64,000 nt of DNA from Brevinematales bacterium. GTDB taxonomy: Bacteria > Spirochaetota > Brevinematia > DTOW01. Under the pieces are notes generated by a model. It saw nothing but the letters and a program-made list of their open reading frames with translations. It had not been told where the DNA came from and did no database searches. The translations under genes and the position numbers were made by a program. Shown here one piece after another: positions 1 to 64,000 of this stretch. Every line of letters starts with the position of its first letter. Within the stretch, counting starts at the first letter, position 1. Where the stretch lies: assembly GCA_026415355.1 (NCBI GenBank), contig JAOAHF010000010.1, positions 12,548 to 76,547 of the forward strand, in the 5' to 3' direction.

Positions 1-1443
1 AGTAGTTCCAAAATTTCTTGATATTAGTTTCAAGGTTAAGTAGTTATTCCAAACTTCGTCAACTATGATTATCCTTACAGTAGTTCCGATTTTTTTGTAC
101 TTACTATCTACAAATATAGAGGGTTCTTGATATCCATTATACCTTGCTATTGTTTCTGACCAACTTCTATATTTACCACCTAATTCTATACTTAGAGCAT
201 TAGGTAATAAACTAGCTGTCCTGTAGCCAAGGTACATGTATTCGTTTGAATGACTGTAGGGTATTAGTTTTAAGTTTTTCTCTTCGATAAAGCTGATTAT
301 TTTACCACCTTTATAAGGATGGTTATCCTTTATTGTGAAAACCATATTACTGGTGATTTTTGGAGTACTTGATATAAGATATTCGTAGGGTTCTATGTAA
401 ACAGGATTAGTTAAAAAACCCCTTTTTGATGAAAAATATGCTCTTTCTGCCAGATTGTAATAAACCTCCATGTCTCTTGATATACAGTGAATGTATAAAT
501 TTGTTATGTAGATAATATTTGAATGTAGGTTTACTATTTCAAAATATTTGTCAATTTCTCTTCCAATTTCTTGTGGTGTATCGCCTTGTAATATACTATA
601 CCATGTTTTACTGGGTGCAAAACAAACCTCGTTTACCAAGAGTTTTTCATAGATAGAAGAGTTGGTATCAAATAAGTTTAGTATCTTGCTAGTAGAATTT
701 AAGTTATCGTACTTAGCTACTATTCTTTCACCGTTGTTGAATCCTGTTATGTATCCTTTGTATAGATTTTGTCCAATTTTACTTACAACAATATCTCCTT
801 TACCTATGAGTTTTACGTTTAACCTATCGGAGTTGGTTTGAAAATTTAAAAATACTTCAACTATTTCGTTTGGATTGTAAAGGTATTTTGAAAACCAAAT
901 TCGTTTGTCTTTGTCTATATAACCTGGAGAGGGGTTACCCGTTGAATAAAATAGTGTTCCATTTCGTTCAAGGGATATTGAATTTAATGTTAAGCTCCCT
1001 GTATTAACTTGATCTATGGTAGTAGTGTTTGATATTAGTTTAACTGTAGAGACAATATTATAATTTAATGGTATTTCTTTTGCTAGATATTTTGTTGACG
1101 TTGTTAGTATTAGAGTATTTGATGGAAAGTAGAATGGTTTAGATGAATAAGAGTAAGAATATGGTAGTATTACAGCAATGTTTGATGAGTTAAGGATAAA
1201 ACTATTTGTGATTCCTTCTGTTTCAAAGTCAGAAAGGTATAGATTAGTTATCTTGATCTCGTATCCTTGTACAGAGAGTTTAAAATCTCTCAGATCAATT
1301 GGATTGGGGCTGTTGTTAAATATTTCTATGTACTGACAATAATTTGACTCATACGGATAGTTTATTAATATTTCTGTTATTTGTAGTCCGTATAATTTCA
1401 AAGATATGATCAATAACCCTAGAGTAAATGTTTTCTTTTTCAT
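1..1443 (-). CDS. Secreted lamin-tail-domain (LTD) protein, partial (runs off left edge)
   Basis: Hand translation from ATG at 1443 stays open to base 1: MKRKTFTLGLLIISLKLYG (signal-like), then LQITEILINYPYESNYCQYIEIFNNSPNPIDLRDFKL (LTD-type pattern) and a second LLVNEVCFAP...KYFEIVN unit. Not in the ORF track because it has no stop in the window. Confidence 0.65.
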   Translation of the reverse strand, partial: MKKKTFTLGLLIISLKLYGLQITEILINYPYESNYCQYIEIFNNSPNPIDLRDFKLSVQGYEIKITNLYLSDFETEGITNSFILNSSNIAVILPYSYSYSSKPFYFPSNTLILTTSTKYLAKEIPLNYNIVSTVKLISNTTTIDQVNTGSLTLNSISLERNGTLFYSTGNPSPGYIDKDKRIWFSKYLYNPNEIVEVFLNFQTNSDRLNVKLIGKGDIVVSKIGQNLYKGYITGFNNGERIVAKYDNLNSTSKILNLFDTNSSIYEKLLVNEVCFAPSKTWYSILQGDTPQEIGREIDKYFEIVNLHSNIIYITNLYIHCISRDMEVYYNLAERAYFSSKRGFLTNPVYIEPYEYLISSTPKITSNMVFTIKDNHPYKGGKIISFIEEKNLKLIPYSHSNEYMYLGYRTASLLPNALSIELGGKYRSWSETIARYNGYQEPSIFVDSKYKKIGTTVRIIIVDEVWNNYLTLKLISRNFGTT

Positions 1444-1679
1444 AAGTTTTTGAAATAGTTTATGTTTAGTGATCTTCTTCTTTCAAGAGAAAACAATTTG
1501 AGATTTGTATAGTGGTTTAGTAAAGATTAGTGATGAAGAAAAATGACTAACAGAAAACTATAAATCACTTTGTCAAAAGCTTTATGTTTTGCATTTTACT
1601 CAAGCCTAGGAAGAAGATAGTAAAATTCTTTTGATAACTTTATCTAAGAGTTTTAGGATGTCTAAGCTCTCTTTCGATG

Positions 1680-1930
1680 GTGGGAGATTAAAGATAGGAA
1701 TGCAGGTATGGATTTTGAGAGTATTGTTAGATGAGGTAGGTGTTGTAAAGGAGGTTGTAGTATGGAATATTAGAGTATGAGATTAAATGGGAAGGAGTAT
1801 AAGGTTAATTTAGTTATCTACAAGGAGAGGTGATATATATAACCAATGGTTTTTGATACTGATTTAGAGTTTATGGAGAGTGATGGAAGTATAGAGGAGT
1901 TAAGGTAGGGCGAAGTATTATGGAGATTTT
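1680..1930 (+). pseudogene. Purine-rich decayed coding fragment, possibly a transposase relic
   Basis: G-rich, C-poor tract in a 600-bp intergenic gap. Short broken frames (GRLKIGMQVWILRVLLDEVGVVKEVVVWNIRV*, MRLNGKEYKVNLVIYKER*, PMVFDTDLEFMESDGSIEELR*). No diagnostic motif. Confidence 0.2.
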
Positions 1931-2046
1931 ATATTTTTATATCTTCTAAGATCAGAATACTCTTCTACGAAGAAGTACCAAAATATAGACAAAACTTCAA
2001 TTTCATCTAGTGGATTTTTGATTAAAAGTTTTTTATTATATTTTGT

Positions 2047-3735
2047 ATGAAAATGAGATTTCTTATGATTGTTGTTGCTTGCGTAGCAGTTTTTGTGTTT
2101 TTAAAAATAGAGTTAGGTTTATCTCAGGGTTTTGTTGAGTTATCTGATATTCAGAAAGGGCAAAAGGGTATGGGTGTAACTAGATGGAGTGACAATAGAT
2201 TAAAGGAGTTTGAAGTTGAAGTTTTAGGAGTTTTGAAAAACAATCCCCAATCTGGAGTTATAATTGCTAGGATAAATGATGAAGAAATATTGAAGAGTGG
2301 TGTAGTTGCTGGGATGAGTGGTAGTCCTGTGTATATAAGTAACAAGTTAGTTGGTGCTGTAGCCTTTACTTGGACGTTCCTAAAAGAACCTATAGTTGGT
2401 ATAACACCTATTCAGGATATTTTACCACTTGAAAAGTATTTGAAAAATTATGTTTCACTTCCGAGTGAGATGAAGTATGTAACTCCAATAATTATGAGTG
2501 GGGTGTCAAAAACTACTAGAGAAATAATTCAAAATGCCTTTAAGAATGATAATTTTGTTTTTTTGGATAGTTTTTCTTCTTTTCAAATAAGTAGAGATAC
2601 TGATTTTGAAGGATTTAGACCTGGTGATGGTATAGGTATAAATTTAGTTTCTGGGGATATGGAGGTTACAGCTATAGGGACTGTGACTTATGTTGATAGT
2701 AATAAAGTATTTGCTCTAGGGCATCCTGCTTTTCTAGGTGGTAAAATGTCTATACCTATTTCAGAGGTTGAAATAGTGACAATAGTACCAAGAGATAATC
2801 TATCTTTCAAAATAGGTGTTCCTAAAAGGATAGTAGGGAGTATGGAGTTTGATGGTAGTAGTGGTATTTTTGCTTTAGTAGGTAAAAATGCACCTACAAT
2901 AAGTGTTTCAGTTCAAGTTGATAATCAGTACAGGTATAACTATGAAATAGCAAAAACCGGTGGAATATTATCTTCACTTATATCTGCTGTTGTGACAGAA
3001 TCTGTTTTGAGAAGTAGAGGAATATTTGGTGAGGGAAATGTTGAGTTGAATACAAGTATTGTGTTTAGATTTGATGGAGTACAGAGAAAATTTGTAATTG
3101 ACTTTACTGATATAATACCTGTTTATCAGATTGGATATGGTTATGGGATATCTATTTCTGATGTTAATTCAATATTAGATTTCCTAATATACAATCCAAT
3201 TTTCAAAGTTGAGATAGACAGTATTAGAATTGATATAAATACTAAGCCTATAGATGTTGGATTTATAGCTTTTGTGGTACCTTCGAAGCTTGTTGTATCT
3301 CCAGGAGAAGAGCTGAAGGTTTCGGTAGGTATAAAGAAGTTTAGAGATGATATAAAAGTTAGAGAGTTTAAGTTAAGGATACCAACTTGGGTACAAAGTG
3401 GAACAAAAATAAATATAGGTGCGTCAAATAAAGCCTTGAGAACTATTCAGAAGGTAAACTCATTTCCTGAGATGATAGTATTTGACACTTATGAAAAATT
3501 ATATAATTTCATATCGCATGACTTGAGAACTGATAAACTTGTATTGTATTTAGAGATACCATCGTCGAGTTATGCTAGTAGTGGTTATGTGTATAATCTT
3601 TTGCCTAACTACCTTACAACTGTATTTACCTTGAATCCTAAATCAAAGAATTTGATACCTTTCATGGTTGAAGATGAAGTGTTTGAGGAATTTCCTATAG
3701 GTGGTGTTGTAACAACTTCTATATTCGTAAAGTAA
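2047..3735 (+). CDS. SpoIVB peptidase S55 domain protein (exported serine peptidase)
   Basis: N-terminal signal/TM segment; GVVAGMSGSPVYISNKLVGAVAF S55 motif; second GTVTYVD...ALGHP repeat typical of long S55 proteins. Confidence 0.85.
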   Translation: MKMRFLMIVVACVAVFVFLKIELGLSQGFVELSDIQKGQKGMGVTRWSDNRLKEFEVEVLGVLKNNPQSGVIIARINDEEILKSGVVAGMSGSPVYISNKLVGAVAFTWTFLKEPIVGITPIQDILPLEKYLKNYVSLPSEMKYVTPIIMSGVSKTTREIIQNAFKNDNFVFLDSFSSFQISRDTDFEGFRPGDGIGINLVSGDMEVTAIGTVTYVDSNKVFALGHPAFLGGKMSIPISEVEIVTIVPRDNLSFKIGVPKRIVGSMEFDGSSGIFALVGKNAPTISVSVQVDNQYRYNYEIAKTGGILSSLISAVVTESVLRSRGIFGEGNVELNTSIVFRFDGVQRKFVIDFTDIIPVYQIGYGYGISISDVNSILDFLIYNPIFKVEIDSIRIDINTKPIDVGFIAFVVPSKLVVSPGEELKVSVGIKKFRDDIKVREFKLRIPTWVQSGTKINIGASNKALRTIQKVNSFPEMIVFDTYEKLYNFISHDLRTDKLVLYLEIPSSSYASSGYVYNLLPNYLTTVFTLNPKSKNLIPFMVEDEVFEEFPIGGVVTTSIFVK

Positions 3736-3796
3736 TTGTTATAAGTTTAGTAAAAGTTATAAAGATATCCTTCTATTTATAGGGAATAGTGGGTAG

Positions 3797-3825
3797 TTGA
3801 ATATTGATATAGAATTTTTTAAAAT
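3797..3825 (+). promoter_or_regulatory. Sigma70-type promoter for the HD-GYP gene
   Basis: TTGAAT-17 nt-TAAAAT, 9 nt before ATG 3835, no SD. Confidence 0.45.
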
Positions 3826-3834
3826 ACTTTTGGT

Positions 3835-5403
3835 ATGCAGGATTTTAGACAAGGGTTTGATGAGATTAGGGTTCCTTTGAAAGTATCCAAGTTTTTTATC
3901 CTTGAAGGTGACATACTTGATGAAGACATACTTTACTATGATAACTTAAAGAAGGGTCTAGTGCTTGATAGTAATACTATAGGAGTAATTCAGAAACTGG
4001 ATCAGATTAAAGATGTCAGAGTATTGAGATATAAAAGTCTTGTCGATGCTTTTGGGGTAGAGAAAAAAGGTAGTTCAAGTATTCATTTTACTGATGATTT
4101 TGATGTTAGAGTAGCTGAAACTGTAAATAGTTTTACAGACTATGATGTTAAAATGGGTTTTAGCGATGAAAAAATTAATAAAAAAATATCAGAAGCTATA
4201 AGAAATACTATTCTGAATATAAGAGGTAAAGATTACGAAGACAAAGTGGATAAAACTACTGCGCTAATATCTGATGCTGTTCAAAAAGATCAAATAGTAT
4301 CTCAAACTATGCTACTTGATGTTCGAAAGACCATAAGGGAGATATCTCAGAGTTTTGTTGATGCTGTATCATTGAAGAATGTTATTCCAATAAAGGCAAA
4401 AAAAGAAGTGGTGTCTTTGAATCTTTCGAATAAAAGTATTTCAAATTATTTTTTAGATTTGGTTGTTACAGATAAGGTTTCTTTTGTAAGTTCCGCAAAG
4501 AGTGTTATTTTGAAGTTTATAAATTCGTTTGGAGATGATAATAGTGGTATAGTGCTTAGCTCTATGCTCCAATATTCAGATAATGATGATTATGTAGTTG
4601 CTCACTCTATATTTGTTATGGCTTTGTCCATAATGATAGCTAAGGAACTCACGAATATAGTTTATGAAAAGATATCGTCAAATCAAAATAGCAAGATTGA
4701 TCCTAGAAGTTTGAAGCTTATTTCTCTGAAAACGTTTGATTTAGATGATTTGATAAATATTGGTCTTGCTGCTTTGCTTCATGATGTAGGTATTAGAAAG
4801 AATTTTGGTGTTATACCTCCATCTTACAAGATTCCATCTACTAATATATCAAAGATAGAGCTTCATCCTAGTGAATCCAGTTTTTTTGTTCAGAAGCTTA
4901 GCTTAGATGTCAGTGTTCAGCGAGCTGTTTACGAGCATCATGAATTTCTTGATGGTAGTGGGTATCCAAAAGGATTAAAGAGGTACATGTCAAAATACTC
5001 ACCTATAATAGCTTTTGCTGAGAAATTTAGCGAATTGGTGCTCGAGAATCCTTTTATAGAGAGACCTATTTCTCCTGCTGTTGCTTTAGGTTACATTCTC
5101 AAAAATGAGATTGGAAAATATGATAAAGATGTAATTTTTGCTTTCGTAAGAGCAACTTCTACTTATCCTATAGGTAGTTGGATTCAAATTTCGAATGGTA
5201 TGATTGGTTTTGTTAAGGATGTGAGTCCGAAAGATAGATCAAAACAAGTTGTAAAACTAGTTTTTAATGAATCTCTAAACAAAATTGAAGAACATAAGTT
5301 AGTAGATCTAGCTGAGTATGATGAGTATAAGATAATTAAGATAATGAATCCAATTGAATTATCTAAGAGAGTTGGAGATTTAAGACAGTATTACTTTGAC
5401 TAG
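3835..5403 (+). CDS. HD-GYP domain phosphohydrolase (c-di-GMP phosphodiesterase family)
   Basis: AALLHDVG, HHEFLDGSGYPKGL, C-terminal YPIGSWIQISNG..G.V extension. Confidence 0.85.
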   Translation: MQDFRQGFDEIRVPLKVSKFFILEGDILDEDILYYDNLKKGLVLDSNTIGVIQKLDQIKDVRVLRYKSLVDAFGVEKKGSSSIHFTDDFDVRVAETVNSFTDYDVKMGFSDEKINKKISEAIRNTILNIRGKDYEDKVDKTTALISDAVQKDQIVSQTMLLDVRKTIREISQSFVDAVSLKNVIPIKAKKEVVSLNLSNKSISNYFLDLVVTDKVSFVSSAKSVILKFINSFGDDNSGIVLSSMLQYSDNDDYVVAHSIFVMALSIMIAKELTNIVYEKISSNQNSKIDPRSLKLISLKTFDLDDLINIGLAALLHDVGIRKNFGVIPPSYKIPSTNISKIELHPSESSFFVQKLSLDVSVQRAVYEHHEFLDGSGYPKGLKRYMSKYSPIIAFAEKFSELVLENPFIERPISPAVALGYILKNEIGKYDKDVIFAFVRATSTYPIGSWIQISNGMIGFVKDVSPKDRSKQVVKLVFNESLNKIEEHKLVDLAEYDEYKIIKIMNPIELSKRVGDLRQYYFD

Positions 5404-5498
5404 GAGCAAATGTTTTTCAAAGTAAATTTTTGTTTGCTCTGAAATACAGAGTCTAAACTTTACAGAATAGAAGATTTCAAAATATGTTTGGAGGTCAT

Positions 5499-5660
5499 AT
5501 GGAAAACCTTAAATTTCAATTAACTCTTGATATCAGATACTCAAAGAAGAGAACAAGATCAAAAACAATAACTTTGTACTACATAATTCTTGGATTACCA
5601 CCATGTAAGGATAATAGAAAAGTCTTTGATAAGGTTGGGATAAAGGAAGTATTTATGTAA
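5499..5660 (+). CDS. Small hypothetical ORF (53 aa)
   Basis: GGAGG at 5490-5494 then ATG: MENLKFQLTLDIRYSKKRTRSKTITLYYIILGLPPCKDNRKVFDKVGIKEVFM*. No recognisable family. Confidence 0.3.
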   Translation: MENLKFQLTLDIRYSKKRTRSKTITLYYIILGLPPCKDNRKVFDKVGIKEVFM

Positions 5661-5892
5661 AACAAAACTATCGCTTAAGAAAGTACCGATTTCTTTTACT
5701 AGAAGTTTATTGTATTTTAGAGAAAATTGTTTGCTTAGTATCTGTTAAGGCAAAAGGAAGTAAGTAAGTATTGTACATAATTAAGTAATATAAGTGATAC
5801 TTAAAATCTTGGAATTTAACAACTTTATAATGGATTTTTTGAAAATACTTTTTTGTATTAGTTATACTTAAATCCTATCTAGGAGGTTTATA

Positions 5893-6957
5893 ATGTCTAA
5901 ACAGTATGATATTGCTTTGATACCTGGAGATGGTACTGGACCTGAGGTTATAAACGAAGGTGTTAAGGTGCTTAAGGCTGTTGGATCCAAATATGGTATT
6001 GAATTTAAGTTTGTTAATTACCCTTATGGAGGAGAACACTATCTTAAGACAGGAGAAGTTTTACCTGACAGTGCTATACAGGAATTCAAGGATTTTGATG
6101 CTATATATTTGGGTGCGGTAGGAGATCCTAGGGTTAAACCAGGGATTCTAGAGAGAGGTATATTACTTAAGTTAAGGTTTGACCTTGATTTATATGTTAA
6201 TTTAAGACCTGCACATCTGTACGAAGGAGTTTGGACACCTTTGAAAGATAAAGGGCCTAATGAGATAAACTTTACTGTTATAAGGGAGAATACTGAGGGG
6301 TTATACGTTGGTGCAGGAGGATTTTTGTACAAAGGTACTCCAAGAGAAGTAGCAGTTCAGGAAATGATATGTACTAGACATGGTACTGAAAGGATAATAA
6401 GGTTTGCTTTTGATTATGCTAGAAGGTATGGTAGAGAAAAGAAACTAACCATGGTTGGTAAGACTAATGTTTTAAATTATGCTCATGATTTGTGGGCTAG
6501 GGTTTTTGATGAAGTTTCGAAAGAGTATCCTGATGTTAAAACAGACTATGCGCATGTTGATGCTACTTGTATGTGGATGGTGAAGAATCCTGAATGGTTT
6601 GATATTATTGTTACAGATAATATGTTTGGTGATATAATAACCGATCTTGCAGCGATAATACAGGGAGGACTTGGAGTTGCTGCTGGTGGTAATATAAACC
6701 CAGAAGGTGTATCTATGTTTGAACCTATGGGTGGTTCTGCTCCTAAATATACAGGTAAAAATGTTATAAATCCAATAGCAGCAATCGAAGCAGGAAGGCT
6801 TATGGTACAGTTTCTAGGGGAAGAAGAAGCTGCAAAGGCTATACAAGAAGCAGTTAAGAAAACCGTGAAAATGATGAAAAGTATGAACGCAGGACAAATG
6901 GGATATTCAACTACTGAAGTAGGTGACCTAGTTATTAAACATTTACTTTCAGAGTAG
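5893..6957 (+). CDS. leuB: 3-isopropylmalate dehydrogenase
   Basis: IPGDGTGPEV, LRFDLDLYVNLRP, IRENTEGLY, DNMFGDIITDLAA, FEPMGGSAPK; SD AGGAGG. Confidence 0.85.
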   Translation: MSKQYDIALIPGDGTGPEVINEGVKVLKAVGSKYGIEFKFVNYPYGGEHYLKTGEVLPDSAIQEFKDFDAIYLGAVGDPRVKPGILERGILLKLRFDLDLYVNLRPAHLYEGVWTPLKDKGPNEINFTVIRENTEGLYVGAGGFLYKGTPREVAVQEMICTRHGTERIIRFAFDYARRYGREKKLTMVGKTNVLNYAHDLWARVFDEVSKEYPDVKTDYAHVDATCMWMVKNPEWFDIIVTDNMFGDIITDLAAIIQGGLGVAAGGNINPEGVSMFEPMGGSAPKYTGKNVINPIAAIEAGRLMVQFLGEEEAAKAIQEAVKKTVKMMKSMNAGQMGYSTTEVGDLVIKHLLSE

Positions 6958-7081
6958 AAGATAATTATCACTACATTAAAGATTTCTGTAAAATGTGGTA
7001 TATGTTGTTATAATTTAGCAACAAGAACCTTGAATAATTTCCTTATTAGATCTTTGGTTTTAGATTGTTGAAAAGTAGTTT

Positions 7082-8395
7082 TTATACTATTTTGGATAGA
7101 TTTTTTAGAAATATAGTACCTATTTTTTCATCAAAATGTTGTCCAAGATTTTCACGAAACAGCTGTTTTATGCTTTCTATATCTAATTTCTCTCTATAAA
7201 CTCTTGAGGAATTAAGGGCATCAAATACATCAGCAATTGTGGTTATTTTTACATAATCTGGTATGAGTTTGCCATTTAGTCTTAAAGGGTATCCCTCTCC
7301 ATTAACTTTTTCGTGGTGTAGGTATGCTATATCACTTAGATCTCTAAATAAACTAACAGAGGAAAGTAATTCCTTACCTATAACAGTATGTGTTTTCATT
7401 TCTTCCATCATGTCAGGTGGTAGTTTTGATGGATGTAACAAAACCTCATCTCTTACTCCTAATTTTCCTATATCGTGTAACAAAGCACCTAGTTCTATGA
7501 AGTTTGGCATATGCGTATTTTTATATATAATCTTGGCAAGATTATAAGAATATTTTGCTACTCTTTCAGAATGACCTTTAGTGTAGTAATCTCTTTCTTC
7601 AAGAATCGATATTAACATAACTGTAAACCATCTAAATATGGTTTCCTCGTTTTTGTATTCTTTTGAGAGTTCTTCTAGTAGGGTTTTGTAGTTTTTGTAT
7701 TTTTCTATTGTAGTTCTTATCATGTTTATTATTGTGGTAAGGTTGAATAATGTTATTACGGATAACGAAATGATTGTGTTTATGATGTTTTTGTTTTCTT
7801 CTTTTGTAAGTTCGTTTGCTACTGAAATTGCTAGAAGAGATGGTAGCAAAATGGTTATGAATATACTGATTTTTTTGATATTATTTAATTCTTTGTTGTA
7901 TATTCCGAAGAAATTAACACTTTCGATTACAGAAACTGATATTGGTATTGTTATTATCAACAGCTTAACAGATGGTATGTCGTATAGGGAACCAAGTATT
8001 AGAAATATTGAAGTAATAAAAGTTACAATACCGTATATAGTTAAGTAGGATTTACTTATTGTATCGTGTCTATTGGTTGTTATTCTTACTATCAATGGTG
8101 ATACGAAGATAAATGCCGTGAGTGAAAGATCTTTTAGAAGGCGAAATGTTGTATAACCATATACGTTTTCGAAAATATAGTTAAATAGAAACAAAAATAT
8201 AAGGGAGTTTGTTAGGAAGTTTGTGAGAAAGTGTCTTTGGTTATAGTATAAGTACCTTAAGTTTTTCTGTTTAAGAATCGAAAAATTTGATAGTATTAGA
8301 GATAAATATATAAACCATGAAACAAATGTTATACCGGCGTTTATTGATATTACTATGTTTTCTATGTTCTCATCTAATGTATCTTCAAGAAACAT
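7082..8395 (-). CDS. Membrane-anchored HD-GYP phosphodiesterase
   Basis: About 6-7 hydrophobic N-terminal segments, then GHSERVA, LHDIGK, HHEKVNGEGYP, IADVFDAL; start overlaps the thiH stop. Confidence 0.88.
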   Translation of the reverse strand: MFLEDTLDENIENIVISINAGITFVSWFIYLSLILSNFSILKQKNLRYLYYNQRHFLTNFLTNSLIFLFLFNYIFENVYGYTTFRLLKDLSLTAFIFVSPLIVRITTNRHDTISKSYLTIYGIVTFITSIFLILGSLYDIPSVKLLIITIPISVSVIESVNFFGIYNKELNNIKKISIFITILLPSLLAISVANELTKEENKNIINTIISLSVITLFNLTTIINMIRTTIEKYKNYKTLLEELSKEYKNEETIFRWFTVMLISILEERDYYTKGHSERVAKYSYNLAKIIYKNTHMPNFIELGALLHDIGKLGVRDEVLLHPSKLPPDMMEEMKTHTVIGKELLSSVSLFRDLSDIAYLHHEKVNGEGYPLRLNGKLIPDYVKITTIADVFDALNSSRVYREKLDIESIKQLFRENLGQHFDEKIGTIFLKNLSKIV

Positions 8396-9524
8396 GGAAT
8401 TCTTTAATCCAGTTTACAAAGGTAGGTAGTAATCCTTTAGATTTTAGCATTTCTGTAAACTCTTGTATGGTTCTTTCGTCGGAGATATCAAATTGTGATG
8501 ATTTTATATTTTGTGAGTAGCCACCTACTGCGGTTGATGATTCTGCTGACATTCTAGTAGGACCTAGAAGTGCTATATTGTCTCTAAATGTACTAGATTC
8601 TCTAGTCGAGATGTTTATGGATACTCTTTTTAGGAATATTCTTGCAACTGTTATAAATTGTACCAAATCTATATCGCTGACAGGATATAGGTCGAATTTG
8701 AAATTACTACTATTGTGTATAGGTCTCATTCTAGGAAATGAAATACCTATTTCGACATTGGGATATGTTTCAAAGAGATATTCTGCATGTTTGAGTACGA
8801 AAAATACTTCTCTTCTTACAGGTGCTAATCCTAGTAAAGCTCCTATATTTATCTCTCTAAATCCAGATCTGCATCCCCTATCTGGTGTTTCCAATCTGTA
8901 TGTGTAGTTTTTCTTAGGACCAAACAAATGGAGTTTGTCGTAGATTTCTTTGTTATATACTTCTTGATATACTATTAGACCCTCTGCTCCACTTTCTATT
9001 ACCTTTTTATAATCTTCTTCATCCATTGGGTATATTTCAATAGAAACTTCATCAAAGTACTCCTTTAAAACCCTTATAACACTTGTTATGTATTCTACGC
9101 CGACTAATTTAGATTCACCTGTAAGTAGTAGCACGTGTCTTATACCTTTACTTCTTAAGATTTTGGCTTCTTCTCTGACTTTATCTAAAGGTAGGGTTGT
9201 CCTTTTGAATTTTTCAAGTACGCTAAAACCGCAATACAAACATGCGTTTACACAATGATCTGATACGTACAGTGGAGCGTATATGAAAATTACATTTCCA
9301 AAAAACTGTCTTGTTATTTTGTAGGACTTTCTTGCCAAAAGTTCTATGTATTTATGTGCTTTAGGTGATAATAGGGCAATTAGGTCGTTGTCATTTAAAT
9401 ATTCTTTTGTTAAAGCTTTTTCAACATCATCGTATGATACATCTTCAAACAATTTTTCAAAGTTCCAGCTATAATACTTTTCTAGAATCTGTAAGAAACT
9501 GCTTTTTTCTTTTAGTATTATCAT
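8385..9524 (-). CDS. thiH: 2-iminoacetate synthase ThiH (radical SAM tyrosine lyase)
   Basis: YAPLYVSDHCVNACLYCGF (CxxxCxxC), YQEVY, GPKKNYTYRL, IGALLGL, SFPRMRP, ISTRES. Confidence 0.88.
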   Translation of the reverse strand: MIILKEKSSFLQILEKYYSWNFEKLFEDVSYDDVEKALTKEYLNDNDLIALLSPKAHKYIELLARKSYKITRQFFGNVIFIYAPLYVSDHCVNACLYCGFSVLEKFKRTTLPLDKVREEAKILRSKGIRHVLLLTGESKLVGVEYITSVIRVLKEYFDEVSIEIYPMDEEDYKKVIESGAEGLIVYQEVYNKEIYDKLHLFGPKKNYTYRLETPDRGCRSGFREINIGALLGLAPVRREVFFVLKHAEYLFETYPNVEIGISFPRMRPIHNSSNFKFDLYPVSDIDLVQFITVARIFLKRVSINISTRESSTFRDNIALLGPTRMSAESSTAVGGYSQNIKSSQFDISDERTIQEFTEMLKSKGLLPTFVNWIKEFHVS

Positions 9525-9530
9525 AAGTTA

Positions 9531-9560
9531 ATTATAACAATTTCTGAAGTTTTTATCCAA
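9531..9560 (-). promoter_or_regulatory. Sigma70-type promoter for thiH (leaderless architecture)
   Basis: Minus strand TTGGAT-18 nt-TATAAT, 6 nt before the ATG at 9524, no SD. Confidence 0.5.
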
Positions 9561-9604
9561 TTTTTTGTAACTGTTGTTTTGATGAGTGATATAAATTTTA
9601 TCGT

Positions 9605-10840
9605 TTGATGTTTAATTTTTTAATATTATTAGACAAAAGTATGGATAGGGGAGATGTTATTACAATCAAAATATTAGATATAGAAAAAGAAGGTTTATGT
9701 AGAGGTGTTTCTGATAAAGATGTTGAGGTTTTTACAAGGTATGCTATACCCGGTGAAATTGTTAATGTAAAGATTTTTAAGTTTTCTCCTATATATGGGG
9801 ATATTGTAAGTATATTAAAGCCGTCTGAGGAAAGAGTGGATCCAGGATGTAAATTTTTTGGAAATTGTGGTGGGTGTGATTTACAAATGCTCCCATACCA
9901 GAAACAGCTTGAGTATAAAAAGTCTCTTCTTATTAAAGAATTTTCGACTCTTCCATACTTTAATATTGAAATCATAGAGGATGTGGTTCCATCACCTAAG
10001 GAGTATAATTATAGAAACAGCGTTATGTTTAGAGTAAATCCTAAACATAAAAAAATAGGTTTTCTTAGAAGAGATACCAACATAGTAGTTGATATTGATG
10101 AGTGTAAAATTGCTTCTGAGGAAATCAACTATGCTCTTAAAAAAATAAGGCAACAGGAAAATTTTCCGCCGCATGTGTTTAAAGTTAGATCAACTTCGGA
10201 TGGAGATATTGTTGTAAATCAAATAAAAACACAGAATTTTGAGGATAGAGATGTTTTTGAAACTGTTATTGTTGATGGTTTGTCTTACAAGTTTAGAATT
10301 TCTAGAGAAAGTTTCTTCCAGGTTAATAACTATGTTATACCTATTTGGCTTAAGAAGATTAGAGAGTTAGTTTTAGAGAACTTGGAGGATAGGAGTTTGG
10401 TACTTGATTTGTACTGTGGAGTTGGTCTGATAACTTTTTTTGTAAGTGATTTATTCGACAGAGTTATAGGTGTTGAAATTAGTAAGCGAGCTGTTGAGGA
10501 TGCAATTTTCAATATAACTCTTAACAATATAAAGAATGTAGAGATTATAAGAGGAGAAGTAAGTAAGGTAATTCCAATAGTTAACTTGATTCCGGAATTT
10601 ATCATAGTTGATCCCTCTAGGGAGGGTATTGATAGTGACACTATGAATTTTATAATATCATACTACAAGCAAAAGGGTAAACCTAGAAAGATATTGTACT
10701 CGTCTTGTAATTATGAAACGCAGGTTAGAGATATAAGAAAGCTATATGAGTATGGATTTAGAGTTAAGAAAGTTGTACCATTTGATATGTTTCCACAGAC
10801 ACATCATGTGGAGGTTTTGGCCTACATTGAAGTTGTTTAG
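9605..10840 (+). CDS. rlmD: RNA (uracil-C5)-methyltransferase, RlmD/TrmA family with TRAM domain (likely start ATG 9641)
   Basis: CKFFGNCGGCDLQ Fe-S motif, DLYCGVG SAM motif, YSSCN catalytic Cys, DMFPQTHHVE. Confidence 0.85.
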   Translation: MMFNFLILLDKSMDRGDVITIKILDIEKEGLCRGVSDKDVEVFTRYAIPGEIVNVKIFKFSPIYGDIVSILKPSEERVDPGCKFFGNCGGCDLQMLPYQKQLEYKKSLLIKEFSTLPYFNIEIIEDVVPSPKEYNYRNSVMFRVNPKHKKIGFLRRDTNIVVDIDECKIASEEINYALKKIRQQENFPPHVFKVRSTSDGDIVVNQIKTQNFEDRDVFETVIVDGLSYKFRISRESFFQVNNYVIPIWLKKIRELVLENLEDRSLVLDLYCGVGLITFFVSDLFDRVIGVEISKRAVEDAIFNITLNNIKNVEIIRGEVSKVIPIVNLIPEFIIVDPSREGIDSDTMNFIISYYKQKGKPRKILYSSCNYETQVRDIRKLYEYGFRVKKVVPFDMFPQTHHVEVLAYIEVV

Positions 10841-10925
10841 ATAACTTGATTTATGTGATAGAAAACTCACCTATAGTGAAGATATAGCTTTGTTTAGATT
10901 TTTGTTATTTGACGGTTGGTTTAGT

Positions 10926-12284
10926 TTATACTTTCATTATTCTGTATATTACTATTCCTGCGATAATTAAGATTGAGTTAATTTTCACAAGGTTTGCTGT
11001 TAAAAGGTCAAGCATGCCCTTTTGGATATAATTATCTCTAAAAGCCCATTTAATGTTGTTTATGGCTAGTGGTAATGAGAATAGTCCTATTAATGTCCAT
11101 ATGGGTAAGAATCCCAGTATTATAGCAATTAACAGAGAGAGGTAAGATGATATTACTAAAAATGCATAGTAGTATTTTGATAATTCTTGTCCTAGTATTC
11201 CCGCAAATGTTCTATATCCTGAATTTAAGTCATCTTGTATGTCTCTCATATTGTTACCATGAAGTATTGCTACTACTAGTAAAGATATTGGTAAGAAACT
11301 TACTATTACTGAAAGGTTTAGTATGGTAGTTTGTACGAAATATGATCCGAAAAATATACCGCTCCAAGCTATAAATACTGCTATATCTCCGAGTCCGACG
11401 TATTTAAATCCAAATCCTATGAATGTATAGAATAATCCTAGTATTCCACCTATTAAGACTAGGTATAAAAATGTAGTGTTGAATCCTATGAGATACCATA
11501 TTATACTACCTATAACTAAAGCAGAAAATATAAGTGTTATCCCTACTAGTAATACTTCTTTAGGTTTGAGTAGTCCTTCAACTAATACTCTACTTGATCC
11601 TAGGGTTTTCCAGTTATCAGCACCTTTCTTATAATCAAAGTAATCAGATATAGCGTTGACGCCTAAGTGAACTAGCATAGCACTTATGAGTGTTAGAGAA
11701 AACTTTATTATATCGATTACAGGAGCAAGTAGTGTTCCCATTACGACTGCACTTATAGTTGCTACCAAAGACCATGGTCTGGTTGATTGTATTACATATT
11801 TTAATTTAGGTTCACTTGACATTTCTTTTGCTATTTTTTCTCTTGTATAATCGTCGACATCTACTTCAAATCTAGGTTTCCATCCTTCTTGAAAATAGCT
11901 TACATAAAGTTTGCTTAATTTTATCTTGACTACTGCTGTATTAGGATTAGATTTTAGAAACGGCACTATGGAAAAATTTTTGCTGGTTATTATACTTCTT
12001 TCAGGTGTTTTGTCAGTGTCTCCTAAAATTTCTGCTATCCCTATCCCTTGTATGAATGCTGATGGATCATTTTTTTCAATCACAAAAAATACTTCTGGGT
12101 TCTCAATTATGTTTTTGAAAGTATGTCCATCTTTTTCTAGTATGACGTATATATTGCCATTTTTTTCGCCATAGTAGACCTTAGTTGACCATACATTGCC
12201 TTTGCTGTTTTTAGTTGTTAAAGTTATAGTGTTGTTTTGTTTTAATATTTTAGTTATCGCTGATATCTTATCTTTATCTGTCAT
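10926..12284 (-). CDS. UbiA/MenA-family prenyltransferase fused to an N-terminal pyridoxamine-5'-phosphate-oxidase-like split-barrel domain
   Basis: C-terminal ~290 aa: TRPWSL, NAISDYFDYKKGAD, NNMRDIQDDLNSGYRT, many TMs (MenA-like). N-terminal ~140 aa: TITLTT...STKVYY...HTFKNIIENPEV...IQGIG (PNPOx-like pattern). SD AGGAG. Confidence 0.8.
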   Translation of the reverse strand: MTDKDKISAITKILKQNNTITLTTKNSKGNVWSTKVYYGEKNGNIYVILEKDGHTFKNIIENPEVFFVIEKNDPSAFIQGIGIAEILGDTDKTPERSIITSKNFSIVPFLKSNPNTAVVKIKLSKLYVSYFQEGWKPRFEVDVDDYTREKIAKEMSSEPKLKYVIQSTRPWSLVATISAVVMGTLLAPVIDIIKFSLTLISAMLVHLGVNAISDYFDYKKGADNWKTLGSSRVLVEGLLKPKEVLLVGITLIFSALVIGSIIWYLIGFNTTFLYLVLIGGILGLFYTFIGFGFKYVGLGDIAVFIAWSGIFFGSYFVQTTILNLSVIVSFLPISLLVVAILHGNNMRDIQDDLNSGYRTFAGILGQELSKYYYAFLVISSYLSLLIAIILGFLPIWTLIGLFSLPLAINNIKWAFRDNYIQKGMLDLLTANLVKINSILIIAGIVIYRIMKV

Positions 12285-12338
12285 AGATTTGTACTCCTTG
12301 TTTTGCGTAGTTATTCTATGTATTTTTGATTAGGCTTT

Positions 12339-13667
12339 TCAAATTTGTGTATTTTCTTCTAGTATTGCTTCTTCTTTAGAAGCTGAGGTTTTTGGTTCTT
12401 TTGATAGTAGTAACATAATTGATAATGATACCATTAAGAAAGTTCCTGCTACAAGGTCAACTATTATTATCTCTATGAATGTGTTGTGAAACATTATAAA
12501 TCCTGTTATTAGTATAAAATCAGTTATAGCAAGTGGTATTAAGAAATACCAGTTTTTGAATACAATGCTATAGTTTATCAACAGAAATGAAATTCCGAGA
12601 GGTATGACAGCTAATGTGAATAGAGTTAATATGCTTTTTGCTTCTAGGTATCTTTCGCCGAATATCTTGAGTATTATATCTCCAAATAGTGCTATGAAAA
12701 TAAGATATAGTATACTTGCGAGAAGAGATAGAATTATGCCTTTGAATAAAGCCATAATACTTGCTTTGTAGCCTTTTGTGTTAAGGTCTTCTATCATTCT
12801 AGGGAGTACAACATAAGAAATTGGTATTATCACAAATAAATTTGCTTTTGCTATTGTTGATGCTATTGCGAATATGTCGGTATCTGCTTCATTAAAGTAC
12901 CTTCTCGAGAATATAACATCTCCAAAATTTAAGATGCTATAAAACATATTTATAAGTACTATTGGTATGAGTGGTATAAAGTAGGATAATTTTATTCTGA
13001 ATTGACCGTTATCAGTAGATATTTCTCTATATTCTTTGTTTAGGATGAGTATCAGAGATGATGCAATGAATGATAATACAGATCCTACAAGCATAGATGC
13101 AGTTGCTCCTGTGTATCCATTCCAGACTAGTATGTATGGGTAAGTCAGTATGAATCTGGTGAAAGGATATAGAAAAGATACTATTCCTAGAAGAAGAAAT
13201 ATCTTTAAGGATTGAAATAGGGATGATGTTATACTATTTAGATAAGAAAGTATAATTACCATTGTGGCCATGATGAATGGTAAGAAATCAATGTTCATAA
13301 ATGCTGTTATGTACTGATAGAATGGGTATGCTGATAGGAATAAGAGAGATAGTAAAATAAAGGAATAGAGTGCAAATTTGTAAGATATGTTTACTGCTTT
13401 TTTAACTTGCCCTTTTGATATAAGTTCTGATGTTTCTCTTACATTGAACATTCGGAATGCTATTGCTATTGTTGAGAGTATATTTATGAAAGAGTTTATT
13501 GACATTACAGCTCCATATTGGCCTGGTGGTAGAGTTCTTGTGTAGATTATGTTTACAAGGAATGCTACCAAGTTTCCTAAGACTGTGAAGAATGTTAGTA
13601 CTGCAGAATCGAAATAGAATCTATCGGACTTTATTTTGTTTATTGTTTTGTTTATTAATGATATCAT
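12339..13667 (-). CDS. MOP-superfamily oligosaccharide flippase (Wzx-like)
   Basis: About 12 TMs; IIYTRTLPPGQYG, FAIASTIAK, YVVLPRM, IFGERYLEA patterns. Confidence 0.75.
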   Translation of the reverse strand: MISLINKTINKIKSDRFYFDSAVLTFFTVLGNLVAFLVNIIYTRTLPPGQYGAVMSINSFINILSTIAIAFRMFNVRETSELISKGQVKKAVNISYKFALYSFILLSLLFLSAYPFYQYITAFMNIDFLPFIMATMVIILSYLNSITSSLFQSLKIFLLLGIVSFLYPFTRFILTYPYILVWNGYTGATASMLVGSVLSFIASSLILILNKEYREISTDNGQFRIKLSYFIPLIPIVLINMFYSILNFGDVIFSRRYFNEADTDIFAIASTIAKANLFVIIPISYVVLPRMIEDLNTKGYKASIMALFKGIILSLLASILYLIFIALFGDIILKIFGERYLEAKSILTLFTLAVIPLGISFLLINYSIVFKNWYFLIPLAITDFILITGFIMFHNTFIEIIIVDLVAGTFLMVSLSIMLLLSKEPKTSASKEEAILEENTQI

Positions 13668-14105
13668 TTAAATCCCCGTAGATCCGAAACCACCTGTACC
13701 TCTAGACGTTTGTGATAATTCATCTACGACTTTTATACTGACCCTTTCAAATTTTGATATAACCATCTGTGCTATTCTCATTCCGTTTTTGACTATAAAA
13801 GGTTCTTTTCCTAAGTTCATAAGTATTACTATGATTTCACCTCTATAGTCTGGATCGATGGTTCCAGGTGTATTTGGTAGCGTTAGTCCATAGTTTAGTG
13901 CTAGTCCACTTCTTGGCCTTATTTGTGCTTCATATCCATCTGGTAGTTCTATTGATATTCCTGTTGGTATACTTTTTATTTCTCCAGGGTTTATAACAAT
14001 GTCTTCATCTATACAGGCATATAGATCAAGACCTGCTGAGCTTTCTGTTTGATACTTTGGAAGAGTTGAGTTTTTTCTTAGGATTTTTACCTTTAGTTCT
14101 ATCAT
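13668..14105 (-). CDS. dut: dUTP diphosphatase
   Basis: [32 protein letters not shown] motifs. Confidence 0.97.
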
Positions 14106-14292
14106 GACAATGAATGATAATTTTTGAATTCTCCTGATTTCAAGAAATTTTAATAAGGTCTAAGAGTTTTTCAGGAGTGATTTTCTATTAGAGATTTGTA
14201 TTTTCTACTTCGTGTAGAAGCTTTATATTTCTTCCTATTGTCGAATTGTTGAAATTTTGTTTAGTGTAAATTACTGTATTTGGTGAGATAAT

Positions 14293-14321
14293 TTGAAATA
14301 ACAACAATATTTTAGTATAAT
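14293..14321 (+). promoter_or_regulatory. Sigma70-type promoter for trpGD
   Basis: TTGAAA-17 nt-TATAAT, 8 nt before ATG 14330, no SD. Confidence 0.6.
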
Positions 14322-14329
14322 TTGCTACT

Positions 14330-15913
14330 ATGATAGTGTTTATAGATAATTATGACTCATTTGTGTATAACCTTGTTCAATATGTAGGTGCGATATATCC
14401 TAATGTGAAAGTTTTTAGAAATGATGAAATTAGTGTTGAAGATATAAAGAGAATGTCACCTTCTGGTATAATAATTTCTCCAGGGCCTGGTTGGCCAAAG
14501 GATGCAGGTATATCTGAAGAACTTATAAGAGAGTTTTATGACAAGGTACCAATACTTGGTGTTTGTCTTGGACATCAGGCAATAGGTGAGGTGTTCGGTG
14601 GTAGAATAATTCATGCCAAAAGAATTATGCATGGTAAAACATCAGTCATAGTTCATAACCAAAAGGATATATTTAAGGATCTTCCTGTTCCATTAAAGGC
14701 TACGAGATACCATTCTCTTGTTATAGATCCTTCTTCTTTGCCCGAGGAATTAGAAGTTATCTCGAAGAGTGAAGATGAGGAAATAATGGGAGTGAAGCAC
14801 AAAACCTACCCTGTATTTGGTGTTCAGTTTCATCCTGAGTCAATAGCAACAGAGTATGGAATGAAGATGATAAAGAATTTCATTGATATTATAAAACCTA
14901 CCATAAACATTTCTTTGTTTATAAATAAGATCAGTTCAAGACAGGATCTCTCTGATGAAGAAGCTAGTATAGTTTCAGATAGAATAATAAAGGGAGAAAT
15001 ATCTCCTACTGTAACTTCTGCTATTTTACTCGGTATGAGGGTAAAAGGCGAAAGTGTTAGTGAAATTTACGGTTTTGCTAAAAGTATGCTTGATAATGCT
15101 ATTAAGATAAACATAGATGGTGTTTCTATTGATAACTGTGGTACTGGAGGAGATGGTAAGCATACTATTAATATATCAACTATATCTTCTTTTGTCATAG
15201 CAGGTGCTGGTGATATAAAAGTTCCAAAGCACGGTAATAGAGCAGTTTCGAGTAAGGTTGGAAGTGCTGATTTACTTGAAGGTCTCGGAGCTAAAATAGA
15301 TATACCGCCGGACAAAATGGAAAAAATTATAAATGACATAGGTGTTGGTTTTCTTTTTGCTCCTATTTATCATCCAAGTATGAAAAATGTTGCACCTGTG
15401 AGAAAAGAGTTGGGAATTAGAACTATATTCAATATCCTTGGCCCTATAGTCAATCCTGCAAGACCTAAATATCAGTTAATTGGTGTCTTTGATGAAAAGT
15501 TGTTGAAAATTCTACCAGAAGTTTTAGCAAAGTTAGGTGTAGAAAGAGCTTTCGTAGTGCATAGTGAAGACGGCCTTGATGAGGTTTCACCTTCTGTTCC
15601 TACCAGGGTAGCATATTTATCAAATGGAAATGTAAAATATTTCAGAATAAAGCCTCAAGATTTTGGTTTTGATCCCATACCTATTAGTGAAATGTTTGGT
15701 GGGGATATTGAGTACAATAAGAAAATTTGCATTGATATTCTCAGTGATAAAGATATACCGCAGAAAAGTGCCATAATAATGAATGCTTCATTAGGTATAC
15801 TTGTATCAGGTTTGGCTAAAAATCTTTCTCAAGCAGTTGAAATGGCTAAAAAATCGATATCTTCTGGTAAAGCATTGGAAAAACTACAGAAATTCATTCA
15901 GTCAACATTGTAG
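14330..15913 (+). CDS. trpGD: Bifunctional anthranilate synthase component II / anthranilate phosphoribosyltransferase (TrpG-TrpD fusion)
   Basis: IDNYDSF, GVCLGHQ, QFHPES, then NCGTGGDG..NIST, KHGNRAVSSKVGSADLLE, GLDEV. Confidence 0.93.
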   Translation: MIVFIDNYDSFVYNLVQYVGAIYPNVKVFRNDEISVEDIKRMSPSGIIISPGPGWPKDAGISEELIREFYDKVPILGVCLGHQAIGEVFGGRIIHAKRIMHGKTSVIVHNQKDIFKDLPVPLKATRYHSLVIDPSSLPEELEVISKSEDEEIMGVKHKTYPVFGVQFHPESIATEYGMKMIKNFIDIIKPTINISLFINKISSRQDLSDEEASIVSDRIIKGEISPTVTSAILLGMRVKGESVSEIYGFAKSMLDNAIKINIDGVSIDNCGTGGDGKHTINISTISSFVIAGAGDIKVPKHGNRAVSSKVGSADLLEGLGAKIDIPPDKMEKIINDIGVGFLFAPIYHPSMKNVAPVRKELGIRTIFNILGPIVNPARPKYQLIGVFDEKLLKILPEVLAKLGVERAFVVHSEDGLDEVSPSVPTRVAYLSNGNVKYFRIKPQDFGFDPIPISEMFGGDIEYNKKICIDILSDKDIPQKSAIIMNASLGILVSGLAKNLSQAVEMAKKSISSGKALEKLQKFIQSTL

Positions 15914-16101
15914 ATTAGGAGAAATAATATGAAAATTCTTTTGTAGAAATAGAAACACAGACTATTCTATCAGGTTTGATTGGTAGTTGTAGATTAGTTA
16001 AACTAAGGAATACACGTTTTTTGTTTTTAGTTTTGTATTTAATTAGGTTATAATGATTGTTGTAATTTAAACAGTAGTGTATTGGATAAGGAGGTTGATT
16101 T

Positions 16102-16572
16102 ATGTATAGGGTAGGGCAAGGATTTGATATACACAAACTAGTTGAAGGTAAGAGACTGATTTTAGGAGGGGTTGAAATTCCTAATGATAAAGGTTCTTTA
16201 GCACATTCCGATGGAGATGTTTTACTTCATTCCATCACAGATGCTCTTCTTGGAGCAATAGGTGAAAGAGATATAGGTTATCATTTTCCAGATACATCGC
16301 CAAAAACGAAGGATATTGGTAGTAGTATTATACTTTTAAAGATAGTGGATATGGTCAAGTCAAAAGGTTATTCGATAGTCAATTTGGATTCAACCATAAT
16401 AGCAAACAAACCTAAATTACAACCATATGTACCTAAAATTAGAGAAAACATTTCAAAGCTTTTGGAGATAAGTCAAGACAATGTCTCTATAAAGGCTAAA
16501 ACTACAGAAGGATTCTTTTTTAGAGATGATGGGTTGATGGTTTTTTCTGTAGTACTTTTGACTAAATTCTGA
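16102..16572 (+). CDS. ispF: 2-C-methyl-D-erythritol 2,4-cyclodiphosphate synthase
   Basis: RVGQGFDIH, HSDGDVLLHSITDALLGA, DIGYHFPDT, IKAKTTE. Confidence 0.96.
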   Translation: MYRVGQGFDIHKLVEGKRLILGGVEIPNDKGSLAHSDGDVLLHSITDALLGAIGERDIGYHFPDTSPKTKDIGSSIILLKIVDMVKSKGYSIVNLDSTIIANKPKLQPYVPKIRENISKLLEISQDNVSIKAKTTEGFFFRDDGLMVFSVVLLTKF

Positions 16573-16736
16573 CACATTTTTGTTTTGATCATACGGGTAT
16601 CCTTTGATTTGTTATCTCAAATATGAATTAACTATGTAATTACTTATGAATTTTGTGAAAACAAAAATTAGCTTTTGGATTTGTTTTTAGTATATAGCTT
16701 AGCTTGTTATATATTTTGATAGTTTTTATGGATTAA

Positions 16737-18038
16737 TTATTCATTCCTCAATATTTCTGAAGGTTTGAGTTTTGAAGCTCGTAGTGCTGGGAATAACCCT
16801 GCTAGTATGGATACACTGGTTGCAAAAACTGAAATTAGGAATAGATCTAGAAATTCTACTTTAGTTGGGAATGATTTTATGTAATAGACGTTACTTTTGA
16901 AAAACTCAAATTTTTCGGGATAACTTACGTAAGGATTTATCATTTTTGCTACAGGATAGGAGAGATTAAAGATTATGAAATTTACGAAGTTTTCTATTCC
17001 TAAAGTTATTGCTTCTAGATTTATTGAGATTAAGACTCCGATTAAAAGTCCTACAATGCTTCCGAATACTCCGAGTAGAGCTCCTGCTATTACGAATATA
17101 TTTAGTATATCTATATTTCTCATACCAATTGCTTTTAGTATAGCTATTTCTGATTTTTTGTCGAGTGCTAGTGACATCATAGTTCCTATTATACCAAATG
17201 ACACGACAGTAAAGAAGAGAAATAATATTAACATCATGACAGTTTTTTGATTGTACATAGCCTCAAACAGGTTTCGATTTGTGTCTTGCCAAGTTAATAC
17301 AATAAACTCTCCTGAGAATTTATTTAGAATTTGGTATTTATATTCTTTGACTTTTTCAACATCATCAACCATTACGCTTATTCCGTAAGCAAGTTTACCT
17401 ACCTTAAAAATAGACTGAGCATCTTCTATTAGCACAGCAGATAATATGTTATCATAATCACCGTATCCTGTTGAGAATATACCTTTGACGATGAAAGTTC
17501 TAATTCTGGGTAGTTCTCCCTCTAATGGTGGTTTTACTATGACTTCGATTTCAGATCCTACTGTTGCTCTTAAATTATAGGCGATTGTTTCAGCTAGTAA
17601 TATTTCCCCTCTTTTGAGTTCATAACTTCCTTTGAGTAGTTTAAAGTGTTTTTGGTATCTTTTTATAGTATTGGTAGTTATACCCATGATTAATGTTCCG
17701 TGTATGTTGTCCCCCCATTTTCTGAGTAATCCTTGTCCTTCGTAGTATGGATCGGCGTCTACAACCCAGGGAAAAATTTTTTTTATTTCATTCGCAAAGA
17801 AATCATAATCTTTTATTCCTAATCCTCTACCTATAACAGATATATGAGATTCTTTGCCTATCATTTTTTCTTTCAAGTCTTCTCTAAAACCGTTTGTGAT
17901 GGATAGCACTACTACTGATGTTGCTACACCTACCGTTATTGACAGAAAAGCAACTAAAGCTATTTTAGATATTACATCCTTTCCAGATAGATTTATATAC
18001 CTTGTTGCTATAAAAAGTACGACTTTTTTGACTATCAT
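16737..18038 (-). CDS. Lipoprotein-releasing ABC permease (LolC/LolE family)
   Basis: SITVGVATSVVVLSITNGF, EIAILKAIG, FKSNVYYIKSFP, PALRASKLKPSEILRNE. Confidence 0.85.
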   Translation of the reverse strand: MIVKKVVLFIATRYINLSGKDVISKIALVAFLSITVGVATSVVVLSITNGFREDLKEKMIGKESHISVIGRGLGIKDYDFFANEIKKIFPWVVDADPYYEGQGLLRKWGDNIHGTLIMGITTNTIKRYQKHFKLLKGSYELKRGEILLAETIAYNLRATVGSEIEVIVKPPLEGELPRIRTFIVKGIFSTGYGDYDNILSAVLIEDAQSIFKVGKLAYGISVMVDDVEKVKEYKYQILNKFSGEFIVLTWQDTNRNLFEAMYNQKTVMMLILFLFFTVVSFGIIGTMMSLALDKKSEIAILKAIGMRNIDILNIFVIAGALLGVFGSIVGLLIGVLISINLEAITLGIENFVNFIIFNLSYPVAKMINPYVSYPEKFEFFKSNVYYIKSFPTKVEFLDLFLISVFATSVSILAGLFPALRASKLKPSEILRNE

Positions 18039-18601
18039 TTAACTCTCTCTACGTATCTATTTTCCCTTGTATCAACTTTTATTTTATCTCCTATTTGAAC
18101 AAATAGTGGTACTTGTACTACAAGTCCAGTTTCAAGTTTTGCTGGTTTGGATCCTCCGCTAACGGTATCTCCCCTCAGACCAGGATCGGTTTCAGTGACT
18201 TCGAGTTCTATGAAATCTGGTGGTAATATAGTTATAACTCTACCTTCGTGGATATATCCCATAACATTCACATTTTCTTTTATGTATAGCAAAGTATCTC
18301 CAAGCGTGTTTTTTAATATTTCATATTGTTCATATGTTTCGTTATCCATGATTCCGACATTAGTATCGTCAATGTAGATTATACTCATTTCTTTTATCTC
18401 AACATCTGGTTTTTCTATTATTGTGTCTGAGCCAAAAGTTTTTTCAATAAGGTTGCCAGTTTCAATAGACTTGAGTTTTAACCTAGAATTTGCACCACCT
18501 CTACCTAATTTTATATGTTGATTGTCGACAACAAGATAGTATTTACCATCGATGAAAACTATGTTGTTTCTTCTCAAGGATGCTGCTTCAACTCCTGCCA
18601 T
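18035..18601 (-). CDS. efp: Elongation factor P
   Basis: KLGRGGA loop, TDPGLRGDTVSGGSKPAKLETG, VPLFVQIGDKIKVDTR; SD GGAGGAG inside the dnaN 3' end. Confidence 0.95.
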   Translation of the reverse strand: MAGVEAASLRRNNIVFIDGKYYLVVDNQHIKLGRGGANSRLKLKSIETGNLIEKTFGSDTIIEKPDVEIKEMSIIYIDDTNVGIMDNETYEQYEILKNTLGDTLLYIKENVNVMGYIHEGRVITILPPDFIELEVTETDPGLRGDTVSGGSKPAKLETGLVVQVPLFVQIGDKIKVDTRENRYVERVK

Positions 18602-19749
18602 TAGCTCCTCCTTAGGGGCATAACAACGTATATAAATTCTTTTTCGTCTTCAGACCATAGTTTGTTGGCAGATTCGTAATTTGTGAATCCCCAGTAAACT
18701 TCGTTTGCTTCAAGAGACGATAAGTAGTCAAGTATAAATGTGTAGTTAAAATGCAAATAGTCAGGATTTCCAAAATATTTACAGGGTATAACTTCTTTAG
18801 CATAACCTATTATGCTATTTTCAACTTCAATTTTAAGTCTTTCTGCATCAAAGTTAAATGATACTCTGTTTGTTTCTTTATCGACTATTGTTGATACTCT
18901 TTTTATTGCTTCTTCTAGTGACTTCTTGTTTATTATGGCATAGTTACTTAATCCTGTTGGTATGACTGCTTCATAGTTTGGAAAGTTGCCTGATATTACG
19001 GATGATGATATAGTCACAGTTGGTAAAGAAAATACGACATTCCTGACTTGATTATCTTCATCATAGTTAACACCTACATTAATGGGGCCTTCATCACCAA
19101 GCATATCTTCTAATATCTCAAGAGTTTCTGCTGGGACTACAAACTTCGTATTAGTAGTGTCAGTTTCTGATTTGTATGATGATTTAAATATACCCATTCT
19201 TTTTGTATCTGTCGCTACGAAAGTTATATCTCCACTTTCTCTAAGGTCAAATAGTACTCCAGTGAATATAGCCTGTAATGTGTTATCAGATGAGCAGAAT
19301 TTTACTATCTTTTTTGTTACTTTTTTCATATCTGCTTGAGATAAATCAAATTTGTAAGAAGTTTCTATAACTTCAAGTATTTGTTTAGGATATTCTTCAA
19401 TAGGTATGGTTTGAAGAGAGAAATTTATGCTGTCTGTTTCTATTGATATGAGGTTTCCTTCATCTTTTATCGTGATTGTGGTATCTGGTAGTGTTTTCAG
19501 TATTTGCAAAAACTTTTCTCCCAGAACTAGAAATTTGCCTTCGGAATGTACATCTGCTTTTTCTTTAACTCTAACTGTATATTGTTGATTTGCTCCGATT
19601 ATATTTATATCATCTCTAGAAACATCAAAGTATATATGGTTAAGTATTTGGAGGGTTTTGTTGGAGGATGTTGCTTTAACAACAGGTCTTACTATTTTCT
19701 CAAATACTTTTGAAGATATCTCAAACTTCATAATATTGCTCCCCAACAA
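18601..19749 (-). CDS. dnaN: DNA polymerase III beta sliding clamp (likely start ATG 19731)
   Basis: About 376 aa; IFTGVLF, VATDTKRM, SGNFPNYEAVIP, FNYTFILDYL, YVVMPLR. Confidence 0.93.
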   Translation of the reverse strand: MLGSNIMKFEISSKVFEKIVRPVVKATSSNKTLQILNHIYFDVSRDDINIIGANQQYTVRVKEKADVHSEGKFLVLGEKFLQILKTLPDTTITIKDEGNLISIETDSINFSLQTIPIEEYPKQILEVIETSYKFDLSQADMKKVTKKIVKFCSSDNTLQAIFTGVLFDLRESGDITFVATDTKRMGIFKSSYKSETDTTNTKFVVPAETLEILEDMLGDEGPINVGVNYDEDNQVRNVVFSLPTVTISSSVISGNFPNYEAVIPTGLSNYAIINKKSLEEAIKRVSTIVDKETNRVSFNFDAERLKIEVENSIIGYAKEVIPCKYFGNPDYLHFNYTFILDYLSSLEANEVYWGFTNYESANKLWSEDEKEFIYVVMPLRRS

Positions 19750-19939
19750 TCAGAATTCTAAAAAATTTGTTTATACCCTTTCAAAGAAATTAGATCTTCG
19801 AAAATCCTGATAAGAATGTAAATTTTCTCTAGCTGATTACATTCAGATTCTATAACTTATATCATGCACCTATCAATCCAAAGCATTAAGCCAGTAACCT
19901 ATATTTGGGTAAAATAACGTTTTGCAATGAAGATTTATC

Positions 19940-20578
19940 TTAGACTTTCTGTAAATAGAGTTCTTGATATTTCTGTATAGAACTTTCTAGGAAGAATACT
20001 TTGTTTGAGTAGAATAGATCTTTGATATTTAAGTTGTTATAGACTAACACTTTGAGATTTGGTAAGTTCCTAGCAGAGAGTATTATTTTTTCGTCATATG
20101 ATGGAATAATCAAGAGCCCATATCCTGTGTTTATTAGTGACATCACCTTAGAGAATTTGCTTACAAATTCTTTTGTCTTTATTACATTAATTGAAAAATC
20201 TTCCACGACTACTAAGCTTTTTTCTCTTATCTTTTCAGACAATATCGTGAAATAAGCTTTTCTCTTCATTTGTTTTGGGATTTTAGTAGTATAATCTCTT
20301 GGTTTAGGTCCATGTGCTATACCACCACCTACCCATATAGGAGACCTAATAGATCCATGTCTTGCCCTACCTGTACCTTTTTGCCTCCAAGGTTTTCTAC
20401 CACCACCGCTTACTTCTCCTCTTGTTTTTGTTGATGCTGTTCCTTGCCTTCTATTTGCTAGTTCTGCAACTAATGCCTTGTAAACTAAATCATTGTTATA
20501 TTCAAGTCCGAATATGCTGTCATCTACTTTTATTTTCTTTTTAACTGTTCCATCAAGTCCCAAAACTTCTATTTCCAT
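19940..20578 (-). CDS. rplD: 50S ribosomal protein L4
   Basis: RRQGTASTKTRGEVSGGGRKPWRQKGTGRARHGSIRSPIWVGGGIAHGPKPRDY. Confidence 0.98.
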   Translation of the reverse strand: MEIEVLGLDGTVKKKIKVDDSIFGLEYNNDLVYKALVAELANRRQGTASTKTRGEVSGGGRKPWRQKGTGRARHGSIRSPIWVGGGIAHGPKPRDYTTKIPKQMKRKAYFTILSEKIREKSLVVVEDFSINVIKTKEFVSKFSKVMSLINTGYGLLIIPSYDEKIILSARNLPNLKVLVYNNLNIKDLFYSNKVFFLESSIQKYQELYLQKV

Positions 20579-20705
20579 ACTGTCCTCCGAAAACGAATTC
20601 TAATTTTGAAAAATAATTGGATACTGTTTCAAATTCCAACGAGAGTTTTCAAAAAATTGTCCATAATGCTCATGAATACTTGTAATTCCCGATGTTTACA
20701 TCTTC

Positions 20706-21060
20706 GCAAGTGTTGTAAAAATGTGAAAAATTTTTACTCTCTTTCTCCACAAGCATTACAAGACCTAATACAACTATCACTACTAAACTCCTAGCCATCT
20801 CTACATCTTTCGCTTCTAATCGTCTCATCTCATTTCTCTTGAAATTGCTTATCACCTGCTCAACCCTATATCTATTCCTATCATATTGATACCTGTAATT
20901 CTTAAATCTTTCTTACACCTTTCTCAAAGAATGCTTAGTCTCATTATCTATTTTACCTCTAGCAGCGCACAATACCCTCGCATGCTTCCTTTCATCAAAG
21001 CATTTCACTCCTGTCAAGTATCACTCAACTTTTCAAGACAATCAAACAGTACTTATGTTT
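20706..21060 (-). mobile_element. Decayed IS5-like (DDE) transposase, C-terminal relic
   Basis: Minus frame GVKCFDERKHARV...RKV*ERFKNYRYQYDRNRYRVEQVISNFKR...KESKNFSHFYNT, a YREK-type signature with an internal stop. Homologous at DNA level to 46870-47005. Confidence 0.7.
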
Positions 21061-21306
21061 CTTCTTTTTGCCTTTTGTAGTAATCTTTGCTAGTTATCCC
21101 TTGTATCTTGTTGTATATTTGTTTGATGATTTTCAAGAAAAATATCATATATGACTTTCCGGAAGCATTATTTGATATACTTTTACAAGATTTCTTTTCT
21201 TCAAATCTGATCTTCTAAGGGATTCAGAAATTTTTCAAATACCTTTATTTCGAATATTGAAAGTTTAACTATTCAAATTTACTATTAAGAATAGGAGTTA
21301 GATTGT

Positions 21307-22800
21307 ATGGGAAGATTATATAGTAACCTACCTAACAGTTTCTTGAAATCCGTTTTAGAAGGTGAAAATGAGGAAATTGTTGAGAAACTTTTAGAACAAA
21401 AAAGACTTTTTGAAAACGAGCAAGATAAAGATAAAAAGACAGTTTACAAAGAACGATTGACTTCCGCATTTTGGGAGTTATATAGTGAGATTCTATTCAA
21501 GATAGGTACTCAATGGTTTGATAAGACACCTACTCCTAAGAGAATGTTCATTAGGTTTGGAATACTAGATCTTAGATATTTATCTGTTGAGGATCAAGAG
21601 ATGATAAAATCTGTTCCTGTGAAAAAAAGGGAAAGTGATGATGATGTATATAGATCGATATACTACATAGACGAGTGGATTGAAGAGATAGGCAAAGGTA
21701 AGATAGAACCAAGTGCTACTGATGAAGTACCTAGGAAGAAAAAGAAATCTGCTGGTGGTATAAGTGATGTTGATAGAGAGAGATATGAAAGAAAAAAGGG
21801 ATTACTAGAAGCAGAGATGTCGGGACTTAGGGAGTTATTAAGAAGAAGGCAACTATTGGAGGAGACTATTGTTAATAGTGTTAAGAGGGTTTATGATTTT
21901 TCAAGAATGTTTGATGATGTAAGGGAAGATAATTATTCTGTTGCTTACACACAATCTGAAGAAGATACATTACAAAAAGTTTTGGAAAATGTTAGAGATG
22001 TTTTGAAAGTAAATAAAGAGATAAGTATCATCCAGCAGAAGATTGATAAACTTGTTGAAGACATAAACAAAATAGAATCAACGTTACCTGAAGATGTAGA
22101 AGAGGAATATGAAGTAGATGCGTCATCTATAAAAACAGAGATACAAACTATTCGCCAAATGATAAAAATGTGTGTAGGAAGACAAGGTAATCATTTTCCT
22201 ATACTAACATCATCTATGTTACCTAGGTCTCATCTTAAGCCTAATTTTAGGGAAAATGCGGCGGAGTATATTAAGCAACTTTGGGCTTTGGATCCTGAGA
22301 TATATAACCGGAAAACTAGATCTTCTGTGCTAAAAATAGTTCCATACTTTATCCTGACAATAGGTTATGGTAACTATGGTATATGTTGGGAACCTTTCAA
22401 TAAGTTTAACAAAATTTCAAGTAAAGGTAGAATAGCAATACCAATTTTCTCGAAGAATCCTAAAGAAAGTATAGTCATAGCAATGGGAGACTTTAGATGG
22501 AATATGGCAAAAGAATTAGCAGGATATCACTGGATGGAGGAAGGATTAACAGGAGATTATTATCAGTATCACGAGTCTTTGAAATGGAAGGGGGACTTGA
22601 GATCAAAGTTTATATACGATTACTATCTTTGGTTAGTTAAAGAAAGTGAAGGAATACAAAAGTTAGAGAAAGAAATAAGAAGAATTTTTTGGTTCAAAGT
22701 TCCTTTCCCTGATAAATTAAAAGAAGAGTTAAGCAAGAAAGGGTACTACTATCAAGACTTGTACAAGAAAGAAGAAGCCAAGAAGCAATCTGAATTGTGA
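21307..22800 (+). CDS. Hypothetical protein with central coiled coil and aromatic-rich C-terminal domain
   Basis: 497 aa ORF with SD AGGAG; heptad-like middle; C-terminal GICWEPF..KGRIAIP..AMGDFRW..GYHWMEEGLTG block. Confidence 0.8.
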   Translation: MGRLYSNLPNSFLKSVLEGENEEIVEKLLEQKRLFENEQDKDKKTVYKERLTSAFWELYSEILFKIGTQWFDKTPTPKRMFIRFGILDLRYLSVEDQEMIKSVPVKKRESDDDVYRSIYYIDEWIEEIGKGKIEPSATDEVPRKKKKSAGGISDVDRERYERKKGLLEAEMSGLRELLRRRQLLEETIVNSVKRVYDFSRMFDDVREDNYSVAYTQSEEDTLQKVLENVRDVLKVNKEISIIQQKIDKLVEDINKIESTLPEDVEEEYEVDASSIKTEIQTIRQMIKMCVGRQGNHFPILTSSMLPRSHLKPNFRENAAEYIKQLWALDPEIYNRKTRSSVLKIVPYFILTIGYGNYGICWEPFNKFNKISSKGRIAIPIFSKNPKESIVIAMGDFRWNMAKELAGYHWMEEGLTGDYYQYHESLKWKGDLRSKFIYDYYLWLVKESEGIQKLEKEIRRIFWFKVPFPDKLKEELSKKGYYYQDLYKKEEAKKQSEL

Positions 22801-22835
22801 TTTGATTATGTTTTAGTTTTCTACATAGTTTATAG

Positions 22836-24599
22836 TTACAACATTGGCATAGTCATACCTATTCTCTGTTGAAATTCATGGAAATCATTTTCTATTATTT
22901 TTTTGACTTCAGATGGAGTGAGTGCTCTATTTACTTCTTCAAGAAGTTTCTTGAGTTCTGCTGAGTGAGTATTTACTATTACATTTTTTACAAAGGGGAC
23001 TGATTCTTGAGGCATACTGAAGTTTTTAAGTCCCATCGCAAGAAGTAATCTTGTATACTTAGGATTACCTGCTATTTCGCCGCATACTGAGACAAATTTA
23101 TTCATCTTATTTGCTAGACGAATGGATCTGTATACTAACCTTAATACTGATGGATTTAACGGTTCGTAGTACTCTGCTATTACTTCGTTATTTCTATCTA
23201 CTGCTAGTGTGTATTGAGTTAAATCGTTTGTTCCTATGCTTATGAAGTCTACTTCATTTAAGAACTCTTTTATCATAATCGCAACTGAAGGTATTTCTAC
23301 CATTATACCTATAGGTATGTTGCCGTTAACGTTTTTATTTTCTTCAATTAATTGTTGTACTGCTATGTTAAAGTAGTATTTTATTTTTCTTACCTCTTCA
23401 AGTGATGATACCATAGGAATTAATATTTTTAGATTACCGTATATGTTACTTCTTATTATTGCTCTTAATTGTTTTAGTAATTCTTCTTTTCTACTGAATA
23501 GTATTCTAATGGATCTCCAACCCAATGCTGGTTTACTCTCTTGAAGATTTTTTTCAAAAACTTTGTCTCCGCCTATATCAAGTAACCTTATTATAACTGG
23601 CTTATCGATAAATTTTTCTGCTGTAAGACTGTAGATTTCAAATTGCTCTTCTTCTGATAGAAACCTATTCTTTTTTAGGAAAACAAACTCAGTTCTAAAA
23701 AGTCCTACTCCGTCATAGTATCTTGTGTTTTCATAACTTACCTCATACTCATCAGATATGTTTAACATCATGGTACAGGTTTTTCTATCTATCGTTCTAG
23801 TTGGTTTCTCTAGGACGTCGAGAAGATGTTTTCTGTACTGATCAAATTTAACAGATTCGACATCAAATGATGAGAGGGTTTTTGTATCAGGATTTACTAT
23901 TATTTTTCCTTCGTTGGCGTTTAGTATGATGGTATCATCTTCATTGACGTTTTTTGTTAGATCTTTTACTGCGAAAATTGCTGGAATATTGTGTTGATGT
24001 GCGATTATTGATGCATGAGATGCGCTACCACCTCTTTCAAGAGCAATGCCTGCTATATTTCTGGTTTGAAGTATCTCAAGAAGTTGCGTTGGGTCTATAT
24101 CTACTCCTACTAGTATGTAATCATCATTTCCTATATTTTCTTTGTTGGATTTCGTTGAGTGTGAAGGACCTTGTTTGATTATATCTATGTTCTTGATGAT
24201 TCTATAAAATACGGATATTATGTCATAGACTTTTTCTTGAGAATGTGAAGTCATTGATTTGAATTTGTATTCAAGGTTGTTGATCATTCTGTATATTGAA
24301 GACTTAGCACTTATTTTTTCTTTTGTTATTAGCTCAACTAATTCTGAGTTTATTGTGCTATCTTCTAGTATGTTTGAGAAGAATAAACCTATTTCTTCAA
24401 CTGAGCCTTTGGCATTTGAGTATATATTTTTTAATTCGGACTTTGTTTTTTCAATTGCTTTTTTTAATATTTCTATTTCTGAATCGATGTTTTCAGGGTT
24501 TATGGTTTGGATTTTAAACTCACTTAAACTTGGTTCTATTAAGTATGCTCTACCTTTTACTAATCCTTTTGATACAGAAATACCCTTAAGTTCGATCAT
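22836..24599 (-). CDS. ptsI: Phosphoenolpyruvate-protein phosphotransferase (PTS enzyme I)
   Basis: GGSASHASI phospho-His, GLFRTEF, RLLDIGGDK, MVEIPS, IGTNDLTQY, CGE. Confidence 0.93.
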   Translation of the reverse strand: MIELKGISVSKGLVKGRAYLIEPSLSEFKIQTINPENIDSEIEILKKAIEKTKSELKNIYSNAKGSVEEIGLFFSNILEDSTINSELVELITKEKISAKSSIYRMINNLEYKFKSMTSHSQEKVYDIISVFYRIIKNIDIIKQGPSHSTKSNKENIGNDDYILVGVDIDPTQLLEILQTRNIAGIALERGGSASHASIIAHQHNIPAIFAVKDLTKNVNEDDTIILNANEGKIIVNPDTKTLSSFDVESVKFDQYRKHLLDVLEKPTRTIDRKTCTMMLNISDEYEVSYENTRYYDGVGLFRTEFVFLKKNRFLSEEEQFEIYSLTAEKFIDKPVIIRLLDIGGDKVFEKNLQESKPALGWRSIRILFSRKEELLKQLRAIIRSNIYGNLKILIPMVSSLEEVRKIKYYFNIAVQQLIEENKNVNGNIPIGIMVEIPSVAIMIKEFLNEVDFISIGTNDLTQYTLAVDRNNEVIAEYYEPLNPSVLRLVYRSIRLANKMNKFVSVCGEIAGNPKYTRLLLAMGLKNFSMPQESVPFVKNVIVNTHSAELKKLLEEVNRALTPSEVKKIIENDFHEFQQRIGMTMPML

Positions 24600-24716
24600 A
24601 ACCTATTTTAGTAATGATAAAGCATGCGTAGTAGTTTTTTCTACAAAGAGTATTTTTGTATGCATTTTAAAATACTTGATTTACTACTTTGGTTTGATAA
24701 TATTCTCCTACCTTTT

Positions 24717-24746
24717 TTGATAGAGTTTTGGTCAAACATATAAAAT
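24717..24746 (+). promoter_or_regulatory. Sigma70-type promoter for lepA (leaderless architecture)
   Basis: TTGATA-18 nt-TAAAAT, 6 nt before ATG 24753, no SD. Confidence 0.5.
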
Positions 24747-24752
24747 TAAAAT

Positions 24753-26555
24753 ATGGTTGATATTAGGAAGATTAGAAATTTTTCGATAATAGCTCATATT
24801 GATCACGGTAAGTCAACTCTTGCTGATAGATTACTTGAGATAGGTGGGGTTAAGGAAAAGGGGAATGATGAAGGTCCTGCTTTAGATTTTATGCCTGTTG
24901 AGAGACAGCATGGTATAACTGTCAAGGCACAGTCAGCGACGTTTGAGTATAGATCTAAAGATGGAGATACATACATCTTCAACCTTATAGATACTCCTGG
25001 GCATGTTGATTTTAACTTTGAGGTAAAAAGATCACTTAAAGCTTGTGAAGGTGTACTGTTACTTGTAGATGCTACTCAAGGTGTTCAAGCTCAAACACTT
25101 ACAAACTTTCTACTTGCGTTTGAAGAGGGACTTGAGATATTACCAGTTATAAACAAAATAGATCTACCTAGTGCTGATGTTGAAGCTACAAAAAGAGAGA
25201 TAGAGAAGGAATTAGGTATTCCCTCAGATGATGCAGTACTCATAAGTGCTAAAGAGGGTATAGGTATTGATAAACTAATGGAAGAAATAGTAAAAAGAAT
25301 ACCACCACCTAAAGGTGATCCTAATGCTCCACTTAAGGCGTTAGTTTTTGACTCTTTCTACGATAACTACAAAGGTGTAGTAGCTAAAATAAGAGTTTTT
25401 GAAGGTAGTGTCAGGCCTGGTGATGAGATACTCTTTATGGGGGGACAAAAGAAGTATAAAGTTGAAGAAGTAGGAATTATGGCTCTAAAGTTTATCAAAA
25501 AAGATGAACTAAACGCAGGAGAAGTTGGATACTTAATTGGTAATATAAAATCCATATCTGACTTTACTGTTGGAGATACAATAACGTTATCTTCAAATCC
25601 GACATCTGAACCTCTACCAGGTTATAGAGAACCTAAACCTATGGTTTATGCTTGTATATTCCCAACTGAAAACGAGGATTTCAATGACCTTAAAGAAGTT
25701 ATGTATAAACTTAAATTAACTGATGCTTCAATAACATTTGAACCAGTAAATTCAGTTTCTATGGGTATGGGATTTAAATGTGGTTTTTTAGGACTTTTAC
25801 ATATGCAAATTGTAATGGAACGACTTGATACAGAGTTTGATGTTTCTGTTGTTAGTACTGTTCCTACTGTTAAATATAAGGTTAACTTGAGAGATGGTAC
25901 TTCAATTTTCGTTGAAAATCCTATGGAAATGCCAGATCTAGCAAAGATAGATAGCATTGAAGAGCCATATACAGTAGTTTCTATAATTACTCCAGAAGAG
26001 TATATAGGTAGTATTATGAATATAGTCAAGGAAAAGAGAGGTGAACAAAAAAGTATCCATTACATAGATTCGAAAAGAGTTGAACTTAAATATGAGATGC
26101 CACTTGCTGAAGTAATATATGGTTTTTTTGATAAGCTTAAAAGTGTTAGTTCAGGTTATGCTTCTATGGATTATGAACTTGTAGGATACAGAGAATCAGA
26201 TATAGTCAAACTTGATATACTAGTGAATGGTAAACCTGTTGATGCTTTATCCTTTCTTGTTCATAGAGATGTGGCACAATATCGTGCTAGAGAGCTTGTT
26301 AAAAAATTGCAAAAACTTATACCTAAGCATTTATTCCCAATAGCAATACAAGCAGCAATAGGTAGCAAGGTCATAGCGAGAGAAGATATATCAGCACTCA
26401 GGAAAGATGTAACTGCAAAATGTTATGGAGGAGACGTTACAAGAAAAAGAAAGCTACTTGAGAAACAAAAAGAAGGTAAAAAGCGACTTAAAATGATAGG
26501 TAATGTGAGTATTCCTCAAGAAGCTTTTTTTGAAGTTATGAAAGTCAATAGTTGA
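24753..26555 (+). CDS. lepA: Elongation factor 4 (LepA)
   Basis: AHIDHGKSTLADR, DTPGHVDF, GFLGLLH, KCYGGDVTRKRKLLEKQKEGKKR. Confidence 0.98.
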   Translation: MVDIRKIRNFSIIAHIDHGKSTLADRLLEIGGVKEKGNDEGPALDFMPVERQHGITVKAQSATFEYRSKDGDTYIFNLIDTPGHVDFNFEVKRSLKACEGVLLLVDATQGVQAQTLTNFLLAFEEGLEILPVINKIDLPSADVEATKREIEKELGIPSDDAVLISAKEGIGIDKLMEEIVKRIPPPKGDPNAPLKALVFDSFYDNYKGVVAKIRVFEGSVRPGDEILFMGGQKKYKVEEVGIMALKFIKKDELNAGEVGYLIGNIKSISDFTVGDTITLSSNPTSEPLPGYREPKPMVYACIFPTENEDFNDLKEVMYKLKLTDASITFEPVNSVSMGMGFKCGFLGLLHMQIVMERLDTEFDVSVVSTVPTVKYKVNLRDGTSIFVENPMEMPDLAKIDSIEEPYTVVSIITPEEYIGSIMNIVKEKRGEQKSIHYIDSKRVELKYEMPLAEVIYGFFDKLKSVSSGYASMDYELVGYRESDIVKLDILVNGKPVDALSFLVHRDVAQYRARELVKKLQKLIPKHLFPIAIQAAIGSKVIAREDISALRKDVTAKCYGGDVTRKRKLLEKQKEGKKRLKMIGNVSIPQEAFFEVMKVNS

Positions 26556-27726
26556 AGTTTTTCAATACATACCTTTCTAAAGCTTTGACTACAACTTGAT
26601 CGTAGAGATTTGTATTCTTTTGAAGGAATTCTAGTGCTTCTTTGATTGAAAACTTTTTACTTTCTCTCCCATTTATCATTCTTTCGAATTTGTCTGCTAC
26701 AGCAACTATTCTCACGGGTAAAGGTATCATATTACCGCTTAATCTCTCAGGGCCGCTACTGTCTACTTTTTCGTGATGGTATAACACTATAGGTAGATAT
26801 TTTATAAAAATATTGCTATTCTCAATTATTTTTCTACCTACCGATATATGTTTTATAATTTCTGCTTCTTTCTCATAATCAGAACCTTTTGTTAATTTTC
26901 TATGATCTATACCTATAAATCCTATGTCGTGTATCATACTTGCATCTTTTATCAAGTTAACTACTTTTTCTTCTAGGCCTAACTCTCTCGCTATTCCTTC
27001 GGATATTGTCGAGACGTTAAAAGAATGCATTTTCCTAAAGGAGTATCTTCCTTCTATCTTCTTTATGAGTAAGAATAAAAACTCTTTGAATTGTCTAATT
27101 TGGTGTTCTACTATGGTTTCTCTTTTGTTCGTTAAGATCTCAAGGGATCTCAGTGTTTGAATATAATCTTTTGAAGTTATGTAAATTGAATTCATACCGT
27201 ATGGTATGAGTGAAAATAGCAATGATGTTGCTGGATATTCTCTTAGAAACACTAAGAATAGTATTGACACGATGTTAGTTAAAGATAGTATTCTAAAATT
27301 CTTGTCTAGGAACCATCCAGTACCAATGATGGTGTTTATCATCACTAAAACGGTAGAGTAAATTGAATTATTACCAATTCTGGTTATAATCATCATAAAG
27401 AGAAATAAAAGTATGACAATCGTAGTAAGGTAATAGGGTTTGTAATTTTTCTGGGAGTATAGAGTTTTATTTGCCATATCTGTTTCTGTTAGAAATTTGA
27501 GGATGTAAATACTTCCTGCTATTACAAATGCAATATCGTGATTTCTAAACAGGTAGATTAAAAAGCTTCCTCCTCCGTAAGCTATGGAAGCTATGGAAAT
27601 ATTTGTTAGAATACTCTTTATTCTTTTTGTTTTTATTCCAATAAAAGTCAAAATAGATCCTAAAAAGTATATTATAGTTCCAGATAACAGTGCTACAAGT
27701 AGATAGTATGTTATTTTCTCTACCAT
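26545..27726 (-). CDS. Membrane protein with degenerate HD-GYP domain
   Basis: About 6 TMs, then MHSFNVS, IHDIG, HHEKVDSSGP (GYP altered), VADKFERM. Confidence 0.8.
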   Translation of the reverse strand: MVEKITYYLLVALLSGTIIYFLGSILTFIGIKTKRIKSILTNISIASIAYGGGSFLIYLFRNHDIAFVIAGSIYILKFLTETDMANKTLYSQKNYKPYYLTTIVILLFLFMMIITRIGNNSIYSTVLVMINTIIGTGWFLDKNFRILSLTNIVSILFLVFLREYPATSLLFSLIPYGMNSIYITSKDYIQTLRSLEILTNKRETIVEHQIRQFKEFLFLLIKKIEGRYSFRKMHSFNVSTISEGIARELGLEEKVVNLIKDASMIHDIGFIGIDHRKLTKGSDYEKEAEIIKHISVGRKIIENSNIFIKYLPIVLYHHEKVDSSGPERLSGNMIPLPVRIVAVADKFERMINGRESKKFSIKEALEFLQKNTNLYDQVVVKALERYVLKNFNY

Positions 27727-27727
27727 T

Positions 27728-28309
27728 TTAAAACTCTTTGTCTGCTATGCTGGTGAATAAATCAAAATCCTGTTGAGAGAAGAAGACTAATCTTATCTCC
27801 CCTATAGTATTAGGGGTCTTTGAATATTCTTTCAAGATTTCGCATACTACTTTGGCAGCTTCTTCTTTTGGGTATCCATAAACTCCTGTTGATATGGCTG
27901 GGAACGCTATTGTTTTACAACCGAGTTCTTCAGCTAATTTAAGGCTATTTCTGTAAGCATTTTGAAGTAGTTGTTTTTCATTGTTATTCCCTCCTCTCCA
28001 AACAGGTCCTACAGTATGTATTACATACTTTGCTTTTAGGTTTCCTGCTGTTGTGTATACTGCCTCTCCGGTAGGTAATCCATCAGGATATTGAGTTTGT
28101 CTTATTTTCTTACATTCTTCTAGAATTTTGGGTCCTCCTTTACGATGTATTGCACCGTCAACTCCACCTCCGCCCATAAGTGAAGAGTTTGCAGCGTTTA
28201 CTATAACATCGGTGTCTTCTTCAGTTATGTCACCTATCTTAACAACTACAAGTCCATTGAGATATACCTTCATGAGTCTATTATTAAAAAGATTGTCATT
28301 TAAATTCAA
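27728..28309 (-). CDS. Macro-domain O-acetyl-ADP-ribose deacetylase (YmdB-like; likely start ATG 28273)
   Basis: GDIT, NAANSSLMGGGGVDGAIH, VIHTVGPVW, FPAISTGVYGYP. Confidence 0.93.
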   Translation of the reverse strand: MNLNDNLFNNRLMKVYLNGLVVVKIGDITEEDTDVIVNAANSSLMGGGGVDGAIHRKGGPKILEECKKIRQTQYPDGLPTGEAVYTTAGNLKAKYVIHTVGPVWRGGNNNEKQLLQNAYRNSLKLAEELGCKTIAFPAISTGVYGYPKEEAAKVVCEILKEYSKTPNTIGEIRLVFFSQQDFDLFTSIADKEF

Positions 28310-28396
28310 GTGGAGTGAAATGTTGTTGATTGTATTCCAACAGTATTGAAGTTTTTAGAAAGGTTTTGTAAGAATTGGTGTAAGAAAGTATTCTAC

Positions 28397-28410
28397 TTTT
28401 TTTTTTTTTT
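28397..28410 (+). repeat. T14 homopolymer tract
   Basis: 14 consecutive T in the divergent intergenic region, about 75 bp upstream of operator copy 1. Confidence 0.9.
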
Positions 28411-28484
28411 CAAAAGGCTAAGTGGATTTAGGGTTTTTAACCTTTACCAGCTTGAATAAAGTCATTTATTTTTACTTTTTTGTG

Positions 28485-28507
28485 TAAACTAGTTTACAAT
28501 ATAAATT
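28485..28507. promoter_or_regulatory. Palindromic operator, copy 1 (overlaps -10 TACAAT)
   Basis: TAAACTAGTTTACAATATAAATT; 20/23 positions invariant across the three copies. Confidence 0.75.
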
Positions 28508-29285
28508 GAACCTTGGGGAGGTTGGTATGTCCAGATTGGGTTGTTGTGCTGGTTTTATGGTTTTTTGGGTGTTATTTGTTTTTGTATGTGGTGGTTATGG
28601 TTTTGGGTTGAGTGGAGAGGAAATTTTGAGGAAGATAGATGGCAACTTGGATTTCAAAAGTGCTATTATGACTGCGAGGATGGAGATACATTTGCCGGGA
28701 CAACCACCTAGAGTAAAGGTTTTTAAGGTGTGGGTGGTTGGGGAAGAGAAAGCTTATGTTGAGTTCATTAATAAGGAGGATAGGAACATAAGGTATCTTA
28801 AGATTGGTAGGCAGTTGTGGGTTTATGACAAGTCTGAAAATAATACTTTTCTGATATCAGGGCATTTACTAAAGCAGGGAATGATGGGGAGTGATGTATC
28901 TTATGAGGATATACTTGAATCGGAAGATATATACACAAAGTATAGTATTACTCTTGAGGGTGAGGGAAAAGTAAAGGGAAGAGACTGTTATATTGTTTCT
29001 CTAAGGGCTAAGGTTGAGAATGTTTCTTACTATCAGAGAAAGATGTGGGTTGACAAGGAGTTTTTCATACCTTGGAAAGAGGAGATATTTGCCCAGAGTG
29101 GTAGGCTTCTTAAGGTTGCTGAGGTTGAAGAGGTTAGAACGTTTGATAATAAGTATTATCCAACAAAGACTGTAGTTTCTGATAAGCTGAAGGAAAGTAC
29201 AAAAACTGTGATTCAGATACAAGATGCTAGCTTTGATGTTGGTATTTCGGATAGTATTTTCACCAAAAGGTATCTTGAAAGGTAG
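28506..29285 (+). CDS. Outer-membrane lipoprotein-sorting protein, LolA-like (likely start ATG 28527)
   Basis: Signal-like N-terminus; EEILRKID, RYLKIGRQLWVY, LISGHLLKQGMMGSDVSYED, YYQRKMWVDKE, SGRLLK, FTKRYLER. Confidence 0.85.
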   Translation: MNLGEVGMSRLGCCAGFMVFWVLFVFVCGGYGFGLSGEEILRKIDGNLDFKSAIMTARMEIHLPGQPPRVKVFKVWVVGEEKAYVEFINKEDRNIRYLKIGRQLWVYDKSENNTFLISGHLLKQGMMGSDVSYEDILESEDIYTKYSITLEGEGKVKGRDCYIVSLRAKVENVSYYQRKMWVDKEFFIPWKEEIFAQSGRLLKVAEVEEVRTFDNKYYPTKTVVSDKLKESTKTVIQIQDASFDVGISDSIFTKRYLER

Positions 29286-29288
29286 CTG

Positions 29289-30419
29289 TTGTTTCTAGAG
29301 GTGAGGGGCATGAGAGGGTTTTCTCTAGTTCTTGTTTTGTTTTTGTGTCTGGGGATGGTTTTTGCCCAGGAAGATGCCGGGATTAGTTTGTCTGGGCGTT
29401 TCAGGACAGATGTTGGAATATCTACTGTGGTATCAAATAATCGACTAGAAAGTTACTACTATCTCGGTAAGAATACGCTGAGAATAGAATTTGTTAACAA
29501 TGACACTACTTATGGTAAAGTAGATGGAAGTATTGACTTCAACATAGTGTTAGGGAGATATTATAATGTGCTCCTTTCTCAAACTAATGCGATTTTGTTG
29601 GGGGATAGTGCTCTTCTTTTGGTGGATCTGAGGAAGCTTTATCTTATGGTTAGATTTGGTTGGGGTGATATTATAGTTGGACGGCAGTTACTTAGGTTTG
29701 GTCAAGGGGTTGTTTTTTCACCTATTAATTTTTTCGACAGACTTGATATATCGGATATTAACTTTTCAAGAGTTGGTTCGGATTGTTTAAGGATCAGAGT
29801 GTTTTTGAGTGATATGGGGGATATTAGTCTAGTAGTTGTGCCAAGAGCTATAGTAACAAACTCTGATGCTTTACTGAGGACTTCATTCATGTTGGCAGGG
29901 TTCGACATGGAGGGAGTGCTTGGATACTTTGGCTTAAATAACGAAATAAGAAGTGGGTTATCGTTTAAGGGTGATATTGGGTTAGGAATATATGGTGAGT
30001 TTTTGTATAACTATCATGAAGAACCTAAAAATAGATACTTTGAGTTTGCTTTAGGGCTGGATTATTCGTTCTTTGAAAGGTTGGTTACCCGGTGTGAATA
30101 TTATTTCAACTCTCTTGATACAGAAGGAGTCTTACCTATTTTGCTGACTAGGCATAAAACCTATCCTTTTGTTTCAAGACAGTATTTGATGTTACAATTG
30201 TCCTATCTACATGATATTGTGACTAGTGCTAGCTTATCTTTGATCGAAAATATCGAGAAAGAGGGATTTATAGCCTACCTTGGTGTCACGAAGAATCTGT
30301 TCCAGAATGTAGACTTCTACCTTGACGTTAGGTTCTTCTACAAAGACATCGGTGGTTTTTTTGGTATTATTGGTTATAATCTTATATACTCGTCTTTAGG
30401 GTTAGAGATGAAGTTTTAG
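29289..30419 (+). CDS. Putative outer-membrane beta-barrel protein
   Basis: Signal peptide; alternating aromatic/hydrophobic strands; LRKLYL..IVGRQLLRFGQG.VFSPINFF; C-terminal Phe. Confidence 0.6.
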   Translation: MFLEVRGMRGFSLVLVLFLCLGMVFAQEDAGISLSGRFRTDVGISTVVSNNRLESYYYLGKNTLRIEFVNNDTTYGKVDGSIDFNIVLGRYYNVLLSQTNAILLGDSALLLVDLRKLYLMVRFGWGDIIVGRQLLRFGQGVVFSPINFFDRLDISDINFSRVGSDCLRIRVFLSDMGDISLVVVPRAIVTNSDALLRTSFMLAGFDMEGVLGYFGLNNEIRSGLSFKGDIGLGIYGEFLYNYHEEPKNRYFEFALGLDYSFFERLVTRCEYYFNSLDTEGVLPILLTRHKTYPFVSRQYLMLQLSYLHDIVTSASLSLIENIEKEGFIAYLGVTKNLFQNVDFYLDVRFFYKDIGGFFGIIGYNLIYSSLGLEMKF

Positions 30420-30472
30420 AGGAGGAATATGAAAAGGAGTAGTATATATTCTGAGATTATGGGGGAGGTTGT

Positions 30473-31579
30473 ATGAAATTTTTGAGGGAGATTTTTGAGA
30501 AGAACAGGAAGTTTTTGGTTGTGCTGGTTTTGGTACCGGCGGTGGTTATAGGTATAATTGGCCTGATATTTGGGGATGGAGTGAGGGATGTACCGTTGGC
30601 TGTGGTGGATAAAGATACTGGTATGGAACTACCTTTCATGGGTGAGGTTTCAGTGTCTCAACAATTCTTGGATAAGATAGATAGGAATATTATCAGGATA
30701 GTTAAAGTTGATACTGAGGAAGAGGCTATGGAAATGGTTAGGAAAGGGGAGGTTTTGGGAGTTATAGTTTTCCCCGAAAACTTCACAAAGGAAATGCTTG
30801 TAAAGGTGGATGACCCTTCTTATCAGATTTCCGAGAAGATAAGGATAAAGCTAGACAAGAGTAGTATGATAGTCTCTGGGGTTGTAGTGTCAACGCTGAT
30901 GAATACTTTTATGGGGATCGCAAAACAGAGTGAGAGTTCTCCCCTACCTGTTGAAATAACAACTGCTGTGGGAATAGAAAATATTGTCTTTGGGGATTAC
31001 ATTGTCTCAGGTATTATAACCGTTTTGACATTCATAATGTCGGTTGTAGGTGTTGCTATGGTGATTATCACAAACAGGCAAAAGATAACCTTCGGTAAGT
31101 ATAGTTCCTTGGAGATAGTAGTTTCGTATCTTGCTGTTTTTACGCTAGCTGTTTTCATAAGTATGGTTCTTATGTATTCGGTTTCAGTTCCTCTTTTCAA
31201 GATAAACGTAAATGATGGAATATGGACTGTATTGCCTGGAACCCTGATTTTTCTCTTGGCTTCAGTGTCTATAGGGATATTGATAGGTATTGCTTCGAAG
31301 GACTATGAAGGTATAAGGGCAGGAGTAGTGATTTCGGTTTTGCCTATACTATTCGGTAATGTTATCATACCCATGGAAGCGATGCCTTCGTGGCTAAGAC
31401 CAGTGGTATATATTTTCCCACCTTACTACGGAACCAGAGTATATCGCCTAGGTGTTCTCAAACAATTGGGCGTTTCTGATATGGTAGTTGAGATTGTGGT
31501 TCTATCAGTGTTCTTTATTGTATTCTTTATAACTAGTTTTGTTCTTTTAGGTAAGAAAATAAGAGATAGGAAAATATAG
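30473..31579 (+). CDS. ABC-2 type permease with large extracytoplasmic domain
   Basis: TM1, then VPLAVVDKD..GVIVFPENF, then about 5 TMs; FGNVIIPMEAMPSWLRPVVYIFPPYY. Confidence 0.82.
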   Translation: MKFLREIFEKNRKFLVVLVLVPAVVIGIIGLIFGDGVRDVPLAVVDKDTGMELPFMGEVSVSQQFLDKIDRNIIRIVKVDTEEEAMEMVRKGEVLGVIVFPENFTKEMLVKVDDPSYQISEKIRIKLDKSSMIVSGVVVSTLMNTFMGIAKQSESSPLPVEITTAVGIENIVFGDYIVSGIITVLTFIMSVVGVAMVIITNRQKITFGKYSSLEIVVSYLAVFTLAVFISMVLMYSVSVPLFKINVNDGIWTVLPGTLIFLLASVSIGILIGIASKDYEGIRAGVVISVLPILFGNVIIPMEAMPSWLRPVVYIFPPYYGTRVYRLGVLKQLGVSDMVVEIVVLSVFFIVFFITSFVLLGKKIRDRKI

Positions 31580-31590
31580 GGAGGTGTAAT

Positions 31591-32256
31591 ATGAGGAGGT
31601 TTTTGGCTAGTTTGTTTCTCTTGTTTACTGCTGTGTCACTCGTGTTTTCGGAAGAGTTTGAGGGGATAGCGGTTGGCAGATTTCTCTCGAAAGATATGGA
31701 CAATACTGTGAAGATATTCATAAAGGGCAGTAAGATGAAAATGGTACCTGAGAAACAGATCTCTGGCACGAATGGGTATCCAATAGTTGATTTCAGTGCC
31801 AGAAGGAGTATTTTTGTGTTCGTTGACGAGAAATACTACATGGAAATGCCGTTGGATGTAATGATAAAGAACGTAGAAGAAAAACCAATATTACTCAGTG
31901 AAGGTGGTGACGAAAAGTATCTTGGTTTCGATGCTAAGAGGTTTGTATATAGTGATAAGGACTTTAGAGTAGAAGCAATAGGTACCAGAGATTTAAAAAT
32001 AGCTCTTAATCCTTTCATCGGAGTTCAGAGGATCGGAAATGAAGGCTTTCTAGTGTCTGCTTCTGCCCATTACCTTTACAAAAGTTCTATCGCTCCTTTG
32101 AAAATAGTGGTGTATAACCAGAGGGGAGAAAGATTGGTGAATGTAGAGATAATGGCTATACAAAAGCAGAAACTGAGTGATAGGGAATTTGAGGTACCGG
32201 AAGGATTTAGAAGGTTCAGTGAGGTTGTCAAGGAAAAGATGAAAAAAGGAAGGTAG
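31591..32256 (+). CDS. Exported DUF4412-like protein
   Basis: Signal peptide; KIFIKGSKMKM, DEKYYMEMPL, EKYLGFDAKRF, KLSDREFEVPEGF. Confidence 0.6.
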   Translation: MRRFLASLFLLFTAVSLVFSEEFEGIAVGRFLSKDMDNTVKIFIKGSKMKMVPEKQISGTNGYPIVDFSARRSIFVFVDEKYYMEMPLDVMIKNVEEKPILLSEGGDEKYLGFDAKRFVYSDKDFRVEAIGTRDLKIALNPFIGVQRIGNEGFLVSASAHYLYKSSIAPLKIVVYNQRGERLVNVEIMAIQKQKLSDREFEVPEGFRRFSEVVKEKMKKGR

Positions 32257-32259
32257 CTT

Positions 32260-32952
32260 ATGCATAGGGTTTTGGCTTACCTTGTAGTAGTAGTGCTGCC
32301 ACTTAATGTAGGATTTGGACTAGATGGTTACATCTCGTTGTCACTGATGGATAGATATTATGATAGGTTCATAAATGATAGCTCTATGTCAAGGGTTAAG
32401 ACGGAGGTCGTAGTGGGCGAAAAGGTAAATAGCTTTGGGTTGGAAGCGAGGATAATAAATTACTATGGTGTTGGTGTTAATTTTGGAAGACTACTCTACA
32501 GCGAAAGGATTGGTATTGAAGTTGGAGGATATTTTGATGTTGATAACTTTTCATTGGAGTTGAGAAACACTCTATGGGACGGAGTGGAAATGTACGATGA
32601 GGTAAGGGTGCTATTTTATTACTTTAGCTCTACAGACTTGATAACTGTTTCTCCTAGGATGTGTGTATCATACGACTTCAGAGGGATCTCTGTGGATTTT
32701 TCAATAGCTGCATCTGTCTCTGTTCCAACAACCCCTATAATAACTTTCAATATTCCTGTGTCCTTGGGTGGAATATTTGGTAATTACAGAGAGGTTTTAT
32801 TTTCATGTGTCTCGGGGATCACGCTGTCACCTAGAATTTCATTGTATTGGAAGGAAGTGGATCTGTCTATTGAGGGTGGGTATTTTTTTGGACTAAGCCA
32901 ACTCTTTAGCTCCTATCCGTATGTGTCTCTGAAGGTAGGAGTAGAGTTGTAG
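32260..32952 (+). CDS. Hypothetical exported protein, possibly a small beta-barrel
   Basis: Signal-like N-terminus; amphipathic beta-strand pattern; ends YVSLKVGVEL. Confidence 0.55.
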   Translation: MHRVLAYLVVVVLPLNVGFGLDGYISLSLMDRYYDRFINDSSMSRVKTEVVVGEKVNSFGLEARIINYYGVGVNFGRLLYSERIGIEVGGYFDVDNFSLELRNTLWDGVEMYDEVRVLFYYFSSTDLITVSPRMCVSYDFRGISVDFSIAASVSVPTTPIITFNIPVSLGGIFGNYREVLFSCVSGITLSPRISLYWKEVDLSIEGGYFFGLSQLFSSYPYVSLKVGVEL

Positions 32953-33146
32953 AGCCTCACACGTTCTATACCTTATCTTGTGACAGGAATTTAACCTTTC
33001 GGGCATATACCTTCATGTTTTATGAGATATTCTTTTGTAGTGAACTTTTGGATTTGTTTGGATAGATCTGAGTACAAAATATTCAGATGATGTTTTACAG
33101 AGGACGCTTAGCTCTTAAACGAACTCAGGATGTTGTATTTCTGTTA

Positions 33147-33171
33147 TAAACCAGTTTATAATATAAACTGG
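33147..33171. promoter_or_regulatory. Palindromic operator, copy 2 (overlaps -10 TATAAT)
   Basis: TAAACCAGTTTATAATATAAACT; perfect 10-1-10 inverted repeat CCAGTTTATA-A-TATAAACTGG at 33151-33171; TTGTAT 18 nt upstream of TATAAT. Confidence 0.82.
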
Positions 33172-33185
33172 AGGGAATTGATGTT

Positions 33186-33842
33186 ATGGAGGACAAGGAT
33201 ATAAGAGACATAATGGAGGAGTTACGGATTATAAAGGATATGGTTTATAGAGATAAGGAAGTTGTTGATAGGTTTGTGTTATCTAAGGCTGTGAGGTATT
33301 TGTCGTTGGTTTTTGGTGTGTTGATTTTGTTGGTGTTTTGGGGTATTTACTTAATTAAAGTTAGTGGTTTAGAGTTGGATGATAATGTTGTAACGTATTC
33401 AGTAGTTTTAGGTTTAGTTTTTATTTCTTTGATTGCAGGGATTGTAAAGATTTTTAGTTGGAAGGTTGCGGATCCTAATTTTTCTCCTACGTCGTTTTTT
33501 TATAGGATCTTAGGGGTAGGGGTTTTGAAATTTTTTGTGATTATTTTTATTTTGATTGTTTTTTTCTCGTTATACTTCAGTTTAAATGGATTATCTCAGT
33601 ATCTTTTACCTGTTATTGGAGTTGGAATTGGACTTCTTTATTTGGTTTATGGTGTTGTTTTTTATAATCTAGAGCTAGAGTTGATATCTTATTATATCAT
33701 TCTTACTAGTGCTGTGAGTACCTTTTTTATTGTATACAGAAATATTGAGGTTTTCTTATGGGTTGGGATTGTTTTTGGTTGGGGTTTTATTTTATTTTTT
33801 CTTCTTACTACAGTTAGGGCAAAGAGGAAGGGGGTTAGATGA
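33186..33842 (+). CDS. Hypothetical integral membrane protein (about 6 TMs)
   Basis: Short charged helix MEDKDIRDIMEELRIIKDM, then hydrophobic segments; overlaps the regulator gene (ATGA). Confidence 0.8.
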   Translation: MEDKDIRDIMEELRIIKDMVYRDKEVVDRFVLSKAVRYLSLVFGVLILLVFWGIYLIKVSGLELDDNVVTYSVVLGLVFISLIAGIVKIFSWKVADPNFSPTSFFYRILGVGVLKFFVIIFILIVFFSLYFSLNGLSQYLLPVIGVGIGLLYLVYGVVFYNLELELISYYIILTSAVSTFFIVYRNIEVFLWVGIVFGWGFILFFLLTTVRAKRKGVR

Positions 33843-34150
33843 ATTTTGATTTAGACAAGAACATACACGAGAAGGCAAGACTTGTTATTATGATTGCTTT
33901 AGCGGTCAGTCCTGAAAAAAAGTTGTCGTTTAATGAGCTTAAGGATATTACTAAACTTTCTTCTGGTAATTTATCTGTACAGATAAGGAACTTAGAGGAA
34001 GTAGGGTATATTAATGTTAAGAAATTTTTTGATAACTCTAAGCCAAAAACTGAAATAGTTATTACTGATAGAGGCAAGAGAGCGTTAGAGAATTACTTGG
34101 ATAATGTGGAGAGGATAGTAAAAGTCTATAAAGAGGTTAAGAGTTTATGA
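33839..34150 (+). CDS. Winged-helix transcriptional regulator (MarR/ArsR-like, HTH_34 type)
   Basis: IHEKARLVIM..LSFNELKDITKLSSGNLSVQIRNLEEVGYI..KPKTEIVITDRG. Confidence 0.88.
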   Translation: MNFDLDKNIHEKARLVIMIALAVSPEKKLSFNELKDITKLSSGNLSVQIRNLEEVGYINVKKFFDNSKPKTEIVITDRGKRALENYLDNVERIVKVYKEVKSL

Positions 34151-34190
34151 TTTTTATGTTTGAATTTTTGTGAGATAGAGGAGGTGTATT

Positions 34191-34889
34191 ATGAGTTTAA
34201 TAGTGCTTAAAGATGTAGTAAAGGAATATCATAAAGGTGATGGTAAAGATAGTGTTAAAATCTTAGCTCTTAGGAACATAAATCTTGAAATAGAAAGAGG
34301 AGAATTTATTGCTATTATGGGGCCTTCGGGTAGTGGTAAGACTACTCTTCTTAATATTGTAGGATGTTTAGATACTCCTACTAGTGGTGAAGTTATTTTC
34401 AATGGTACTGTGCTTACAAAAGCAGATGAAAACTTTCTTTCAGAATATAGAAAGAAGAACATCGGTTTTGTATTTCAATCTTACAACCTTATTCCTGTAT
34501 TAACAGTTAAGGAAAATATTGAGTTACCTTTGACTATTGACAATAGTTTGTCCCCGTCTGAAAAGGAGGAAAGAGTTATGAAACTCATAGATATGGTAGG
34601 ATTAAGGGGTATGGGAAATAGGTATCCTAGAGAGATTTCTGGTGGGCAGGAACAGAGAGTTGCAATAGCAAGAGCTTTGATTAAGAAACCCTTAGTTGTG
34701 CTTGCTGATGAGCCAACAGCTAACTTAGATTCTGTTACTGCTGAGGAGATAATTGAAATTATGAAGAGGATGAATGAAATCGAAGGTACGACTTTTATAT
34801 TTTCAACGCATGATCCAAAAATTGAAAGGCACGCAAAGAGAGTTATATTACTGAAAGATGGACAGATTGTTTCTGATGAAAGGAGGTGA
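34191..34889 (+). CDS. ABC transporter ATP-binding protein (LolD/MacB-type)
   Basis: GPSGSGKTT, GFVFQSYNL, ISGGQEQRVAIARAL, LADEPTANLD, STHD. Confidence 0.95.
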   Translation: MSLIVLKDVVKEYHKGDGKDSVKILALRNINLEIERGEFIAIMGPSGSGKTTLLNIVGCLDTPTSGEVIFNGTVLTKADENFLSEYRKKNIGFVFQSYNLIPVLTVKENIELPLTIDNSLSPSEKEERVMKLIDMVGLRGMGNRYPREISGGQEQRVAIARALIKKPLVVLADEPTANLDSVTAEEIIEIMKRMNEIEGTTFIFSTHDPKIERHAKRVILLKDGQIVSDERR

Positions 34890-36148
34890 AGATGATTTTA
34901 AAAATGGCTTTTAGGAATATTTTAAGACATAAAAGAAGAACTTTGATTAGTGTTGTTACTGTTGCTGTTGGAATCATGTTTTATATAGTAATGGATTCTC
35001 TTTTTAATGGTATAGATAGATTGTTAGTTGAAAGTATAGTAAAGTTTTCTGATAGTTCAATAGTCGTGTATTCTAAGGAATATGATGAGAATCGTAGGGG
35101 ATATCCTATTGATAAAGGTATAAAGGATTATGATAGTATAGAAGACGTTATTTTATCTGTTGAAGGAGTTGAGGGAGTAGTGTATAGGACACAATTTCTT
35201 GGAGAGATAATTTTTGGTAGTAAGTCTAAGTATGTAGTGGGTACTGTGGTAAATCCTTTTATTGATACACAGGTTTTTGAAATAAATAAACACATAATAG
35301 GCAATTATCTTTCCAATGTTGAGGGAGAAGTTTTGATGGGTAGCATACTTGCCAAAAAACTAGGAATTAAAATTGGAGACTACTTAACTATAAGTGCTAA
35401 GACAGTTGGAGGGGGTTATAATGCTTTGGATTTTAAGGTTGTTGGATTAGTTAATTCTCCTAGTACTACTTTAAATGAATCTGGAATTATTATTTCATAT
35501 AGTTCTGCTAATAAGCTACTGAATCTTAGGAACAGTAAAACATCGTTACATGTGAAAGTTAATTGGAACAAAGGGGAAAGTGTTGCTTCTTATTTGAATA
35601 AGCTTGATATGGTTTCGAAAGAAATAAAAAGTAAAATAGGTGAATACAGAGTTTATACAATTAAGGATATTTATGGAGATTTTTTACTTCTTATGGAGCA
35701 GAAGAGGATAACGTCTTACTTAATAACGTTTTTGGTTCTTGTAATTGCTGGAGTTGGTATTGCTAATGGTGTTTTAATGTCGGTTTATGAAAGAGTTAAA
35801 GAAATAGGTATGTTGATGGCTATGGGTATGAAACCTAAGATGGTAAGAAGACTCTTTCTGTTAGAGGGTACTATGATTGGGATTTTGGGTGGTTTTTTGG
35901 GGCTTGTATTAGGTTTTGTAGCTGATGTCTTTATGATATATATAGGTTGGGATGTATCTTCAATGTATAGAGATTTAGATCCTTCTAATCTAGGTATGCC
36001 GGTTTGGGGAGTATTATATGGTGAATGGAATATATGGGCTTTTGTTATTGGTTTTCTATTTTCTTTTCTTGTGGCTATTATTTCTTCTTATATTCCTTCA
36101 AGGTATGCTTCCAAACTAAAGGTTATAGATTGTTTGAAGTTTGTATGA
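34886..36148 (+). CDS. FtsX/LolE-like ABC permease (A)
   Basis: MAFRNILRHKRRT, SVYERVKEIGMLMAMG, PSRYASKLKVIDCLKF. Confidence 0.9.
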   Translation: MKMILKMAFRNILRHKRRTLISVVTVAVGIMFYIVMDSLFNGIDRLLVESIVKFSDSSIVVYSKEYDENRRGYPIDKGIKDYDSIEDVILSVEGVEGVVYRTQFLGEIIFGSKSKYVVGTVVNPFIDTQVFEINKHIIGNYLSNVEGEVLMGSILAKKLGIKIGDYLTISAKTVGGGYNALDFKVVGLVNSPSTTLNESGIIISYSSANKLLNLRNSKTSLHVKVNWNKGESVASYLNKLDMVSKEIKSKIGEYRVYTIKDIYGDFLLLMEQKRITSYLITFLVLVIAGVGIANGVLMSVYERVKEIGMLMAMGMKPKMVRRLFLLEGTMIGILGGFLGLVLGFVADVFMIYIGWDVSSMYRDLDPSNLGMPVWGVLYGEWNIWAFVIGFLFSFLVAIISSYIPSRYASKLKVIDCLKFV

Positions 36149-36153
36149 TTGCC

Positions 36154-37437
36154 CTATTGAAATTTGAGACATTCTACAACTTTTAGTTTAGATATGTGTC
36201 TTGATGGTAGGTATGATGATATGAGAGATATTAGTAATACAAATACAAAGCATATTACCAAACTCCAGGTATTCCAGACACCATATATGACCCCCCATGT
36301 AGGTATCCCCCATTCTGTTCCGCTTCCTCCAAATATTGAAAGATCAAGTCCGTAATTAACTAGTAGCAAGTTAAACAATACTCCAAAAATCAGACCTATT
36401 ACACCGCCAATAGTACCTATTATTATACCTTCTGTCACAAAAATAGATCTTATCTTACGAGGATTTATTCCTATTGTCATCAATATACCTATTTCTTTGT
36501 TTCTTTCGTATATTGACATAATTATAGTGTTTGAAATTCCAACGCCAGCTATTATGAGTATTATAGCCATTAAAAAATAGTGATCTACTCCCCCTTGTTT
36601 CATTAACTCAAGAAAGTATCCATGAAGATCTTTGAATGTATACACTGTGTATCCTTTAAGTTTTGTTCTCAGTTTACTTGCTATTTTTTCTACTTTTTGA
36701 GTGTACGATGATATCCATTCTCCTTTATGCCATTCGACTTTTACATGTAATGAGGTTTTAATGTCTCCCAGATTAAGTAGTTCATTAGCGGATTCGTATG
36801 ATATCAAAACACTAGATTCATCTACTAGTGCGTTTCCCGTTTCGACTATTCCTACAATCTTGAATTCCATAGCATTGTATATACCCTCAACTGTCTTAGT
36901 GGAAATTGTTACGTAATCACCTATTCCGACACCTAGTGACTTTGCAAGAAACCCTCCTATGAGTATTTCTCTTTTGTTTTTTAAATATTCGCCTTTGATC
37001 TTTTCAATTATCTTGAAGACTTTTTTATCTTTTTCAGGTTCTATGGCAATACCAACGATGTATTTAGATTTATTACCAAATATAACTTCGCACAAGAATT
37101 GAGTTCTGTAAGTTATTTCTTTTAACCTAAGTTCATTTCTGATAATATTTTCTACTTCACTAAAACTTTTTACTCCTTTGCTTATTGGAAAACCTTTCCG
37201 GTTTTTGTCATATTCTTCAGGGTATATTGTTATTGAACTGTCAGAAAAGTTTACAACTCCTTCAACAAACATTCTATCAATACCATTATACAAAGAGTCC
37301 ATAGTTATGTATACAACTACTCCTACTACTATTGTTACTATTATAAGTAAATTCCTCTTAATGTGTTTTAATGCATTCCTAAAAGCAATCTTAATAACCA
37401 TAATAGAAAGTATTAATCTTTCATTTTTGTTTCTCAA
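36154..37437 (-). CDS. FtsX/LolE-like ABC permease (A'), inverted paralog of A (likely start ATG 37401)
   Basis: IAFRNALKH, MDSLYNGIDR..FSDSSI, LHVKVEWHKGE, SIYERNKEIG, PSRHISKLKVVECLKF; colinear with A over its full length. Confidence 0.88.
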   Translation of the reverse strand: MRNKNERLILSIMVIKIAFRNALKHIKRNLLIIVTIVVGVVVYITMDSLYNGIDRMFVEGVVNFSDSSITIYPEEYDKNRKGFPISKGVKSFSEVENIIRNELRLKEITYRTQFLCEVIFGNKSKYIVGIAIEPEKDKKVFKIIEKIKGEYLKNKREILIGGFLAKSLGVGIGDYVTISTKTVEGIYNAMEFKIVGIVETGNALVDESSVLISYESANELLNLGDIKTSLHVKVEWHKGEWISSYTQKVEKIASKLRTKLKGYTVYTFKDLHGYFLELMKQGGVDHYFLMAIILIIAGVGISNTIIMSIYERNKEIGILMTIGINPRKIRSIFVTEGIIIGTIGGVIGLIFGVLFNLLLVNYGLDLSIFGGSGTEWGIPTWGVIYGVWNTWSLVICFVFVLLISLISSYLPSRHISKLKVVECLKFQ

Positions 37438-37500
37438 CTTTTAAATCAAAATAGCTTGGTAGTATATACTTGTAACTCATTTTAGTTTTTGTTTTAGAAG

Positions 37501-37525
37501 TAAACTAGTTTATAATATAAACTAG
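37501..37525. promoter_or_regulatory. Palindromic operator, copy 3 (overlaps -10 TATAAT)
   Basis: TAAACTAGTTTATAATATAAACT; perfect 10-1-10 inverted repeat CTAGTTTATA-A-TATAAACTAG at 37505-37525, between divergent permeases A' and B. Confidence 0.82.
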
Positions 37526-37552
37526 GATAGCTATTGTACTTGGGGGTTAGGT

Positions 37553-38815
37553 ATGATTTTGAAGATGGCTTTTAGGAATATTAGGAGAAACAGTCGTAGA
37601 TCTATTTTAGCGTGTTTATCTGTTGGTATTGCTATTATGGCTGTTGTAGTTTTACAGGGGCTTATTGATGGTATGATGGATAATATTATAAAAAATTCTA
37701 CTAAAAATGATACTGGTCATATTAGGATTGCTGCTAAGGAATATTTTGAAAATTTAGATTATATGCCAGTTTATTATACTATTAATAACCCTGATAAGGT
37801 AATGGATTTAGTGTCTAGTATTGTTGGTGAAGATTTGGTTATTGCTACTGGTAGGTTTAGATTTCCTGTTCTAATAGAGTTTAATGGTAATAACAAAGTT
37901 GGGATATGTTTTGCTGGAGATATTCAGAAAGAAAAAGACCTTATTATGTTGCATAAGAGTATTGTTGATGGTAGGTATTTGAGTGGTAAGGTTGTTGAGG
38001 AGAATGGTATTAAGTATAGAGAAATAATAATTGGTAAAAAGATGGCTGAGGTTTTAGGGATAAAAGTTGGTGATAGTTTTTCTTTAATGCTTCAGGGAAG
38101 TGATTTAGGTATAAGGATTCCTAGATTTAGGGTTGTTGGTATATTTAGTACTGGTCTTAATGCTTTAGATAGCAACATTTTTATGATTTCTCTTGAGGAT
38201 GCTAAAGATGTTTTGGGTGCTTACGATATGGTTCAGGAGATAATTGTAATACTTAAAAACTACAATCGTGCTAAGGAAGTTGCAGATAGGATGAATAATT
38301 TCTTCTCAAAGAATGAAGAGTTTAGTTATCTCAGAGCAGTTGATTGGAAGAGTTCCGGTAGTATGGCTGGAATGTTAGATCAGGTTCTAGGTATATACAA
38401 CATTATATACTTTATTATTACGCTTTTAGGAGCCTTTATTATAATGAGTATAATGATGATGGTAATCCTTGAGAGGAGGCGAGAGATAGGTATTCTTAAA
38501 GCTATGGGTTTCAAGAAAATTGAAATACTTGCTCTATTTACTCTTGAGGGTACTATTTTAGGTACTATTGGTACTTTAGGTGGAGTTATTGTGGGTGTAC
38601 TCATAAATGTACCTTTATCAATATGGGGTATTGATTTTAGTTCATCTCTTTCGAATATGAATTTTCCTATGGATAATGTTATCAAATGGATGATAACAGG
38701 AAGTAGTATTCTTGGAGCTATAGTGCTTGGAGTTTTTGTGTCTGCAGTGATTTCTTTGATACCTTCAAGGCATGCGTCTAATATGAAACCTATTGATGCC
38801 ATAAAGAGTGTTTAG
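37553..38815 (+). CDS. FtsX/LolE-like ABC permease (B)
   Basis: MAFRNIRRNSRRS, TGHIRI, LERRREIGILKAMG, PSRHASNMKPIDAIKSV. Confidence 0.9.
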   Translation: MILKMAFRNIRRNSRRSILACLSVGIAIMAVVVLQGLIDGMMDNIIKNSTKNDTGHIRIAAKEYFENLDYMPVYYTINNPDKVMDLVSSIVGEDLVIATGRFRFPVLIEFNGNNKVGICFAGDIQKEKDLIMLHKSIVDGRYLSGKVVEENGIKYREIIIGKKMAEVLGIKVGDSFSLMLQGSDLGIRIPRFRVVGIFSTGLNALDSNIFMISLEDAKDVLGAYDMVQEIIVILKNYNRAKEVADRMNNFFSKNEEFSYLRAVDWKSSGSMAGMLDQVLGIYNIIYFIITLLGAFIIMSIMMMVILERRREIGILKAMGFKKIEILALFTLEGTILGTIGTLGGVIVGVLINVPLSIWGIDFSSSLSNMNFPMDNVIKWMITGSSILGAIVLGVFVSAVISLIPSRHASNMKPIDAIKSV

Positions 38816-38896
38816 TTATCCTGGATTTTCTATTTGACATTTCACCTAAGATCTGGAAAAGATAACAAAAATAGTACTTTCAATCATTTTGTCTAG

Positions 38897-39028
38897 GATT
38901 TTGAGGATATCTGGGATTTATTCCAGCAACAGGAAGGGGAAGAAAATGAGCTGGTGGAAAGGTATCAGTTTGTAAGGGGGTTGTTGGAAGAGTTGGATGT
39001 TGAGAAGGAGGTTATGGTATGGGGATAA
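38897..39028 (+). pseudogene. Start-less coding fragment (43 aa)
   Basis: DFEDIWDLFQQQEGEENELVERYQFVRGLLEELDVEKEVMVWG*, preceded by in-frame TAG; G-rich relative to its flanks. Confidence 0.3.
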
Positions 39029-39090
39029 AGTATTTAGAATACTCTTCTCAAGGAATATTAAACGCTGACCAAAATTCAGTAAAACATTTA

Positions 39091-39119
39091 TTGAAAATGT
39101 TAGGAACTGTTTTTATAAT
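39091..39119 (+). promoter_or_regulatory. Sigma70-type promoter for the EF-G-like gene
   Basis: TTGAAA-17 nt-TATAAT, followed by SD GGAGGAG and ATG 39144. Confidence 0.65.
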
Positions 39120-39128
39120 GGTTTAGGT

Positions 39129-41231
39129 TTGGAGGAGGAGTGTATGAAGGTATATGATACCAAGGATATTATAAACATAGCAGTCATAGGTGAACATAGG
39201 AGTGGTAAAACTACATTTCTTGATAGTGTTTTTTATGTTACAGGTAAAACTAGTGAGAAAGGTAGTGTGGACAAAGGTACGTCGGTTATGGATTTTGATC
39301 CTGAGGAGATAAAGAGAAAGATGACTATAAGGAGTATATATTCATATGTTGAATATAAAGGTAAGAAAGTAAACTTTATTGATACACCGGGGTTTGTGGA
39401 TTTCATAGGTGAGATGGAGATGGCTCTTGAAGTAGTTGAGAATGTAGTACTTGTAGTTGATGCTGAAAGAGGAATAACTATTGAAACTGACAGAATATGG
39501 CATTCTGTGGATGAGTTACATGTGGCAAAATCTGTAGTAATAAACAAGGTTGATACTATGACTGGTAACTTCGATGATATAGTAAATAAGATAAAAGCAA
39601 AGATAGGTAAAATTGCTGTTCCTGTTGAGATACCGTACTTTGAAGGTGGTAATTTTGTAGGTACTATAGATGTTATTCATAAGCATTTACTTGTATATAC
39701 CGATGATGGTAGAAACTTTAAAAAGCAAGATATACCTAAGGAATATGAAGAGATTGTCAGTAAGTATCGTGATGAAATATTTGAAGATATTTCAGACATA
39801 GATGAAGCATTTATGGAAAAATATTTGTCTGGTGAAGAATTGTCTGAGGATGAGATAATAAGTGGACTTAGAGATTGTATTTCAAAAGGGAAAATTATAC
39901 CGATATTTGCTTGTTCTGCTCTTAATAATATTGGTGTTTTAAACATACTTGATATAGTTGTTGAAGAATTTCCTTCCCCTGATATACATAAAGAACTTGT
40001 TGTGATTAAAAACGGTAAAGAGATGAATCAAGATATCTCTACAGAAAATACTACAATTCTTACACCTTTTAAAATTAGGATTGATCCCTATACTGGAAAG
40101 ATAGTTTATTTCAAGGTATGGACTGGTAGCGTTAAAGGAGGCAGTGAATTTTATATTTCTGAAACATCTTCTAGTGTAAAATTTCAACATATCTACCTAT
40201 GTTTTGGTAAGTCTCTTGAGGAAATTAGTGAGGTTAGAGCTGGTGACATATTTGCAGTTCCAAAAATTGAAGGAGTGAAAATTGGTTATACTTTGGTTTC
40301 TGACAAGATTGATGTGAAGTTAAAACATCTTGCTCTGCCTAACCCTATATTCTTCACTTCTGTAATAGGTAAAAATAGAGGTGATGAGGATAAATTGGCT
40401 GAGCTTTTGGGTAGGTTTTCTGAAGAGGATCCATCATTTATTGTCAAGTTTAATGATTTTTCGAAGGAGCTAGAGGTGCATTGTCAGGGGGAAAATCAGT
40501 TTAATATATATGTTGAAATACTCAAGGAACGATATAAAATAGATTTTAGTTTAGATACTCCTAAAATACCCTATAGAGAGACTATTACAAAAACTGTTGA
40601 AGCTCATTATAAGCATAAAAAACAGACAGGTGGACATGGTCAATATGGTGAAGTATTCATAAGAGTTGAGCCTTTGGAAAGAGGTAAAGGATTTGAGTTT
40701 GTTGATCAGATAAGAGGTGGACACATTCCAAAACAGTTTATACCTTCAGTTGAAAAGGGTGTCTTAAGTGCTATGGAAGAAGGAGTTTTAGGTAAATATC
40801 CTGTTGTTGATGTGAGAGTTATACTTTACGAAGGCTCCTATCACGAAGTTGATTCTTCTGATATTTCTTTTCAGATAGCGGGTTGGCATGCTATGAAGAT
40901 TGCTCTTGAAAATGGTAATCCTGCTATACTTGAACCTATAATGGATGCTAAAATAATTGTCGAAGAAAGTTATATGGGAGCTATAACAGAAGATCTTAAC
41001 TCTAGAAGGGGTAGGATAAGTAGCATTGATAGAAAAGAAGATGGTACTGTTATAATAAGCGCGTTTGTGCCTATGTCTGAAATGATAAGATATGCTTCTG
41101 CCTTGAGTTCTATAACAAAAGGAGTGGGTAGATTTACTATGACTCTAGCATATTATGATTTCTTGCCAGAGAAAATGAAAAATGAGGTTGCAGAGTTAGG
41201 TAAAAAGATAAAAGAGAAAATAAATTCTTAA
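39129..41231 (+). CDS. fusA: Elongation factor G paralog (EF-G2 / EF-G-like; likely start ATG 39144)
   Basis: G1 GEHRSGKTT (non-canonical), DTPGFVDF, NKVD, IPYRETI, HKKQTGGHGQYG, GSYHEVDSS. Confidence 0.88.
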   Translation: MEEECMKVYDTKDIINIAVIGEHRSGKTTFLDSVFYVTGKTSEKGSVDKGTSVMDFDPEEIKRKMTIRSIYSYVEYKGKKVNFIDTPGFVDFIGEMEMALEVVENVVLVVDAERGITIETDRIWHSVDELHVAKSVVINKVDTMTGNFDDIVNKIKAKIGKIAVPVEIPYFEGGNFVGTIDVIHKHLLVYTDDGRNFKKQDIPKEYEEIVSKYRDEIFEDISDIDEAFMEKYLSGEELSEDEIISGLRDCISKGKIIPIFACSALNNIGVLNILDIVVEEFPSPDIHKELVVIKNGKEMNQDISTENTTILTPFKIRIDPYTGKIVYFKVWTGSVKGGSEFYISETSSSVKFQHIYLCFGKSLEEISEVRAGDIFAVPKIEGVKIGYTLVSDKIDVKLKHLALPNPIFFTSVIGKNRGDEDKLAELLGRFSEEDPSFIVKFNDFSKELEVHCQGENQFNIYVEILKERYKIDFSLDTPKIPYRETITKTVEAHYKHKKQTGGHGQYGEVFIRVEPLERGKGFEFVDQIRGGHIPKQFIPSVEKGVLSAMEEGVLGKYPVVDVRVILYEGSYHEVDSSDISFQIAGWHAMKIALENGNPAILEPIMDAKIIVEESYMGAITEDLNSRRGRISSIDRKEDGTVIISAFVPMSEMIRYASALSSITKGVGRFTMTLAYYDFLPEKMKNEVAELGKKIKEKINS

Positions 41232-41235
41232 GGAT

Positions 41236-43155
41236 TTACCTAACAATTCCCATTCTATTTATTATAGTGTCTAACATAGAATCTAAGTATGTTATGTATC
41301 TAGCACTTGCTTCATATGCTCTTTGGTAGGATATTAGTTTTGTAAGTTCTTCATCTAGGTTGACTCCAGATACTGCTTCTCTTAGTTTTTGTAAATTTTC
41401 TATTACTAGTGATTGTTTTTTAGTAGCAACTTCGGATATTTTACTTCTTGTTCCAATGTCTCCGACCACGAATTTAAGGTATTCAAGAAAAGTTGAATCT
41501 CTTTCAAGCATTACTTTTTTATCTCTTAGGCTTGCTATTAGGAGTATGTTAGAATTATCTCCAGGTCCGTTTGTTGTATCTAGTATCCTATCTCCATTTA
41601 GATCTTTTCCACTTGCTGCTCCTACTAATCTAGGGTCTTTGTATATTAATGGATTTACATCTATCCAAAGAGCTGGCTCATCTAAAGGTGCTACTGAATA
41701 ATAATTTATGTCTCCTCTTATTTGAGCTATTTGTTCGATATTATTCCAGTCATATGCTCCTAGTTCCCCGCTTTGGTGTAATATCCCTGCAAAACCAACT
41801 AGGAAGTTACCACTGTCACTTATGTATCTTATAACAAAATCTGGATATTCAGTATCTTCAGACATTCTTGCCTTGATTGTAAGTTCACCTCTGTGATTCA
41901 AATATGCTACTACATGTGCTCCTGAGTTGTTTATCTTTTCTATGATGCTTTTTACAGTGTCGTTTTCGTTATATTCAACAGTAATGTTAGGCCCTCCAGA
42001 TGTGTTTGGTCCGAAGTTAATAACACCAGCTGAGTTTATAAAGTCATCTGGATTAAGTTTGTTTGTACCTGTTATTTTAAATATAGCAGTTTTATCAAAT
42101 ATGCCGTCTTCGTTTGAATCGTAGTTGCCTCTTATGTCAGGAGTTATGGGTGCCTTAATCCAAAAATCAAGTCCGGTAGTTCCGTCAAGTCCAAAACCAT
42201 CTTTATGTATTTCATTCACAGATTCTATTAAGTTTATAGTAAAGGCATTTAGTCTTTTCATGTCTGAAACTAAATCTATGTCTCTTGCAAATACCAGCCC
42301 AAACAATTCTCCATCTGATATCTTCAATCTTCTATCAGGTGAACCAATATATATGTCAACGAATCCTTTATTTTGGGCATTTGGAATACCTATTAGTTCG
42401 TGATAATTTTCCCCTTGTATTAGTATTTCGCTACCTACCATAATCATAAATTCATTCTTGTCACTTCTACCTACTTTTATATTCATTATTTTTGAAAGTT
42501 TTTCAACGAGAGCATCTCTTCTATCGTAAAGATCGTTAGGATTATCACCTAATGCTTCTAATTTTTGTATTTGGTTATTTAAGGTTGCTATTTCTTTTGC
42601 ATATCCATTTATTTCGTTTATCTTTTGTTTTATGAGGTCGTTTGCTTGCTCTCTGAGTTTTATTATTGAGTTATATTCGTGTCTTATTTGGCTTGCTAGT
42701 GATTTTGCTTTTTCAACTAAGACAACTCTTGATGATACCTCTGTAGGATCCATAGCGACTTTTTGTAAAGCATCCCAATACTCATCAAGTGTTGTTCTTA
42801 TGTTAGGGCCTTCGGGTTCGTTGTAAATTAGTTGTAGTTGATACAAGAATTTTCTTCTGGCCTCCCAAAACCCCAAGCCCCCATTCTCAAACATTATCCT
42901 ATCATCCAAAAATTGATCTCGAGCTCTTACTATATCTTCAACTGCAACTCCTGTTCCTAGTTGCCCTGGGGTAGTTTCTCTATTCCAGGATGGATCATAT
43001 ATCGGGTGAAAAGCTTTGAGATGTATAATTTGTCTTGAGTATTCAGGATTGTTTAAGTTTGAAATATTATGACCTGTAGTTTTGAGAGCATCTGAGTGTG
43101 CTAAAAGACTCTTCCTACCAACCTCAATTCCATGAAAGCTTGATAATATAGCCAT
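41236..43155 (-). CDS. flgK: Flagellar hook-associated protein 1
   Basis: TTGHNISNLNNPEYSRQ, QLGTGV, NDLYDRRD, VSGVNLDEELTKLISYQRAYEASAR. Confidence 0.95.
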   Translation of the reverse strand: MAILSSFHGIEVGRKSLLAHSDALKTTGHNISNLNNPEYSRQIIHLKAFHPIYDPSWNRETTPGQLGTGVAVEDIVRARDQFLDDRIMFENGGLGFWEARRKFLYQLQLIYNEPEGPNIRTTLDEYWDALQKVAMDPTEVSSRVVLVEKAKSLASQIRHEYNSIIKLREQANDLIKQKINEINGYAKEIATLNNQIQKLEALGDNPNDLYDRRDALVEKLSKIMNIKVGRSDKNEFMIMVGSEILIQGENYHELIGIPNAQNKGFVDIYIGSPDRRLKISDGELFGLVFARDIDLVSDMKRLNAFTINLIESVNEIHKDGFGLDGTTGLDFWIKAPITPDIRGNYDSNEDGIFDKTAIFKITGTNKLNPDDFINSAGVINFGPNTSGGPNITVEYNENDTVKSIIEKINNSGAHVVAYLNHRGELTIKARMSEDTEYPDFVIRYISDSGNFLVGFAGILHQSGELGAYDWNNIEQIAQIRGDINYYSVAPLDEPALWIDVNPLIYKDPRLVGAASGKDLNGDRILDTTNGPGDNSNILLIASLRDKKVMLERDSTFLEYLKFVVGDIGTRSKISEVATKKQSLVIENLQKLREAVSGVNLDEELTKLISYQRAYEASARYITYLDSMLDTIINRMGIVR

Positions 43156-43443
43156 AATGTACCACCAAATCTAAACTTCGGAATAAGTAGAAAAAATATG
43201 AGTTTATTCAGAAAGTTTGAATACTCAAGCTTCTTTGTGTTTGAATTTTTAACTATTAAGGAGAATTAGAAATCCTTACTATTTCTACGAAGTTTTTTCA
43301 GCTTTAGAGTATATTATAATAGCGTAAATAGCAAACTAAGAAGGTTGGGGTTTTGAAAGAGTTTGTTTGTGAATTATGAGTTTTGTTGAGAAAGTTTGGT
43401 AAATTTGAATTAAGTTTTCGAAATCAATTATATCTCATCTTAG

Positions 43444-44016
43444 ATGAGACTTTTATGTCTTCTAGTAGTTTTAATACTTCAATGCTTTTATGCAGTAGGT
43501 TTTGAGCTTTCAAAGCCTAAAGTAGTTTTTGATGATACTTCTCAAGGTATTTTTACTTTGATATTCATAGAGGGTGGCCTTCCTAAGAGTATTGAGCGTG
43601 TTCTGAAGAGAAACTTAGACATTGATCTTGTTTTTGAAGTTAAGTTTGTTAGGAAGGATTTTAGGATTCTTAACATACAGACAGTGATTACGAATATAAT
43701 TACACGGTATAAGGTATCTTACGATATTGTGAGTGGAAGGTATACTATTTCTAACCCTTTCATTTTTAAATCTTACGCAAATCTTGACGAGTTAGTTGAT
43801 ATGTTTTTTCCATTGCTTGTTAGAATAGATCTTAACAGCCTTAAGGATAATCCAGATTTTAGTCAAGTGTATGATGATACGGAGTTTTTTATATCTCTTA
43901 GGGCAAAGATTATATATCTTAACTTAAAACCTCCACTTAATATAATAACATCAATAGTTGGGTTGGGTAATTATGAAACTCCTGTGGCTAATTCTGAAAC
44001 TTTCAAAATAAGGTGA
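43444..44016 (+). CDS. Exported DUF4390-like protein
   Basis: Signal peptide; RYKVSYDIVSGRY, LKPPLN pattern; lies directly upstream of an NtrY-like kinase, the usual DUF4390 context. Confidence 0.6.
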   Translation: MRLLCLLVVLILQCFYAVGFELSKPKVVFDDTSQGIFTLIFIEGGLPKSIERVLKRNLDIDLVFEVKFVRKDFRILNIQTVITNIITRYKVSYDIVSGRYTISNPFIFKSYANLDELVDMFFPLLVRIDLNSLKDNPDFSQVYDDTEFFISLRAKIIYLNLKPPLNIITSIVGLGNYETPVANSETFKIR

Positions 44017-44019
44017 CGT

Positions 44020-45645
44020 ATGGTGCAAAAAATTATATTTTTTACATCGTTTTTGTTAGTAGGTACTTTCCTCACTGTGCTTATTTCTGATTGGACTTAT
44101 AACTTGTCGTTTGGTTCTGTTAATAGGGTTTCGAATTTCTTGGTTGTTGGAGCAATTGTTTTTTCTTCTTTGGTATCACTGATACTTCTTGGTAAGTCGT
44201 TTAGGGATTACTTGAAGTCAAAACTTGGTTCAAGAATAAGATTAAGAATTATCTTTCTATTCATAATAGCTAGTGCTATATCCAGTATAATACTATCTAG
44301 CATTTTTATATCTATAATAGATGCTTTGAAAACTATTAATGAATCAAGGGAGGGTGAAAGGATTTCTGAAATATCTAGAAGATTACTTACGGAGATTTCT
44401 GTGTTTTATAAGGATATATTTAACAGGCTTGATATTTCATTACGAGAACGAAGATCTTTTATGAATACTAAAGTATTGAGAATTAGTATTGCTGAGAAAT
44501 CAGATGATAATGTTGTAAATGCTATAGTGGAAGATTTAAAAAAATCTTCCCCACAAACTGGTAAGAGTGTAGTTGTTATTGATGATAAGGAATATGCTTT
44601 TGTGTTTTCCAGAGATGGTGATTATTATATTATCTCTTACGAAGAGGTCGATAAAGAGATATATAGCTTAAAAAGGGGATTATCCAAAATACTACAGATT
44701 TCAAGTAATAGTGAATTTTTGTTTTATGATATATTTCGAAATTACTTTTTTATTATACTACTTCTTTTGAATATACCTTCTCTTTTTGTTTCAGTTCTTG
44801 TTGCCTATTTGTTTGCGGAGTATATAACCATAGGTATATCAAACTTAATTGAAGGTATGAATAAAATTTCTGAAGGTAATCTAGAGTATAAAGTTTCTGA
44901 TAGATGGGCTTTCGATGAGATAAAGGATTTGATAAAGGAGTTTAACAAAATGAGTTTGAGACTACTTGAAGCTCAGTATAGAGTTAGCAAAATTGAGAAA
45001 ATGGAATTGTGGAAGGATATTGCTAGAAAAGTTGCTCATGAAATAAAGAATCCGTTAACACCTATAAAACTTTCAATTCAGCGAATTCTTGCGAATCAAG
45101 ATGTAGATGATTTCAAGGATAGAGTTGTAGCTAGTTTACTGATCATACTTGAGGAGGTTGATAGGATTGATAATTTGATAACACAATTATCAAATTTTGC
45201 TAAAATACCTCAACCTGCTCCTGTTGCTTTTAGGTTTGTATCTCTTATTGAGAATGTTAAAAGTCTATTCTCTAACCAAGGTGTAGAGATAGAGTATGTA
45301 ATAGAAGGTGATGATAATATTTACGCCGATTTTGATCAACTTAAACAATGTCTTATAAATCTTATAAAGAATGGTATTGAAGCATCTGAGGGAATATCTA
45401 ATAAAATAACAGTTAAGTTTTTAAGAGAAGCTGATAGATTTATCATAAGTGTTAGAGATTATGGTGTTGGAATACCAGATGATATGAAGGATAAAATTCT
45501 CAAACCTTATATAACTACTAAGAAGTCGGGTAGTGGTCTTGGACTTTCTATAGTTGAAACGATAGTTATAAACCACAATGGGAGATTGTACTTTAATTCT
45601 GAGTTAGGTAAAGGAACAGAATTTTTTATTGAAATAAAAACGTAG
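44020..45645 (+). CDS. HAMP-domain sensor histidine kinase (NtrY-like)
   Basis: TMs, HAMP, WKDIARKVAHEIKNPLTPI, NLIKNGIEA, DYGVGI, YITTKKSGSGLGL. Confidence 0.92.
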   Translation: MVQKIIFFTSFLLVGTFLTVLISDWTYNLSFGSVNRVSNFLVVGAIVFSSLVSLILLGKSFRDYLKSKLGSRIRLRIIFLFIIASAISSIILSSIFISIIDALKTINESREGERISEISRRLLTEISVFYKDIFNRLDISLRERRSFMNTKVLRISIAEKSDDNVVNAIVEDLKKSSPQTGKSVVVIDDKEYAFVFSRDGDYYIISYEEVDKEIYSLKRGLSKILQISSNSEFLFYDIFRNYFFIILLLLNIPSLFVSVLVAYLFAEYITIGISNLIEGMNKISEGNLEYKVSDRWAFDEIKDLIKEFNKMSLRLLEAQYRVSKIEKMELWKDIARKVAHEIKNPLTPIKLSIQRILANQDVDDFKDRVVASLLIILEEVDRIDNLITQLSNFAKIPQPAPVAFRFVSLIENVKSLFSNQGVEIEYVIEGDDNIYADFDQLKQCLINLIKNGIEASEGISNKITVKFLREADRFIISVRDYGVGIPDDMKDKILKPYITTKKSGSGLGLSIVETIVINHNGRLYFNSELGKGTEFFIEIKT

Positions 45646-45646
45646 G

Positions 45647-46321
45647 TTATTCGTTTTCTGTGCTTTGGTTTAGTTTGTTTATTTCATCTCTTATTCTTGC
45701 CGCATCTTCATACCTTTCTTCAGCGACTGCTTTTTCTAATTCTTTTTGTAATTCTTCAAGTAGTACTTCTTTTTTGTCTTTCTTTTGGGATTTTATGGTT
45801 TTACTTGTGGTTGATTCATTTGTTGTTTTTGGAGTCATGAGTTCTTGGGAAATTGTGTTCTCATATCCTTGATTCATGTATTCAGATCTACTTACTGAAG
45901 AGATATCCATAACATGTTGCGCTACATATATAGGAGAGTTGTATCTTACTGCTATTGCAACGGCATCGCTTGGTCTTGAGTCTAGTTCTATTATGTTTCC
46001 TTGAAAATTTATGTAAAGTGTTGCATAAAATGTTCTATCTCTTAAGTCATTTATGATAACTTTTTCGACGTATGCCCCTAAACTATCTAGCATATTCTTT
46101 ATCAAATCATAAGTTAGAGGTCTTGGAAATTTTGCACCTTGAAGTTTCATTATTATTCCATTTGCTTCAAATGGGCCTATGAATATGGGTAAAACTCTGT
46201 TGCTAGTTTTATCGTAAAATATCATTGCAAATCCTGCATTTGTCATTACTATGTCTTCTATTTCAACTTCTATGATGTTTTCATCCATAACATAATATAA
46301 AATAAATAAATCGCATGCCAT
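45647..46321 (-). CDS. Bifunctional nuclease (DUF151) with C-terminal UVR domain
   Basis: LPIFIGPFEA, RPLTYDL, DSRPSDAVAIAVR, LEKAVAEERYEDAARIRDEI. Confidence 0.92.
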   Translation of the reverse strand: MACDLFILYYVMDENIIEVEIEDIVMTNAGFAMIFYDKTSNRVLPIFIGPFEANGIIMKLQGAKFPRPLTYDLIKNMLDSLGAYVEKVIINDLRDRTFYATLYINFQGNIIELDSRPSDAVAIAVRYNSPIYVAQHVMDISSVSRSEYMNQGYENTISQELMTPKTTNESTTSKTIKSQKKDKKEVLLEELQKELEKAVAEERYEDAARIRDEINKLNQSTENE

Positions 46322-46339
46322 TTGTCAATCTGTATAATG

Positions 46340-47005
46340 AGGGTGTTTGGAGGATTCTGTATGTTTTTAGAGATTAGGTATGGGGAATGAGTTTGTGAAA
46401 GCATATTTAAGATGATGTATCTTGGGGTCAGAAATGATATTTTTTCTGGAGAGTACCAAGCGAATATAAAGCGAGATAGAAAGAATGGTTTGAGATGAGG
46501 ATTCTTTGATTGTTTTGTTTTTATGACACTGTGGAGGTTTTTGTATATGCGAGCAAGGTAGGTTATAGATAAAGCTTGGGATAGACATCAACATCTCGAA
46601 CATACACTGCCGTTTGAAGAGATTGGGGGAGTTAGAGATGTGATTAATGAGAAGATACTTTGGATAGGGATGAGTTTTTTGATGTAGGCTGGTGTGAGGT
46701 GATAATTTGGGACAGGTATTGAGTATAACATACTGATTAAGATGAAGGTGCTAGGGAAAATGGAGATTAGGAAGGTCAAAGGATACATCAAGGTTGTTGT
46801 GATAGTAGTGATTAAAGAGGAGTAAGTCAAGGGTTGTTGAGTTGACAGAGATTGTTAGAAGGTGTGATAAGAGTATGAGAGGAATTACAGGTTTGAGCAG
46901 GTTATAAGTCATTTCAAGAGAAGTGGGGTGAGGTAGATATGAGTTTGGTGGTAGGCATATTAGATTTTATAATGTTTGAGAAAGATAGGGGTAAAAATTT
47001 TTTGT
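46340..47005 (+). mobile_element. Decayed, internally deleted IS5-like transposase relic
   Basis: Broken frames: INISNIHCRLKRL; VII[D]GTGIEYNILIKMKVLGKMEIRKVKGYIKVVVIV; EYERNYRFEQVISHFKRS. 3' end gagaaagataggggtaaaaattttt matches the 20.7-kb copy. Confidence 0.72.
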
Positions 47006-47022
47006 TTTAGTTATTCTTAATC

Positions 47023-48051
47023 ATGAGTGTTTGTATTCTTTGTATACGTTTTTTGTCGATAACAAGTAGAAAAATAGTAATTCTGAATAATATACTTATT
47101 CAGGTGAGGCAAAACTTAAAGGATAGAGTAGTTGAATTGCTGCTTTCGGGTGATGTTGTTTCAGGTAATGTTATATCAACTAAGCTCGGAATTAGCAGAG
47201 TCATGGTTAACAGGTATATAAAAAAACTTGTTAATGAAGGTTTTGATATACAAATAATGAAGCATTTAGGGTATAAACTTAATTCTTATCCCGATGTGAT
47301 ATATCCTTCAATTATCAAATCTAAGCTAGGTAGTAGTTTTTCAATAGTTGTGTTTGACGAACTAGATTCTACGAATACCTATGCTTTGAGGAATGCTGAT
47401 AGTATCCAGGATAAAACAGTTATTATATCAGATCATCAAACAAAAGGTAGAGGAAGATTTGATAGAGAATGGTTTTCTGAGAAATGTAAAGATGTTACTA
47501 TGAGTATAGTTTTCAAACCTAACATTCCTGTTGAGAAAATTATAAAGTATACTATTTCTTCGTCGCTTGCGGTTTTGGATGCTTTAAAAGATTTTGATAT
47601 TGGGAATGCTTTCATTAAGTGGCCTAATGACATAATGTATGAAGATAAAAAGCTATGCGGTATACTTACTGAAAGTACAATTGAGTATACAACAGGATTA
47701 GTTGAGGTTTTGGTTATAGGTATAGGACTTAATGTTAACAGTAATCCTTCTAGATATATTCCGAATGCGATTTCAATCTATGAAATATTAGGTTTCGAGG
47801 TTAGAAGAACCTCAATTATATCGAAAATACTGTATAACTTGGATGCTAACATAAAGCTGTCTTATGAAGAATTATACATGAGATGGCGGGAGAATATGGG
47901 ATATATAGGTAAAAAAGTAATACTTAAGTATGAAGGAACAGAAATAAGTTGTAGGTTTGTTGATGTTTCTAGGTCTGGAGAAATAATAGTTGAGGATAAT
48001 AACACTATTAGAAAGTTTTCATTTGGTGAAGTTAGTTTAATACCTGATTAG
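47023..48051 (+). CDS. birA: Bifunctional biotin-protein ligase / biotin repressor (likely start GTG 47104)
   Basis: N-terminal wHTH (SGNVISTKLGISRVMVNRYIKKL), LDSTN, QTKGRGR, KWPND, KKLCGIL. Confidence 0.93.
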   Translation: MSVCILCIRFLSITSRKIVILNNILIQVRQNLKDRVVELLLSGDVVSGNVISTKLGISRVMVNRYIKKLVNEGFDIQIMKHLGYKLNSYPDVIYPSIIKSKLGSSFSIVVFDELDSTNTYALRNADSIQDKTVIISDHQTKGRGRFDREWFSEKCKDVTMSIVFKPNIPVEKIIKYTISSSLAVLDALKDFDIGNAFIKWPNDIMYEDKKLCGILTESTIEYTTGLVEVLVIGIGLNVNSNPSRYIPNAISIYEILGFEVRRTSIISKILYNLDANIKLSYEELYMRWRENMGYIGKKVILKYEGTEISCRFVDVSRSGEIIVEDNNTIRKFSFGEVSLIPD

Positions 48052-49004
48052 TATTTTTCTTTCTTTCTTATTACTATTCCTTCAACGTCCCATCGCGGAT
48101 GTGTCCAAGAAAACCATTGTGTTGGATCTTCTTTTATCCATTCCTCAAACTTTTGATTTATGTATCCCATTATTTGTTTTATACTTTCATTGTTATAAGG
48201 CAGATCAAAAAACAAAGGTGGATAGAATTTGAGGATATATTTGCCATCTTTCATAAATATGCTTCTAGCCATTACTATTGGAGACTTTAGTTTTAGATGA
48301 AAGACAGCAGGTCCTCTAGCTGTAGGTGCTTCCTTACCAAAAAATTTAACGTATATAGGATCAAAGTAGTATGCTTGATCAACTACCATACCTACTATCC
48401 AACCAGATTTAAGAAATGTTATTATCTTTTTTACTTCCTCAGGTTGATTGTATATTGTTTCTATATTTGCTTTTTTCCGTGTTTCTACTATCATCCTTTC
48501 AGTATAGGGGTTTATCTGTCTATTCATAACTACAGCAAGCTTTACCCATCCAAGTCTTGATGGAACTCCTGCTAGAAATTCCCAGTTTCCGAAATGTCCT
48601 GTTACTACTATTACTCCATTACCATAGTTTAGCCCTTCTTCTATATGTTTATATCCTTCAAATTCTACGAATTTGTGATAATTATTTTCATTTATTTTAT
48701 TTACAAAAAATGAATGGACAATGAATATACCTATGTTTTCGAAAGCTTTTTTTAGAGTTTTAATTACATTCTTATCGTTACTTCCATAGATTACGTTTGC
48801 GTTTTTTAAACTAGCATCTCGTAGGTTTTTTACAACTTTGAAGGCTAATCTTCCTAAAATCCTGCCTAGTATTATACTATACTTGAATCCTAGGAGTAGT
48901 GTAATCTGTTTTAGTATTATGAAAAAAATGTACTCGGTCAGAAAGATTAGTTTCTTCAGCGATGTCATAAGGATAATTTGAAAGACAGATATTCCTATTA
49001 TCAA
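48048..49004 (-). CDS. Lipid A late acyltransferase family (LpxL/HtrB-like)
   Basis: VTGHFGNWE, MVVDQ, VKFFGKEAPT, WIKEDPTQWFSWTHPRW. Confidence 0.88.
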   Translation of the reverse strand: MIIGISVFQIILMTSLKKLIFLTEYIFFIILKQITLLLGFKYSIILGRILGRLAFKVVKNLRDASLKNANVIYGSNDKNVIKTLKKAFENIGIFIVHSFFVNKINENNYHKFVEFEGYKHIEEGLNYGNGVIVVTGHFGNWEFLAGVPSRLGWVKLAVVMNRQINPYTERMIVETRKKANIETIYNQPEEVKKIITFLKSGWIVGMVVDQAYYFDPIYVKFFGKEAPTARGPAVFHLKLKSPIVMARSIFMKDGKYILKFYPPLFFDLPYNNESIKQIMGYINQKFEEWIKEDPTQWFSWTHPRWDVEGIVIRKKEKY

Positions 49005-49096
49005 TATTAATAACTTAGTTTAATGTTAATTTGTTAGTATGTAGTTGTAAAATAAAGTGAAGTATAACATGGTGGTTAATCTTTCAGGGAGGATTT

Positions 49097-50965
49097 ATGA
49101 AAGCTAAGGAGTTGTTATCAAAGTTTAGTGACTCTTCTAGGATAGTTGGTTTTAAGAGAGGTGGTATATATATAGATTTATTAACTGATATAGATAATAC
49201 TGATGGTATTGAACCTATTTATGAAACTTCTGAAGATTACTACGAATTCGTTAGACATACAACTGCACATATCATGGCTCAAGCAATACAGAGATTGTAT
49301 GGAGGGAAGGTAAAGCTAGGAATAGGTCCCACTGTAGAAAATGGTTTCTATTATGATATAGATATGGATGCAAAATTATCTGATGATGATTTACCAAAAA
49401 TTGAAGAGGAGATGAAGAATATAATAAAAGAAGATCTTGAACTACAACGAGAAATTGTTTCAAAACGTGATGCTTTAGAATTGTTTTCAAGTTTGGGACA
49501 AGATTACAAAGTAGAACTTATAAATGAGATAGAAGAAGATATGGTTTCTGTTTACAAGCAAGGGGAGTTTATTGATTTGTGTAGGGGCCCTCATGTTGAA
49601 AGAACAGGATTAGTACCTTTAGATAGTTTCAAATTAACAAGTGTTGCTGGGGCATATTGGCGCGGGGATGAAAGAAATAAAATGCTTCAAAGGGTTTATG
49701 GAGTTTTATTTAGAACAAAAGAAGAACTTGAAAGATATATATGGCAGCTTGAAGAAGCAAAAAAAAGAGATCATAGAAAACTAGGTAAAGAACTTAAGCT
49801 ATTCATGTTTTTTGATGAATCTCCTGCAATACCTTTTTGGTTACCTAATGGGATGTTTATAAAAAACACTCTTATTTCATATATGCGTAACTTACTTTAC
49901 AAAAATGGTTATGTTGAAATTCAGACTCCTATGATTATGAGAAGAGAACTTTGGGAAAGATCGGGACATTGGCAAAATTATAGGGAGAATATGTATGTTG
50001 CTTTTGCTGGAGATGAAGAATTTAATGGAGAACCTGATTGGGCTGTTAAACCCATGAGTTGTCCAGGAAGTATTTTAGTGTTTAAATCGGAAGTTCGATC
50101 TTATAGGGATTTACCTTTAAAGTTTCTTGAATTCGGTAATGTGCATAGATATGAAAGGGCAGGGGTTTTGCATGGGCTTCTTAGAGTAAGGGGGTTTACT
50201 CAGGATGATGCACATATATTCTTAACACCACAACAGATAAAATCTGAGACTATAAATGTTATAAGATTAGTTGATGTTGTGTATAAAAAATTTGATTTTG
50301 AATATGCTGTTGAGCTTTCAACTAAGCCAGAAAAGTATATTGGAACTGATGAAATGTGGGAAGTATCAACCAAGGGTTTAAGAGAAGCACTGGATGAAGT
50401 AGGTGTCAAATATGAAATACGAGAAGGAGAAGGTGCTTTTTACGGTCCGAAAATCGATTTTCATCTTAAAGATGCAATAGGTAGAACTCATCAGTGTGGA
50501 ACTATACAGCTTGATATGGCTTTGCCAGAAAGATTTGATGTAAATTATATAGGTGAGGATGGTAAACCGCATAGAGTAGTTATGATACACAGAGCAATTT
50601 ATGGTAGTTTGGAAAGATTTATTGGGATACTTATAGAACATTATGCAGGGAAATTTCCTCTGTGGTTTGCTCCAATTCAAGTTATTATATTGCCAGTTTC
50701 TGAAAAGTTTGTTGGATATGGGATAAAAGTCAAAGAATTACTTGAAAGTGAAGGTTTTAGAGTAAAAATAGATATTGACAACGAAAAACTAGGTTTTAAA
50801 ATAAGGCGTGCTCAAAATGAAAAAATACCATACATGCTTATTGTAGGACAAAAAGAACAAGAAGAAGAAACTGTATCCGTTAGATCGAGAGATAAAGGAG
50901 AAATAGGTAGTAGAAGAATGTCAGAATTTATCAATATGCTTAATCAAGAATTGAGTTGTCAGTAG
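49097..50965 (+). CDS. thrS: Threonyl-tRNA synthetase
   Basis: RHTTAHIMAQA, DLCRGPH, RDHRKLG, KPMSCPG, FTQDDAH, GAFYGPKIDF, MIHRA. Confidence 0.98.
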   Translation: MKAKELLSKFSDSSRIVGFKRGGIYIDLLTDIDNTDGIEPIYETSEDYYEFVRHTTAHIMAQAIQRLYGGKVKLGIGPTVENGFYYDIDMDAKLSDDDLPKIEEEMKNIIKEDLELQREIVSKRDALELFSSLGQDYKVELINEIEEDMVSVYKQGEFIDLCRGPHVERTGLVPLDSFKLTSVAGAYWRGDERNKMLQRVYGVLFRTKEELERYIWQLEEAKKRDHRKLGKELKLFMFFDESPAIPFWLPNGMFIKNTLISYMRNLLYKNGYVEIQTPMIMRRELWERSGHWQNYRENMYVAFAGDEEFNGEPDWAVKPMSCPGSILVFKSEVRSYRDLPLKFLEFGNVHRYERAGVLHGLLRVRGFTQDDAHIFLTPQQIKSETINVIRLVDVVYKKFDFEYAVELSTKPEKYIGTDEMWEVSTKGLREALDEVGVKYEIREGEGAFYGPKIDFHLKDAIGRTHQCGTIQLDMALPERFDVNYIGEDGKPHRVVMIHRAIYGSLERFIGILIEHYAGKFPLWFAPIQVIILPVSEKFVGYGIKVKELLESEGFRVKIDIDNEKLGFKIRRAQNEKIPYMLIVGQKEQEEETVSVRSRDKGEIGSRRMSEFINMLNQELSCQ

Positions 50966-51257
50966 CTGATATAGATGTATATAAATATATCCTAAAGTGC
51001 TTGTACTACATCGATTTAAATCTATTTTAGCCTATCCAATGAGAATATAGTAATATACATCTAAAAGGTTTATTCAGTGTTTCTTTATGAAGATAAAATT
51101 TGAACATTGTTATTTTATCCTTTTTGGCATTGATATCATTGTAGGAATTTATCTCTTTAATAGGATAGGATTTTGGTTTCATGATGAATGAGAATCTTAA
51201 GTTAGAAGTTAGAATTTATTGAAATTAACTCTTTTTTGTTTAAGGTGATTTAATACT

Positions 51258-53000
51258 TTAGGTATTAAGGTGGAAATTTCGTAATAGGGATTTTAATATG
51301 TTTTTTAAGTACTTTATGTCTTCTATTACACTTTGTTCTACTTCCTCGTATGATTTTTGTCCTCTGTAAAAAGGAAACATAGATTTGCTTACTACGTTTT
51401 TCACAAAACTGTATTCATTTGTAATATTTTCAAATTCTTGTTTTGAAAAATTACTTAGTAGATTGCTAATTTTATTTAGGAGATTGTAAAGTTTATCGTA
51501 GAGCTTATCTTTTTTGATTGATATTGGTGATGTTTTTGAGTTATTTACTTGCGTATCTATATTTTGTTTATTGTGAAAGAAAGAATCGAAGAATTTTTGT
51601 CCTTCCTTGGTTGACATGTTTGTAATTCCTTTGAGTTTTAGTCCATCTGATATATTGAATACATTTTCAAAATTTGATGTGTCACTTGCACTGTCAAACC
51701 AGAGTTTGTAGGTTTCCATTATCTTGTGAGTTATGCATTCTTCGTCTTTTATTCCTTCAAGTTTTATATAATCTTTTAAGGCAGATGAAACAAAAAATGT
51801 ATCACTTGGATGGAATATGTTTCCTTTTAGTACTGAATATTCATGATGAGGTGAGCCTATATTGTGCGAAACTATATAAGGAAATCCTAAGTCAACGCCT
51901 ATTAGGAATATCGGTTTACTATCTAATAGTAGAGCTAAGTGAAATAAGTTTGTGCTTACGGATCCTCCACTTTCGAGTCCAAGTATTTGATAACCAAGTG
52001 TATCTTCAACCCAAGATACTATATTGTTTGATATTTCTAAATGTAGCCCACCTATGTATTCTATGTGTGATGTCTTTGTAAAAAATATTCTACCTTTGAA
52101 GTTTCTTATGAGTTCTGGTGATACTGTTATGTCAGCAAATAATGTTAGGTTCTGAGTTTTTACTCCAAAGAAGTCTTTTATGTTGGCATGTTGAGAATCA
52201 AGTGAAAATACAATATCTGGTATTATTTCAAAGCTTAAGAGTGATTTGAGTGCAGTATCGACAGTTCCTAGAATAAATTTATTTCTATGCTTTTTTATTT
52301 CTTTAAACAGATGTAATCCTGAATAGCCTGCTCCTACTACTACAAAAGGTTTACCTACAAAGTCTAACAGATCTGACATTAGAATATCGTAGGATATACT
52401 ACCCCACTTGATTAGGTTAGGAATGTTAAAGAGAACATTTTTGACCCATAGTTTATCAAAGTTCACTCTTGTGAGTAAATCTGCAAATTTTGCCTTTACA
52501 ATTTTAGCAATATTTTCTCCTGTTTTGTCGTATTCATCTTTGTAGATTCTATATACACTTGGTAACTTTATGAATTTAACATCCTTTACATCCATAAAAT
52601 CAATAAGGTTTAAAAATGTATATATATCATTTTTGTTATGATTTGTGATTAAAAATGTGTTATGTTTTTGTGTGAATGTCAAAGCAATGTCGTCGTCAAG
52701 TTCTATTGGAAGAAAGAAACTGTCAGGAAATTCTTGTTTTAGTATTTCTAAATGGTATCCAAGTCCTACTCCTAGTATTACAAACAGATACTTTGATGAT
52801 TTATCAAGGCTAAGATTTTGTATGATATTATATGCTTCTTTTACTGGATCATAGGCACTATGGATTAGCACATTATTTTTTTTAATGGTTTCGTGCCCTG
52901 ATTTTGACTTTATGAACTCTATTCTATTTATGTTCCCATTATTTAGTAGTATCTTTCTAAGTTTTTCCGATATGGTTAGTTTATTCAACATCATCTTCAA
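51258..53000 (-). CDS. Maf/DUF115 (MptE-like) family protein, putative flagellin glycosyltransferase
   Basis: LIHSAYDP, VILGVGLGY, VVVGAGYSG, VDTALK, PDIVFSLD, SGGSVST, PIFLIGVDL. Confidence 0.8.
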   Translation of the reverse strand: MKMMLNKLTISEKLRKILLNNGNINRIEFIKSKSGHETIKKNNVLIHSAYDPVKEAYNIIQNLSLDKSSKYLFVILGVGLGYHLEILKQEFPDSFFLPIELDDDIALTFTQKHNTFLITNHNKNDIYTFLNLIDFMDVKDVKFIKLPSVYRIYKDEYDKTGENIAKIVKAKFADLLTRVNFDKLWVKNVLFNIPNLIKWGSISYDILMSDLLDFVGKPFVVVGAGYSGLHLFKEIKKHRNKFILGTVDTALKSLLSFEIIPDIVFSLDSQHANIKDFFGVKTQNLTLFADITVSPELIRNFKGRIFFTKTSHIEYIGGLHLEISNNIVSWVEDTLGYQILGLESGGSVSTNLFHLALLLDSKPIFLIGVDLGFPYIVSHNIGSPHHEYSVLKGNIFHPSDTFFVSSALKDYIKLEGIKDEECITHKIMETYKLWFDSASDTSNFENVFNISDGLKLKGITNMSTKEGQKFFDSFFHNKQNIDTQVNNSKTSPISIKKDKLYDKLYNLLNKISNLLSNFSKQEFENITNEYSFVKNVVSKSMFPFYRGQKSYEEVEQSVIEDIKYLKNILKSLLRNFHLNT

Positions 53001-54045
53001 TTTGGTAGGAATATTGTATTTCTCTTGTTAAGACTTCGATCCATCTTTTTGCTTCGCCTGCTAGTCTAGAGTTTGGGTATTCTAGAAGAAACTTTTTGAA
53101 GTTTGCTACTGCATCAATAAGTTTTCCAGCATAGTACAATACTACACCTTTTTTGAATAAAGCATCTTCATCTTTGTTTTTGGGTTCGTTATTCATTGCT
53201 CTGTCAAAAAATTTTATTGACTCATCATACTTTTTTTGTATAGCGTTGATTTCGCCAAGCCAATATAGGCTTGAGTCTTCGTATATAGTATTTGGAAATG
53301 TGTTCAGTACTTTTTCAAAATATCTTACTGAAAGGTTGTATTCCTTATCTTTCATAAGCTTATATGCGTATCCATAAAGCTGTTTCATGTAAGCATCATA
53401 AACAGATTTGTAGTATTTACTGTTGGGATTGTATTTTATGAAGTTTTCGTATATATAGAATGCTGATTCGTAGTCTCCTTGTTCAACATAAACTCTTGCT
53501 TTTCCTAACTCTGCTAGTTCTGTTTTTGCTCTTTCAAAGTACATAAGCGCATTGTTATAATCCTTCCTGTAAAAGTATATATATCCCAATTGAGTTAGAA
53601 TGTTATTTTTTACATTTTGGTCTGTGGCCTTTAGAAGGGAGATTCTTAAGTATTCTTCAATTTCTGGATTCATGCTTTCATTTCTTTCTCTTAGTATATC
53701 AACTAGGAGTTCAATGGATTTTGTAAGTATTTCATCGTTTTTGTTTTCATTGAAAAACCTTGATATAAGGCTTAGTACTCTTCTTTTAGCACTTTCTGAT
53801 TTACCTATTTTCAAAGAACTAAATGCAACGAAATATTCAACATTGTTGAAGTATTTACTTCTAGGATAGTCTGCTAAGAATTTTGTTCCTTCTCTTATCA
53901 CGTCTTCATATAACTCAAACTCAAATCTATTTTTAATTATTTGGTAATCTTTGTTCTCTTTGTATGTATAATACAAGAACAAACCACCAAATACTGCAGC
54001 TATGGATATGATGACTAATAGGGAGTAAAGTATGGCTCTACTCAT
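52981..54045 (-). CDS. Membrane-anchored tetratricopeptide-repeat protein (BamD/CpoB-like repeats)
   Basis: N-terminal TM; repeated F...YP.S.Y and SLYWLGEI, ALFKKG TPR patterns. Confidence 0.85.
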   Translation of the reverse strand: MSRAILYSLLVIISIAAVFGGLFLYYTYKENKDYQIIKNRFEFELYEDVIREGTKFLADYPRSKYFNNVEYFVAFSSLKIGKSESAKRRVLSLISRFFNENKNDEILTKSIELLVDILRERNESMNPEIEEYLRISLLKATDQNVKNNILTQLGYIYFYRKDYNNALMYFERAKTELAELGKARVYVEQGDYESAFYIYENFIKYNPNSKYYKSVYDAYMKQLYGYAYKLMKDKEYNLSVRYFEKVLNTFPNTIYEDSSLYWLGEINAIQKKYDESIKFFDRAMNNEPKNKDEDALFKKGVVLYYAGKLIDAVANFKKFLLEYPNSRLAGEAKRWIEVLTREIQYSYQIEDDVE

Positions 54046-54112
54046 TATGGCACCTCGTCAAACTAAATTTTCGGAATTTTTTCAGAAAAACAAAATAAGA
54101 ATAAATTATCGG

Positions 54113-54156
54113 CTTTTACGTTTTCATAAATTCGGTTTTACGTTAATTTTACAAAC
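54113..54156 (+). promoter_or_regulatory. Candidate Pho-box-like direct repeats
   Basis: TTTTAC at 54114, 54136 and 54147 (22- and 11-bp spacing) upstream of pstS. Confidence 0.35.
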
Positions 54157-54194
54157 AATCTTTAAGATTATATATAACTTTAAAGGAGGATGCT

Positions 54195-55073
54195 ATGAAA
54201 ATTTTAAAGTTTATATCAATTTTAGTTGTTGCGATGCTGATTACTTCACCTATTGTTTTTTCTCAAAGCAAAACAATAACTGTGAAAGGATCAGATACTA
54301 TGGTTATCCTTGGTCAAAGGTGGGCTGAGGTTTATATGAAGAAGAATAAGGATGTTGTTATTCAGGTTACTGGTGGTGGTTCTGGTACCGGTATAGCAGC
54401 GTTGATAAATAGAACAACAGACCTTGCTAATTCTTCAAGACCAATAAAAGATAAGGAGAAACAACAGATTGAATCTGCTGGTGGCAAACTAGTTGAAGTT
54501 CCTGTAGCGATAGATGCTATAGCAGTTTATGTTAACAGTGCTAATCCCATAAAAGAGTTGGATATGGCTACTGTTAAGAATATATTTACTGGTAAGATAA
54601 AGAATTGGTCTGAATTAGGATGGGAAAACAAAACTATAAAACTCTACTCAAGAGAGAACAATTCAGGAACTTATGTTTACTTTAAGGAACACGTCCTTGG
54701 TAACGAAGATTTTGATCCTCTAGCGCAGCAAATGCCAGGTACTGCTTCTGTTTTAAATGCAGTCAAAAGAGATAAGTATGGTATAGGTTATGGTGGTATA
54801 GGATATCTAAAAGGAGCTAAAGCATTAAGTATTTCTCCAAAATCTGGTGAAAAAGCTTATGAACCTAGTATGGATAATGCTTTAAAAGGACTTTATCCAA
54901 TTTCTAGATATTTGTACATTTATCTAACTGATGAACAACTCAATAGACCTGAAGTTAAAGCATACATATCTTGGATTCTATCAAAAGAGGGACAAGATCT
55001 TGTAGAAAAAGTTGGTTTCTATCCATTACCAAAGAAGAGCTTACAAGAGGTGAGAAAGTCGTTAGGTCTTTAA
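54195..55073 (+). CDS. pstS: Phosphate ABC transporter substrate-binding protein
   Basis: ITVKGSDT, GGGSGTGI, ANSSR, SRENNSGTY, AIGY-like GIGYGG, YPISRYLY; SD AAAGGAGG. Confidence 0.93.
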   Translation: MKILKFISILVVAMLITSPIVFSQSKTITVKGSDTMVILGQRWAEVYMKKNKDVVIQVTGGGSGTGIAALINRTTDLANSSRPIKDKEKQQIESAGGKLVEVPVAIDAIAVYVNSANPIKELDMATVKNIFTGKIKNWSELGWENKTIKLYSRENNSGTYVYFKEHVLGNEDFDPLAQQMPGTASVLNAVKRDKYGIGYGGIGYLKGAKALSISPKSGEKAYEPSMDNALKGLYPISRYLYIYLTDEQLNRPEVKAYISWILSKEGQDLVEKVGFYPLPKKSLQEVRKSLGL

Positions 55074-55083
55074 GTTGGGTTAG

Positions 55084-55105
55084 CAAGGGGACTTAGGTCC
55101 CCTTG
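55084..55105. terminator. Rho-independent terminator hairpin between convergent genes
   Basis: CAAGGGGAC-TTAG-GTCCCCTTG, perfect 9-bp stem, T-rich downstream on +. Confidence 0.85.
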
Positions 55106-55122
55106 TTATTTAGTTTTTTGAT

Positions 55123-55875
55123 CTAAGGAATAATCTTTAAGGTAACTGCTAATCCGAAATCTCTTGAATTTGCGAGCCCTTTAGCAAATTCGTTTTGTAG
55201 ATACATGTTATCACCAAGTTTTGCTCCAAGGAATAAGCTTACTCCTATCTCTCCTTCAATAATTCTGGAACCAAAAGTTGAACCGTTTTGTGAACTTCGG
55301 TATTCTGCTCCAATTCCAACTAGTGCTGTGTTATTTATAAGGTAAAACAGACCAATGTGTCCACCCATGGTATACTCAATCGATTCATTCACAATATCTT
55401 CTAGAGAAAAAACGGGGTGTATTACTCCTATTAAGTTTCCAATGTAGATTATCCCAGGTAGTGAAAACTCAAAGCTCATGTCTGTACCGAATATCCCCTG
55501 GTGATGTTCAAGTATAATGTCTAGTGTAAAGTTGTCAGAGGATTTAAACAAAGGTTCGGAGATAATATTGAATACACCTCTTATTCCAATTTCTTCTATC
55601 TCGAAGACTTCATTTCTTGTGATTTCCTTGCTTCCTATTCCTAATTGAATGGATAATTTTTCGGAAATACCATAAAAGAAGTTTAAGTTTGCAAAAAATG
55701 TATCGTTTTCGGGAGAAGTTATTGTGTTAGCAGAATACTCTAAGAGAGCATCGGTTACAAACTTACCCTTAGGATAAACCATTGAGTACTTTTTGAAGAA
55801 TAAATATGTGTCAAAACAAGCGAATGCACTGCTACTGGCTAAAATTACCGCTGCAAATAAAATCAATCTTTTCAT
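55123..55875 (-). CDS. Hypothetical exported protein (beta-barrel-like)
   Basis: Signal peptide ending ..SAFA; amphipathic strands; SD AAAGGAGG. Confidence 0.7.
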   Translation of the reverse strand: MKRLILFAAVILASSSAFACFDTYLFFKKYSMVYPKGKFVTDALLEYSANTITSPENDTFFANLNFFYGISEKLSIQLGIGSKEITRNEVFEIEEIGIRGVFNIISEPLFKSSDNFTLDIILEHHQGIFGTDMSFEFSLPGIIYIGNLIGVIHPVFSLEDIVNESIEYTMGGHIGLFYLINNTALVGIGAEYRSSQNGSTFGSRIIEGEIGVSLFLGAKLGDNMYLQNEFAKGLANSRDFGLAVTLKIIP

Positions 55876-56064
55876 ATCAAACCTCCTTTCTGAGGATTTA
55901 TTTTTATGTATGTAAGCTTATGTTTTCTAGAAATAGTTGAATTTCTATATTAGTTGTAGCTTTTTATGTTAAAGGGATATGACTTTTTAAGGTAAAGTAT
56001 TTCATCGTCAGTTGAAAATTGGTTATATCTTTTATAAACTTAATTAAGCATAAGGGAGGAGAAT

Positions 56065-56634
56065 ATGGCTTTGGATACAAAGGGTATCGTAGATGTTCAC
56101 AAGGGAGATTTCATAAAGGTAGATAATGAAGTATGTAGAGTAGTTGAGATTGATAAGAAGAGTGGTGGGGGGCAGTTTGGTTCTATAGTTCATGTTAAAT
56201 ATGTTGTTTTATCAACAGGTAGTTACCACGATAAAAGGTTTAATCCCTCAGATAAAGTTGAAATACCTGATGTACATATAGTCAAATGTGTGTTTTCTTA
56301 TAGAGATCAGGATACATTTTATTTTATGGATCAGGAGAGTTATGAGCAGTATGAGGTTAGTGCTTCTTCTTTAGGTAAATTTGGTAATTTCTTGAAGGAG
56401 AATGATGAGGTTGAAGTTGTCGTATATGAAGGTAGAGCTTTATCAGTTAATAAACCTGATAAGATAAAAGTAAAAGTAGAACAGACAGGAGATGTTTCTT
56501 CTGGTACAGATAAAAGTGTTTGGAAACCTGCTATAATAGAAGGAGGAATTGAGATAATGGTACCTGGTTTTATAAAGAATGGAGATTACGTATACATAGA
56601 TACCGAAAGGTTTGAATATATAGGTAGAGAATAG
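56065..56634 (+). CDS. Elongation factor P paralog (divergent)
   Basis: EF-P layout: KKSGGGQFG loop, YFMDQESYEQY, VWKPAIIEGG, VPGFIKNGDYVYIDT..EYIGR; SD GGGAGGAG. Confidence 0.88.
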   Translation: MALDTKGIVDVHKGDFIKVDNEVCRVVEIDKKSGGGQFGSIVHVKYVVLSTGSYHDKRFNPSDKVEIPDVHIVKCVFSYRDQDTFYFMDQESYEQYEVSASSLGKFGNFLKENDEVEVVVYEGRALSVNKPDKIKVKVEQTGDVSSGTDKSVWKPAIIEGGIEIMVPGFIKNGDYVYIDTERFEYIGRE

Positions 56635-57720
56635 TTATTGTATCATACTTAAAAACTCGTCGAATAAGTATCTTGAATCGTGAGGACCAGGACCTGCTTC
56701 AGGATGGTATTGAACTGCCATTAGGTTCTGAGATTCACATAGAATACCTTCTACAGAATGATCGTTCAAATTTATATGAGATACTTCTACATTTTTTGGT
56801 AAGGTATTAGGATCAACTGCAAAACCGTGGTTTTGAGATGTTATTTCAACCTTACCTGTTTTTAAGTTTTTTACTGGATGATTTATCGCATGATGCCCGA
56901 ATTTTAGCTTATATGTTTTAGCACCTAAGGCCAGAGATATTAACTGATGTCCTAGACATATACCAAACATTGGTTTCTTCCCAATTAGTTCTTTTATAAG
57001 TTTGATTGCATGAGTTATTGCTGCTGGATCTCCTGGACCATTTGATACAAATATTCCATCAGGTTTAAGCGAAAGTACGTCTTTAGCAGAAACAGTATAA
57101 GGTAAGAATGTAACTTTTGCTTTTCTTTCTGCGAAAAGTCTTGCAATATTCCACTTCATTCCATAATCCAGTGCTACTATGTTATAATCATACGAAGGTA
57201 GCTCTATGAGTGTTTTCTGTTGTTTGGTTGATACGTGTATTGTTAGATCGAGTCCAACCATGTCAGGTAATTTTTTGACTTCTTCTTTTAGTTTGTCTAT
57301 TTGATCTATTTTATCAGAAATTATAGCCATCATAGCACCATGGTTTCTTATGTGCCTTGTTAATTTCCTTGTATCAACTCTATCAATTGCTACTACTTTA
57401 TGTTCTATTAGGTAATCTCTTAGTGACTTTTTTGCTTCGGAATTACTGGGATATTCGCTAATTTCTCTCATTACGAACCCAGCTACTTTTGGAGTGTCAG
57501 ATTCGACATCTTCATCGTTAACTCCATAATTACCTATATGAGGGTATGTCATTACAACAATTTGCTTATGGTAAGAAGGATCAGTAAGAATTTCTTGGTA
57601 TCCTGTCATTCCGGTGTTGAATACAACTTCCCCCCAGGTTGTACCTACATATCCTACAAATCTTCCATAGAATACAGTTCCGTCTTTAAGTACTAAGACT
57701 GCGTTTTTCTTAAAATCCAT
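56635..57720 (-). CDS. carA: Carbamoyl-phosphate synthase small subunit
   Basis: GEVVFNTGMTGYQEILTDPSY, SNGPGDP, GICLGHQ, SQNHGF, QYHPEAGPGPHD. Confidence 0.97.
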   Translation of the reverse strand: MDFKKNAVLVLKDGTVFYGRFVGYVGTTWGEVVFNTGMTGYQEILTDPSYHKQIVVMTYPHIGNYGVNDEDVESDTPKVAGFVMREISEYPSNSEAKKSLRDYLIEHKVVAIDRVDTRKLTRHIRNHGAMMAIISDKIDQIDKLKEEVKKLPDMVGLDLTIHVSTKQQKTLIELPSYDYNIVALDYGMKWNIARLFAERKAKVTFLPYTVSAKDVLSLKPDGIFVSNGPGDPAAITHAIKLIKELIGKKPMFGICLGHQLISLALGAKTYKLKFGHHAINHPVKNLKTGKVEITSQNHGFAVDPNTLPKNVEVSHINLNDHSVEGILCESQNLMAVQYHPEAGPGPHDSRYLFDEFLSMIQ

Positions 57721-57726
57721 GGTGAT

Positions 57727-58101
57727 TTATACTTTATTGGGGTGGGGATTTGCAGCTTTTGAAGGCATAGAACAGTTACCGTTGAAGATACAGCCTGACT
57801 CAATGTAGAGATCTGGTGTTTTTATATCTCCAGTTAACTTTGCACCACTTATCATTTCAAGTTTCTCTGTTGCTTCAACGTTGCCTATTATTTCACCATA
57901 ATTTGTGATTGTGGCTGCTTTTATTTGTGCTTTTACAAGTGCTTTCGGTCCAATAACTAGATGTCCTGTAGCATCGATTTCACCTTCAAAAGTACCTTTT
58001 ATCATAAGAGACGTTGAAAACTTCAAAACACCTTTAAAAGATATGTCTTCTGCTAAAACAGTATTTATATTCTTTTCGTCTATCACATGTTCTTTTGGCA
58101 T
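57727..58101 (-). CDS. Bactofilin (polymer-forming cytoskeletal protein)
   Basis: TVLAEDISFKGVL, IKGTFEGEI, LVIGPKALVKAQI, IESGCIFNGNCSM. Confidence 0.9.
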   Translation of the reverse strand: MPKEHVIDEKNINTVLAEDISFKGVLKFSTSLMIKGTFEGEIDATGHLVIGPKALVKAQIKAATITNYGEIIGNVEATEKLEMISGAKLTGDIKTPDLYIESGCIFNGNCSMPSKAANPHPNKV

Positions 58102-58404
58102 AACAACCTCCTAACTCGCTAGGATTATCAAAGATTTTATTTCAATGTTTCAATTTGAAGAGATAATAATCAATAAAACTATTATATCCTTAGATACGAT
58201 GTTGTTTACTTGTAAAGATGTAATTTGGTTTGCAGATAGATTCGTATAATAAATTCATTGAATATTACCTGCTTATCAAAAAATTGTGTGATTTTAGCTA
58301 TTTATGATGTAGAGTACAGTAGAGCATTTATTAGATATAGAGATTTATTTGAAAGAGCTTTTGAGTTATTAGATAATTTAATTAGATGGGAGGGGAATTG
58401 ATTA

Positions 58405-59520
58405 ATGGATGTTACTTATAGAAGGTTAGAATTTATTGATCTTCAGATATTTGCTGAAGAAGATGAAGGTAGAACGCTGGAGCCAACTGAATATCGCTTG
58501 AGAAAAGCAAGAGAAGAAGGGAACATTCCTCAATCACAAGATTTAGCTAGTGGTATAGTTTTGCTTCTTATGTTCTGGGCTATATCGTTTATGGCAATGA
58601 ATATATTTAGGGGAGTATATGAAGTATTCAATGTTGCCATTGAGACTATAGGTTCGAAAGAAATAAGTATAAGTAATTTCAACAATATGTTATTTATCTC
58701 TGTCAGGGTAGTCTTAGGTTTTTTGTTACCGCTTATGTTTTTAGCAGTTTTGGCAAGTATATTAAGTCATGGATTGCAAACTAGATTTAATTTATCTTGG
58801 AAGAAGCTTGTCCCAAATTTAAGGAGAGTTTTTGATATACCTGCTAATTTCAAGAGAGTTTTTTTCTCAAGAGATGCACTTTTTAATTTATTTAAGTCAG
58901 TTGTCAAAATATTTATTCTTTCTGTTGCTTTGTATTTTGTTATAGTTTCCGAAATAGAGAACTTTAAAAAGATAATGTTTAATGAACCAATGCAGGGTTT
59001 TTTCTATATAGCAGGTTTTTCGTTTAAGGTTGCTAATATTTCTGTTGTTGCTCTTTTAATTTTCAGTATTTTTGATTACCTATATCAGAGATGGAGTTTT
59101 AGAAGATCTTTGTATATGACTCCTAGGGAACTAAAACAAGAAATAAAGGAATTTGAAGGTGATCCACAGATAAGAGCAAGAATAAGAGAGTTAGAACAAC
59201 AGGTTCTTCAGAGAAGATCGCTAAGTGAAGTACCTACAGCGGATGTAGTGATAACAAACCCGACGCATTATGCTGTTGCCTTAAAGTATGAACCATCATA
59301 TATGAACGCACCTACCGTTGTTGCTAAAGGTGTTGATTCACTAGCATTGAGAATAAGAAAGATAGCTGAAGAAAATGGGGTTGAGATTGTTGAAAATAGA
59401 CCGTTGGCACGAGCACTCTATGCATCAGTTGATATAGGTGATGAAATACCTCCTGAATACTACTCTATTGTTGCTAATATACTCTCGATAGTCTACAAGA
59501 AGAAAGGAAAGGTAATATAA
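58405..59520 (+). CDS. flhB: Flagellar export protein FlhB
   Basis: LQIFAEEDEGRTLEPT..RLRKAREEG, EGDPQIRARIR, VITNPTHYAVAL autocleavage motif. Confidence 0.96.
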   Translation: MDVTYRRLEFIDLQIFAEEDEGRTLEPTEYRLRKAREEGNIPQSQDLASGIVLLLMFWAISFMAMNIFRGVYEVFNVAIETIGSKEISISNFNNMLFISVRVVLGFLLPLMFLAVLASILSHGLQTRFNLSWKKLVPNLRRVFDIPANFKRVFFSRDALFNLFKSVVKIFILSVALYFVIVSEIENFKKIMFNEPMQGFFYIAGFSFKVANISVVALLIFSIFDYLYQRWSFRRSLYMTPRELKQEIKEFEGDPQIRARIRELEQQVLQRRSLSEVPTADVVITNPTHYAVALKYEPSYMNAPTVVAKGVDSLALRIRKIAEENGVEIVENRPLARALYASVDIGDEIPPEYYSIVANILSIVYKKKGKVI

Positions 59521-59577
59521 TCGGAACTTGTAAAGATCTTCTCTCTATAATCTAGAGATATAATTAGGTATGATGCG

Positions 59578-59949
59578 TTAAATTGCCGTCTTGAAGTAAT
59601 TTATTGCTTCATCGACAGTTGGGTATATGTTAAAGAATGATATTAACTCTGTTATCTCTAGTATTTTTTCTACGTTTTGAGATATATTTGCGAGAACTAT
59701 GTTACCGTTAGTTTCGAAAAGTCTTTTTTTATTTGAGACTATTATGCTTAGAAATGCACTTGAAATGAATCCTGTTTTGCTGAAGTCAATTACAAATTTA
59801 GAAAAACCTTTTTGTATCAAAAACTCCATCAGATTACTAAAATCTTTTGATTCTGAAATATTCATGGCGTTAGGTAATTGTATAACTATTATGTCATCTA
59901 TTTCTTCATATTTCATATGACTAATATGACTTTGAGTGATTCTATACAA
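59578..59949 (-). CDS. STAS-domain anti-sigma-factor antagonist (likely start ATG 59916)
   Basis: VIDFSKTGFISSAFLSII, KILEITEL..FNIYPTVDEA. Confidence 0.85.
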   Translation of the reverse strand: MYRITQSHISHMKYEEIDDIIVIQLPNAMNISESKDFSNLMEFLIQKGFSKFVIDFSKTGFISSAFLSIIVSNKKRLFETNGNIVLANISQNVEKILEITELISFFNIYPTVDEAINYFKTAI

Positions 59950-60014
59950 ACATAATGAAATATGAATGATAGATACTTCCGCTTCAACAAAATATGTTTT
60001 GATGAAACAATATT

Positions 60015-61196
60015 CTAGTTTGGTATGATTTTAACAAATCTTCTTTTACCTACTTTGATTATTATTTCCTCTGATGATACTTCCAATACATATTCATTGT
60101 CTTTTACTCTTTCGTTATTGATGTAGAGGCCACCACCTTGTATTAATCTTCTAACCTCACTTTTAGACGGAGCTAGTTTAAGTTGTACTACAAGGTCAAC
60201 TATTTTGTATTTACCTTTAGGTATGTATTCTTCTTGTATTTCAGTTGGTATTTCTTTGTACTTGAATATTTTATCAAATTCTATACTGGCATTTTCAGCT
60301 ACTTTATTTCCGTAGAAGAAGGATACAATCTTTTTTGCGAGCATTGCTTTTATATCTCTTGGATTCATTCCCTCTGACATGAGTTTTTTGAGCCTTTCAA
60401 TTTCTTCTGGTGGTAAATCTGTTAGCAGTTCAAAATATTTAAATATTAGAGTATCTGGTATTGACATAATTTTACCAAACATATCAAGTGGGTTGTCGTT
60501 AATGGCTATATAATTACCAAAGCTTTTACTCATTTTTCTTATGCCATCTGTTCCTTCTAGTAGTGGTAACGTTATGACAACTTGTGGTTCGTATCCATAT
60601 TCAACTTGTAATTCTCTACCCACAAGAAGGTTAAACTTCTGATCAGTACCTCCTATTTCAACATCTGCTTTTACCATGATAGAGTCATATCCCTGCATGA
60701 GAGGATATAAAAATTCCATAATAGATATAGGAATACCACTTTTGTATCTTTTTTCGAAATCATCTCTTTCGAGCATTCTTGCGACGGTATATCTACTTGT
60801 TAGATTTAATATTTCTTCAAATGTTATTTTGTCAAACCATTCACTGTTATATACTACTTCTGTTTTTGATTTATCTAGTATTTTAAATAGTTGTTCTTGA
60901 TATGTTTTAGCATTTTCTATTACTTCTGTTCTTGAAAGTCTTTTTCTGGTAGTACTTCTTCCAGATGGATCACCTACCATTGCTGTGAAGTCTCCAATTA
61001 TGAAAACTACAGTGTGTCCTAGCTCTTGAAATTGTCTTAATTTAATAAGAGGTACAGTATGTCCTAGATGTAAATCTGGTGCTGAAGGATCTGCGCCAAA
61101 CTTTACTCTCAATTTACCTTTTGTTTCTATCTTTTTGATCAGTTCTTCTTCTGATATTATTTCTACAACACCCTTTTTTATGAGAGATAAATCCAT
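60015..61196 (-). CDS. tyrS: Tyrosyl-tRNA synthetase
   Basis: [35 protein letters not shown]-terminal S4 domain. Confidence 0.98.
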
Positions 61197-61427
61197 ATTT
61201 TATCCTCTGACAAGTCTAAAATTATTAAGTAATTTAGGTATTACTTTCATTATTGTTGGTGTTATGATACTAGATTATTAGGCTTTACTGGATTTTGTTA
61301 AAAACTTATTTGTTGCTAAAAAATGGTATGATTGTGGTTAAATTATTGATATTTTTTAAGCTTTTTTGTAACTTCTGCTAAATTTGAAATAATGGTATGA
61401 TAATGAATACTATTAATCATGTAATTT

Positions 61428-63392
61428 ATGAATATCAATTATTTGCTAGTTTCTCAACTTAAGATTTCTGAGCTTTACGATTATCTTGAACAACATAAAA
61501 AACATTTTGAAATTAAGAGTACTGGCTCTGTTGGTTTTTACTTTCTTTATAGGTTAATATTGTCTTTGGGGGTTGAGTTTTGGGGATTTGTAGTTAGTAT
61601 TTTCTTATTGTCTTTTATAGTTGATAGAGTAGCTACTATTGTTGGTGTATTAATATTGCTAGTGTTTGTATCTATGTACTACTTTATAATTAAAAGATTT
61701 ATAGAGTTTGATATAACTCTTAGAAGGATCCATTCGCCTATGGTGAAAGTTGTAAAAAATAATAAGGTGTGTGTTGTTTATGAATCTGATGTTAATATAG
61801 GAGATACTGTTTTAGTTTCAAAAGATGATGTAGTACCTTTTGATTTGAGAGTTATAGAATCTAATAGCTTAGTTGTTGATGAAAGCAAGGTATTTGGTGA
61901 GCAAAGGAGAGTAGGTAAGAGTGCCGTAACTTTGCCTAAAAAAGAATTCAAAATATATGAACTTTCTAACATTATATTCTCTAATTCAATAATAGTCAAA
62001 GGTTCTGGAAAGGGTATTGTAATAAATAAGAGTTCCCCTAACAACATATTTGATTATCCTGCTGTGCAGGATAGGTTTAATGTTAAGTCTACTATTTTTT
62101 CAATGTTGTTATCGGTGTTAGTTTCTCTATTGATACTCTACGTTTATAAGGAGTTTTGGGTATCTCTTTCAATTTTTTGGGGTGTGCTTTATGTTATATC
62201 AAATAGGAATTTTGATATTATCTTAAATTACATAAGGTATTTGATAACAAAGAAGTTGTATAATGATGGTGTATTTTTACCTAGTAGTAGCAGAATTTCT
62301 GAGATAAATGAGATAAAGAAAATGATAATTAAAGTTGATCTATCTTCCTTTGATTTTAATAAGGTAAGTTATTACATAGTTTCAAAGAACAAGATTTTGA
62401 GTTTTGATAAAGTGTTGTACAGGCAATCGGAGCTACCACAAGAAATATTAGATACGTTTCTGGTAGTGGGAACAGTTTATCAAAAATCTAAGGATGTGGG
62501 AATTAAAGTGATTCTAAATCCAATTATAAATGATCTTACATCTCTAGGTTTAGATACTAAAACTATAAGGAATTACGAAATAGAAGATGTAAGTATTTCA
62601 AACTCACTTCGAGAATTGTCAACTATTAGGTTTAGATATAATGATGTTGTTTTTGGGATTTTGGATTTATCTTCTTATGTTAGTGAATTTGGTAGAATTA
62701 TTGGAGTAAACAGTGGAAATGGTCTAGTTATACTTAGAAAAGAAGGAAGTCAAAGTTTTTATCCGTATGTTTTGGTGTTATTTAGGGAATATAGTTACAG
62801 TACTAATGAAATAGAACAGAGTAATACAAGATTTTACATTTTAACGGAAATGTCGTTGAAAGATTTGGATAAGCTTTTTGGTATAGTGAATGTTGATACA
62901 ACTAAGTTTTCTGCTATAGATTTTAATGATTTTTTAAATGCTCCTGATGAACAAAGAAAATTCTTTCTTGAAAAGTTTCATATATTCTATAATATACCTA
63001 AAGCTTCGTTTCAGGATTTTGCTAGGATGTTTTCGGATGAGAATGAGTCAGTGATGGATAGTTTTGTAGAGATTTCTCCTAAGGATATAGGTCTTATGAA
63101 AATGCCATATTTCAGTTTATTTTTTGGCAAGAATAATACTATTTTATCTTCAACTAGGAGTATTATTATACCTTTTATGCTTATAAAGGCTTCAAAGAGT
63201 ACAAAGATGTTGATAAAGAAATCAAGAGTTTTAAGTATAATTTTGAATTATCTTTTTGGGGTAGTAGTTTTAGTTGGATATCTTTTAGGTGTTTTTTGGG
63301 TTATGGTATTTATTCCTCTTACCTTGTTTTTTAATTTATATTTGGTTTCTAATTATTTATTACCTAAATATTCTAATGGTAGGGAAGGGTAG
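61428..63392 (+). CDS. Degenerate P-type ATPase-like membrane protein lacking catalytic motifs
   Basis: Actuator-domain-like GDTVLVSKDDVVPFDLRVIESNSLVVDESKVFGE. No DKTGT, TGES, PEGL or GDGxND. Few C-terminal TMs. Confidence 0.7.
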   Translation: MNINYLLVSQLKISELYDYLEQHKKHFEIKSTGSVGFYFLYRLILSLGVEFWGFVVSIFLLSFIVDRVATIVGVLILLVFVSMYYFIIKRFIEFDITLRRIHSPMVKVVKNNKVCVVYESDVNIGDTVLVSKDDVVPFDLRVIESNSLVVDESKVFGEQRRVGKSAVTLPKKEFKIYELSNIIFSNSIIVKGSGKGIVINKSSPNNIFDYPAVQDRFNVKSTIFSMLLSVLVSLLILYVYKEFWVSLSIFWGVLYVISNRNFDIILNYIRYLITKKLYNDGVFLPSSSRISEINEIKKMIIKVDLSSFDFNKVSYYIVSKNKILSFDKVLYRQSELPQEILDTFLVVGTVYQKSKDVGIKVILNPIINDLTSLGLDTKTIRNYEIEDVSISNSLRELSTIRFRYNDVVFGILDLSSYVSEFGRIIGVNSGNGLVILRKEGSQSFYPYVLVLFREYSYSTNEIEQSNTRFYILTEMSLKDLDKLFGIVNVDTTKFSAIDFNDFLNAPDEQRKFFLEKFHIFYNIPKASFQDFARMFSDENESVMDSFVEISPKDIGLMKMPYFSLFFGKNNTILSSTRSIIIPFMLIKASKSTKMLIKKSRVLSIILNYLFGVVVLVGYLLGVFWVMVFIPLTLFFNLYLVSNYLLPKYSNGREG

Positions 63393-63394
63393 TT

Positions 63395-64000
63395 ATGGAA
63401 ACTAGGATAGTAAGAATTAGTGTTGACGAAATTGATAAAGATTTGTATTTACTTCGAAAACCAGCAAATAGCTTAAAAATGGGGGATGTAGTTGCTTTTC
63501 CTACAGAGACAGTTTATGGACTTGGAGCTAACGCTACTATGTCAGAAGCTGTTAAGAAAATATTTGAGTTAAAAGGTAGGCCGTATGATAATCCTCTTAT
63601 AGTGCATTTACATTCGAAGGATGAAGTGTATAAGTATGCAAGTGTATCTAATGAAGTGGAAGAGAAGATTTTGGATACCTTTACTCCAGGGCCTATAACG
63701 GTAGTTCTTAAGAAAAAAGAAGTAATATCTGCTATATCTACTGCTGGTCTTGACACTGTTGGTATTAGAATTCCCTATAACCCAATAGCTAGAAAACTGA
63801 TAGAGCTTTCTGAAGTACCTGTAGCAGCACCTAGTGCTAACATATCTGGTAAACCAAGTGCTACTGATCCAAATACGGTTATAGAGGAGTTTTCAGGGAA
63901 AATACCATATATTGTAGATGGTGGTAGAACTCATATAGGTATTGAGTCAACTGTAGTCAAGGTTGAAGAAGCTCCGGAGAAATTTACTATACTAATTGTT
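63395..64000 (+). CDS. sua5: L-threonylcarbamoyladenylate synthase (Sua5/TsaC), partial (runs off right edge)
   Basis: Hand translation from ATG 63395: VAFPTETVYGLGANA, KGRPYDNPLIVH, PGPITVVL, VGIRIP, AAPSANISGKPSAT, GIESTV. Confidence 0.95.
   Translation, partial: METRIVRISVDEIDKDLYLLRKPANSLKMGDVVAFPTETVYGLGANATMSEAVKKIFELKGRPYDNPLIVHLHSKDEVYKYASVSNEVEEKILDTFTPGPITVVLKKKEVISAISTAGLDTVGIRIPYNPIARKLIELSEVPVAAPSANISGKPSATDPNTVIEEFSGKIPYIVDGGRTHIGIESTVVKVEEAPEKFTILIV

Follow-up and report, generated by a model that had tools for sequence, protein, structure and literature searches.

The 64,000-nucleotide stretch of DNA analysed here, referred to as the window, carries on its reverse strand (positions 10926..12284) a single uninterrupted open reading frame for a protein of 452 residues, in which a soluble domain of split-barrel type is joined to a UbiA-fold membrane prenyltransferase. 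Menaquinone synthesis is held to need the Men or the futalosine pathway together with a single-domain MenA, and the locus raises the question of what a redox-type domain contributes to a prenyltransferase of this kind. Read from the N-terminus, with all coordinates on the reverse strand, the protein consists of a PNPOx-like split β-barrel (residues 1-145, 11850..12284), which probably binds FMN, a linker of two short helices that leads from the barrel to the first transmembrane helix (residues 146-167, 11784..11849), and a nine-helix prenyltransferase domain of the MenA/UBIAD1 type (residues 168-452, 10929..11783), followed by the stop codon (10926-10928). Both domains are supported by Pfam and Foldseek, supplemented by profile comparison and AlphaFold for the barrel and by NCBIfam for the prenyltransferase. 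The linker is supported by DSSP, which places its helices at residues 145-155 and 161-167 of the full-length AlphaFold model (pLDDT 93.2, pTM 0.85).

The initial annotation had read the soluble N-terminal part as PNPOx-like, and this is borne out by profile, model and structural comparison. In Pfam searches with the protein, PNPOx_N (residues 9-127) and Pyrid_ox_like stayed below their cut-offs (25.8 vs. 28.1 bits and 26.5 vs. 28.8 bits, respectively). The barrel stretch reached 29.2 bits, above the cut-off, in a six-frame search of the genome, and a precomputed PF01243 match exists for most orthologues of the fusion. A barrel profile of 39 sequences matches Rv2991 (1rfe, E 3e-6) and general stress protein 26 (3ec6, E 3e-5). 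The AlphaFold model of the barrel (pLDDT 94.6) was aligned by Foldseek to split-barrel structures with a probability of 1.0 and TM scores of 0.67-0.79, the matches including 2i02, 2fhq, 3ec6, 5bnc, 6vna, 3gas, 4qvb and 1rfe; a genuine PNPOx-type split-barrel fold is solidly predicted. With the stand-alone PNPOx-like flavoproteins (PF01243, PF16242; FDOR-B Rv2991 and Rv1155; general stress protein 26) the domain shares the fold and profile-level homology, and with the PF01243 members the T-x-T, W, N-x3-N-P, Q-G-x-G and K/R positions. Unlike them, it is tethered to a membrane enzyme, and its Ser-Arg/Lys-Lys phosphate-binding motif is degenerate. By hand comparison with PdxH and in the 3ec6 and 1rfe alignments this motif falls at G53-H54-T55, where position 54 is basic in most, not all, homologues.

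Within the fusion family the barrel is conserved to the same degree as the catalytic domain: identity to the two nearest relatives is 64% and 59% for the N-terminal domain, compared to 63% and 60% overall. The best-conserved stretch, judged by invariant alignment columns and a comparison between groups, is the strand F-I-Q-G-x-G-x-A-E-x-x-G (residues 77-88, 12021..12056). Its Q79 and G82 are common to fused and stand-alone barrels, and F77, G80 and G88 are specific to the fusion family, which also has K35, E95 and R96 as conserved residues of its own. Conversely, P123 and D130, otherwise conserved in both fusion and stand-alone families, are replaced by L and Y in the family to which this genome belongs.

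The C-terminal part had been described as a complete MenA-like domain with both Asp-rich motifs, a description that holds. Pfam UbiA (PF01040) matches residues 180-419 at 114.6 bits (E 6e-33; cut-off 34.2), the genome search gave 116.2 bits, and the AlphaFold model contains nine long helices in the stretch 170-451 (pLDDT 93), with UBIAD1, DGGGP synthase and AfUbiA among the Foldseek matches. The first motif, N-A-I-S-D-Y-F-D-Y-K-K-G-A-D (residues 210-223, 11616..11657), is the putative prenyl-diphosphate/Mg2+ site and follows the pattern N210-x3-D214-x2-D217...D223. In 24 homologues N210, D217 and D223 are invariant and D214 almost so. The second, N-N-M-R-D-I-Q-D-D (residues 344-352, 11229..11255), follows N344-N345-x-R347-D348-x3-D352, with all five of these positions invariant in 24 sequences; D217 and D352 are each invariant in 102.

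Canonical MenA (TIGR00751, NF004751; E. coli b3930) has the same nine-helix UbiA fold and both Asp-rich motifs, and the E. coli enzyme is 29% identical to the C-terminal domain over 273 residues, but it lacks the split-barrel domain of about 145 residues that the fusion carries. The NCBIfam MenA models are the top matches of the domain, all of them under their cut-offs: TIGR00751 gives 97.6-98.8 bits (cut-off 102.15) and NF004751 129.8 bits (cut-off 264), and the remaining MenA models (NF004749-54) score far under theirs. Some fusion orthologues do pass the TIGR00751 cut-off (103-127 bits). In a quick maximum-likelihood tree, whose deep branches are unresolved, 29 of 37 fusion C-domains, this one included, form one clade (SH-aLRT 99) apart from the clade of E. 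coli and Kapabacteria MenA (99). Moreover, at least six genomes carry canonical MenA as well as the fusion, a point in favour of a distinct function; since several lineages have canonical MenA or a UbiE-linked UbiA paralogue in addition to the fusion, the role of the latter is not simply that of "the MenA". The fusion architecture first proposed for the locus stands; the reading of the membrane domain is refined to that of a distinct MenA/UBIAD1-like paralogue, not canonical MenA.

The same fusion occurs in many phyla, from bacteria to Thermoplasmata, with full-length homologues of 35-75% identity. A protein search returned more than 100 full-length homologues, and a scan of about 186,000 species genomes gave at least 419 related loci, of which the best 80, from WOR-3, Kryptonia, Kapabacteria, Chloroflexota and Thermoplasmata, are without exception full-length. 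Open reading frames were called and clustered in 80 fusion loci: no neighbour gene is common across phyla, synteny being seen at the level of clades, and no small stand-alone PNPOx gene adjoins the fusion, either at these loci or in the surroundings of the present gene. An aldo/keto reductase adjoins the fusion in both Kryptonia and Thermoplasmata, but with 27-33% identity between the two it does not represent a co-transferred module. A split form is found in a soil lineage, where at three loci (L114, L115 and L117) the closest stand-alone barrel gene is divergent to an adjoining MenA-like gene whose product scores 54-221 bits against the C-domain profile. At L129 about 4 kb separate a PNPOx-like gene from a cluster of UbiE, DsbD-like and MenA-like genes. 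Gene order thereby links barrel and prenyltransferase independently of the fusion itself. Among 45 fusion-bearing genomes, a UbiE/MenG-like methyltransferase is present in 38 and a clear CydA is absent from 23; many lack a clear MenB or MqnA/D. In a Thermoplasmata genome (G036), the fusion lies in a cluster with UbiE and a UbiA-only paralogue (locus L064). Searches of the literature found no account of the fusion; a review that was returned has nothing on it.

As ligand of the barrel, flavin and heme had both been considered. Heme is disfavoured, as the barrel has no conserved His, Cys or Met, and a heme-binding barrel feeding a heme O synthase was rejected for want of a conserved axial ligand and because the C-terminal domain is MenA-like, not CyoE-like. 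F420 is presumably unlikely as the common cofactor of the fusion, the lineages being too mixed. FMN is favoured by relatives of the barrel. In one protein (P0264) the barrel is fused to a CTP-dependent riboflavin kinase, and a stand-alone barrel subfamily, about 25% identical to the fused barrel and clustered from 52 metagenome loci, is encoded in a conserved operon of riboflavin kinase, PF02441 flavoprotein, FMN-dependent dehydrogenase and barrel, all or nearly all of which is present on the longest contigs. Based on these links to riboflavin kinase, the flavin part of the earlier suggestion is retained, with FMN as the most likely cofactor.

The host genome is that of a small, Spirochaetota-like anaerobe (1.76 Mb, 96.8% complete), and the fusion is the only UbiA-family gene found in it. 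The window had been noted to contain no further men or mqn genes, which is correct and extends to the whole genome for each of the families searched: MenB, MqnA/D, MqnC and UbiE gave no match in the 96.8% complete assembly, nor did tblastn find MenB/C/D/H or membrane Nuo subunits there. CydAB is intact and a candidate NDH-2 is present. The one trans-prenyl diphosphate synthase has short-chain types as its best NCBIfam matches, all far under the cut-offs, and a Gly five positions before the first DDxxD; these features speak neither for nor against a short-chain product (MK-4). The only other PNPOx_N match of the genome sits on another contig. In the family of this genome, fusion and CydA occur together in six genomes, are both missing from one and are discordant in one. 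A Men or Mqn route to DHNA or DH6N was not detected in the genome that hosts the fusion.

A precedent for such a setting is provided by UBIAD1, the animal menaquinone-4 synthase, which prenylates menadiol. UBIAD1 (8djk/8djm) is the best solved relative of the C-terminal domain (8djk_B, E 2.8e-31, 112.7 bits), a match that says little about the substrate, as this was the only MenA-type chain returned by the PDB sequence search. It also ranks first in Foldseek (TMt 0.78) and has several motif variants in common with the fusion, namely D-Y-x-D-x-x-K-G-x-D, R-x-L-V-D/E, G-F-K-Y-V-x-L-G-D and I-L-H-x-N-N-x-R-D. Like UBIAD1, the fusion would act in a genome with no de novo pathway to the head group; UBIAD1 differs in having no fused barrel and in relying on separate reductases.

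The reading that we favour, to which we give slightly less than an even chance, is that of a naphthoquinol prenyltransferase in which the fused flavin-type domain provides the reduced head group or controls it, perhaps drawing on scavenged precursors. The membrane enzyme of the MenA/UBIAD1 branch would move a polyprenyl chain from prenyl diphosphate to a head group of the 1,4-naphthoquinol type. The split barrel, predicted to lie on the cytoplasmic side, as does the active site, would bind a flavin, most likely FMN, and perform or control a two-electron redox step on the head group, in the simplest case the reduction of a free naphthoquinone to the quinol usable by the transferase. In the host genome the fusion would make the quinone for the cytochrome bd oxidase, with the head group (DHNA, 1,4-naphthoquinone or menadione) taken up from the community. 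Gut bacteria that retain only menA and ubiE rely on external DHNA or menadione in a comparable manner (PMC5738691). Further precedents for this reading are the flavin NAD(P)H:quinone reductases of phylloquinone synthesis (PMC8133638) and the menaquinone reductase Ddn (PMC11841060), and the intact CydAB of the host genome, the joint occurrence of fusion and CydA within its family and the 38 of 45 fusion genomes with UbiE/MenG are in line with it. Coupling of a redox step to quinone prenylation by the flavin-type domain is supported by the conservation of the N-terminal domain, by the split form encoded in neighbouring genes and by the riboflavin-kinase links of the relatives; cofactor, acceptor substrate, redox direction and scavenging are all features that we infer. 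The degenerate phosphate motif, the replacement of P123 and D130, the lack of neighbours conserved across phyla, the 23 genomes without a clear CydA, the lineages in which the fusion is accompanied by canonical MenA or a UbiE-linked UbiA paralogue, and the small weight of the UBIAD1 match for the substrate count against this reading. A more specific version, which we consider rather doubtful, is that of a prokaryotic vitamin-K salvage enzyme, i.e. a counterpart of UBIAD1 with a built-in flavin reductase that would turn scavenged naphthoquinones (menadione, 1,4-naphthoquinone or oxidised DHNA) into membrane menaquinone. Alternatively, the fusion could mark a third route to the naphthoquinone head group.

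Several other explanations have to be weighed against that of a prenyltransferase with a head-group redox domain. Unlikely, yet the first to be considered, is an ordinary DHNA prenyltransferase, i.e. MenA, in which the barrel would have no catalytic part in redox chemistry but would cap the structure, mediate dimerisation, or sense stress or redox state and so only tune activity. MenA models as the top family matches and the orthologues above the TIGR00751 cut-off are in line with it, as are the poorly kept flavin phosphate-binding motif and the loss of P123 and D130 in the host genome's family; for barrels of the general stress protein 26 type, moreover, we know of no catalytic role. Such a role is difficult to reconcile with a barrel that is kept as well as the catalytic domain in different phyla and in two domains of life, with a fusion that shares at least six genomes with canonical MenA, with a host genome in which no DHNA pathway was detected, and with barrel relatives tied to genes of FMN supply.

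Another explanation, which we rate as quite unlikely, places the barrel after prenylation, as a flavin quinone reductase (or quinol oxidase) that is tethered to the membrane and acts on the lipid quinone. It could ready demethylmenaquinone for methylation, as plant NDC1 does, or pass electrons into the quinone pool of cytochrome bd. Precedents exist: phylloquinone synthesis needs flavin NAD(P)H:quinone reductases of the NDC1/QR2 kind between MenA and MenG (PMC8133638), and menaquinone is reduced by the split-barrel protein Ddn (PMC11841060). Still, Ddn/Fqr use F420, belong to another split-barrel branch than the fused barrel and are not fused to a prenyltransferase, and NDC1/QR2, a flavin reductase step beside MenA in a naphthoquinone pathway, show no fusion, the fold of NDC1 being different as well; by analogy, the likeness would be one of working mode, not of family membership. 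UbiE/MenG in 38 of the 45 fusion genomes, together with a host genome that has CydAB and lacks the membrane arm of complex I, would suit a step after prenylation. However, the absence of any UbiE/MenG match from the host genome's family excludes the methylation-preparing role there, the candidate NDH-2 is already at hand, and it would be strange for a bulk respiratory reductase to be built on a biosynthetic enzyme.

That the acceptor is no naphthoquinol at all is very unlikely in our estimate. Here, a flavin or aromatic cofactor held by the barrel would itself be prenylated by the UbiA domain, resulting in a membrane-anchored cofactor or another prenylated aromatic. The UbiA superfamily takes very diverse substrates and the PF02441 family includes the flavin prenyltransferase UbiX. 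Scores under the MenA equivalog cut-offs, a clade of its own, the operon in which a related stand-alone barrel subfamily adjoins a PF02441 flavoprotein and riboflavin kinase, and the many fusion genomes without a clear MenB or MqnA/D are compatible with such a reaction. On the other side, the C-terminal domain shows the 29% identity to E. coli MenA and the 112.7-bit match to UBIAD1 with the same motif variants, the fusion is clustered with UbiE at L064, the split and loose forms adjoin MenA-like and UbiE genes, and the operon subfamily has merely about 25% identity to the fused barrel. Finally, an artefact, i.e. the joining of two adjacent genes through an error of sequencing, as the initial annotation had cautioned, or of assembly, can be dismissed with near certainty: the frame contains no stop or frameshift, the same fusion recurs in more than 100 independent proteins and, full-length, at the best 80 of the 419 loci from many assemblies and phyla, and a homologue with a long low-complexity linker between the domains (P0161) remains fused.

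In summary, a MenA/UBIAD1-like enzyme of a distinct kind, fused to a redox-type domain, is conserved from bacteria to Thermoplasmata, and in the host genome, which also encodes a quinol oxidase, it is the sole UbiA-family gene found, with no head-group pathway detected. If the barrel were regulatory only, this would amount to a modest refinement of annotation. If it reduces free naphthoquinones for prenylation, the fusion would represent a one-enzyme route of quinone salvage and offer a natural model, in two domains, of the reductase-plus-UBIAD1 step in animal vitamin K2 formation, and respiratory capacity and quinone cross-feeding would have to be read differently from the genomes of uncultured anaerobes. 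Salvage of this kind, if true, would explain the source of quinone in small fermentative genomes with an "orphan" cytochrome bd, as well as the many hot-spring lineages in which MenA/UbiE are present but a clear Men or Mqn pathway to the head group is not.

The fusion gene (window 10926–12284, minus strand) is a single open frame of 452 amino acids and the final member of a run of same-strand genes, which begins with a dUTPase (13668–14105) and continues with a membrane protein of weak MOP-flippase likeness (12339–13667). Downstream lie RlmD, on the opposite strand, and, beyond it, ThiH and an HD-domain protein. None of these described neighbours is a men or mqn gene, in agreement with the initial annotation, which had noted no others in the window. 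ThiH scored 439 bits against its own equivalog cut-off of 380, and the MqnC and MqnE models were barely touched. A TrpG–TrpD fusion (bifunctional anthranilate synthase II/phosphoribosyltransferase, 682.8 bits against a cut-off of 670), ThiH and the HD-domain protein, which is c-di-GMP-phosphodiesterase-like, are found at 14330–15913 (plus strand) and 7082–9524 (minus strand), and all are ordinary.

Against Pfam, the fusion protein remained slightly under the gathering thresholds of PNPOx_N (25.8 against 28.1) and Pyrid_ox_like (26.5 against 28.8); a six-frame search gave 29.2 bits for the N-domain. A profile of 39 N-domains, run against the PDB, reached Rv2991 at E 3e-6 and general stress protein 26 at E 3e-5. 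AlphaFold modelled residues 1–148 with a pLDDT of 94.6, Foldseek returned 219 split-barrel chains at E ≤ 0.001 (TM 0.67–0.79), spanning FMN-, heme- and F420-binding members, and a language-model search placed the domain among PF01243 clusters. The split-barrel fold proposed for the N-terminus is thus confirmed. The C-terminal domain matches Pfam UbiA over residues 180–419 (E 6e-33). Its Asp-rich motifs, N210-x3-D214-x2-D217...D223 and N344-N345-x-R347-D348-x3-D352, are invariant or nearly so in alignments of 24 and 102 homologues, and the full-length AlphaFold model (pLDDT 93.2, pTM 0.85) shows nine long helices past residue 170, so that the description of a complete MenA-like membrane domain with both motifs also stands.

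Among NCBIfam models the MenA equivalogs rank best, yet each scores under its curated cut-off (NF004751, 129.8 against 264; TIGR00751, 97.6 against 102.15). UBIAD1 (8djk) is the sole solved structure reached by sequence (E 2.8e-31) and also ranks first in Foldseek. E. coli MenA shares 29% identity with the C-domain across 273 residues. The alignments place UBIAD1 closer than E. coli MenA in the motif variants D-Y-F-D-Y-K-K-G-A-D, R-V-L-V-E, G-F-K-Y-V-G-L-G-D and I-L-H-G-N-N-x-R-D. As UBIAD1 was the only MenA-type chain that the search returned, no substrate specificity is read from this likeness.

Searches by architecture and taxonomy show the fusion to be real and widespread in bacteria and Thermoplasmata. 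A word-indexed protein search yielded more than 100 proteins of 436–479 amino acids, covering 94–100% of the query at 35–75% identity, from WOR-3, Kryptobacter, Kapabacteria, Chlorobi, Tectimicrobiota, Calescibacterium, bacterium HR11 and Thermoplasmata. A scan limited to one genome per species confirmed 419 relatives; the best 80 of the 419 are all full length and add Caldipriscus, Hydrothermales, Acidobacteriota, Chloroflexota (Thermoflexus, Dehalococcoidia) and Bipolaricaulia. Even P0161, a homologue with a long low-complexity linker, retains the fusion. A search for a small PNPOx partner gene, near the present fusion and in 80 related loci, gave none, which makes this subfamily a single-barrel form with no partner. 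An artefact joining two genes, which the initial annotation had entertained as a sequencing error, is ruled out for practical purposes by the uninterrupted frame and by these full-length homologues from many phyla. A literature search for split-barrel::UbiA fusions found nothing on this one, and source databases label the proteins MenA or UbiA-family prenyltransferases.

The fusion is a paralogue and not the canonical MenA. Of the 45 genomes surveyed that carry it, G017, G021 and G030 (Kapabacteria), G027 and G022 also encode a separate MenA of about 300 amino acids with a higher score (TIGR00751, 135–190 bits). The separate MenA of G022 adjoins MenB, and in G029 MenB adjoins a lower-scoring MenA-like gene (93 bits). 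At least seven Thermoplasmata genomes have UbiE adjoining a UbiA-only paralogue, and in one locus (G036/L064, ~5744–9314; G036:C79:8561–12095) UbiE, the UbiA-only paralogue (~290 amino acids) and the fusion are clustered; in those Thermoplasmata the UbiA-only paralogue, rather than the fusion, is the likelier main menaquinone prenyltransferase. A quick maximum-likelihood tree, without resolution in its deeper branches, groups 29 of 37 fusion C-domains, the present one included, in one clade (SH-aLRT 99) separate from that of E. coli and Kapabacteria MenA.

The barrel also occurs by itself. The N-domain profile matched 440 proteins at E ≤ 0.001 among 1.8 billion representatives, many of them stand-alone proteins of 140–160 amino acids, and most stand-alone relatives scanned pass PF01243. 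Metagenome loci were examined for the stand-alone proteins nearest to the fused barrel. In three such soil loci (L114, L115 and L117; 70–83% mutual identity), the barrel gene adjoins, in divergent orientation, a MenA-like gene that scores 54–221 bits against the fusion C-domain profile; this is a split form of the pair, from one lineage only. At L129:5052–9917 (SDBV01004221.1), a PNPOx-like gene lies ~4 kb from a UbiE/DsbD-like/MenA-like cluster; stand-alone PNPOx-like, radical SAM, UbiE, DsbD-like membrane protein and MenA-like genes all fall within 5 kb there.

Regarding the cofactor, the alignments of 24 and 102 homologues contain no conserved His, Cys or Met in the barrel, which argues against axial heme ligation. 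In a hand comparison with PdxH, 3ec6 and 1rfe, we take the classical Ser-Arg/Lys-Lys phosphate motif to correspond approximately to G53-H54-T55 (G-R-N in most homologues), and K35 presumably matches the Arg with which PNPOx binds phosphate. A related barrel, P0264, is joined to a CTP-dependent riboflavin kinase. For a more distant stand-alone subfamily, defined by clustering 52 metagenome loci, the longest contigs show a strongly conserved operon: a CoxE-like (VWA) and two XdhC/CoxI-like genes, a CTP-dependent riboflavin kinase (PF01982), a PF02441 flavoprotein (UbiX/Dfp family), an FMN-dependent dehydrogenase(-like) gene, the barrel, a 159-amino-acid protein of no assigned family and a HlyD/MacB-type exporter (L154:362–9212, soil contig Ga0207701_10003032; same order in L128, L137, L146, L148, L153, L158 and others). 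The operon appears to be a module that modifies or depends on flavin, and was matched to no known pathway. Together with P0264, it hints at FMN as the barrel cofactor. Thermoplasmata loci L069–L083 share clade-wide synteny: a weak MqnA/D-like protein (244 amino acids), phosphoglucose isomerase and DUF6015 come first, then the fusion itself, then a divergent NADPH-dependent FMN reductase (PF03358) with an aldo/keto reductase. Such an FMN reductase would suit a barrel that depends on flavin, in this one clade. Fused barrels and the operon subfamily have T19, T21, W32, Y46, N58, N62, Q79, G82, K102, P123, D130 and R138 in common, whereas K35, F77, G80, G88, E95 and R96 belong to the fusion only. 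Within fused barrels, W32, K35, N58, N62, F67, F77, Q79, G80, G82, E85, G88, E95 and R96 are invariant or nearly so.

The fusion itself is a solid observation; its mechanism is what we infer. In UbiA enzymes the cytoplasmic face carries both the N-terminus and the Asp-rich loops, which would place the barrel and the active-site cavity on one side of the membrane, and the two-domain model (pTM 0.85) suggests a fixed arrangement of barrel and transferase. Prenyl transfer by MenA and UBIAD1 requires the quinol form. In the simplest mechanism, the barrel, as a putative flavoprotein, would hand the head group in reduced form to the transferase, and it could also do so after uptake of oxidised naphthoquinones. 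Analogies are at hand: phylloquinone synthesis requires a flavin-type quinone reductase alongside MenA (PMC8133638), the split-barrel protein Ddn reduces menaquinone (PMC11841060), and bacteria retaining only late genes depend on external DHNA or menadione (PMC5738691). That a flavoprotein barrel supplies reduced head group to the fused transferase is our leading reading, held tentatively and just short of an even call.

An otherwise ordinary MenA with a non-catalytic or regulatory barrel is unlikely. P123 and D130 are kept in >90% of the fused barrels, as they are in the operon subfamily of stand-alone barrels; the present family has Leu (or Met/Ile) and Tyr in their place (~11895–11918, minus strand), a lineage-specific change and a caveat for any catalytic barrel role in this genome. 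Conservation of the barrel matches that of the transferase: N-domains are 64% and 59% identical to those of the nearest relatives, the figures for the whole protein being 63% and 60%. A quinone reductase acting after prenylation is somewhat more doubtful again. An acceptor other than a quinone, for example a flavin, is improbable. The pattern across the 45 genomes is that of a fusion found mostly in quinone-using genomes, often with another quinone prenyltransferase, and not bound to one head-group pathway: Kryptonia and one Bacteroidota genome have clear MqnA plus MqnD, some WOR-3 and Thermoplasmata genomes have weaker matches above cut-off, and MenB exceeds its cut-off in two genomes; CydA is present in 22 and a UbiE/MenG-like methyltransferase in 38. 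The Kapabacteria genomes G017, G021 and G030 and WOR-3 genomes G003–G010 have canonical MenA and/or UbiE-like genes, with MenB matches below cut-off and MqnA/D weak or absent; their naphthoquinone head group may come from an unknown or scavenged source. WOR-3 genomes carry 5–9 UbiA-family paralogues each.

The host genome, G000 (1.76 Mb, 80 contigs, 96.8% complete), encodes FlaA, and its nearest fusion homologues are in records labelled Spirochaetes and Brevinematales, from genomes of its own family; Spirochaetota is therefore its probable phylum. Since the full-length fusion is confined to that family in a 301-genome phylum sample (five of seven other members; UbiA-domain matches only in other families), and the homologues that rank next are from WOR-3 (~57% identity), the sequences point to horizontal acquisition. 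The fusion is the sole UbiA-family gene found in G000. A check of this genome for men and futalosine pathways gave no MqnA/D, MenB or MqnC match and nothing above noise for UbiE, and tblastn with E. coli proteins detected neither MenB/C/D/H nor complex I membrane subunits. A single trans-prenyl diphosphate synthase (chain length uncertain) and a candidate type II NADH dehydrogenase (27.6% identity to E. coli Ndh, a generic family assignment only) are encoded. Intact cydAB is present (G000:C2:21981–24324; L087:4981–7324), with the FlaA gene nearby. Across the family, six genomes have both the fusion and CydA, one lacks both, and one that is 93% complete has CydA without the fusion; as the genomes are kin, this co-occurrence is suggestive and not statistical. 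G000 looks like a Spirochaetota genome of fermentative character with an "orphan" quinol oxidase.

Follow-up and report, generated by a model that had tools for sequence, protein, structure and literature searches.

A near-unchanged palindromic site in three bacterial phyla adjoins genes for an HTH_34 winged-helix protein and a membrane partner

Known winged-helix repressors with and without membrane partners

In Bacillus subtilis, the ArsR-type autorepressor SdpR is sequestered at the membrane by the polytopic protein SdpI, which is encoded in the same operon (reviewed in PMC2910880). The locus described here lies in a 64-kb window (the whole stretch of DNA that was analyzed) from a Brevinematales bacterium. 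It resembles the SdpR/SdpI system in that a small winged-helix protein, by inference an autorepressor, and a multi-pass membrane protein of about 200 amino acids are encoded in a tightly coupled operon with its own operator, which offers a plausible one-step path from a membrane signal to derepression. There are, however, several differences. The gene order is reversed, with the gene for the membrane protein (MEM) coming first, no similarity of MEM to SdpI proteins or any other Pfam family was detected, and the regulator scores as HTH_34 and not as a typical ArsR protein. The SdpR/SdpI regulon is a toxin-immunity gene, whereas ABC exporters and outer-membrane proteins are the candidate targets here. 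In addition, sequestration by the membrane protein is established for SdpR/SdpI but has not been shown for MEM.

A sensor gene followed by a repressor gene in one operon is also known from BlaI/BlaR1 and MecI/MecR1, with which the locus further shares a winged-helix repressor, in this case putative, on palindromes in a possibly divergent promoter region. In contrast to BlaR1 and MecR1, MEM contains no histidine and thus no HExxH zinc-protease motif, and it lacks an extracellular sensor domain; no BlaI-family match was obtained for the regulator. Peptidase_M56 was detected in only one of 22 membrane-protein sequences, at E = 0.1.

The winged-helix fold is shared with the MarR, HxlR, PadR, and ArsR repressors, and foldseek matches include MftR, Sco3205, HxlR, PadR, and QsrR, several of which have been solved on operator DNA. 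Dimer-type inverted-repeat operators, autoregulation, and frequent control of export genes would be further common traits, which are inferred for the present locus. Unlike MarR proteins, the regulator, with 103 amino acids, lacks the MarR dimerization helices. It also has no evident ligand pocket, and these families do not share its nearly obligatory membrane partner. The closest solved structure, and also the closest sequence among these, is PH1061 from Pyrococcus horikoshii (PDB 1UB9; E = 1.2e-6, TM-score 0.80), which has the same length and layout. No function, operator, or partner of this structural-genomics protein was found in the literature searched.

The regulator and its membrane partner

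The 103-aa regulator is encoded at 33839..34150 on the + strand and matches Pfam HTH_34 (PF13601) over residues 14-94 with 75.9 bits against a gathering cut-off of 27; PF13601 is carried by all listed homologs. AlphaFold confidently models it (pLDDT 95.7) as a minimal winged helix with the layout H-E-H-H-E-E-H. PH1061 is the structure nearest to this model, followed by repressors of the MarR, HxlR, and PadR types whose structures were determined on operator DNA. The recognition helix, GNLSVQ in the window, is conserved across phyla, and G43-N44-L45-S46-x-Q48 varies hardly or not at all from Brevinematia to Bacteroidota.

Membership in the MarR family was rejected based on the score for MarR_2 (21.7 bits vs. 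a cut-off of 27) and the length of only 103 amino acids, and in foldseek alignments to MarR proteins the regulator covers less than half of the target (TMt 0.36-0.58). The database label 'MarR family' on homologs of the regulator is generic. An ArsR/SmtB metalloregulator was likewise rejected, as HTH_5 is marginal (24.1 vs. 22) and the NCBIfam model HTH_metalloreg reaches 18 against a cut-off of 55. The sequence contains no cysteine and a single histidine, which makes metal and redox sensing of the ArsR, HxlR, or QsrR type unlikely. The HTH_34 regulator family is uncharacterized and bears only generic annotation names. In the literature searched, no paper was found on this family or its operator, and no relevant papers on PF13601, IPR027395, PH1061, the motif strings, TP0789, PF17131, or DUF4412. 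This agrees with the initial annotation, made before any comparison, which knew of no described operator for this type of regulator or cluster.

MEM (33186..33842, + strand) is a membrane protein of 218 amino acids that has six transmembrane helices, preceded by a cytoplasmic helix at the N-terminus (residues 3-31). The stop codon of MEM and the start codon of the regulator gene overlap (ATGA), and in most loci the two codons overlap or lie at most 4 nt apart. Among 70 loci selected by the regulator protein, the membrane protein is present in 59 and directly adjacent to the regulator in 54. The initial annotation had suggested that this six-helix protein could be a sensor or partner of the regulator; the comparison supports a near-constant genetic partner, while sensing remains an inference. 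No family or structural match of MEM was found in Pfam, NCBIfam, or PDB folds, and SdpI had no match in 57 membrane-protein sequences at E up to 1, nor in a further scan at 0.01. Homology between the membrane proteins of spirochetes and Bacteroidota has only moderate support (hhalign probability 72%). A defense or toxin-antitoxin module was rejected, as PADLOC yielded nothing for MEM and only generic winged-helix matches for the regulator.

Three copies of a palindromic site at predicted promoters

The 23-mer TAAACYAGTTTAYAATATAAAYT has three exact matches in the 64 kb, all on the + strand: copy 1 at 28485-28507 (TAAACTAGTTTACAATATAAATT), copy 2 at 33147-33169 (TAAACCAGTTTATAATATAAACT), and copy 3 at 37501-37523 (TAAACTAGTTTATAATATAAACT), the palindrome of which extends to 37525. 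The count expected by chance is 0.01 according to 100 dinucleotide-preserving shuffles, none of which reached three. Searches of the whole window with the 17-mer core (up to three mismatches) and with the family-wide pattern TAAANNNGTTTAYNNNATAAAY (up to two mismatches) revealed no further convincing copy. Matches at 17292, 21313, 22047, 35266, and 58326 were discounted as sites, being weak and having two or three mismatches at invariant positions.

A + strand transcription unit begins directly past each copy, with 19, 16, and 29 nt between the end of the motif and the start codons at 28527, 33186, and 37553, respectively; GGAGGG directly follows copy 2. The inverted repeat is a perfect 10-1-10 in copy 2 (CCAGTTTATA-A-TATAAACTGG) and copy 3 (CTAGTTTATA-A-TATAAACTAG) and imperfect in copy 1. 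Together with the middle half-site, an additional TAAACY upstream makes up a second palindrome (TAAACTAGTTTA).

The hexamer TAYAAT occupies positions 11-16 of every copy. In copy 1, the -10-like TACAAT (28495-28500) is preceded 18 nt upstream by the -35-like TTTACT (28471-28476), and in copy 2 TATAAT (33157-33162) is preceded by TTGTAT (33133-33138) at the same distance. The TATAAT of copy 3 (37511-37516) has only a weak -35 element, either TTTTGT (37487-37492) or TTGTTT (37489-37494). Among sites of the Brevinematia lineage, 10 of 11 have a -35-like TTGnnT 18 nt upstream of TAYAAT (TTTACT at two sites before the operon for a TP_0789-like protein), the exception being the site before FtsX permease B in locus L122. 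In relatives and at copy 2 of the window, this element reads TTGACT, TTGAAT, TTGATT, or TTGTAT, the last being the form at copy 2, and two sites in L123 show TTGACT-N18-TAYAAT. Over the region as a whole, promoter-like matches show no enrichment (49 vs. 40.8 expected). With TTGnnT-N18-TAYAAT as the promoter in the window, the site would span about -22 to +1, a placement inferred from sequence alone without mapped start sites.

The initial annotation had claimed three copies of the 23-mer ahead of three + strand units, perfect repeats in copies 2 and 3, a second palindrome involving TAAACY, and an embedded TATAAT/TACAAT hexamer. All of these claims held, the first by exact matching and the shuffle control and the others by inspection of the sequence.

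Genes behind the site in Brevinematia

Four Brevinematia relatives differ in gene order from the window and still have the same genes behind the site; the site hence follows these genes through rearrangements. In loci L121-L127, it is always found ahead of the MEM operon, of the TP_0789-like operon or its gene for a 376-aa protein, and of permease B. This supports the regulon proposed in the initial annotation, as the same three gene sets are preceded by the site in the rearranged relatives.

Copy 1 has an orthologous site in L122 at 4686-4708 and precedes transcription unit 1, a set of five + strand genes (28527..32952) whose synteny is kept in L122 and L123. They encode a TP_0789-like/LolA-like protein (28527-29285), the 376-aa protein with a signal peptide and a C-terminal Phe, which is probably an outer-membrane barrel (29289-30419), an ABC-2 permease (30473-31579), a DUF4412 protein (31591-32256), and a probable outer-membrane protein of 230 amino acids (32260-32952). 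In L126, the ortholog of the 376-aa protein has its own operator copy.

Copy 2 lies before the same operon in L121, L122, L123, L126, and L127. In the window, an ABC ATPase of the LolD/MacB type (34191-34889, + strand) and an FtsX/MacB_PCD permease, type A (34886-36148, + strand), are co-transcribed with MEM and the regulator.

Copy 3 precedes transcription unit 3, which consists of the gene for the FtsX/MacB_PCD permease type B (37553..38815, + strand). The orthologous permease gene is always located behind an operator in relatives and has its site at 4588 on the - strand in L122 and at 14644 in L123. Permease B is likely the second permease subunit of the transporter. Divergent from copy 3, the permease type A' (36154..37437, - strand) is 50% identical to type A; its orthologs in L121 and L122 lack a separate operator, which leaves its membership in the regulon uncertain. 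The identification of these proteins as LolCDE at the equivalog level was rejected (lolCE 99 and 114 bits vs. a cut-off of 362, LolD 219 vs. 308). The FtsX and MacB_PCD Pfam architecture is present, which indicates a MacB/Lol-type transporter with an unknown substrate.

Distribution of the site across phyla

A scan of reference genomes with the DNA pattern TAAACNAGTTTANAATATAAA only returned at least 120 loci. They belong mostly to Bacteroidota, and also to Chlorobiota and other Spirochaetota. The loci found include those of the cultivable Dysgonomonas sp. ZJ279, Prevotella aff. ruminicola Tc2-24, and Hymenobacter lucidus. In 86 of the 120, a homolog of the regulator lies within about 1 kb of the site (tblastn, 33-48% identity), usually right behind a multi-pass membrane protein of about 195 amino acids. 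Clustering of open reading frames placed this membrane protein beside the site in 89 loci and found the regulator following the membrane protein in 79. In the remaining loci the site is mostly at the edge of the locus, and roughly ten are chance matches in AT-rich genomes of Bacilli, Clostridia, Mollicutes, and similar groups. The scan covers no Brevinematia genome, and its counts extend neither to sites of the source organism outside the window nor to the frequency of the site away from the regulator/membrane-protein pair.

For the reverse test, the regulator protein alone served to pick 80 metagenome loci, via a peptide pattern of the recognition helix, a sampling that is uninformative on family members with other helices. 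The site (up to three mismatches) was present in 42 of these loci, and in 35 of the 47 that are at least 6 kb long; the reversed-sequence control of the 80 loci contained none. The sites occupy one of three fixed positions, which are about -620 to -750 ahead of the gene for the membrane protein, a more distant one at about -3700 to -4850, and about +290 past the regulator. In genome loci, the second of these lies ahead of receptor-TPR-MEM-regulator operons.

The sequence of the putative operator is almost unchanged across the three phyla Bacteroidota, Chlorobiota, and Spirochaetota. Its orientation relative to the gene flips between lineages. The lone half-site is gene-distal in Brevinematia and gene-proximal in Bacteroidota and Treponemataceae, and outside Brevinematia it is most frequently TAAAG and not TAAAC. 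Because the lone half-site shifts both side and sequence, its role and the number of bound dimers are not settled. In Bacteroidota, the site is flanked by CAAA and CAAAnnTA. Their reverse complements are the gene promoter's -33 TTTG and -7 TAnnTTTG elements, which form the promoter consensus of this phylum (PMC7366714).

The site, its position, and its link to the regulator/membrane-protein pair across phyla are shown by these comparisons. As the site adjoins the same regulator and membrane partner in three phyla, it is very likely the binding site of a widespread, unstudied regulator, and the unchanged DNA site fits the near-invariant recognition helix. Accordingly, the proposal of the initial annotation that the protein encoded at 33839-34150 binds the 23-mer is strongly supported by comparison (86/120 in one direction, 42/80 vs. 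0 in the other) and appears likely in the absence of binding data. Its claim of autoregulation is supported by the fact that the operon encoding the regulator is preceded by the site in all lineages. The near-constancy of the operator over three phyla and the lineage-dependent side of the extra half-site were not part of that annotation.

Alternative explanations

The winged-helix protein might bind the site as an activator or dual regulator instead of a repressor. Some MarR- and PadR-like proteins are known to activate transcription, the -35-like elements in the window (TTGTAT, TTTACT, TTTTGT) are poor, as is common for activated promoters, and there are no expression data. However, the normal place of an activator is upstream of or beside the -35 element, whereas the site covers the -10 hexamer and start point in the window and fills the spacer from -33 to -7 in Bacteroidota. 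Furthermore, the near-consensus TTGACT-N18-TAYAAT promoters of L123 should not need activation. This alternative is therefore considered unlikely.

A less tenable view is that the site serves as a promoter element or is recognized by a different factor, for example an alternative sigma factor or a regulator encoded elsewhere, with the winged-helix gene being a co-regulated passenger. The -10-like hexamer within the site and the lack of binding data would be in line with this. Nevertheless, the same 22 bases occur in phyla with different sigma boxes (-35/-10 vs. -33/-7), the site is palindromic and flips its orientation relative to the gene among lineages, and site and regulator co-occur in both directions of the test, with the recognition helix frozen along with the site. 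In addition, no conserved sigma factor or other DNA-binding gene was found near the site in the DNA-selected genome loci. This explanation is thus very improbable.

The palindrome could also be an RNA or DNA hairpin such as a leader, a site of processing, or a repeated extragenic palindrome. A 9-bp A/U-rich hairpin is possible in copies 2 and 3 (z-scores -2.1 and -1.8), and the pairs CC..GG in copy 2 and CT..AG in copy 3 resemble a compensatory change. Yet symmetric protein binding explains paired changes in the arms equally well, the fold of copy 1 is a different one that does not surpass shuffled sequence (z = 0.08), the site is mostly untranscribed if TAYAAT is the -10 element, and in Bacteroidota it lies between promoter boxes. 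A search of 27500-39500 gave no Rfam match (E up to 1), and the hairpin energies are weak and inconsistent among the copies. A hairpin is therefore considered highly improbable, and an RNA element was rejected. Invertible-promoter or mobile-element repeats were rejected, as the sequence has one short palindrome per promoter and no flanking partner repeat.

Proposed mechanism and implications

With repression as the preferred reading, a dimer of the winged-helix protein is predicted to bind the inverted repeat GTTTAT-N3-ATAAAC, the two 5-base cores of which are 10 bp apart. The third half-site TAAAC flanks this dimer site, and the stoichiometry is likewise inferred. As the site is located at about -22 to +1 in the window, overlapping the promoter, and fills the gap from -33 to -7 in Bacteroidota, the bound protein should exclude RNA polymerase, from which repression, including autorepression, is inferred. 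The repressed units would be the regulator's own operon (membrane protein, regulator, ABC ATPase, and permease A), the operon for the TP_0789-like, outer-membrane, and ABC-2 proteins, and the separately placed permease B.

The inference is weaker for the co-translated six-helix membrane protein, which may provide the signal input by analogy with SdpR/SdpI. In this speculative extension, an envelope or lipophilic signal would lead the membrane protein to capture the repressor at the membrane or to set it free there, in the manner of SdpI and SdpR, whereby the MacB/LolCDE-like exporter and its outer-membrane accessories might be switched on. It is conceivable, with the balance of evidence still tipping slightly against it, that MEM and HTH_34 constitute an unrecognized, widespread one-step transmembrane signaling module without kinase, protease, or known sensor domain. 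Such a module would couple an envelope signal to exporters and outer-membrane uptake or export proteins, by means of an operator that has been near-identical since before the split of Bacteroidota, Chlorobiota, and Spirochaetota or has spread among them. If the membrane protein does control the repressor, the pair would represent a new family of minimal membrane-to-DNA switches for cell-envelope transport.

For the HTH_34 family, the comparison provides a precise, inferred DNA target, a near-constant membrane partner of unknown fold, and a set of target genes. The candidate targets are MacB/Lol-type ABC exporters in spirochetes, the TP_0789-like/outer-membrane cluster in Brevinematia, and genes for TonB-dependent-receptor-like proteins and TPR lipoproteins in Bacteroidota. 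It is unusual for an operator to have barely changed over three phyla with differing promoter architectures, and with such an operator regulon prediction becomes a simple pattern search. This applies to thousands of genomes, among which gut and rumen Bacteroidales are numerous. The regulator family is large, with 2,879 clusters at 50% identity (E up to 1e-10) and no fewer than 7,997 at 90% identity.

The palindromic site and the genes behind it

The palindromic 23-mer TAAACYAGTTTAYAATATAAAYT is very likely the operator of the 103-aa HTH_34 winged-helix regulator encoded at 33839-34150 (+), binding itself being inferred in the absence of binding data. It has three exact + strand matches in the window (copies 1, 2, and 3 at 28485, 33147, and 37501) vs. 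0.01 expected from shuffled sequences, and looser searches across all 64 kb gave no convincing fourth copy. The inverted repeat (10-1-10) is perfect in copies 2 and 3, a further palindrome overlapping the first is formed by TAAACTAGTTTA, and positions 11-16 of every copy are TAYAAT. These details had been described in the initial annotation, and all of them held on direct reading of the sequence. The G+C content of the window is about 32% with a strong GC skew, and the best homologue of the regulator assigns the window to the Brevinematia (Spirochaetota).

Copy 1 precedes unit 1 (28527-32952, +), which encodes a TP_0789-like/LolA-like protein, a 376-aa protein, an ABC-2 permease, a DUF4412 protein, and a 230-aa protein. 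The 376-aa and 230-aa proteins have a signal peptide and a C-terminal Phe and, as inferred from sequence alone, probably resemble outer-membrane barrels. Copy 2 precedes unit 2 (33186-36148, +), encoding the 218-aa membrane protein MEM (33186-33842), the regulator, a LolD/MacB-like ATPase, and an FtsX/MacB_PCD permease (type A, 34886-36148). Copy 3 precedes unit 3 (37553-38815, +), which consists of a second, distant FtsX/MacB_PCD permease (type B). A third permease (type A', 36154-37437, -) is encoded divergently, pointing away from copy 3. All matches of the cluster proteins to LolCDE equivalog models are far below cut-off; the transporter is therefore designated MacB/Lol-type with unknown substrate.

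The ABC-2 permease (30473-31579) has no adjoining ATPase gene; the sole ATPase of the cluster (34191-34889) is of the MacB/LolD type, which normally pairs with FtsX-type permeases. A near-consensus promoter (TTGAAA-17-TATAAT, 39091-39119) lies immediately before the EF-G gene (39129-41231), so that unit 3 probably stops upstream and EF-G is likely outside the regulon. Over units 1 and 2 (28000-34000), G+C is 0.36-0.38 vs. 0.30-0.33 in the flanks, with strongly positive GC skew; gene content or foreign origin may underlie this rise.

Conservation in Brevinematia

In all four Brevinematia-lineage contigs scanned, whose regulators are 70-80% identical to that of the window, the site lies ahead of the MEM-regulator-ATPase-permease operon. 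This supports the autoregulation proposed in the initial annotation, with binding still inferred. Gene orders differ. Contig L122 has three copies in a layout unlike that of the window: permease B is divergent beside the TP_0789-like operon, and the spacer between them contains one copy for each. In L123, permease B is the first gene of the TP_0789-like operon, with one copy ahead of the whole. In L126, it closes the MEM operon, and a separate copy precedes an orthologue of the 376-aa protein (55% identical). In the more distant relatives L128, L129, L064, and L098, the ATPase and permeases A and B form a single operon behind the site. Pairwise identities define three permease groups, of which types A and B are under the site in every case. 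Such tracking of the same genes through rearranged orders is what a regulon would be expected to show, and the regulator very likely controls its own operon and the other two units, which is inferred without expression data.

The type A' permease is 50% identical to type A and convergent with unit 2, and its start codon is 64 nt from copy 3. As neither the L121 nor the L122 orthologue has a site of its own, its regulation in the window might be a mere accident of position.

Co-occurrence of site and regulator across phyla

A scan with the DNA pattern TAAACNAGTTTANAATATAAA alone (19 fixed bases, one genome per species), for which only a handful of chance matches was estimated, returned at least 120 loci. 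Almost all are from Bacteroidota, with about one per genome; one is from Chlorobiota and three are from other Spirochaetota (Rectinemataceae, Treponemataceae, and an unclassified spirochaete). A regulator homologue (33-48% identical, tblastn) is encoded near the site in 86 of the 120 loci. In 89 loci, clustering of all ORFs placed a membrane protein of about 195 aa immediately beside the site; in 79, the regulator comes next. In most remaining loci the site is close to the edge of the 8-kb region taken, and about ten are chance matches in AT-rich genomes (Bacilli, Clostridia, Mollicutes, Arsenophonus, and Hydrogenothermaceae).

For the reverse test, 80 metagenome loci were chosen by protein only, using a recognition-helix peptide pattern with tblastn confirmation. 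A 22-mer match with ≤3 mismatches was found in 42 of these, and in 35 of 47 loci of ≥6 kb; reversed versions of the 80 loci gave none. Several matchless loci carry a TAAAG/CTTTA half-site variant, or else a second upstream paralogue of the membrane protein places the promoter beyond the region examined; 42 of 80 is therefore a lower bound. Site-to-regulator distances fall into three fixed classes: about 620-750 nt upstream, where the membrane-protein gene follows immediately; about 3.7-4.85 kb upstream; and about 290 nt downstream, ahead of the next operon. In the genome-scan loci, far-upstream sites precede operons opening with genes for TonB-dependent-receptor-like proteins and TPR-like lipoproteins. 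The family-wide invariant of the site is TAAA-N3-GTTTAT-N3-ATAAAC. The membrane partner proposed in the initial annotation held as co-occurrence: of the 70 loci that could be tested, 59 encode a homologue upstream of the regulator, and in 54 the two genes are direct neighbours.

Position relative to promoter elements

With sites oriented by gene, a -35-like hexamer is located 18 nt before TAYAAT at 10 of 11 Brevinematia-lineage sites, including the three of the window, of which copy 3 has a weak match. The hexamer is TTGTAT ahead of MEM in the window, L121, and L122, TTTACT in TP_0789-like operons, TTGACT at two sites of L123, and TTGAAT and TTGATT in L126; at the exceptional site, that of FtsX-B in L122, the best hexamer has a 16-nt spacing. 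From this sequence-based inference, the site would cover about -22 to +1. The orientation is opposite in Bacteroidota, with the gene on the other flank of the site. The conserved flanks there, CAAA and CAAAnnTA, read TTTG and TAnnTTTG on the complementary strand, and these match the -33 and -7 boxes used by the Bacteroidota primary sigma factor (PMC7366714); the site fills the 20-nt spacer between them. The lone TAAAC half-site is gene-distal in Brevinematia and gene-proximal in Bacteroidota and Treponemataceae. In two unrelated promoter architectures, the same 22 bases thus lie where polymerase would be excluded by a protein bound to them, which favours a repressor operator and disfavours a promoter element. 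That the regulator represses is accordingly likely, on site position only.

Regulator, membrane partner, and proposed mechanism

The confident AlphaFold model of the regulator (pLDDT 95.7) predicts a minimal winged helix whose C-terminal helix is long; among known structures, PH1061 comes nearest (TM-score 0.80), followed by MarR, HxlR, and PadR-type repressors. Its recognition helix, G43-N44-L45-S46-x-Q48, is invariant or almost so across phyla in the alignment. It contains no cysteine and one histidine, and its large family bears generic names only.

For MEM, no Pfam or NCBIfam family was found, and the 35 relatives recovered by search have neither a Pfam domain nor a functional name. Its model, also confident (pLDDT 87.6), predicts a cytoplasmic N-terminal helix and six transmembrane helices, and nothing in the PDB matches it structurally (best E = 0.58). 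Spirochaete and Bacteroidota membrane proteins show only a moderate profile-profile link (72%, E = 3e-5), which takes in the N-terminal helix, but common descent is likely because position, partner, and operator are shared. In most loci, the membrane-protein stop codon overlaps or almost abuts the regulator start.

One dimer may occupy GTTTA and TAAAC, whose 10-bp spacing fits, and the flanking half-site may accommodate another dimer or be contacted by a wing. MEM would provide the signal input by holding or releasing the repressor when the envelope is signalling, in the way that SdpI acts on SdpR (PMC2910880). The sensor role suggested in the initial annotation thus rests on analogy only; MEM is not an SdpI family member, and the likeness is one of working, not of kinship. 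MEM lacks histidine altogether, which rules out a protease route of the BlaR1 type.

Alternatively, the regulator could act as an activator, which is unlikely. Use of the site by a different factor or sigma element is very unlikely, and an RNA or DNA hairpin instead of a protein-binding site is less likely still. All three leave the two-way co-occurrence of site and regulator unexplained.

Autorepression by the HTH_34 regulator would belong to a known type of system, in which a small winged-helix protein represses its own operon through a palindromic operator; coupling to a membrane protein is a possible addition. Apparently undescribed in the literature searched are the operator of the HTH_34 family, its near-constant, structurally novel membrane partner, the genes targeted, and the fact that the operator is nearly identical over three phyla. 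The earlier statement that no described operator is known for this regulator type held within that literature.

Variant loci

The commonest regulon additions in Bacteroidota and Chlorobiota are a TonB-dependent-receptor-like protein (CarbopepD_reg_2 and Plug) and a TPR-like lipoprotein of 210-260 aa (loci L036, L051, L065, L066, L087, L096, L106, L005, L018, and L020). Their genes either separate the site from the membrane-protein gene or follow the regulator behind a second site. In some loci of these phyla, two membrane-protein paralogues are encoded in tandem.

TAAAG/CTTTA-type variant operators occur in locus L131 (about 5265-5300) and before the membrane-protein genes of L176 and L157. 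The L131 variant, TTCAAAGTACTTTA-CAACA-TAAAGTACTTTGAA, is a 14-5-14 palindrome with four half-sites, and at position 5 of the family-wide matrix G is commoner than C. Both hint that four half-sites could be ancestral, the three-half-site form of the window being a version thereof.

In L128 (regulator 54% identical; 2489-2660), a 35-aa single-helix ORF (2552-2657), whose stop overlaps the GTG start of the regulator, replaces the six-helix membrane protein, and a tandem operator lies behind a consensus TTGACA. This ORF is possibly a natural minimal version of the membrane partner.
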